Assembly (NCBI GenBank): GCA_049472355.1
Contig: JBLIRP010000060.1
Coordinates: 1 to 25,166 of the forward strand
DNA length: 25,166 bases
Direction: 5' to 3'
Origin: a bacterium
Lineage (GTDB): Bacteria > SZUA-182 > DTGQ01 > JAFGSM01
The position numbers and the translations under genes were made by a program. Below the pieces are notes generated by a model. The model saw nothing but the letters and a program-made list of their open reading frames with translations. It searched no databases and had not been told where the DNA came from. This document shows positions 1 through 25,166 of the stretch, one piece after another; within the stretch, counting starts at the first letter, position 1; each line of letters starts with the position of its first letter.

Positions 1-32
1 GATTGAAGTCTGTTCCTTTATAAGGGATTCTT

Positions 33-1961
<1,929 letters not shown>

Positions 1962-2054
1962 ACGCTGCATGCTCCTTTTCGATAGGAAACCCTTTGCCCG
2001 CGGAGAGGGTACCCCCCTACACAACGCCTCACAGGCGGGCAGGGAACGAAGACC

Positions 2055-5000
2055 TTATGCCCCGTTCAGGATGGCCCTGATCCCCCGCAGGGGGATCGCC
2101 ACCCAGTCGGGCCTGTTGTTCAGCTCGTAGCCCAGCTCGTACACCGCCTTCTGCAGCAGGAATGCATCGAACAGGATGTCGAATTCCTCGCCGCCCTGGG
2201 GGATGAAGGGGGCATCCCTGACCGTATCGAGGTACGAGCGCAGGAAAAGGGTGCTTGTATAGTGGTACCACACGATCACCCAGGGTTCAAGGAAGGGGGC
2301 GTCGGTCTGATGCACCAAGGGGTACCGCAGGAACCCGGCATGCGCCGCGTAGTGAAACGAGCGCACCATGCCCGCCACATCCCGCAGGGGAGAGCGCTTC
2401 AGCCGCCGCTCGCCCAGCGGCACAGCGGGCTCCCCCTCGAAATCGATGATCACGAAATCCTTCCCGGTGAACAGGACCTGGCCGAGGTGGTAGTCGCCGT
2501 GTATCCGGATCTTCATGGCGGAGATCTTCTTTCCGAGGATTCTGGCCAGCCTGGCGAGGATCTCCCGCTCGGCATCCATCAGCCCCGATGCCTCCTCCCG
2601 GATGTCCTCCGGAAGGTCCGTGAGGTTTTCCCGCAGCAGCCGGAACACCTTCCTGGTCAAGCTCCGCATGGACTGGAACACGGAGCGCTGGTAGAGGATG
2701 GAGAAGGGCTCCGGGGCAAAGGCGGGGTCCCCGGTGAGCGAGTATAGGGCCCGGTGCAGCTCACCGGTGCGCCTCCCGAGAAGGCTCACCATCTCCGCAA
2801 AAAAGGCGCCCGCCAATTCGTCCAGAAAGGGGTATGCCTTCATAAGATCCTCGTCGAACAGCCCCGAAGTCCGGGGAATATCGGTGAGTTCCCCCCTGCG
2901 TGCGAGCACCCGCTCGAGATACTTATGCACATGGTCCAGGGTGAATTGCCAGGCATCCCCCTGGTTGGGCACAAAGCGCTGGAGCAGGCCGATGAACGTC
3001 GGCTCACCGCGCGGCTGCCGGTATTCGATGGCCCCGGCAAAGGCGGGGATGTGGGGAAAGCGGGCCCTGTCGGTAAGGGCACTGGTGATCTCCGCATCGG
3101 GATGGGCGCCTTCATGGAGCTTTCTGAAGATCTTGAGTATGAAATTATCTTTGTAAAGGATTGAGGTGTTGCTCTGTTCCGCCCCCAGCACGGAGGAATC
3201 CGTATACGCCGCGGTTCCCCGGGGCATCCCCTCGAATCCCCTGTTGGGATAGGCGACAAATTCCCCCGCCTGCGCACTGATCCCTTTTCGCCGTGCGATC
3301 ATGTCGAAGAGAATGCGATGCAATCCCCGGTTGTATGCGCCGTCATAGAGAATGCCCTCCTCCTCGCCCACCCTCATTGAGGCGATGATGCTGCGGTGAA
3401 AATGCCTCCGTATGACCTCGGCCTCCTGCCTGCCCGCCCAGGACAGGGGGATGAAATAGGTCTCGGGGATTCCCTCGTTGTAGTTGACCCGGATGGTGAG
3501 AAGAAGGGGCGCGCCATGGCTTTTGCGGGCAACGGGCGCCATCTCCAGGATTTCGATGGAGCGCATGGTCCTCCCCTTTCCGCCGAACCAGCGCGATTTC
3601 TTCAGATACGTGGGAAGCACGTGACGTTCGAGCTTCTCCCGAATCTCGGTCCCGGCAAGCTCCTTGATCCCCTCCTGCACCTGCAGGTAGGGGAGCACGT
3701 CCTCCCGTTCCACCCTGATCATCTCCTGCTCGCCCTTCAGCACAAACCAGAAGTAATTATGGGGTCCCAGGGTGAGGATGTAAGGCTCCCGCCTGATGGG
3801 GGGGAAGTTGTTCTGGCTGAACGCCTCCTGGGGGATCAGGCCTGCGCAGTCCGAGAGGTCCAGTTCCACCACCTGGGAGAACCGGGAGAGGTTCAGCACC
3901 ACCAGGATGATCTCCTCCTCGTACCGCCTGATGAACGCCAGCACCTTGGGATTCCGGGGGGAGAGAAACCGGATGTCGCCGCGGCTGAATGCCTTGAAGT
4001 GCCTCCGCATGGCGATCACCCGTCTCATCCACCACATCAGGGAGGAAAGGTTGCGTTCCTGGTTTTCAACGTTTACCACCTCGTAGTGATACTCGGGATC
4101 GATGATCGTGGGCAGGTAGAGACGCTGGGGATTGCTCGTGGAAAACCCGGCATTGCGGTCGGGGCTCCACTGGAAGGGGGTGCGCACCCCGTCCCGGTCG
4201 CCCAGGTAGTAGTTGTCCCCCATCCCGATCTCGTCCCCATAGTAGATTACCGGGGTGCCCAGGAGGGAAAAGAGCAGCGTATTCAGCACCTCGATCCGGT
4301 TGCGGTTGTTCCCGAGCAGAGGGGCGAGCCGCCGCCTGATCCCCAGGTTGATCTTGGTGAGGGGGTCCTGCGCATAGACCCGGTACATGTAGTCCCGCTC
4401 CTCGTCCGTGACCATCTCCAGGGTGAGCTCGTCGTGGTTGCGCAGGAACATGGCCCACTGGCAGCGCTCCGGTATCTCCAGGGGCGGGTCAAGGATGTCG
4501 ATGATGGGGAAGCGGTCCTCCATCTGGAGGGCCATGAACATCCGGGGCATCACCGGGAAGTTGAAGGCCATGTGGCACTCGTTCCCCTCCCCGAAATACA
4601 CGGCCGCATCCTCCGGCCACTGGTTCGCCTCCGCGAGCAGCATCCGGTTCCTGAACCTGCTGTCCACATGGGCACGCAGTTTCTTCAGGAAGGTGTGGGT
4701 CTCCGGGAGGTTCTCGCAGTTGGTGCCCTCCCGCTCGAACAAATAGGGGACCGCGTCGAGGCGCAGGCCGTCCACCCCCATGCCCAGCCAGAAATCGATA
4801 ACACTGAGCATGGCCTTCTGTACCCTTGGATTGTCGTAGTTGAGGTCGGGCTGATGCGCATAGAAGCGATGCCAATAATAGGCCCCCGCCACCGAGTCCC
4901 ATGTCCAGTTCGAGGCCTCGAAATCCTTGAAGATGACCCGGGCATCCTGATATCGCTCCGGCGTATCGCTCCAGACGTAGAAATCCCTCCACGGAGTGCC

Positions 5001-5387
5001 GGGCTTCGCCCACCTGGAGCGCTGGAACCAGGGGTGCTGGTCCGAGGTGTGATTGAGGACCATCTCGGTGATCACCCTGATCCTCCGCTGGTGGGCCTGG
5101 CGGAGGAATTCCCTGAAATCCCGCAATGTGCCGTAGGTAGGGTGCACGCTGAAGTGATCGGCGATGTCGTAGCCGTCGTCCTTGAGGGGGGATGGGTAAA
5201 AGGGGAGAAGCCATATGGCGGTGATCCCCAGGTTCTGGAGATAGTCCAGCCTGGTGATGAGCCCCTTGAAATCGCCGATCCCGTCACCATTGCTGTCGCA
5301 GAACGCCTTCACATGAAGCTCGTAGATGACCGCATCCTTGTACCAGAGGGGGTCGTCCTCTATATATGACCGCTGATTGTGTGCCAT
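2055..5387 (-). CDS. treS: Trehalose synthase (maltose alpha-D-glucosyltransferase) fused to maltokinase (Pep2/Mak), 1110 aa
   Basis: N-terminal GH13 TreS motifs: WYKDAVIYE, DDGYDI, LRLDAVPY, AEANQW, LRNHDELTLE. C-terminal kinase motifs: RWFGGK, EQSNTS, RIHGDYHLGQVL, IIDFEGEP, LRDVAGM. Confidence 0.95.
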   Translation of the reverse strand: MAHNQRSYIEDDPLWYKDAVIYELHVKAFCDSNGDGIGDFKGLITRLDYLQNLGITAIWLLPFYPSPLKDDGYDIADHFSVHPTYGTLRDFREFLRQAHQRRIRVITEMVLNHTSDQHPWFQRSRWAKPGTPWRDFYVWSDTPERYQDARVIFKDFEASNWTWDSVAGAYYWHRFYAHQPDLNYDNPRVQKAMLSVIDFWLGMGVDGLRLDAVPYLFEREGTNCENLPETHTFLKKLRAHVDSRFRNRMLLAEANQWPEDAAVYFGEGNECHMAFNFPVMPRMFMALQMEDRFPIIDILDPPLEIPERCQWAMFLRNHDELTLEMVTDEERDYMYRVYAQDPLTKINLGIRRRLAPLLGNNRNRIEVLNTLLFSLLGTPVIYYGDEIGMGDNYYLGDRDGVRTPFQWSPDRNAGFSTSNPQRLYLPTIIDPEYHYEVVNVENQERNLSSLMWWMRRVIAMRRHFKAFSRGDIRFLSPRNPKVLAFIRRYEEEIILVVLNLSRFSQVVELDLSDCAGLIPQEAFSQNNFPPIRREPYILTLGPHNYFWFVLKGEQEMIRVEREDVLPYLQVQEGIKELAGTEIREKLERHVLPTYLKKSRWFGGKGRTMRSIEILEMAPVARKSHGAPLLLTIRVNYNEGIPETYFIPLSWAGRQEAEVIRRHFHRSIIASMRVGEEEGILYDGAYNRGLHRILFDMIARRKGISAQAGEFVAYPNRGFEGMPRGTAAYTDSSVLGAEQSNTSILYKDNFILKIFRKLHEGAHPDAEITSALTDRARFPHIPAFAGAIEYRQPRGEPTFIGLLQRFVPNQGDAWQFTLDHVHKYLERVLARRGELTDIPRTSGLFDEDLMKAYPFLDELAGAFFAEMVSLLGRRTGELHRALYSLTGDPAFAPEPFSILYQRSVFQSMRSLTRKVFRLLRENLTDLPEDIREEASGLMDAEREILARLARILGKKISAMKIRIHGDYHLGQVLFTGKDFVIIDFEGEPAVPLGERRLKRSPLRDVAGMVRSFHYAAHAGFLRYPLVHQTDAPFLEPWVIVWYHYTSTLFLRSYLDTVRDAPFIPQGGEEFDILFDAFLLQKAVYELGYELNNRPDWVAIPLRGIRAILNGA

Positions 5388-5756
5388 ACCAGTTTTCCCT
5401 GAATTGAACCAGGAATATTGGGAACGAATTTTATACCAGAATTATGCATTAATTGATTGTTTTTTAATTTTTTCATCCTTCAGCACGATCCAAAAAAAAG
5501 TCATGGCGGTTTACAAGAAACATGCTGCATGCAAGGAATCCATTCCCGATTGTATAAGCGGCTTCGGCAAAAGGCAAACGAACCCCCTACTTTTTTATCG
5601 ACAATGGGATGGTTACGATCGCAATGACCCGGGGTATGCATTCTGCGGGTGATTCCTGAACCAATTTTGGCAGGGCTGCTACGCTGTGGTCAAAGCCTAT
5701 CGGGATGTACGGATGCTCATCCTAATGGCATGCCTCGGCCAACGCTCCGGCGCTTT

Positions 5757-6794
5757 TTACTGCTCCTTTGCGGATTCCTTTGCGACCTCGAAGTGCTTCG
5801 ACAACAACCGCTGGGCAGAGGCGCCCTCGATGGCCTTTATGGCGATGTTTTGAACCTGCTTGCCGGCATCGTCCGATTTCTGTGTCAACTGGCGGATATA
5901 CGTCTCCTGTTCTTTGATCTTCGCCTCGAGCCCGGAGACGATCTGCGCATGCAACCGCCTCTCTCCTTCGATCTCCTTGGCCGCGAGGGCCGCCTCGTGA
6001 CGGTACCGTGACTCCAGTTTCTCGGTCACGGATTTCTCCGTGTCCTGGATCGCCTTTTCCATTCTTTCCGGAAACTGGGTGACCGCGGCCTTCATTTCCT
6101 CGTATTCCTTCTCCCGGACGGAAATGGCTGCCTCCCGATCGGAAAGCTCCTTCTCAGCGGCGATCTTCTTTTCGGCAAGCACCTTATCCAGCGCCGCCTT
6201 TTTTGCCTCGTACGCGTCGTTTTCCTTCTTTCTCTTCAACTGGAGGGAATAGGCGTACTCCTCTTCCTCGCGATCCCGCTCCTTTTTAACCCTCGCATCC
6301 CTTTCCTTCACCGCCTGCTCGTGCGCCTCCTGCTCCCTCTTCCATTCCAGCCTCTTCTGCCCCAACTCCGCATCAAGGGCATGCCGCTTCTCATCCATGT
6401 CCTTTGCAAACTGCGCACTCTTCTCCTTCTGTGCCTGAAGGAGAGCGTCGAGGCTGTCCGCATTCACCGTGATATCGTGAATCTCCTGCAGGGTCGTTCG
6501 TCCGATTTCTATGGCCTGCTGCAGGTCCGACAATTTCTTGAACTCGGCAATCAACCGTTCCTCGAGATTGTCCAGGGCCCCCCCGATCTCCAGCTTGATC
6601 TGGGCCAGTCCCTTTACAATCCTCTCCACCGAATGCTGGGATGCCTCCCTGACCAGCCGCTTTTCCTCAACCTGTTTCCTTTCCGCCTGCCGATCCGGGA
6701 CCTGTCCCTTCTGGAGCCTCTCCAACACCTCATGGTATGCCTGCAAAATCTCACTCTTGGTGCTTTTCCCGGAGATCTCCTTTTTCTCTTCCAT
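5757..6794 (-). CDS. Hypothetical long coiled-coil protein (E/K/A/Q/L-rich, about 345 aa)
   Basis: Long ORF with alpha-helical, charged composition and no TM segment or signal peptide. AAGGAG lies 7 nt before the ATG at 6794 (the ORF track starts at 6800). Confidence 0.85.
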   Translation of the reverse strand: MEEKKEISGKSTKSEILQAYHEVLERLQKGQVPDRQAERKQVEEKRLVREASQHSVERIVKGLAQIKLEIGGALDNLEERLIAEFKKLSDLQQAIEIGRTTLQEIHDITVNADSLDALLQAQKEKSAQFAKDMDEKRHALDAELGQKRLEWKREQEAHEQAVKERDARVKKERDREEEEYAYSLQLKRKKENDAYEAKKAALDKVLAEKKIAAEKELSDREAAISVREKEYEEMKAAVTQFPERMEKAIQDTEKSVTEKLESRYRHEAALAAKEIEGERRLHAQIVSGLEAKIKEQETYIRQLTQKSDDAGKQVQNIAIKAIEGASAQRLLSKHFEVAKESAKEQ

Positions 6795-7002
6795 GGTCAT
6801 GCTCCTTTTTGTTCTTCATGAAAAACCAAGGCATTGTTATACGTCTATCGCAGTGATTATGCCTCACCACTGCTCGAATGCATGCACGAGTTTCCTCGAT
6901 AAAAGGCAGAAGGCCGCTCGATTCGATCGCTGCAATCCGGCACGAATAGAAGCTGATACATGAGAATCGAAGACGTCCTTTATGACGGATTACCCCGGCC
7001 AC

Positions 7003-7395
7003 TTACCATATCGTTTCCACATCGCCGAAATCCATAATCCTTCGGTCGGAAGAGACCACAGGTATCCCCAATATCCTTGATGTTGCAACGATGATCTGGT
7101 CTGCAGGGTCTCGATGAAGACCGCGAAGCTGGGTGCTTTCTACAGCGATCTCAGGGGAAAGATCCGCGATACTTATATTGAATTCATTAAGAGAGCGTCG
7201 AATCCATGTGATCAAGGGTATTGAGAAGGATATCCTTTTTTTCTCGACCAGCTTTGCCAATTCCCAGCATGATATGGCAGAGATCCATTTTTGATGTGCC
7301 TTGTTGAGCATCGTCTTTGCCTTATGCGAAAGGGACGCCTCGTTTTGGATGCTTACCCAAATCCAGATATGCGTATCCAGAAGAAGGGCCTTCAC
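7003..7395 (-). CDS. vapC: PIN-domain type II toxin (VapC family)
   Basis: PIN motifs LLDTHIWIW, SAISCWE, HRDPADQIIVAT, VSSD. The GTG start at 7395 overlaps the antitoxin stop (GTGA) and has GGGAGG 7 nt upstream. Confidence 0.9.
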   Translation of the reverse strand: MKALLLDTHIWIWVSIQNEASLSHKAKTMLNKAHQKWISAISCWELAKLVEKKRISFSIPLITWIRRSLNEFNISIADLSPEIAVESTQLRGLHRDPADQIIVATSRILGIPVVSSDRRIMDFGDVETIW

Positions 7396-7616
7396 CTTGT
7401 AACCTCCCATTCATCATCGGCAACAGGAGAGAGTATATCCCCGATGAACGTGACGGTATCCTTGAGCGGGATCTCTTCTTTCTGATTATTCACCGGGATT
7501 ATTTCGGCAATCGGCTCGCCCCGCTTGGTGATGAGCACCCTCTTTTTCTTCATTTTGACATCTTCAAGGACTGAAAGGCAGATGGCCTTGAACTTGGATA
7601 CCGATAATGTCTCCAT
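7392..7616 (-). CDS. Phd/YefM-family antitoxin, 74 aa
   Basis: Phd/YefM N-terminal pattern SVSKFKA...VLITKRGEPIAEIIP, an acidic C-terminus, and translational coupling to the downstream PIN gene. Confidence 0.9.
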   Translation of the reverse strand: METLSVSKFKAICLSVLEDVKMKKKRVLITKRGEPIAEIIPVNNQKEEIPLKDTVTFIGDILSPVADDEWEVTR

Positions 7617-7634
7617 CTTTTGCCCCCCTATTTA

Positions 7635-7662
7635 ATTATGGTCAAATCACTATTACCATAAT
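7635..7662. promoter_or_regulatory. Putative TA autorepression operator (inverted repeat)
   Basis: Perfect 8-bp inverted repeat ATTATGGT-N12-ACCATAAT overlapping the -10 box and predicted start site. Confidence 0.6.
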
Positions 7663-7686
7663 ATCGATTTGCCTTCTCATTGTCAA
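7658..7686 (-). promoter_or_regulatory. sigma70-type promoter of the TA operon
   Basis: The minus strand reads TTGACA-17 nt-TATTAT, ending about 40 nt upstream of the antitoxin ATG. Confidence 0.75.
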
Positions 7687-7794
7687 AGAGCGGCAATTCC
7701 ATTTGGGAGTGCAGCATGGTGAGCAGACATGTTCAGGAGGGATTTAGGGAGGCCTTCTGTAAATTTTCTCTCCCCCCGGGCGAACACCGCTCCC

Positions 7795-9783
7795 TTACAT
7801 GAAGTAGTCGAAATCCGCCTCCCTGCGCAGGCGGTGGTGCACCCTGAATATGTGGGCCGGGACGAGCGAGGGGGAAAGCTCCACGCGATTCGAATCCCCC
7901 TGCCACAGGTACTTGTCGTCGCTGATCAGGTCGGTGACCAGGTAGGGTTGGCCGGGGACGATCCCCAACTCGTCAAGGGGAATCTTGACGGAGCCGGACT
8001 GGGTGTGGAAGGGATCCAGGTTCACGATGACCATGATGATGTTGGACAGGTCCTCGGTGGCCTTGACAAAGGCAAGGAGGTATTCGTTGTCCACCTCGCA
8101 GAACCGGAGGTTCCCGGTGGCCTGCAGGGCACTGTTGTTACGCCGGACCGCGTTGATCCTGGCGATGAAGTCCCGCAGGTTATCCTCCCTCCCCTCCACG
8201 TCCCAGTGCCTCACCTCGTACTTTTCCGAATGGAGATACTCCTCGCGGTCAGCGACCCCCTCGTTGATGGACAGCTCGAAGGGAGGACCGTACAGGCCGT
8301 AGTTGGAGGAGAGAGTCGCGGCCAGCACAAGGCGCACCAGAAAGGCGGACCTGCCGTCGTACTGCAGGAATTCAGGGAGGATATCCGGGGTGTTCGGCCA
8401 GAAGCTGGGACGGAGGTACTCCCGAATCCCGGTGGAGGTGAGCTCGGTAAGGTATGCGGTGATCTCCTGTTTGGTGTTTCTCCAGGTGAAGTAGGTGTAG
8501 GACTGGGTGAACCCGAGCTTGGCGAGGCGGTTCATGACCTTGGGCCGGGTGAAGGCCTCGGCCAGAAAAAGCACATCGGGATGCTGCTGCTTCACCTCGC
8601 TGATAAGCCATTCCCAGAAGCAAAAGGGCTTGGTGTGGGGATTGTCCACGCGGAATATGCGAACCCCCTTTTCGACCCAGAAAAGCACGATCCCCTTCAA
8701 TTCCTCCCACAGGGACTGCCAGTGATCCGTCTCGAAGAAAAAGGGCACGATGTCCTCGTAGCGTTTGGGGGGATTCTCCGCAAACTGGATGGTGCCGTCC
8801 GGCCTCCACAGGAACCACTCCGGGTGCTCCGTAAGGTAGGGGTGGTCGTTTGAGCACTGGAAGGCCAGATCGAGGGCGATCTCGATGCCGTGCCGGCCGG
8901 CCTTTTTGACGAGATCCACGAAATCCTCCATGGTGCCGAGGAGGGGGTGGACGCTGGTATGGCCTCCCTCTTCGTAGCCGATGGCCCAGGGGCTTCCCGG
9001 GTCGTCCGGCCCGGCGGCAGGGGCGTTGTCCCTTCCCTTGCGCTGTGTCCTCCCGATGGGGTGGATGGGGGGCAAGTAGAGCACATCGAACCCCATCCGC
9101 TCCAACTCGGGGAGGAGCCCCTCGCAGTCCTTGAAGGTCCCGTGTCTTCCCGGCTCCGGGGAACAAGACCGGGGAAAGATTTCATACCAGGCGCTGAACA
9201 GGGCCTTCTCCCTGTCCACCACCAGGGGAAGCTCCCGCTCGTATACGGACATGAGCCCCCTGTCCGGATACCGGGCCATCAGCTCGGCAAGCTCCTCACT
9301 CAGACCCGCCGAAACCGCCTGTTCGATATCCTCCCGATTGCTCAGGATAGCGGCGATCTGACGGAGCCGCTCCCTGTCGGCGCTGGTTGCCCGCTCAGCA
9401 GCCGCCTCCACATACCCGGCACCGACCAGGAGCTTCACCCCCACCTCCTGACCCGCATCCCTGGACTTCCTCAGGTCCTTGTGCCAGGTCGCAAACCGGT
9501 CGATCCACCCTCCCACCGCATACAAGTAGAATCCGGGCTCTTCAACGCTGAAGGCGCCTTCCCAGGCGTCGTTTCCCGATGATGTCATGGGTGACTCGCG
9601 CCACTCCTCTTCATCCTCCCTGCGAAAGAGGATGACCGCGGCAACATCGTCGTGTCCGTCCGCAAACACATCCGCACTCACCCTGATCCTCTCGCCTGTC
9701 ACCCGCTTTACGGGAAACCTGCCGCCATCGATCCGTGGGGTGACCCGCTCAATGACCACCCGCCTGCGTCCGTCACGTTCCAT
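7795..9783 (-). CDS. glgE: Alpha-1,4-glucan:maltose-1-phosphate maltosyltransferase
   Basis: Motifs AWYEIFPRS, LYLPPIHPIG, GSPWAIG, ENPPKRYEDI, FRVDNPHTKP, FLAEAFT, NTPDIL. Start set at the ATG at 9783, with AGGAGG 6 nt upstream. Confidence 0.95.
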   Translation of the reverse strand: MERDGRRRVVIERVTPRIDGGRFPVKRVTGERIRVSADVFADGHDDVAAVILFRREDEEEWRESPMTSSGNDAWEGAFSVEEPGFYLYAVGGWIDRFATWHKDLRKSRDAGQEVGVKLLVGAGYVEAAAERATSADRERLRQIAAILSNREDIEQAVSAGLSEELAELMARYPDRGLMSVYERELPLVVDREKALFSAWYEIFPRSCSPEPGRHGTFKDCEGLLPELERMGFDVLYLPPIHPIGRTQRKGRDNAPAAGPDDPGSPWAIGYEEGGHTSVHPLLGTMEDFVDLVKKAGRHGIEIALDLAFQCSNDHPYLTEHPEWFLWRPDGTIQFAENPPKRYEDIVPFFFETDHWQSLWEELKGIVLFWVEKGVRIFRVDNPHTKPFCFWEWLISEVKQQHPDVLFLAEAFTRPKVMNRLAKLGFTQSYTYFTWRNTKQEITAYLTELTSTGIREYLRPSFWPNTPDILPEFLQYDGRSAFLVRLVLAATLSSNYGLYGPPFELSINEGVADREEYLHSEKYEVRHWDVEGREDNLRDFIARINAVRRNNSALQATGNLRFCEVDNEYLLAFVKATEDLSNIIMVIVNLDPFHTQSGSVKIPLDELGIVPGQPYLVTDLISDDKYLWQGDSNRVELSPSLVPAHIFRVHHRLRREADFDYFM

Positions 9784-10189
9784 GCCGTTCCTCCTATTCA
9801 TCGCCTGGTGAGAACGATCGTTCTGAGTCCCCTGCACCTTCCCCGGGACGATGTACATTCCGGGAGGGTCTCGATAATCCGTCCTTCACTGAGCGGTTCG
9901 AATGAAACCGCTCGAGATAGTGTGGATCAATCAATTAAAAATTGTATAAACAGATCGGTCAAAAAGCAACCAACACCCCTGTATCCCCCCTGCAACCGCT
10001 GCGGGTATTCGAATCTCGACACGCACCAGGATTGCTGCTATAGTGCTTCACAACGGCATTGACCCACGCCGCATTCGTCTTCACTCCCCGCCGCAAGCCA
10101 AGGTTATCCCCCGCATACGGAAAATTTTGAAACAGCGGCTGCGAACGGGAAGGAATCGAAACGCCGCGCACAAAGCAAGGACTCCGCAC

Positions 10190-11605
10190 ATGGATACCAG
10201 CAGGACATACAGGACCCGTTTCATCCAGGCCAACAAGGACGAGTACGGCGACCGGTACACAGCCTTGAAATGGGCCTCGGGAAAAGAGGCCCACAGGGCA
10301 GCCGGCCTGAGGCAGGAGATACTGTCTGCCCTGGAGGGATCGGTGCACATCCGATTCAAGGGGACCAAGCCCCATTCGGGAGACCTCTCCCCGGGGTGCG
10401 AGATATGCGGAGATGGCACGTGGTCCTGCCTGTTCATCAACGGAAGGTGCAACTGCCGCTGCTTTTACTGCCCAACCGAGCAGAAGGGGATAAGTGTGCC
10501 CATGACCAACACGGTGCCATTCCCCCGCACCGGTGACTACGTGGACTACATCGGGGCACTCGATTTCAAAGGGGTGAGCATCAGCGGAGGCGAGCCCCTG
10601 GTTACCCTTCCCACCACGCTGAGCTTTATCAGCGCAGTGAAGAAACGGTTTGCAGACACAATTCATGTGTGGCTCTACACGAACGGGACCCTGGCGACAC
10701 AGGATATCCTTGCGCAGCTCAGGGATGCGGGACTGGATGAGATCAGGTTCAACATCGGCGCTTCCGGCTATGACCTCGAACCGGCGAGACTGGCCATGGG
10801 CGCCATCGGGTGCGTCACGGTGGAGATCCCCGCGGTCCCCGAGGATTATGATATCATAAAGGGGAAGCTCCTCGAGATGCAGCAGATCGGGATACACCAC
10901 CTGAACCTTCATCAGTTGCGCCTGACCCCTTACAATTACGAGCACCTTGCACACCGCAACTATACCTTCCTCCACGGGGAGAAGGTGACCGTGCTCGAGT
11001 CGGAATCGGCCGCATTGAACCTCATGCGATATGCCATAGAAAACGCGGTCGGACCTCCAATAAACTACTGCTCCTTTGTGTACAAAAACAGGTTCCAGCG
11101 GGCTGCGGCACGCAGGCGGAGCGCACGCCTTATCCGAAAAGGGCACGAGGAGATCACCGAGAACGGATACCTTCGGACTCTGTGCGTTACGGGCCCGGCG
11201 GATGAGCTCCGGATGCTTTCAGATCGTTTGAGGGCACGGGATGCAAGCGGGACATCCTGGTGCAGGGACACATCGGGAAACAGGCTCTATTTCGGCACAT
11301 CCGTGTGGGGGCATGTATCGTTCGAACGCGTAACCCTCATGATCGGGTACAGCGAGGCCAGGATCCTTCCCTCCCTCTCCTACCGCCACCCCTTTGTCGA
11401 GGTTGCCTTGAACAGGGGAAGAACCATAGCGATCGAAAAGGTACGGGCATGTGAGGAGATGGTGGTGGGGCATGATGAGATCGGCCGTTTTGAGGATCTT
11501 GTGATACGCAATACGGGAGCCCGCGAACCGGGCATCAGGGATGAACGGTGGCGGGTGATCGAGGGTTTTGAATTCCTTGGGGAGGGGCTCCAGGAATATT
11601 ACTGA
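10190..11605 (+). CDS. Radical SAM protein (COG2108-like, function unknown) with C-terminal extension
   Basis: CxxxCxxC motif (CNCRCFYC) preceded by SPGCEIC; also ISGGEPL, LYTNG and GLDEIRFN. Start set at the ATG at 10190 with AAGGA upstream. Confidence 0.88.
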   Translation: MDTSRTYRTRFIQANKDEYGDRYTALKWASGKEAHRAAGLRQEILSALEGSVHIRFKGTKPHSGDLSPGCEICGDGTWSCLFINGRCNCRCFYCPTEQKGISVPMTNTVPFPRTGDYVDYIGALDFKGVSISGGEPLVTLPTTLSFISAVKKRFADTIHVWLYTNGTLATQDILAQLRDAGLDEIRFNIGASGYDLEPARLAMGAIGCVTVEIPAVPEDYDIIKGKLLEMQQIGIHHLNLHQLRLTPYNYEHLAHRNYTFLHGEKVTVLESESAALNLMRYAIENAVGPPINYCSFVYKNRFQRAAARRRSARLIRKGHEEITENGYLRTLCVTGPADELRMLSDRLRARDASGTSWCRDTSGNRLYFGTSVWGHVSFERVTLMIGYSEARILPSLSYRHPFVEVALNRGRTIAIEKVRACEEMVVGHDEIGRFEDLVIRNTGAREPGIRDERWRVIEGFEFLGEGLQEYY

Positions 11606-11608
11606 GCA

Positions 11609-12541
11609 TCATGGCGGTGGCCTGCATGACTGCTGTTCGAGCATCGTGAGGAAATCCTCCGGCAGCGGTGCGCCATAGGCACGTTCAGGCATTCCACCCA
11701 TCTCAGGAAGTGCAATCCGACAGGCGTGGAGCATCAGGCGACCCATGCCCGTTGGAGGTGCTTTCCTCTCATGCCCGCGCAGCGGTCCGTAGAGACGGTC
11801 CCCAAGAATCGGCGCCCCCATGAAGGCCATGTGGATACGTAACTGATGCCTGCGCCCTGTCTCCGGCCACAGACGCACCCACTGTACCCCCTGCGACTCC
11901 CCCGTCACCCGGTAGCGGGTGACGGCCCGAAGCCCCCCTTTTTCCTTTACCGACATCATATCCCGACGCCTGGGATGTGAGCCGATGTAAGCGCTGATGC
12001 GTCCCTCTGGTGCAAGGCGATTAGGCGCAGCCACAACCGCCAAATATTCCCGCCCAACCGTACCCTCCTTGAAGGCAGTATCCAGGAAACGGTTGATCGG
12101 ACCGGGACGGGTGAGGATCACTACACCAGAGGCGTCGCGGTCGAGGCGATGGAAGAGCGAAAGGTCGCCAAACCGCCGGACTGCGAGATCCAGGAGGTTG
12201 CCCGCTCGGGCACCGTGCGTGTCGTGGGAGAGCAAACCCGCAGGCTTGTTGACGGCAATGAGGTCATCCTCCAGGCTAATGATCCAGGCATCATCGAACA
12301 CGCCAGGGGGCGGCACCTTCTCCTCCGGCGACCGGGCAACCTCGATTTCGTCACCGTGTTCCACCATCCAGGAGCAGAGCCAGACCACTCGACCATTGAC
12401 CCTGACACCCCCCGCATTGATCAGCGACCTTACCGCACGTCGCCCCCAATAAGGAAACAGGAGGAGCAAGGCCCGATCGAGCCGGGTTGGCCGCTCGATG
12501 CCGCATATTCGTGTATGAATCCTGCGCATCCCTGTCCCCAT
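11609..12541 (-). CDS. RluA/RluD-family RNA pseudouridine synthase with S4-like N-terminus
   Basis: Motifs RLDRAL, VNKPAGL, HRLDRDASG (catalytic Asp), TGRRHQLRIH, ILGDRLYG, LHA. The start could be 12529. Confidence 0.92.
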   Translation of the reverse strand: MGTGMRRIHTRICGIERPTRLDRALLLLFPYWGRRAVRSLINAGGVRVNGRVVWLCSWMVEHGDEIEVARSPEEKVPPPGVFDDAWIISLEDDLIAVNKPAGLLSHDTHGARAGNLLDLAVRRFGDLSLFHRLDRDASGVVILTRPGPINRFLDTAFKEGTVGREYLAVVAAPNRLAPEGRISAYIGSHPRRRDMMSVKEKGGLRAVTRYRVTGESQGVQWVRLWPETGRRHQLRIHMAFMGAPILGDRLYGPLRGHERKAPPTGMGRLMLHACRIALPEMGGMPERAYGAPLPEDFLTMLEQQSCRPPP

Positions 12542-12660
12542 CTTTCAAAATGAATACCTTCTTTCGCCATCATTGATCCATCCTGCGGCAGGGATTCTAT
12601 CACCAGGCCGGTTGCGTGTAAAACACGTGATCTCACCTTTTTTGAATTTTTCATATATCG

Positions 12661-12678
12661 ATTTCGAAATTTTTCTAA
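12661..12678. promoter_or_regulatory. Putative upstream activator site (enhancer) for a sigma54 activator
   Basis: ATTTCGAAATTTTTCTAA is 16/18 identical to 18381-18398; both start about 100 nt upstream of a -24/-12 site. Confidence 0.55.
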
Positions 12679-12760
12679 ACATTGTGCCACAGGCGTTGTA
12701 GCTGAAGCTGGAAAAACCTTCTATTACAGGCAGTTATGTTATCATGGATATCCCTCTGTG

Positions 12761-12777
12761 CTGGCATACAAGTTGCT
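12761..12777 (+). promoter_or_regulatory. sigma54 (RpoN) -24/-12 promoter upstream of repeat-protein gene 1
   Basis: CTGGCATACAAGTTGCT matches TGGCA..GG-N10-GC with TTGCT at -12; it is intergenic and correctly oriented. Confidence 0.7.
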
Positions 12778-13073
12778 CTTTGTAATTCTCGAGACGTGAA
12801 TGTGTGACAGGTTGTTACAGGGGAGTTTTTTATAAGTTACGTTTTTCCGTAGTATGCCATTTAATAACCTCCTTTTATATCCCAATTCGAAACAGCCTGT
12901 CCCCCGAAAACCATAATCGACCGGAACCATACTTCGCTTTATGCAAACAACCTTCAGGGCCTTTAGGCATCATGTGGGCCGAAAGAAAGGAGGAGGATAG
13001 CAGGAGACACTGTGCTGAATCTGTTCTCATAGAACCCTTCGTCAGACAAGGTTAAAAAAGGAGGTTAGCGAGC

Positions 13074-13550
13074 ATGAAAAGGAAAGGGATTGAGATACTT
13101 GCAATACTTATTCTTATCGCCGCCGTTGCCCTCTGCCTTGCGCCCCGTGTAAACGCCTATTACGGCGGGCTCTATGGCGGCCTCTTAGGTGGCTATGGCG
13201 GCCTCTACGGGGGGCTGTATGGCGGCCTCTTAGGTGGCTACGGGCTTATGGGCGGCCTCTACGGCGGGCTTTATGGCATGTATGGCGGCCTCTACGGGGG
13301 CATGTACGGCATGTACAGCCCGTTCAGTTTTGCGAACCTTTACTATCCGGTGCAAACAGCAGGAGGGCTGACCTATCAGGTGCCATTCCTCCAGATCGCT
13401 CCGCTGCTCGGTGTTGCCGGTCTGTACAATCAGCTCTTCCCGAACCTGTTTAATCCCCAGCCCCAACCTGTGCCGATCGTCAATGTATCAACCCCGGCTA
13501 CCCTGGGCGTGACATTCCCGACACCGGTGGGTACTTTCTCGATAACGTGA
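13074..13550 (+). CDS. Secreted Gly/Tyr/Leu-rich (YGGL-repeat) protein 1 with Pro/Thr-rich hydrophobic C-terminal domain, 158 aa
   Basis: Strong SD AAGGAGGT at 13058-13065. 28-aa Sec-type signal (KRK, hydrophobic core, VNA|YY). YGGL-type repeats occupy residues 29-80. A terminator follows. Confidence 0.88.
   Translation: MKRKGIEILAILILIAAVALCLAPRVNAYYGGLYGGLLGGYGGLYGGLYGGLLGGYGLMGGLYGGLYGMYGGLYGGMYGMYSPFSFANLYYPVQTAGGLTYQVPFLQIAPLLGVAGLYNQLFPNLFNPQPQPVPIVNVSTPATLGVTFPTPVGTFSIT
13158..13313 (+). repeat. Degenerate coding tandem repeat (12-bp YGGL and 21-bp YGGLLGG/YGGLYGM units)
   Basis: Recurrent TAYGGNGGNCTN units with synonymous third-position variation. Confidence 0.85.
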
Positions 13551-13561
13551 TGAAACATGGT

Positions 13562-13610
13562 TTCAGCAGGGAGGCTCGGGGATTTCCCGGCCTTCCTGCT
13601 GAACCTTTTT
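13562..13610 (+). terminator. Intrinsic terminator after repeat-protein gene 1
   Basis: Long stem TTCAGCAGGGAGGCTCGGG / CCCGGCCTTCCTGCTGAA followed by CCTTTTT, starting 11 nt after the stop codon. Confidence 0.8.
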
Positions 13611-13717
13611 GGTAGGTGGCAGCGTGTGGAGAACATCCCTGCCGCAGGCAACGGATGCATTTTCATCCTGAGCCCGGCAAAACACGGCCGCTTTTGTCAA
13701 AACCATGTATGAAAAAA

Positions 13718-13731
13718 TCGAAATTTTGCGA
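13718..13731. promoter_or_regulatory. Further copy of the palindromic box, upstream of repeat-protein gene 2
   Basis: TCGAAATTTTGCGA fits the TMGMAA-WW-TTKCKA consensus shared with 12664-12677, 18361-18374 and 18384-18397. Confidence 0.4.
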
Positions 13732-14029
13732 AATTTCCTGCAATAGAGTCTGTTTTTTACTATAAGCATACTAACATACTGAATTTATAGGAAGGAGGAC
13801 GCAATCGACCCACACCGGCTGCCTGCTCGAATTTCGACCGTGCGACACTTATGGCACATATCACAATCGAACATCCATTTCGCACCCCACGTAAAGAATC
13901 ATTGTTGGGATGTATGAAAGGGGGCGAATAGAACGATCAAAAAACTTTCACCGCTATCATCATTCTCTGAAGGTTTGATAGTGTAACGAGTTTGTTCAAT
14001 CACCAGGTTTTTGAAGGAGGTTAGGACCA

Positions 14030-14407
14030 ATGAGTAAGAAAGGGCTAGTTCTTTCAATCAGCTTAGTGCTCGTCATCGCCCTGTGCGTTGTTTTTGTCGG
14101 TCAGGCGAATGCCTATTACAGCGGCTACTACGGCGGACTCTACGGCGGACTCTATGGCATGTACGGCGGACTCATGGGCATGTACGGCGGACTCATGGGC
14201 ATGTACGGCGGACTGTACGGCATGTACGGTGGACTGTACGGCATGTACGGTGGACTCATGGGCATGTACGGCGGACTGTACGGCATGTACGGCGGACTCA
14301 TGGGCATGTACGGTGGCCTGTACGGTATGTACGGCGGACTCATGGGCATGTACGGTGGCCTGTACGGCATGTATGGCGGGCTCTACGGAATGTACGGAAT
14401 ATACTGA
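14030..14407 (+). CDS. Secreted Gly/Tyr/Met/Leu heptad-repeat protein 2, 125 aa
   Basis: SD AAGGAGGT at 14014-14021. 28-aa Sec-type signal (KK, hydrophobic core, ANA|YY). The mature part is YYSGY-YGGL-(YGGL[Y/M]GM)x12-YGIY. A terminator follows. Confidence 0.88.
   Translation: MSKKGLVLSISLVLVIALCVVFVGQANAYYSGYYGGLYGGLYGMYGGLMGMYGGLMGMYGGLYGMYGGLYGMYGGLMGMYGGLYGMYGGLMGMYGGLYGMYGGLMGMYGGLYGMYGGLYGMYGIY
14141..14392 (+). repeat. 12 x 21-bp coding tandem repeat encoding YGGL(Y/M)GM
   Basis: Units such as TACGGCGGACTCATGGGCATG and TACGGCGGACTGTACGGCATG; 7 Tyr-type and 5 Met-type units with no spacers. Confidence 0.95.
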
Positions 14408-14460
14408 TCAGGGATGTGGTAAGGCCTCACCCGGTCACAAGCACACCAGTTGATAGATGG

Positions 14461-14500
14461 AAGGCCTGGATGACAGGAGACACCCAGGCTTTTCCTTTTT
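14461..14500 (+). terminator. Intrinsic terminator after repeat-protein gene 2
   Basis: AAGGCCTGG...CCAGGCTTT stem followed by TCCTTTTT. Confidence 0.65.
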
Positions 14501-14564
14501 CATCCCCATCCCTCTGTTCCGTTTCAAACGCAACCGGACATGATACGTCCGGTTCCCTCCATTT

Positions 14565-14581
14565 CTGGCATTATTATTGCT
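14565..14581 (+). promoter_or_regulatory. sigma54 -24/-12 promoter upstream of the HK-NtrC operon
   Basis: CTGGCATTATTATTGCT: GG-N10-GC with TGGCA and TTGCT. Confidence 0.7.
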
Positions 14582-14609
14582 TGAAAGAGTAATAAGCTCA
14601 TATGCTTAA

Positions 14610-14638
14610 TTGACAATAGCCTTTTCGTTCAATAAGAT
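14610..14638 (+). promoter_or_regulatory. sigma70-type promoter upstream of the HK-NtrC operon
   Basis: TTGACA-17 nt-TAAGAT. Confidence 0.55.
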
Positions 14639-14751
14639 TGGAATAGGACCATCATCGTTTCAGGAGGCTGGAGACATCATAAATGGTATGTTACATGATA
14701 ATAGTGCGGCATGCCTCAGTGAAAGCGGTGATGTAAATCCTGGAGACACAC

Positions 14752-16914
14752 ATGAGACGAAGTATTAGCCGGCTCCTTTCATTCCTCGCAGGATCCGCAG
14801 TATTCTGCATCCTCTTCGGCATCCAGGATATCATCATCGGTCACCCTCCTATTATCGTGCGATACTATTCCTTCCCTTTCGTGATCGGCGGCTTCCTGGG
14901 GCTTATCTTCTTTATATGGCGCATAAAGCTCAAGGAAAGCAGAGGACGGACTGCCCGTCTCAATCTCATGCTGCGTATCATACAAAACGTGGACAAGCTC
15001 CTGGTCAAGGAGGGGGACCGCGAAAGGCTCATCCAGGGCATCTGCAATACCCTGGTCGAAAACAAGGGATATTACCTCACTGCCTGGATCGTTTTGCTGG
15101 GGCCATCGGGGGGGCTCGTTACCACTGCCGAGGCTGGTTGGGGTGAAGACTTCCTCTCCCTCTCTCTATGCGAAGAAATGAAGTCCATCCGACTTCCCCC
15201 TTGCATCAAACGGGCACTCTCAAAATCGGAGGTGGTATTCATTGACACCCCTGCCCTCGCCTGTCCTGAATGCCCCCTTGCTTCCCAATACCCTGACAGG
15301 GGGGTCATGACCGTGCGATTGGAGCACGGGGGAAAGATCTATGGGGCGCTGTCGGTATCGATTGCCAAGCATTTTATGGCCGACGAAAGGGACCAGGGAC
15401 TCATCGAAGAGGTGGCGGGAGATATCGCCTTCGCCCTCCACAGCATCGAGCTGTCCGAGGACCGGAAGCGGAAGGATAGGGAACTGCAGATCATCTTGGA
15501 TGCGGTGCCTGCCATGGTGTTCTACAAGGATACGGAAAACCGGATCGTGCGGGTCAACGATTCCTTTGTCAGGGCAACCGGGCTATCACGAAAAGAGATC
15601 ATCGAAAAATCCTGTTTCCATCTCTTCCCCGGCCAGGGTGACGATTTCTGGAGGGACGACCGTGAGGTCATGGAGACCGGCTGCCCGAAACGGAACATCA
15701 CCGAACAAATGGCTACAGCGCAAGGGCTGCGTTGGTTTGAAACGGATAAGATCCCCTACCGGGATGACCAGGGAAACATCATCGGGATAATCGGCTTCTC
15801 CATCGACATCACCGAGAAAAGAGAGGCACAGGAAGCGCTCCGGAAGAGCGAGAAGAGATTCCGCGACCTGGTTGAAAATTCATTGATCGGCATCGCCATT
15901 ATCCAGGAAAACAGGATCATTTACCGGAACCCTGAATATGAGAGGATCTTCGGGCCTGAATCCGTGCTGTTTCATTCCATGGATCTTTGCGGCATCCATC
16001 CCGAGGATGTGGAAAGGGTCAGATCGGATTTCTCCCGGTTGACCTCGGGGGAGGCGCAAAACATCTCACTCGACTTCCGGTTTTATCCACAGGAAGGGCA
16101 CATCATGAAATGGGTGTCCTGCCGAACGACCATGACCGAATACCAGGGGAAGGAGGCGATACTCCTCAACATAATGGACATTTCCAGGGCCAAGGAGCTT
16201 GAGAATCTCCTGAGGGTTCAGGACAAGATGACGTCGCTTGGCCGCGTGGCCGCAGGGATCGCCCATGAGATACGTAACCCCCTCTCGGGCATCAACATAT
16301 ATCTGAACACCCTGGAGAAGATCTATGAAAAGGGGGAAGGCTCGGAAAAGGTGAAGCGGATCATCAGCCAGATCCAGTCGGCATCGGGAAAGATCGAATC
16401 CGTTATACGGAGGGTCATGGATTTCTCACGGCCGTCCACGCCGAAGCTCCTCCTGACGGATATCAATCACCCGGTCGAAGAGGCCCTCGGCCTGGCATCA
16501 ACCTCCCTGCAAAAAATGGGGATAACACTGCAAAAGGACCTTGCAGCCAACCTGCCTCCCTGCCTCATCGACAGCCACCTGATAGAGGAGGTGATCCTGA
16601 ACCTGGTCACCAATGCCTCTGATGCCCTGAAGCATATGGAAGGAGAAAAAAGGATCCGCATCGCTTCATCCATGCAGAAGGGCTGCATCATACTCACTAT
16701 TTCCGATTCGGGCCTCGGCATCCCTCCCCATGTGCAGGGAAGGATCTTCGATCCCTTTTATACCACCAAGACCGGAAGCACGGGAATCGGGCTGAGCATC
16801 TGTCACCGCATCATCACGGACCATGGGGGAAGCCTCCATCTGGGCACAAGCGAGTGGGGCGGGGCCGAATTCAGGATCGAGATCCCGCTCGCCGGGGGAG
16901 AGTGCACGGGATGA
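14752..16914 (+). CDS. Membrane-anchored sensor histidine kinase (2 TM-GAF-PAS-PAS-HisKA-HATPase), NtrB-like
   Basis: Two N-terminal hydrophobic helices, a GAF-like region and PAS/PAC ends (SIDITE, IMDIS). H-box AHEIRNPL, N-box NLVTNA, DSGLGI, FDPFYTTK, GIGLSI. Confidence 0.93.
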   Translation: MRRSISRLLSFLAGSAVFCILFGIQDIIIGHPPIIVRYYSFPFVIGGFLGLIFFIWRIKLKESRGRTARLNLMLRIIQNVDKLLVKEGDRERLIQGICNTLVENKGYYLTAWIVLLGPSGGLVTTAEAGWGEDFLSLSLCEEMKSIRLPPCIKRALSKSEVVFIDTPALACPECPLASQYPDRGVMTVRLEHGGKIYGALSVSIAKHFMADERDQGLIEEVAGDIAFALHSIELSEDRKRKDRELQIILDAVPAMVFYKDTENRIVRVNDSFVRATGLSRKEIIEKSCFHLFPGQGDDFWRDDREVMETGCPKRNITEQMATAQGLRWFETDKIPYRDDQGNIIGIIGFSIDITEKREAQEALRKSEKRFRDLVENSLIGIAIIQENRIIYRNPEYERIFGPESVLFHSMDLCGIHPEDVERVRSDFSRLTSGEAQNISLDFRFYPQEGHIMKWVSCRTTMTEYQGKEAILLNIMDISRAKELENLLRVQDKMTSLGRVAAGIAHEIRNPLSGINIYLNTLEKIYEKGEGSEKVKRIISQIQSASGKIESVIRRVMDFSRPSTPKLLLTDINHPVEEALGLASTSLQKMGITLQKDLAANLPPCLIDSHLIEEVILNLVTNASDALKHMEGEKRIRIASSMQKGCIILTISDSGLGIPPHVQGRIFDPFYTTKTGSTGIGLSICHRIITDHGGSLHLGTSEWGGAEFRIEIPLAGGECTG

Positions 16915-18308
16915 TCTCATATCTCATTTACATCGTCGATGATGAAGAGACCATCCGGGAGGGGATCACCATGGCCCTGGAACCGGAGTATCAGGTGAAG
17001 TCATTCCCCACTGCCGAATCGGCCATCAAGGCGATCAGGTCTACTCCACCCGATCTGATGCTGCTCGATATCGGGCTGCCGGGAATGGACGGCATCGAGG
17101 CCCTCCGCCATATCAGGGACATCGATCCGGAAATCCTGGTGATCATGATCACGGCATACGAGGACATCACCACCGTCATCACCGCCATGAAGCAGGGGGC
17201 CCGCGATTATGTGATAAAACCGATCAACATGGACGGCCTCGAGATGATCATCCGCAACTGTCTCGAGGCCATCCAGTTGCGGAAAGAGGTCCGGTCGCTC
17301 CAGGAGCACTATCTGAGGGAGACCATCCCCTTCTTTACCGGCACCAGCAACGTCATGCAGGAGGTGATGGAATTTATCGAGATGGTGGCCAGGAGCGCGG
17401 ACACCCCCATCCTCATCATCGGGGAGACCGGCACCGGCAAGGAGCTTATCGCCGGCGCCATCCATTACCGGAGCCCCAACTTCAACGGGCCCCTGATAAC
17501 GGTGAATTGTGCATCCATTCACAAGGAGCTCATCGAAAGCGAGCTCTTCGGGTATGAACAGGGGGCATTCACCGGGGCGAGGGCATCGGGGAAAAGGGGG
17601 CTGATCGAGGAGGCGAAAAACGGGACCCTGTTTCTCGACGAGGTGGGAGACCTGAGTCTCGAGGCCCAGGCAAAGCTGCTCAGGTTTCTCGAGGTGGGGG
17701 AATTCTATCATATCGGCGGCACCGAAAAACTCACGGTAAAAACCCGGATAGTCTCGGCAACCAATAAGGACCTGGATGCAATGATTGAAAACGGCATGTT
17801 TCGCAAGGACCTCTATTTCCGCCTTGGGGTCATAAAGGTCGAGGTACCCTCCCTGAACGAACGTCCGGAGGATATCATCCCCCTGGCCAAGCACTTCCTG
17901 GTGGAGTTCAGTAAAAAGTTCGGCAAGACCTTTACAGGGTTCTCTCCCCAGGCTGAAGCCGTTCTGACCAGTCATCGGTGGACGGGTAATGTTCGCGAAC
18001 TGAGAAACTTCATCGAGCGTGGGGTGCTCATAGGTAAGGGGCCGGAATTGATGCCCCAGGACCTGGGCATCAAGGAGTCGGGCACACGAGGGCAACGCAG
18101 CGGCGGCCGAGTGGATCTCCCGTGCACCTTCCCTCCCATCCCCCCCCACGGCATGGACCTCTCCGTCGGGCTGCAGGCACTTGAACGATTCTATATCGAA
18201 GAGGCGCTCAGAATGGCCGGGGGGAATGAATGCAAGGCCGCGCGGCTCCTCAACATCAACCATCATACCTTTCGCTATCGCAGGAAAAGGCTGAAGATCA
18301 GGGGATGA
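16911..18308 (+). CDS. sigma54-dependent NtrC/Fis-family response regulator (REC-AAA+-HTH)
   Basis: REC (IVDDE, LLDIGLPGMDG, ITA, IKP), Walker A GETGTGKE, ESELFG, GAFTGA, FLDEVGD, WTGNVREL, and a C-terminal HTH. The ATG at 16911 overlaps the HK stop (ATGA). Confidence 0.95.
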   Translation: MISYLIYIVDDEETIREGITMALEPEYQVKSFPTAESAIKAIRSTPPDLMLLDIGLPGMDGIEALRHIRDIDPEILVIMITAYEDITTVITAMKQGARDYVIKPINMDGLEMIIRNCLEAIQLRKEVRSLQEHYLRETIPFFTGTSNVMQEVMEFIEMVARSADTPILIIGETGTGKELIAGAIHYRSPNFNGPLITVNCASIHKELIESELFGYEQGAFTGARASGKRGLIEEAKNGTLFLDEVGDLSLEAQAKLLRFLEVGEFYHIGGTEKLTVKTRIVSATNKDLDAMIENGMFRKDLYFRLGVIKVEVPSLNERPEDIIPLAKHFLVEFSKKFGKTFTGFSPQAEAVLTSHRWTGNVRELRNFIERGVLIGKGPELMPQDLGIKESGTRGQRSGGRVDLPCTFPPIPPHGMDLSVGLQALERFYIEEALRMAGGNECKAARLLNINHHTFRYRRKRLKIRG

Positions 18309-18360
18309 ACCCCTCTGCCTCCCATCCCCACTCGATTTTTCCCAGTACCCGATGAATCGT

Positions 18361-18398
18361 TAGAATTTTTTCTATCCACTATTTCGCAATTTCTCTAA
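18361..18398. promoter_or_regulatory. Tandem putative enhancer boxes upstream of the receiver gene
   Basis: TAGAATTTTTTCTA (18361-18374, palindromic arms) and ATTTCGCAATTTCTCTAA (18381-18398). Confidence 0.55.
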
Positions 18399-18479
18399 TC
18401 ATTCCATGCCCAAAGGGATACCGGAAGGCGGAAACCCAATAGATTCATTGGGTCTCTGCATGTCTCCTATGCCATGCCC

Positions 18480-18496
18480 GTGGCATGCACAATGCT
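18480..18496 (+). promoter_or_regulatory. sigma54 -24/-12 promoter upstream of the stand-alone receiver gene
   Basis: GTGGCATGCACAATGCT: GG-N10-GC. Confidence 0.6.
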
Positions 18497-18520
18497 TATA
18501 AATAGATGGGAGAAATTTTT

Positions 18521-18943
18521 ATGGCACACCAATCATACAGCTCAACAATGAACCTCGATGATACCATGAAGAAGGTAAAGATCCTTCTCATCGACGATGA
18601 TGAGTGGATCAGGGATTCCTTGAGCCTCTTTTTTGAAAACGAGGGATGGCACCTGCGCGCCCTTGAAACGGCAGAGGAGGGCATTGAACTGCTCAAGAAC
18701 CAGACCTTCGAGGTCATCATCACCGATTACCGGTTGCCGGGGATGGATGGCCTGGAATTCTTCAAGCATATTCAAGGGTCGCATCCCAATGCACTGAAAA
18801 TCCTGATCACCGCTTACTGGAACACGGAGGTGGTATCGGAGGCGGAGAAGATAGGGATCCGCGATCTCATCAAAAAGCCCTTCACCACCAAGACCATTGA
18901 GGAAACCCTCTCACGATGGATGAAGGATACGCGCAGGCAGTGA
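18521..18943 (+). CDS. Single-domain response regulator (receiver only)
   Basis: Motifs LLIDDD, ITDYRLPGMDG, LITAY, KKPF. The start is uncertain: 18521 has GGGAG 8 nt upstream; 18506, 18548 and 18566 are alternatives. Confidence 0.9.
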   Translation: MAHQSYSSTMNLDDTMKKVKILLIDDDEWIRDSLSLFFENEGWHLRALETAEEGIELLKNQTFEVIITDYRLPGMDGLEFFKHIQGSHPNALKILITAYWNTEVVSEAEKIGIRDLIKKPFTTKTIEETLSRWMKDTRRQ

Positions 18944-19175
18944 TACGCCGAAGCGTTACATTACGCGCATATCCTTCGATCTTTATCGAAATTACAGAAT
19001 GTTTGCGGGAAGGGGGTGAGCATCCTCCTACAATGTCTTCGGCAGCCGCACATCATGTGCGTCCTTAGTCACAAATTTCCATTCTGTCGAATAAATAGAT
19101 AGTGAATGCGTGATATCTGGAAGACTGCCGGTACGCCAACCGCAACAATTCATCCCGTGGGGTCAATGAATCTCC

Positions 19176-20651
19176 ATGGGAATTCAGGAAAGAGTTTTTA
19201 GGATGTCTCAAAAACTGCTGGAAAGGCCGATCCATGAGACGGATTCCATTCTGGAAGCCATCAGGCGAGGCGCGGAGATCATCGATGCGGAGTTCAATGT
19301 CCGCTACGTGAGCGAGCAATGCCGGAGGATCTACGGCGATCCCTTCAACAGGAAATGTTATGAATATTTCATGGGCAGGCGCGAGGTCTGCCCGGACTGT
19401 GTTATCGTCGAGGCTGGGAGGGTGAAGGCCCCGATTGTTACCGAAAAGATCCTTCCGAGAAGGTTCAACCGGATCATGCAGGTGACCACGATCCCCTTCC
19501 AGGTGGAGAACGGCGAATGGTGGTTCGCCCTGATATCCGTGGATATAAGCAATCGGAGAAGGGCCGAGGAGACCTTGCGGGAAAGCGAGCAGCGATTGCG
19601 CGGCATTCTGGACGCCCTTCCCGACATGATCGTGCAGGTCGATCCCGATATGAACATCATCTGGGCAAACAAACGGGCGCTTGATATGAACCCTGACGCA
19701 CTGGGGCAGACCTGCTTCAAGGCTTACGTGGGCAGGGAGGAGCCATGCGAGGGATGTCCGTGTTCCAGGGCCATAGAGACCGGAAGCATCGAAATGGCCA
19801 CCATGTATCAACCGGCCACCCAAGGGGTGGAAGGGGAAAGCTACTGGGAGGATATCGGCGTTCCCCTCAAGGATAAACGGGGAAATGTCACCAGCGTCAT
19901 CGAGATCGCTCGGGACGTGACCGAACGTAAGCGGGCGGAACATGTGCTGAATCACTACATCGAGGAGCTGAAGGCGCGCAACGAGGAACTGGACGCCTTC
20001 TCCCATACCGTGGCCCATGACCTCAAGAACCTGCTGGGGGTGCTCATAAATTGCGGATATGCAATCGAACAGGGGCACGAGAGAATGCCCAGGGGCAAAA
20101 TCCTGCGCTATGGCCAGAGGATCCTGAACAACGGGCAGAAGATGATCAATATCATCGACGAGTTGATGCTCCTTGCCCGGGTGCGCACAATCGACGAGGT
20201 GGAAACACAGCCGCTGCACATGGCGCGGATCGTGGAAGAGGCCATGGGCCGCCTGGATCATTTGATCAAGGAATACAACGCAGACATCATCGTTCCCGAG
20301 GTATTGCCCAGGGCGTCAGGATACGGCCCATGGGTGGAGGAGGTGTGGGTCAACTACCTGAGCAATGCCATAAAATACGGAGGGAACCCCCCGCGCGTGG
20401 AGCTCGGCGCCACCCCAAGCCCAAACGGCATTATCAGGTTCTGGGTCAGGGACAACGGCCCCGGCTTTTCCCCGGAGGACCAATCCCGCCTGTTCCACCC
20501 CTTTACCCAGATCAACCAGGCACGCATCGAGGGACACGGGCTCGGATTGTCCATCGTCCGGCGGATTGTTGAACGGCTCGGCGGAGAGGTAGGGGTGGAA
20601 AGCCGGAAGGGACAAGGAAGCACCTTTTTCTTTACCTTGAAGAAGGCGTAG
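19176..20651 (+). CDS. Soluble PAS-PAS sensor histidine kinase
   Basis: Two PAS/PAC domains, each with C-x10-C-x2-C. H-box AHDLKN, NYLSNAIKY, DNGPGF, GHGLGLSIV, GQGSTF. No TM segment. The start may be 19203. Confidence 0.92.
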   Translation: MGIQERVFRMSQKLLERPIHETDSILEAIRRGAEIIDAEFNVRYVSEQCRRIYGDPFNRKCYEYFMGRREVCPDCVIVEAGRVKAPIVTEKILPRRFNRIMQVTTIPFQVENGEWWFALISVDISNRRRAEETLRESEQRLRGILDALPDMIVQVDPDMNIIWANKRALDMNPDALGQTCFKAYVGREEPCEGCPCSRAIETGSIEMATMYQPATQGVEGESYWEDIGVPLKDKRGNVTSVIEIARDVTERKRAEHVLNHYIEELKARNEELDAFSHTVAHDLKNLLGVLINCGYAIEQGHERMPRGKILRYGQRILNNGQKMINIIDELMLLARVRTIDEVETQPLHMARIVEEAMGRLDHLIKEYNADIIVPEVLPRASGYGPWVEEVWVNYLSNAIKYGGNPPRVELGATPSPNGIIRFWVRDNGPGFSPEDQSRLFHPFTQINQARIEGHGLGLSIVRRIVERLGGEVGVESRKGQGSTFFFTLKKA

Positions 20652-20672
20652 GGGTGAATCCCAGCCACTTCC

Positions 20673-21875
20673 CTATGCGTCAAGCAAGGACTGGTACAGA
20701 TCGAAGGTCTTTTGTGCGATCGCCTTCCAACTGAAAATCTCTTCCGCGCGCCTGCGCCCCTTTTGCCCCATCTGCCTGCACCTATCGGGATCGGCTATCA
20801 GACGGTTGACGGCATCCGCGAGGTGTTTGGACAACTGCAGGTTATCGGATGACGGGCCGGCACAGGCATGATCCGGCTCCACCAGGAGCCCCGTCTCTCC
20901 GGGAATGACCACCTCCTTGATCCCGCCCACCGCGGTTGCTACCACCGGGGTCCCGCACGCCATGGCCTCCAGGTTGATGATGCCGAAGGGCTCGTAGATG
21001 GAAGGACAGCAAAAAACGGCCGCATGGGAGTAGAGCCCCACGATCGTCCTCTTGTCCACCATCTCCTGTATCCAGACGACATTGTCCCGCATCCCCCGCA
21101 TCGCTGCAACACCCCGTTCCATCTCCTCGGCGATCTCCCTGGTGTCAGGGGCGCCCGCGCACAGCACCACCTGTACGGAGGAATCGAGGTACGGGATGGC
21201 ATTGACCAGATGCATGATCCCCTTCTGCCGGGTTATCCTCCCCACGAAGAGCACGTAGGGCTTATGCGGGTCAATGCCGAAGCGCTCCAGGGAATCCGGA
21301 GAGCAGGTCCGGCAGTACTCCTCGACGTCGATCCCGTTATAAATCACATGGACCCGTTCCTCGGGCACGCGAAAATGGGTGAGCACATCCTTCCTGGTCT
21401 CCTCGGACACGGCGATCACCGCATCGGCCATCTCGATTGCGGTCCTTTCCACCCAGCAGGAAAAATCATAGGCCCGTCCAAGCTGCTCCCGTTTCCACGG
21501 GCGAAGCGGCTCCAGCGAATGGATGGTAATCACCAGGGGAACGCCGTAGTGAAGCCTTGCCAGGATGCCCGCCAGATGGGTATACCAGGTGTGGCAGTGG
21601 ACGATCCGGGCATCGATGTCCTGTGCAGTGAAGGAAACGCTCCGGCAGCAGGCGGCCAGCGAACTCCTGATCTGCCGCGGGCAGGTTGCGAACAATCGCT
21701 CATCGATCCCGAAACCGTTGACCTTCAGGTTCCCGTTGTCTGTCTCTTGGTTCCCGAAACACCGAACCTCCACCGGGGTGAGCCGAGAGATCTCGCGGAC
21801 GAGGTATTCCACGTGGACCCCCGCCCCTCCATACACATGGGGAGGGTATTCATTGGTAAGCATCAGTACCTTCAT
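20673..21875 (-). CDS. glgM: GT4 glycosyltransferase, actinobacterial-type GlgA/GlgM (alpha-maltose-1-phosphate synthase / 'glycogen synthase')
   Basis: Motifs TNEYPPHVYGGAGVHV, HCHTWY, HSLEPLRPWKREQLG, VGRITRQKG, PSIYEPFGIINLEAMAC. Confidence 0.85.
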   Translation of the reverse strand: MKVLMLTNEYPPHVYGGAGVHVEYLVREISRLTPVEVRCFGNQETDNGNLKVNGFGIDERLFATCPRQIRSSLAACCRSVSFTAQDIDARIVHCHTWYTHLAGILARLHYGVPLVITIHSLEPLRPWKREQLGRAYDFSCWVERTAIEMADAVIAVSEETRKDVLTHFRVPEERVHVIYNGIDVEEYCRTCSPDSLERFGIDPHKPYVLFVGRITRQKGIMHLVNAIPYLDSSVQVVLCAGAPDTREIAEEMERGVAAMRGMRDNVVWIQEMVDKRTIVGLYSHAAVFCCPSIYEPFGIINLEAMACGTPVVATAVGGIKEVVIPGETGLLVEPDHACAGPSSDNLQLSKHLADAVNRLIADPDRCRQMGQKGRRRAEEIFSWKAIAQKTFDLYQSLLDA

Positions 21876-21914
21876 GCACGCTCCATCCTATGATCCGTAA
21901 TTGCCGATATTTTT

Positions 21915-22036
21915 GTAACCGTTCACCGCATTTCCATATTCTCATGCAGGAGCGGAAAGCGACGTGGCAATCTTAAAACGACATTGCTTCGCTTTGCTCG
22001 CAATGACCTGCAATCTGAAATACTGTGAACGGTCAC
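21915..22036. mobile_element. 122-bp MITE-like element with terminal inverted repeats and 8-bp target-site duplication
   Basis: TIRs GTAACCGTTCACCGCATTTC / GAAATACTGTGAACGGTCAC (17/20). ATATTTTT directly flanks both sides (21907-21914 and 22037-22044). There is an internal palindrome. Confidence 0.75.
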
Positions 22037-22105
22037 ATATTTTTTACCATAGCACGATCAATCCGCATGTTCAAATGATTTGGCTTCTTAAATAGTGGAG
22101 AGGAG

Positions 22106-24334
22106 TTACCCCCTCCTGCTGATGATCAGGGTAGCGCCCGGAGTGACCCGGGCGATCTCCAGGGCTACCTCGCCGAACACCTTCCTGCGGCGGCCATAGC
22201 GTTGAATTCCCAGGATGACCAGGTCGCTTTGTGCCGCATGCCTCCGTACCCCCTTCACCACATTGTCGCTTCGGATGACCTGCACCCTGGGCTCTATGGG
22301 GACCTCATCCCCGGCAAAGTGGGTGAGCGTGGAGCGGATCCATTCCATGTCCTTGTCCGTCGTCTCTTCCGGCACCACCCTCACAAAGGTTACCTCGCGT
22401 TCGGATGTACGGCACAGGCTCCCCAGCAGCCGGGCACGCAGCTCGTCGTGGTCTCCCCTCCCCCCAACCGGGACGAGAATGCTGCGGACCTTTGAAAGCT
22501 GCCAATCGGCAGGAGACTTCAGGAAAACGGTATCGGAATCAACACTGCTCACCAGGTCGTTCAGGCGTGGATTCAAGGTATCGCGAGACAGATCACTCAG
22601 TCCGATGAGCATGCTCTCGCAGCGGTGGACCCGGGCAACCCGCACGATTTCGACCCATGGATTGGGGGCTACCGTGATGAGGGCCTCAGGGTCAAGACCG
22701 GAGCCGAAGGATGCGGTGAGCGCCTCCTGCAAGGCCTCCTGGGTGGCGAGGAGCTGGGCCGGAGGCTGTCCGGACTCCCATTTGGTGGCGCCGGCAACCA
22801 CGAACAGGAGAAGGGCCCTTCCCACGCGGGAAGGGGAAAGGGCGTTTGCCACCTCCACCATGGCACTGGCACGGGCCGGATTGGCGAGGGGGATGAGCAC
22901 GAGGGGACTCCGACCCCTCAACCGCACCAGATGCGGGTCCTGTGCCTCCGCCATGGCATCCACGACCTCCGCGCGTCCGGCAAGGATTGCAAAGTAGAGG
23001 ATGAACCCGAGGGTAAGCCAGGCACCGACGATCGTTCCTGCGGAAGGGTCGCTCAAGGCCTGAAACAGGGCCAGGGAGGCGCATAAGACCGCCCCTATCA
23101 ACGGAACCGTGGGAAATGGGGGCTGCAACGCGGTGTCCTCTCCCATGCCCCCGCGCACCCTGGCAAGGATGGTGGTGACGTGCACCAGGGCGAAGGAGAT
23201 GAGAAATACCAGGCTGGCTGCGGCCCCGGCTGCGGCGAGATCCGACAGGGCAATGAGGCTCAGCACAAGGATGAGGCTGCTCACCATGAGGGCCCGGCAG
23301 GGGACACCGTTCTGCCGGGACACGCTCCCCAGAAAGCGGGGGAGCGTTCGATCCCGCGACATGGTGAAGGCGATGCGGGAGGCGGCCATGATATTGGCAT
23401 GCAGGGCGGAGAGCATCGACAGGAGGGCAGCGACGATAATCAGCCAGTATCCCGCCGGCCCCAGATAGTTGCGGACGGCAACGGCAATCACCGTCTCTGC
23501 ATGGGTCCGGCTGAGTGCTCCGATGGTCTGTCCGGCCGGGACGCCCACCGTTGAGATGATAAAGAGAAAGGGGAGGTAGATGCCGAGCCCGATACCAAGG
23601 GAAAGGAACATGGAGCGCGGGATGTTCCGGGCTGGGTCTTTTACCTCCCCGGCAACCGCGGCGATGAGGTCGAATCCCTGGAGGGTGATGAAGGTATACC
23701 CCATGGCCTGAACGATGCCCAGGATACCCCCGCCGAAAAAGGGGGAAAGCTTTACGCTGGTAAGCTCTGGCGCCTGCCGGGGCAGAAAGAAGAGCCCGGC
23801 CAGGATGAGGGCACAAAACAGGATGACCTTGCCCATGCTCTCCCACTGTCCCCCTTCGCCGACCCTGCGGGTAAGCCTGATGGTATAGAATGCCGTGGCC
23901 CCCGCCGAGAGGAGGAGCACCATCCACCGGTCTCCGCACCACGCCGGGGCGCTGCCCATGATCATATGCGCCAGGGTTTTAAGGGCATCCACCGCATAAA
24001 AGGCGAACCCCATGGCATAGAGCACCCCTGCCATGATGGATGCGAACCAGAGTATCCACCCCACGGCAAACGCGGATCGCACCGAGAAGACCTTTTTGGT
24101 GAAGGTATAGGCGCCGCCGGACTCGGGGAATGCGGCGGACATCTCAGCGAAGCTCATCACCGTGATGAGGGCGATCACGCCATTCAAGGCAAAGGCGATG
24201 ATCGCGGAGGGACCCGCCAGTGAAAACGCCACCCCTGCCAGGGCCAGGATCCCCCCTCCCACAATCGCGCCCACACCGATGCCGGTCGCCCCGAAAAGGC
24301 CGATATTCCTCGTTATATGCGTATCGAATTCCAT
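22106..24334 (-). CDS. APC-superfamily amino acid permease fused to C-terminal USP-like domains
   Basis: Motifs GAIVGGGI, AGPSAI, FAEMSAAFPESGGAY, GFDLIAAVAGEVKDP, SRIAFTMSRD and about 12 hydrophobic helices. USP-like strands VLIPLANP and ILVPVGG, plus DLVILG. Start set at the ATG at 24334. Confidence 0.88.
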   Translation of the reverse strand: MEFDTHITRNIGLFGATGIGVGAIVGGGILALAGVAFSLAGPSAIIAFALNGVIALITVMSFAEMSAAFPESGGAYTFTKKVFSVRSAFAVGWILWFASIMAGVLYAMGFAFYAVDALKTLAHMIMGSAPAWCGDRWMVLLLSAGATAFYTIRLTRRVGEGGQWESMGKVILFCALILAGLFFLPRQAPELTSVKLSPFFGGGILGIVQAMGYTFITLQGFDLIAAVAGEVKDPARNIPRSMFLSLGIGLGIYLPFLFIISTVGVPAGQTIGALSRTHAETVIAVAVRNYLGPAGYWLIIVAALLSMLSALHANIMAASRIAFTMSRDRTLPRFLGSVSRQNGVPCRALMVSSLILVLSLIALSDLAAAGAAASLVFLISFALVHVTTILARVRGGMGEDTALQPPFPTVPLIGAVLCASLALFQALSDPSAGTIVGAWLTLGFILYFAILAGRAEVVDAMAEAQDPHLVRLRGRSPLVLIPLANPARASAMVEVANALSPSRVGRALLLFVVAGATKWESGQPPAQLLATQEALQEALTASFGSGLDPEALITVAPNPWVEIVRVARVHRCESMLIGLSDLSRDTLNPRLNDLVSSVDSDTVFLKSPADWQLSKVRSILVPVGGRGDHDELRARLLGSLCRTSEREVTFVRVVPEETTDKDMEWIRSTLTHFAGDEVPIEPRVQVIRSDNVVKGVRRHAAQSDLVILGIQRYGRRRKVFGEVALEIARVTPGATLIISRRG

Positions 24335-24371
24335 CGCCGTCGCAGTGAAAAGGGCTTGGAGACGAAGCCCT

Positions 24372-25166
24372 TTACAGCCACCCCTTATCCTTGAAATACA
24401 TGACCATGTATACAGCGACAAGGACCATTACCACCCAGACCAGGGGATAGCTCCACCGCCAGTCAAGCTCGGGCATGTACTTGAAATTCATGCCGTAAAT
24501 CCCGGCGATGAAGGTGAGGGGGATGAATATGGTGGCGATGATGGTCAGGACCTTCATGACATTGTTCATCCTGTTGCTGATGCTCGAAAGGTAGATGTCG
24601 AGCATCCCTGCAATGAGATCCCGGAATGTCTCGGCTGTATCGATGATCTGGATGGTATGATCGTATACATCCCTCAAAAAGAGAGTAGTGCCCTTCCCAA
24701 TCAGCGGGGATTCCCTTCTCCCCAGGCTGTCGATCACCTCCCGCAGCGGCCACACGGCCTTTCTCAGGAAGATGGTCTCCCGCTTGAGGTGGTGGATCGC
24801 CTGGAGGACCTGGGGTGTGGGATTCACAACCAGGGCCTCCTCGAGTTCCTCGACCTCTTCCCCCAGCGCCTCGAGGATGAGGAAATAGTTGTCAACCACC
24901 GCATCAAGAAGGGCATAGGCGAGGTAGTCGGCCCCCATCTTCCTGATCCTTCCCTTGGCATTTCGGATGCGCTCCCGCACGGGATTGAACACATCCCCCT
25001 CCCGCTCCTGGAAGGAGAGGACGAAATTCTGCCCGATGACAATGCTCACCTGCTCTGCGATGATCTCCTGTTTTTCCGTGTCATAGGAGAGCATCTTCAG
25101 GACCACGTAGATGAAATGCTCAAAATCCTCGAACTTGGGGCGCTGGTTGGTATTGAGGATATCCTC
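24372..25166 (-). CDS. corA: Magnesium/cobalt transporter CorA, 5' part outside the window
   Basis: The frame is open to the window edge (EDILNTNQRPKFEDF...). Motifs SFQE, LRDVYDH, MNNVMKVLT, GIYGMNF-MPEL and two C-terminal TM helices. Confidence 0.95.
   Translation of the reverse strand, partial: EDILNTNQRPKFEDFEHFIYVVLKMLSYDTEKQEIIAEQVSIVIGQNFVLSFQEREGDVFNPVRERIRNAKGRIRKMGADYLAYALLDAVVDNYFLILEALGEEVEELEEALVVNPTPQVLQAIHHLKRETIFLRKAVWPLREVIDSLGRRESPLIGKGTTLFLRDVYDHTIQIIDTAETFRDLIAGMLDIYLSSISNRMNNVMKVLTIIATIFIPLTFIAGIYGMNFKYMPELDWRWSYPLVWVVMVLVAVYMVMYFKDKGWL

Follow-up and report, generated by a model that had tools for sequence, protein, structure and literature searches.

The two tandem genes for exported Gly/Tyr-repeat proteins lying directly upstream of a two-component system in contig JBLIRP010000060.1 (assembly GCA_049472355.1, here G000; the window is the whole stretch of 25,166 nucleotides that was analysed) raise the question of what such proteins might build and whether, as an initial annotation held, they and their neighboring regulators constitute a self-contained system.

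The repeat proteins and their transcripts

The first gene, rep1 (13074..13550, + strand), codes for a 158-aa protein with a signal peptide (1-28), YGGL/M repeats (approximately 29-81), and an uncharged conserved C-terminal module (82-158; C-module), whereas the second, rep2 (14030..14407, + strand), codes for a 125-aa protein in which the signal peptide is followed by 97 residues of pure G/Y/M/L repeat. Both ORFs bear out their initial description as tandem genes for exported YGGL-repeat proteins with strong Shine-Dalgarno (SD) sequences: each has a 28-aa Sec-type leader with A-x-A at its end and is preceded by AGGAGGT. The mature forms of both proteins contain no charged residues and no His, and mature rep2 (G40, Y25, M17, L13 of 97) also lacks Gln, Asn, Ala, and Pro. 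The Tyr/Gly stretches are predicted to be disordered; the low confidence of AlphaFold for rep1 (mean pLDDT 52.8) kept its model out of a fold search, and a complex prediction with four C-module copies, scoring 0.01 where the mark is 0.42, speaks neither way. The assignment of these proteins to no described family stands, with Pfam, NCBIfam, and PHROGs returning no match for either of them. All 54 homologs of rep1 (identity 58-100%) are unnamed or hypothetical; matches to rep1 or its C-module occur in 12 of the 13 genomes of the order, the C-module showing 19 invariant columns across 53 sequences, and rep2 has orthologs in G001 and L175. A PDB sequence search with the C-module gave a single match (E 0.43), and an atlas search with rep1 recovered no named family, its best feature score (0.81) being a lead only.

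Both genes are represented in RNA-library contigs, with exact matches over rep1 and rep2 in all four RNA libraries examined, which come from two studies; the receiver gene of the two-component system is partly covered by an exact contig in one run, and no contig in any of the four runs lies over 11500-12727 or 14570-15797. These contigs show neither level, strand, nor transcription start: cover at rep1 begins at 12947-13011, rather than at the predicted 12788, with one contig end loose there, and a contig spanning 13535-14029 across the first of two intergenic hairpins is no proof of a single transcript.

Promoters and regulators

The genes downstream are, as first annotated and in agreement with Pfam, a GAF-PAS-PAS sensor kinase (14752..16914, + strand; GAF, PAS, PAS, HisKA, HATPase, with an additional hydrophobic N-terminal anchor), an NtrC-type σ54 activator whose start overlaps the kinase stop (16911..18308, + strand; PF00072, PF00158, and PF02954, i.e., REC-Sigma54_activat-HTH_8), and a stand-alone receiver protein (18506..18943, + strand, starting at 18506 or 18521; PF00072). 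The activator combines a REC domain, an AAA+ domain with the GAFTGA loop, and a Fis-type HTH, and rpoN is present in the genome; it resembles NtrC/AtoC-type activators in domain order, in this loop, and in having a tandem enhancer about 100 nt before a -24/-12 element, and it falls below every NCBIfam equivalog cut-off shown.

Upstream of rep1 is a predicted tandem enhancer of this NtrC subfamily (12640..12680, + strand), with two imperfect palindromes (at 12640 and 12662) 22 nt apart, followed by a σ54 -24/-12 element (12762..12777, + strand) with a predicted +1 near 12788. The receiver gene has a comparable organization, with enhancer boxes at 18359 and 18382 (18359..18400, + strand) and a GG-N10-GC element at 18481..18496 (+ strand), while a σ54-like element upstream of the kinase (14566..14581, + strand) has no enhancer box and is followed by a σ70-like site (14610-14638, + strand). 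These are the three GG-N10-GC sites of the initial annotation, each starting one base later than given there (TGG at 12762, 14566, and 18481). Their number was rejected as evidence by itself, since the four σ54 matches in the window, with one mismatch allowed, are at chance level (3.3 expected). We judge the sites to be real because all three are kept in G001 and G004, two genomes of the same genus, and because two of them, those of rep1 and the receiver gene, are preceded by an enhancer at a distance of 99-101 nt. The rep1 enhancer is itself conserved in G001, G004, L175, and L181, and its second box lies 100 nt from the σ54 element here and 100-101 nt in four relatives. When an enhancer matrix trained on other genomes was used to rank 642 σ54-like sites, the rep1 promoter came first (46.5) and the receiver promoter second (28.3), with the third reaching only 3.1. 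Given this ranking, sequence comparison supports well, at the level of the genus, a σ54-dependent rep1 promoter under the control of the adjacent NtrC.

The proposal that the adjacent NtrC switches the whole locus is well supported for rep1 but not for rep2. The box said to be shared by both repeat genes and the receiver gene is tandem upstream of rep1 and the receiver and is reduced upstream of rep2 to a lone weak copy (13716..13734, + strand; 12.7 bits) with no σ54 core: the stretch from 13740 to the start codon at 14030 contains no GG-N10-GC in G000, nor does its counterpart in G001, and the site at 14566 would serve the kinase. In the relative L175 the rep2 box is followed 100 nt later by an intact σ54 core, suggesting that the core in the present genome has probably decayed. 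Similarly, the terminators claimed for each repeat gene are probable in the form of hairpins, one with a short T run after rep1 (13559..13610, + strand; -37.2 kcal/mol) and one with a T-rich tail after rep2 (14459..14502, + strand; -21.1 kcal/mol for 14445-14505), but a consensus terminator scan called neither. The long predicted leader of rep1 (12788..13073, + strand) contains the SD (13059-13065), an extra SD-like run (12988-12996), and, as a candidate feature, an anti-SD stretch (12865-12882) complementary to 13050-13067; an Rfam scan of 12400-19300 for a leader riboswitch gave three chance matches, all below the gathering score.

Orthologs of the activator occur in G001 (89% identity), G004 (71%), G005 (66%), and nine distant loci (57-70%), six of which repeat the arrangement of tandem enhancer and receiver gene; we place it in an unnamed subfamily whose predicted conserved target is the downstream receiver gene. 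The kinase-activator-receiver trio is widespread, including in Desulfobacterales-type genomes, whose retrieved trio loci contain no repeat gene. Linkage of the repeat genes to the regulators is kept in G001 and G004, but is absent in G005, which belongs to another genus of the same family, and in the nine distant loci; none was seen in 29 metagenome loci either, with most close relatives lying on contigs shorter than 4 kb. Hence, the comparison indicates that the regulators are an ordinary general module that recruited rep1 and not the defining part of the system.

A family marking one order

The two repeat genes are but 2 of about 50 exported Gly/Tyr genes spread over 37 contigs of the genome, which answers the question of paralogs that the initial annotation had raised. 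A Gly/Tyr window score of at least 17 was reached by 51 frames, of which 47 have a hydrophobic N-terminus and the remaining 4 lie at contig ends. All 13 genomes of the order contain the DNA pattern for YGG[L/M/I]YGG, as opposed to 0 of 7 other genomes of the class. Thus, a family of about 50 exported, charge-free Gly/Tyr proteins marks one order of uncultured anaerobic bacteria. Beyond these, the genome codes for about 55 related aromatic low-complexity proteins, giving 105 of the 2944 genes called.

The family architectures include repeats alone, repeats with the conserved C-module, repeats with an avidin-like barrel, and protease inhibitors or proteases tagged with repeats. Of the 13 genomes of the order, 12 have the barrel, with as many as 25 matches, and the C-module and barrel are fused behind repeats in four of the five loci checked. 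In a scan of 24 proteins, the tagged ones were found to carry α-2-macroglobulin (2), Kazal (1), I42 (3), S8 (2), Cthe_2159 (1), and LVIVD (3) domains. The barrel, found in paralogs and not in rep1 or rep2, is eight-stranded and antiparallel with an avidin/streptavidin fold (Foldseek E 2e-4, target TM 0.70; zebavidin: Z 12.6, rmsd 2.4 over 102 residues), though small outer-membrane and other eight-stranded barrels tie with avidin in Z. Pfam recovered no family, Avidin included, on two barrel proteins, and an atlas search with the barrel gave no named family (best feature score 0.89, a lead only). A non-biotin-binding avidin-like domain is described as oligomerizing an extracellular protein in the account of sea-urchin fibropellin (PMC8033661).

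The family genes are distinguished by their translation signals, with a GGAGG SD preceding 23 of 39 (other genes: 218 of 1210), and by σ54 sites: a strict site lies upstream of 10/42 family genes as against 29/974 others (p=1e-6), counts that come from a crude gene caller with some misplaced starts (signal peptides in 43/50, compared to 47/51 otherwise). General linkage to activators is rejected, since a GAFTGA-type activator is found no more than 5 kb from 3 of 50 family genes, compared to 144 of 2875 others; together with the number of paralogs, this tells against a self-contained system.

The σ54 enrichment, the approximately 27 enhancer-binding proteins of the genome, and the occurrence of the regulatory module in several distant genomes among genes resembling, as read by eye, universal-stress and CBS proteins could point to a resting- or stress-stage coat that is formed solely upon induction, such as the wall of a cyst or spore-like form. 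Tyr/Gly-rich proteins do occur in spore coats and eggshells. We regard such a coat as unlikely, in that rep1 and rep2 appear in all four RNA libraries, which ordinary growth fits at least as well, and strict σ54 sites are also enriched in other secreted genes (17/207). Still less plausible, indeed very unlikely, is a role of the near-identical tetra- and heptapeptide repeats as multi-core RiPP-type precursors, yielding short peptides that are modified or serve in signalling, with the radical SAM protein encoded two genes upstream (10043-11605) perhaps being the maturase. The mature parts lack cleavage residues, basic or otherwise; a radical-SAM motif gene is found no more than 3 kb from 5/50 family genes versus 170/2863 others; and a linked maturase was rejected, as a search of 62 loci, a large share of them short, placed the radical SAM gene next to rep1 in G001 alone.

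A putative extracytoplasmic protein material

We propose, with a probability of roughly 0.55, that rep1 and rep2 are self-assembling subunits of a multi-component extracytoplasmic protein material (a sheath, matrix, or wall layer), whose makers would, as part of the same reading and with the same confidence, be one order of diderm, Wood-Ljungdahl-type anaerobes. We base the term material on composition and architecture; the low-confidence rep1 model and the presence of a strict σ54 site at only 10 of 42 family genes count against the proposal. The likeness to suckerin-type material proteins noted initially is upheld by the six and eight copies of GGLY in the two proteins, this being the motif of suckerin module M2, and our best reading of the analogies is that the amorphous module of suckerin would be the closest. 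As described for squid, M2 proteins are likewise multi-gene, secreted, and modular with Gly/Leu/Tyr repeats (GGLY, GGY, GYG), and suckerins form a non-covalent material (PMC11931252). They are animal proteins with no homology shown, and the Ala/His-rich M1 and the Pro-flanked block pattern of the cited description are missing in rep1 and rep2 (PMC11931252); further, the bacterial repeats, unlike those of suckerins, are joined to bacterial domains and enzymes.

The host being diderm, the proteins might instead coat a periplasmic inclusion, as do the sulfur-globule proteins SgpA/B/C of Allochromatium vinosum, which in the cited account are similarly small, very hydrophobic, Sec-exported, multi-copy, and structural (PMC10386293). 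This is rather unlikely: Sgp hosts oxidize sulfur, whereas fccB had no match in 13 genomes (the control genome matched), and soxB was below the cut-off in G000 (87.5% complete). Searches for dsrA (0/20) and aprA (0/13), which weigh less because their control genomes were also silent, gave no match. Moreover, acsB matches occur in 14 of 20 genomes, no haem-copper oxidase was found in the 20, and the examples cited have 1 to 6 sgp genes (PMC10386293), as against about 50 here, along with folded add-on domains. Membership among sulfur-globule proteins is not supported by these Fcc and Sox searches. Curli subunits CsgA/CsgB, as described, share with these proteins a size of about 13 kDa, secretion, repeats, tandem genes, and a dedicated regulator, but have Gln/Asn-rich repeats and depend on CsgG (PMC9999432). 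Membership in that family is likewise unsupported, with no curlin Pfam match and no Gln/Asn in mature rep2. The CsgG model gave only two partial weak matches (profile 41-99 of 210, in frames of 719 and 739 aa), and there are five unassigned secretin matches; as the host is diderm and these profiles revealed no dedicated outer-membrane route for the repeat proteins, they may stay in the periplasm.

Another precedent, Brosi_A1236 of the anammox anaerobe 'Ca. Brocadia sinica', is described as abundant and extracellular, with disordered parts that undergo phase separation and adhere, building a matrix (PMC7482068). By comparison with it, and given the predicted disorder of the Tyr/Gly stretches, the proteins could, instead of an ordered layer, form a diffuse glue, adhesive or coacervate in nature, that mediates contact with minerals and cells. 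We consider this quite unlikely, as the near invariance of the C-module suggests a defined contact, basic residues are absent, and tyrosinase had no match in G000 (its control was also silent). The cited protein differs from the family members, which are small and almost wholly low-complexity, in being a single large Ig-like surface-layer protein with disordered tails (PMC7482068). Searches for DyP (0/20 genomes), CCP/MauG (none in G000, patchily distributed across the order, 5/13), and the aforesaid tyrosinase provided no evidence for oxidative or enzymatic Tyr cross-linking.

For the proposed material we envisage that the kinase would phosphorylate NtrC, which would bind the tandem enhancer and open the σ54 promoters of rep1 and the receiver gene, a step in which the sites come from comparison and the binding and signal are putative. 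Sec export via the observed leader, followed by predicted signal peptidase I cleavage, would leave an N-terminal Tyr. The charge-free, Gly-spaced Tyr/Leu/Met repeats would then, going by their composition and the suckerin analogy, condense via aromatic and hydrophobic contacts with no oxidative cross-linker. Small conserved domains, such as the rep1 C-module and the eight-stranded barrel, might act as junctions, and the observed fusions suggest that protease inhibitors, subtilases, and a carbohydrate-binding protein may be anchored in the material through their Gly/Tyr or aromatic stretches. Different regulators would switch different paralogs, with the rep1/rep2 locus being one inducible input. 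A broader version, which we offer only tentatively, is that of an order-wide new kind of cell covering, in which about 100 secreted low-complexity proteins, charge-free and aromatic, would be the bacterial equivalent of suckerin- or chorion-type materials. Its assembly would need neither oxygen nor enzymatic cross-linking; Gly/Tyr stretches would be both the bulk polymer and an address tag by which protease inhibitors, proteases, and binding domains are loaded, and different σ54 activators would tune its composition for individual paralogs.

The structural proteins that bacteria place outside the membrane are known mostly as folded subunits, such as pilins, S-layers, and curli. The lineage-defining Gly/Tyr genes and their aromatic low-complexity companions point to a different building principle. 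The YGG[L/M/I]YGG pattern is a marker for the order, and the rep1 promoter, with its defined enhancer and activator, and the four-letter rep2 make the idea directly testable in vitro or in a laboratory strain, while materials research could draw on the whole family as a natural library of repeat sequences devoid of charge.

Charge-free Gly/Tyr proteins in the genome and the order

All five genes named in the initial annotation are present: the tandem Gly/Tyr repeat genes rep1 (13074-13550) and rep2 (14030-14407), and those for a sensor kinase (14752-16914), an NtrC-type activator (16911-18308), and a receiver (18506/18521-18943). Both repeat proteins carry a basic-hydrophobic leader ending in A-x-A and followed by Tyr, and the mature portions, of 130 and 97 residues respectively, lack Asp, Glu, Lys, and Arg altogether; that of rep2 comprises 40 Gly, 25 Tyr, 17 Met, and 13 Leu with one Ser and one Ile. 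Neither matched a family in Pfam, NCBIfam, or PHROGs, which agrees with their supposed place outside characterized families. The conserved uncharged C-terminal part of rep1 (the C-module) has 54 database homologs, every one unnamed or hypothetical, and its profile drew only 30 matches from 1.84 billion representatives. No description of the family was found in the literature searched, where it is thus undescribed, but tables and supplements of genome papers could still mention it.

The true unit is a protein family larger than this locus. A six-frame scan of the source genome yielded 52 Gly/Tyr-rich frames and a second threshold 51, with a hydrophobic N-terminus in 47 and the remaining four at contig ends; on the question of paralogs raised earlier, rep1 and rep2 stand among about 50 such genes on 37 contigs. 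A crude gene caller added 55 secreted proteins with charge-free aromatic low-complexity stretches. The DNA pattern for YGG[L/M/I]YGG occurs in all 13 genomes of the order (three families, seven genera; 6 to 136 matches each) and in none of seven from the rest of the class, a distribution left without a statistical test because kin genomes are not independent; C-module matches occur in 12 of the 13. Family genes are enriched in the GGAGG Shine-Dalgarno (SD) sequence (23/39 vs 218/1210 others) and in an extra upstream AGGAGG (13/39 vs 87/1210), and strict sigma54 sites accompany 10/42 of them vs 29/974 other genes and 17/207 other secreted genes.

The same genome holds a second expanded family of 17 genes (mostly 183-237 aa) with a W-x-A-L/M-P-P-Y-N motif, on contigs C1, C2, C3, C27, C52, C57, C60, C72, C82 (five copies), C89, C90, C91, and C112; the members inspected are secreted and Pro/aromatic-rich, and several genes lie downstream of sigma54-like sites.

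Promoter anatomy and reach of the regulators

The regulators are of a known kind: kinase, activator (with GAFTGA), and receiver have ordinary Pfam domain make-up, and rpoN is found in the genome. The sigma54-like -24/-12 elements of the locus start at 12762, 14566, and 18481, the number of such matches in the window being about what chance predicts. Activator orthologs occur in two genomes of the genus (G001, 89%; G004, 71%) and in another genus of the family (G005, 66%), with none in G002 and G003 (63% complete). Of 80 loci retained from named genomes, nine encode an ortholog at 57-70%; most of these are Desulfobacterales-type, the others being KSB1 and a single gammaproteobacterial record. 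By eye, genes next to the module in several distant genomes resemble stress genes. Six of the nine loci bear a tandem palindromic box and an element downstream of the activator, before the receiver gene (in one, L030, the position is the same and the receiver is absent from the ORF table).

An enhancer matrix was trained on eight promoters, seven from these six loci, one from G004, and none from the source genome, with a small circularity in that the box-locating seed was picked by eye with the latter in view. Over 642 sigma54-like sites of the source genome it scored rep1 at 46.5, the receiver at 28.3, and the third-ranked site at 3.1. The second box lies 99-101 nt from the element in the source genome, G001, G004, and the related loci L175 and L181; the intervening DNA is conserved only between the source genome and G001. 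Because of this ranking and the constant spacing, the tandem box is very probably the enhancer of the adjacent activator, whose regulon here very probably comprises rep1 and the receiver; that the activator controls rep1 we hold to be highly likely. The sigma54 control and shared box first claimed for both repeat genes thus find support for rep1 and the receiver, rep2 having a single weak box and no GG-N10-GC in the source genome and G001. L175 has a rep1-rep2 tandem with box and element before each, and we read the rep2 promoter as decayed in the former two. The element upstream of the kinase gene is conserved in relatives, but without a box.

G001 retains the entire locus and G004 all except rep2, while the kinase-activator pair of G005 has no repeat gene in the same 14.7-kb contig; the other activator loci compared, some of the distant ones short upstream, showed no Gly/Tyr ORF. 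Two of 29 metagenome loci bearing the rep1 module have the enhancer and element; no activator was seen in the 29, most loci from close relatives being under 4 kb. Only 3/50 family genes (two being rep1 and rep2) have a GAFTGA-type activator at 5 kb or less, vs 144/2875 other genes. The proposed conserved linkage is local, being kept in G001 and G004, and by gene order the three-gene regulatory module is widespread without repeat genes and joined to them in this genus. Identical or similar enhancers with sigma54 elements precede further genes in distant genomes (L033:4023; L025:11749 and 14430), the gene in L033 resembling one for a universal stress protein; this NtrC subfamily is unnamed, and its regulon could be charted.

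The locus is flanked by a glycogen/trehalose-like set (33-9858, minus strand; branching enzyme, TreS-Mak fusion, GlgE) and a glycosyltransferase-like gene (20673-21875, minus), all named by eye. The window also encodes a 347-aa charged coiled-coil protein (5757-6800, minus) with no Pfam or NCBIfam match above cut-off and a radical SAM protein (10043-11605, plus) under all NCBIfam cut-offs, syntenic in G001 only.

RNA-library contigs and leader features

Queried with the whole 6.35-kb stretch, five RNA runs from two studies share small word fractions with it. Zero-mismatch contigs in the four runs examined cover parts of 13011-14456 (rep1 and rep2), including part of the intergenic gap in two runs; a second variant with few differences also appears, and one run has an exact receiver contig. 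These contigs attest presence only, being uninformative on level, strand, or start. Contigs of three runs from two studies start within 6 nt (12947-12952), about 160 nt past the predicted rep1 start, possibly a processed 5' end. An anti-SD stretch (12865-12882), complementary to the rep1 SD region 167 nt downstream (13050-13067), is retained in G001 and not evident in G004; together with an extra SD-like run (12988-12996) it hints at post-transcriptional control. Before a rep1 paralog (L137, source contig C58, upstream of 36590; also L147, L127, and L149), a conserved SD and 12-codon ORF ending in Arg-Arg-Trp-Cys, seen by eye in four genomes of the genus, is a possible leader peptide.

Domain fusions and a probable structural role

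Eleven proteins of the source genome bear a C-terminal barrel-type domain, predicted to be eight-stranded (pLDDT about 90), whose nearest fold by Foldseek is streptavidin/avidin; with VIA-align, small outer-membrane and other barrels tie with it. The barrel has matches in 12 of the 13 genomes of the order (up to 25 per genome), and since repeats, rep1 module, and barrel are fused in four of five loci checked in another family, rep1 is tied to this group. A cluster of large ORFs in G006 (C12:72935-84615) has several tandem barrel copies, one frame of 1027 aa carrying four or more. Among 24 selected proteins scanned against Pfam, 10 had no match; Gly/Tyr or aromatic stretches are fused to alpha-2-macroglobulin (2), Kazal (1), I42 (3), subtilase (2), Cthe_2159 (1), and LVIVD (3) domains. 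Two further cases are unusual cargo for a bacterium: L155 (C91:18034-20625) is secreted and has at least eight Kazal repeats, and L154 (C120:12731-18517) is an alpha-2-macroglobulin that carries a Gly/Tyr run in its interior.

The host is diderm (BamA-type and LpxC matches). Acetyl-CoA synthase occurs in 14/20 genomes, haem-copper oxidase in 0/20, and fccB in 0/13; soxB fell under cut-off in the source genome, and dsrA and aprA were not found, but their positive controls were also silent. Judged by gene content, the host is an anaerobe in which sulfur oxidation is not evident, and the case for sulfur globules is weaker for it. In the genomes searched, DyP and tyrosinase gave no match and no MauG-type peroxidase was consistently present.

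Chorion, spore-coat, and eggshell proteins offer analogies. The family would work most like suckerin M2 (PMC11931252) or Sgp (PMC10386293) material proteins, being a member of neither; Brosi_A1236 matrix protein (PMC7482068), curli (PMC9999432), and fibropellin (PMC8033661) were also compared. Export signals, composition, the modular build, the range across the order, and the promoter layout are established. Beyond these, we propose that the activator binds the tandem box, and that the exported proteins, once their signal peptide is cleaved, might self-assemble via Tyr/Leu/Met contacts with Gly as spacer, the C-module and barrel forming junctions and the Gly/Tyr or aromatic stretches tethering inhibitors. 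The original observation stands, and its interpretation as a structural system with adjacent regulators is supported in part. A new kind of bacterial covering is a doubtful extension; the family is somewhat favored (probability roughly 0.55) to be structural material, either periplasmic or outside the outer membrane, and the presence of three unrelated inhibitor classes with Gly/Tyr or aromatic stretches would fit a protein structure needing shelter from proteases.

Follow-up and report, generated by a model that had tools for sequence, protein, structure and literature searches.

A predicted exported glycine- and tyrosine-rich heptad-repeat protein, a candidate subunit of a self-assembling coat in an uncultured bacterium

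The window, a stretch of 25,166 nucleotides from contig JBLIRP010000060.1 (assembly GCA_049472355.1), carries an open reading frame (ORF) of 125 amino acids, P0001, flanked by a Shine-Dalgarno-like sequence and a terminator-like hairpin (Table 1). Cleavage after residue 28 would leave a mature chain of 97 residues (40 Gly, 25 Tyr, 17 Met, 13 Leu, one Ser and one Ile) with a mass of 10.3 kDa, to which Tyr contributes 40%, Met 22% and sulfur 5.3%. Charged residues, Cys and Pro are absent, as are Ala, Val, Thr, His, Gln and Asn. The repeat comprises 12 exact YGGL[YM]GM units placed end to end, and Tandem Repeats Finder (TRF) returned a period of 21, 12.2 copies and a score of 297. The export signal was assigned from n-, h- and c-region heuristics (a K/K n-region, a 15-residue hydropathy of 3.2, an A-x-A motif and no lipobox), as were all signal-peptide calls reported here for P0001 and its family. 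The preliminary description of an exported 97-residue chain of 12 heptads with this composition was confirmed exactly, export being predicted by the heuristic signal peptide. Its expectation that tryptic proteomics would miss the protein also holds, as the mature chain contains neither Lys nor Arg.

Overlapping alternative frames are also open across the repeat, as expected of repeat DNA. Variation among the 12 units is limited to third codon positions and a single Y/M codon, and the P0001 frame, rather than the open alternatives, was therefore taken to be the gene. The ortholog in a relative genome (G001) also encodes 125 amino acids and shares the signal peptide and both ends, with the units re-ordered. 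Compared position by position, a procedure under which units may have been shuffled, the two genes differ at 34 codons, of which 26 differences are silent, seven are Y/M swaps at the variable position and one is an L/M change; in the signal peptide there are three silent changes and no replacements. The ortholog in a second relative (G004) is 111 amino acids long and keeps both the heptad and the YGIY end. The frame is thus conserved in relatives, and the codon comparison indicates that it is under purifying selection. The possibility that P0001 is an artefact or a wrong frame was ruled out by the two orthologs and the codon pattern. The heptad DNA pattern was present in all five genomes of the genus and in none of 15 other genomes of the class, so the exact heptad is genus-specific. 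The 350 nt 3' of P0001 are nearly identical in G001 (two differences), and the upstream spacer is ~85% identical.

Table 1. Positions of the features described. Unprefixed positions refer to the window; C-numbers are contigs of the source genome (G000) and L-numbers are loci.
Feature	Position	Strand	Basis or remark
Sigma54-type -24/-12 motif upstream of P0002	12762..12777	+	Motif match
P0002, upstream paralog, 158 aa	13074..13550	+	Has a signal peptide and a Gly/Tyr tract; C-terminal segment conserved and uncharged
Strong terminator-like hairpin and U-run 3' of P0002	13559..13610	+	-37.2 kcal/mol, z -6.2, 0/200 shuffles as good
Shine-Dalgarno-like AAGGAGG, 9 nt before ATG	14014..14020	+	Sequence; identical in G001
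P0001, heptad-repeat protein gene	14030..14407	+	ORF; orthologs in relative genomes G001 and G004; RNA contigs
Predicted Sec/SPase I signal peptide, 28 aa, A-N-A|Y-Y	14030..14113	+	Heuristic
12 tandem YGGL[Y/M]GM heptads	14141..14392	+	Gly at b, c, f; Tyr/Leu/Met at a, d, e, g
Terminator-like hairpin and U-run 3' of P0001	14459..14500	+	-17.9 kcal/mol, z -2.2; identical in G001
SPFH/Band 7-radical SAM-SPASM fusion, splicease-like enzyme and cytoplasmic precursor(s)	G000:C83:6407-10080 (L052; L030)		Orthologous loci L033-L045
Second splicease-like enzyme	G000:C91:21671-25657 (L031)		Flanked by a secreted Pro/aromatic protein and by an ORF that resembles the precursors and has their leader
Multiheme cytochromes	C92:11987-21760; C67:29575 and 34714; C136:3232 and 8466; C80:7981		G000

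P0001 is preceded by a paralog, P0002, whose codons 83-159 differ from those of G001 by 11 silent and two replacement changes. A sigma54-type motif was found upstream of P0002 and none upstream of P0001 itself. Across the family, such motifs precede 12 of 59 genes, where length-matched intergenic regions would predict 3.9. In three runs the RNA contigs begin at 12948-12952, which is 160 nt past the transcript start expected from sigma54, and the motif at P0002 is therefore a candidate promoter only. A further sigma54-type motif (14566-14581) precedes genes for a GAF/PAS histidine kinase and a sigma54-dependent response regulator (14752-18308); as these two genes do not adjoin the G004 ortholog of P0001, they were left out of the P0001 system. 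Similar AT-rich, partly palindromic elements lie at 13719-13737 and at about 12665-12685, about 307 and 405 nt upstream of the P0001 and P0002 genes, and on sequence grounds may be regulator sites; a gapped-word search upstream of the family genes returned AT-rich words only. The surroundings also hold a Phd/YefM-PIN type II toxin-antitoxin pair (7003-7616, minus strand), glycogen genes read from the sequence as GlgB-, TreS/maltokinase-, GlgE- and GlgM-like (33-9858 and 20673-21875, minus strand), and a radical SAM gene (10043-11605) with no splicease-level match. Divergent from the G004 ortholog lies a gene for what we take, from a sequence motif, to be a PEP-CTERM-like protein (L028:2343-3194, minus strand).

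Four of the 20 sequencing runs listed are RNA runs, from sediment, soil and aquaculture samples, and all four contained contigs on P0001 or P0002, between about 12950 (where P0002 cover starts) and 14456. Contigs of exact identity, from runs of two studies, cover 13148-13397, 13535-14029, 14038-14173, 14338-14404 and 14375-14456, and a third study yielded contigs of close relatives on the same stretch. The runs had been selected with the P0001 stretch and the data are contigs, so expression cannot be ranked. The four runs held no contigs on 9301-11400, 12001-12900 or 14701-16200, where missing contig cover proves nothing.

The nearest named RpoB sequences (Schekmanbacteria, Nitrospirota) are 63-65% identical to that of the host, and sequences of the host come from marine and mangrove sediment samples. 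Its genome (G000; 3.49 Mb, 87.5% complete) gave five secretin and four Omp85 matches; the organism is a diderm, and the corresponding export routes are present. COX1 was found in none of 20 genomes of the class, and motifs that we take to be those of acetyl-CoA synthase, Hdr and NiFe-hydrogenase occur in the host, which, judged from its genes, is likely anaerobic. Very large multiheme cytochromes are encoded, with 60, 49, 28, 26, 25 and 24 CxxCH motifs.

P0001 and P0002 belong to a large, order-wide family, a finding that goes beyond the preliminary description. ORFs with Gly/Tyr tracts numbered 44 in G000 by a strict scan and 70 by a looser one, and 61 of the 70 carry a heuristic signal peptide. 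The tracts total 5416 residues, of which Gly makes up 42%, Tyr 20%, Leu 12% and Met 6%, with Asp, Glu, Lys and Arg together below 1%. Their layout throughout the family is one of single or paired large residues separated by single or paired glycines. No Lys or Arg occurs past residue 35 in 15 of the 61 members, and W, F or Y is the last residue in 23 of the 61, compared with about 9% genome-wide. Among the 494 signal-bearing proteins of the 2415 called genes, a further 48 exported proteins are less than 9% charged, and 23 of these constitute one Pro/aromatic family. Tandem arrays (C82:3676-10787, C116:57289-59818, C27:5589-7419 and others) hold at least 23 secreted and nearly uncharged paralogs of the Pro/aromatic type, and some relatives join the Pro/aromatic domain to an avidin-like barrel. 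Matches to P0002 were found in all 12 other genomes of the order (three families), in none of seven other genomes of the class and in none of 21 distant genomes, the relatives compared being kin rather than independent samples.

Eleven paralogs share a folded C-terminal domain that was modelled as an eight-stranded barrel (pLDDT 91). It occurs in all 13 order genomes, in two to 38 copies, and in none of the seven others in the class; as a marker it reproduces the split seen with P0002, free of low-complexity bias. A search of 1.84 billion representatives gave 102 matches to the barrel, 74 of them long, of which 67 are less than 10% charged and 35 have a Gly/Tyr tract; some barrel relatives carry the Pro/aromatic domain, which links the two families. 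The barrel had no sequence match in Pfam or the PDB. Its fold resembles streptavidin (TM 0.68, E 2e-3), and VIA gave Z scores of 11-13.7 for avidins, designed barrels and OmpA-type barrels, but eight-stranded barrels are common and no function follows. Pfam cargo domains were recognized in eight of ten fused members scanned, namely chagasin (I42, three times), Kazal, alpha-2-macroglobulin (A2M), subtilase (S8, twice) and Cthe_2159; the avidin-like barrel is a further fusion partner of the Gly/Tyr tracts. One paralog (C82:24308-24619; L077) has a Met-free mature chain consisting almost only of YGGL repeats and ending in GGWW, and it constitutes a natural control for the heptad protein.

P0001 is a member of no family tested: neither it nor P0002 matched Pfam at E 0.1, and P0001 matched no NCBIfam family. 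At E 1e-3 it has 32 homologs, all unnamed or hypothetical and mostly with the same signal-then-YYG start. The exact sequence was absent from a collection of 15 billion, a metagenome scan gave 132 pattern matches of which tblastn confirmed none, and degenerate repeat patterns found nothing in metagenome and viral contigs. The ESM Atlas contains P0001, with no feature match and only low-score structure rows. One database protein (P0005) joins the signal peptide and first repeats of P0001 to an unrelated domain, and is either a fusion or an assembly chimera. Literature searches turned up no description of the Gly/Tyr family, which is not proof of its absence from print.

The conformation of the repeat was examined through its glycine spacing. 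The glycine period of P0001 is 3.53, eight-fold over shuffles, and on a helix wheel the glycines fall at 103, 154 and 206 degrees, placing all Gly on one face, with a GxxxG stripe, and Tyr, Leu and Met on the other. Five AlphaFold2 models, built on a shallow alignment of seven repeats (pTM 0.41), had pLDDT values of 86, 65, 55, 51 and 49; the best is one long helix and the other four disagree. The ESM Atlas model is unconfident (pLDDT 0.48), and a Foldseek search with the helix model found no match. A glycine content of 41% disfavours a helix in water. Among 50 family proteins, the glycine period peaks at 85-110 degrees in 15 (shuffled mean 10.5, maximum 18), at 111-135 degrees, near period 3, in 19 and at 150 degrees or more in eight; these mixed periods imply that no single fold covers the family. 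For assembled P0001 a kinked, beta-rich gel is the foremost candidate, at somewhat under an even chance. A two-faced helix, with a glycine-zipper face and a Tyr/Leu/Met face and packing into tapes, is only slightly less likely, and an amorphous coacervate is rather unlikely. GxxxG motifs promote the side-to-side packing of transmembrane helices and cross-alpha fibrils exist, according to the available portion of PMC7814010. The preliminary description had proposed self-assembly by cross-beta structure or phase separation; self-assembly survives as the most plausible reading, and cross-beta structure has an alternative in a glycine-zipper helix, which the 3.5-residue glycine period fits.

Because LYG and MYG are natural tyramine-splicease sites, such enzymes were sought in G000. 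A radical SAM/SPASM enzyme on C83 matched TIGR04103 (290 bits), TIGR03913 (248) and AhbD (169), the first two being the top two of 73 families, although both scores are far under the curated cut-offs (725 and 592). It mostly sits behind a fusion of an SPFH domain to radical SAM, which is present in 11 of the 13 order genomes; outside the order only the SPFH part was found. Orthologs of the C83 enzyme (67-97% identity) occur in nine of 12 other order genomes and none of seven outside, giving splicease-like enzymes in ten of 13 and making the operon order-specific, and 17 proteins matched at 66% identity or more before a gap to 53%. The operons each encode one or more cytoplasmic precursors in which a conserved leader at the N-terminus is joined by several hydrophobic-YG-V/I sites. 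In 16 precursor sequences, some of them truncated duplicates, V or I follows YG at 49 of 71 sites, compared with 20 of 968 in secreted proteins and one of 21 in P0001. On C83 1-13000, three of the runs gave no more than short RNA pieces of depth 2-4 for the precursor and radical SAM genes, and the fourth gave more pieces from a close relative; ATP synthase pieces in the control for this region came mostly from other organisms. By sequence, the operon is a candidate new type of spliceotide system. The tables or supplements of Scott et al. 2022 (Chem 8:2659) may already list this splicease clade. The second splicease-like enzyme, on C91, lies near a Kazal-repeat protein with a Gly/Tyr tail. A more distant radical SAM protein (48% identity) is encoded at L046 (G004:C70:25924-29976) with a short repeat precursor bearing YG and YA sites, and neighbours read from the sequence as ATP-grasp-like make this locus a possible spliceotide-graspetide hybrid.

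It is highly improbable that the splicease-like enzymes of the order act in trans on the LYG and MYG sites of P0001, with the resulting alpha-keto-beta-amides cross-linking a coat or inhibiting proteases. The sites themselves invite the idea: X is Met or Leu at 20 of the 21 XYG sites of P0001 (11 MYGG, seven LYGM, one LYGG and one MYGI), L-Y-G and M-Y-G are spliced by tyramine spliceases in the published text available (PMC10533398, PMC9811515, PMC11626197, PMC10849128, PMC11414181), and the natural PlpXY sites given there are MYG and LYG (PMC10533398). The order-specific C83 enzyme has the right best-matching families, its partner is fused to a membrane SPFH domain, and spliceases can work without a leader on the substrate (PMC11414181, in part). 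It is just as doubtful that the membrane SPFH-radical SAM fusion and its partner splice hundreds of LYG/MYG sites as exported chains reach the membrane. Both TIGR scores are far below cut-off, and the enzyme has its own adjacent cytoplasmic precursors with a V/I context. P0001 shares repeated LYG/MYG sites, and a splicease-like enzyme in the genome, with spliceotide precursors such as PlpA, RhaA, RcsA and RasA (accessible parts of PMC11414181, PMC11626197, PMC10533398), but it has a signal peptide instead of a RiPP leader, its YG is followed by G or M where the published splice tags in the text available run on with L/V and P (PMC10533398), and it is not beside a splicease gene, the splicease-like genes of C83 and C91 lying with other precursors. 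Moreover, in one order genome (G008, 96% complete) 14 P0002-like matches and 19 barrels were found without either the splicease-like enzyme or the fusion, and GGLY also occurs in squid proteins (PMC11931252), for which no such enzyme is known. Trans-splicing, if true, would offer an oxygen-independent means of cross-linking a coat or shielding it from proteases, and the coat would be the first case of tyramine splicing producing a structural material; the order-specific operon with its SPFH fusion is in any case a separate lead.

Three other accounts were weighed. In one, P0001 coats a periplasmic storage inclusion of sulfur, polysulfide or mineral in the manner of the sulfur globule proteins SgpA/B/C of Allochromatium vinosum (PF17228), which are, in the text available, very hydrophobic, Sec-exported, keratin-like structural proteins of 11-13 kDa (PMC10386293). 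P0001 resembles them in size, lack of charge and sulfur content, and in being a small, hydrophobic, low-complexity chain behind a heuristic Sec signal, and the multiheme cytochromes (up to 60 CxxCH) and sediment habitat of the host would suit such a role. Against this, P0001 lacks the Pro and Trp of those proteins, neither P0001 nor P0002 matched PF17228 or any other Pfam family at E 0.1 (a genome-wide search for PF17228 was also empty, as was its control), and known globule formers have one to six sgp genes (PMC10386293, in part) where about 60 family genes occur here. The host is without rDsr, Sox and FccB: DsrA over cut-off and the FccB domain were each found in none of 20 genomes and SoxB over cut-off in none of five, Sqr being judged by sequence motifs only. 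The sulfur association suggested in the preliminary description was not upheld by these searches; the protease-inhibitor and macroglobulin fusions are more in keeping with an exposed layer, and an inclusion coat is unlikely. Insertion of glycine-zipper helices into, or onto, a membrane, as an outer-membrane stiffener, vesicle coat or membrane-active peptide, is quite unlikely. Each heptad contributes to a GxxxGxxxG pattern, the best model is a continuous helix and many family members end in an aromatic residue, but the highest 19-residue hydropathy of mature P0001 is only 0.73, Tyr recurs every three to four residues over 84 residues, periods of 3 or 2 instead of 3.5 are common among the paralogs, and no immunity or exporter gene adjoins P0001. 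The remaining account gives P0001 a primarily chemical role, with its Met and Tyr taking up oxidants or soft metals, or with dityrosine cross-links making it into a shell, and is very unlikely. Its abundance of Tyr and Met is in keeping with this, as are an MsrA/MsrB-like ORF and a catalase motif, both presumed from sequence motifs, and the peroxidase-linking of suckerin Tyr in vitro. However, the gene set is anaerobic and oxidative cross-linkers are sporadic, with heme peroxidase in one of 20 class genomes, multicopper oxidase in two of 13 order genomes, DyP in none of five and cytochrome c peroxidase in one of five, and none of them in G000; with COX1 also missing, dityrosine cross-linking, raised in the preliminary description, found no backing. 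Nor did a Met-based metal or oxidant role, as Met makes up little of the family tracts, is absent from the YGGL-only C82 paralog and swaps with Tyr between strains, and mature P0001 has neither His nor Cys.

The reading that is favoured, at better than even confidence, is that P0001 is a non-covalently self-assembling subunit of an extracytoplasmic coat or matrix, in which bulk repeats form the material and fused tracts tag cargo; it concerns an uncultured organism known here from genes and predictions. Sec would export P0001, and cleavage at A-N-A|Y would free a 10-kDa uncharged chain in which pairs of Tyr, Leu and Met may act as stickers and Gly or Gly-Gly as spacers, a layout that would cause the chain to leave solution once outside the membrane. 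P0001 and about 60 paralogous Gly/Tyr tracts would then assemble, without enzymatic cross-links, into the coat or matrix of the order, either in the periplasm or at the cell surface. Pure-repeat members such as P0001 would supply the bulk material, and in the fused members the tract would be a tag holding protease inhibitors, proteases and binding domains in it. The earlier view that the protein is not an enzyme is supported.

Exported or extracellular self-assembling repeat proteins include curli, chaplins and rodlins, silkmoth chorion and the high-glycine-tyrosine hair proteins, the chorion and hair proteins having a Gly/Tyr/Leu bias. P0001 differs from curli in lacking Gln/Asn amyloid ladders and has no sequence family match; full-length CsgG was not found in G000, where the only matches spanned 55-60 positions inside frames of 720-740 amino acids. 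The M2 modules of squid suckerins offer a likeness: they are uncharged, Gly/Tyr/Leu-rich tracts of GGLY, GGY and GYG units, encoded by a multigene family and assembling through Tyr, and GGLY occurs at eight places in P0001. In the available text of PMC11931252, M2 units are GYG, GGY and GGLY, M2 peptides form hydrogels and peroxidase treatment in vitro can cross-link the Tyr of suckerins. Unlike suckerins, P0001 is without M1 crystalline modules of Ala/Val/Thr/Ser/His or flanking Pro, is Met-rich, follows a strict heptad and has a bacterial Sec signal, and the tracts of its family are fused to cargo. The likeness would be one of convergence and not homology. In the way it works, P0001 would come closest to suckerin M2 modules and Sgp-type structural proteins, though it belongs to neither group.

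The reading of a bacterial coat built in modules, akin to suckerins and displaying cargo through sticky tags, is novel and probably the right one. The whole uncultured order spends about 100 genes per genome on nearly uncharged exported proteins, which are unnamed in the family libraries and would for the most part escape tryptic proteomics. P0001, with 97 residues, four amino acids and one heptad, is the cleanest test piece among them. If the coat reading is true, bacteria would have their own equivalent of the Gly/Tyr materials of squid and insects. It would come with a built-in tag for the display of enzymes and protease inhibitors, and its simple repeats (YGGL, YGGLYGM, GLY), which differ in period, would make up a natural library.
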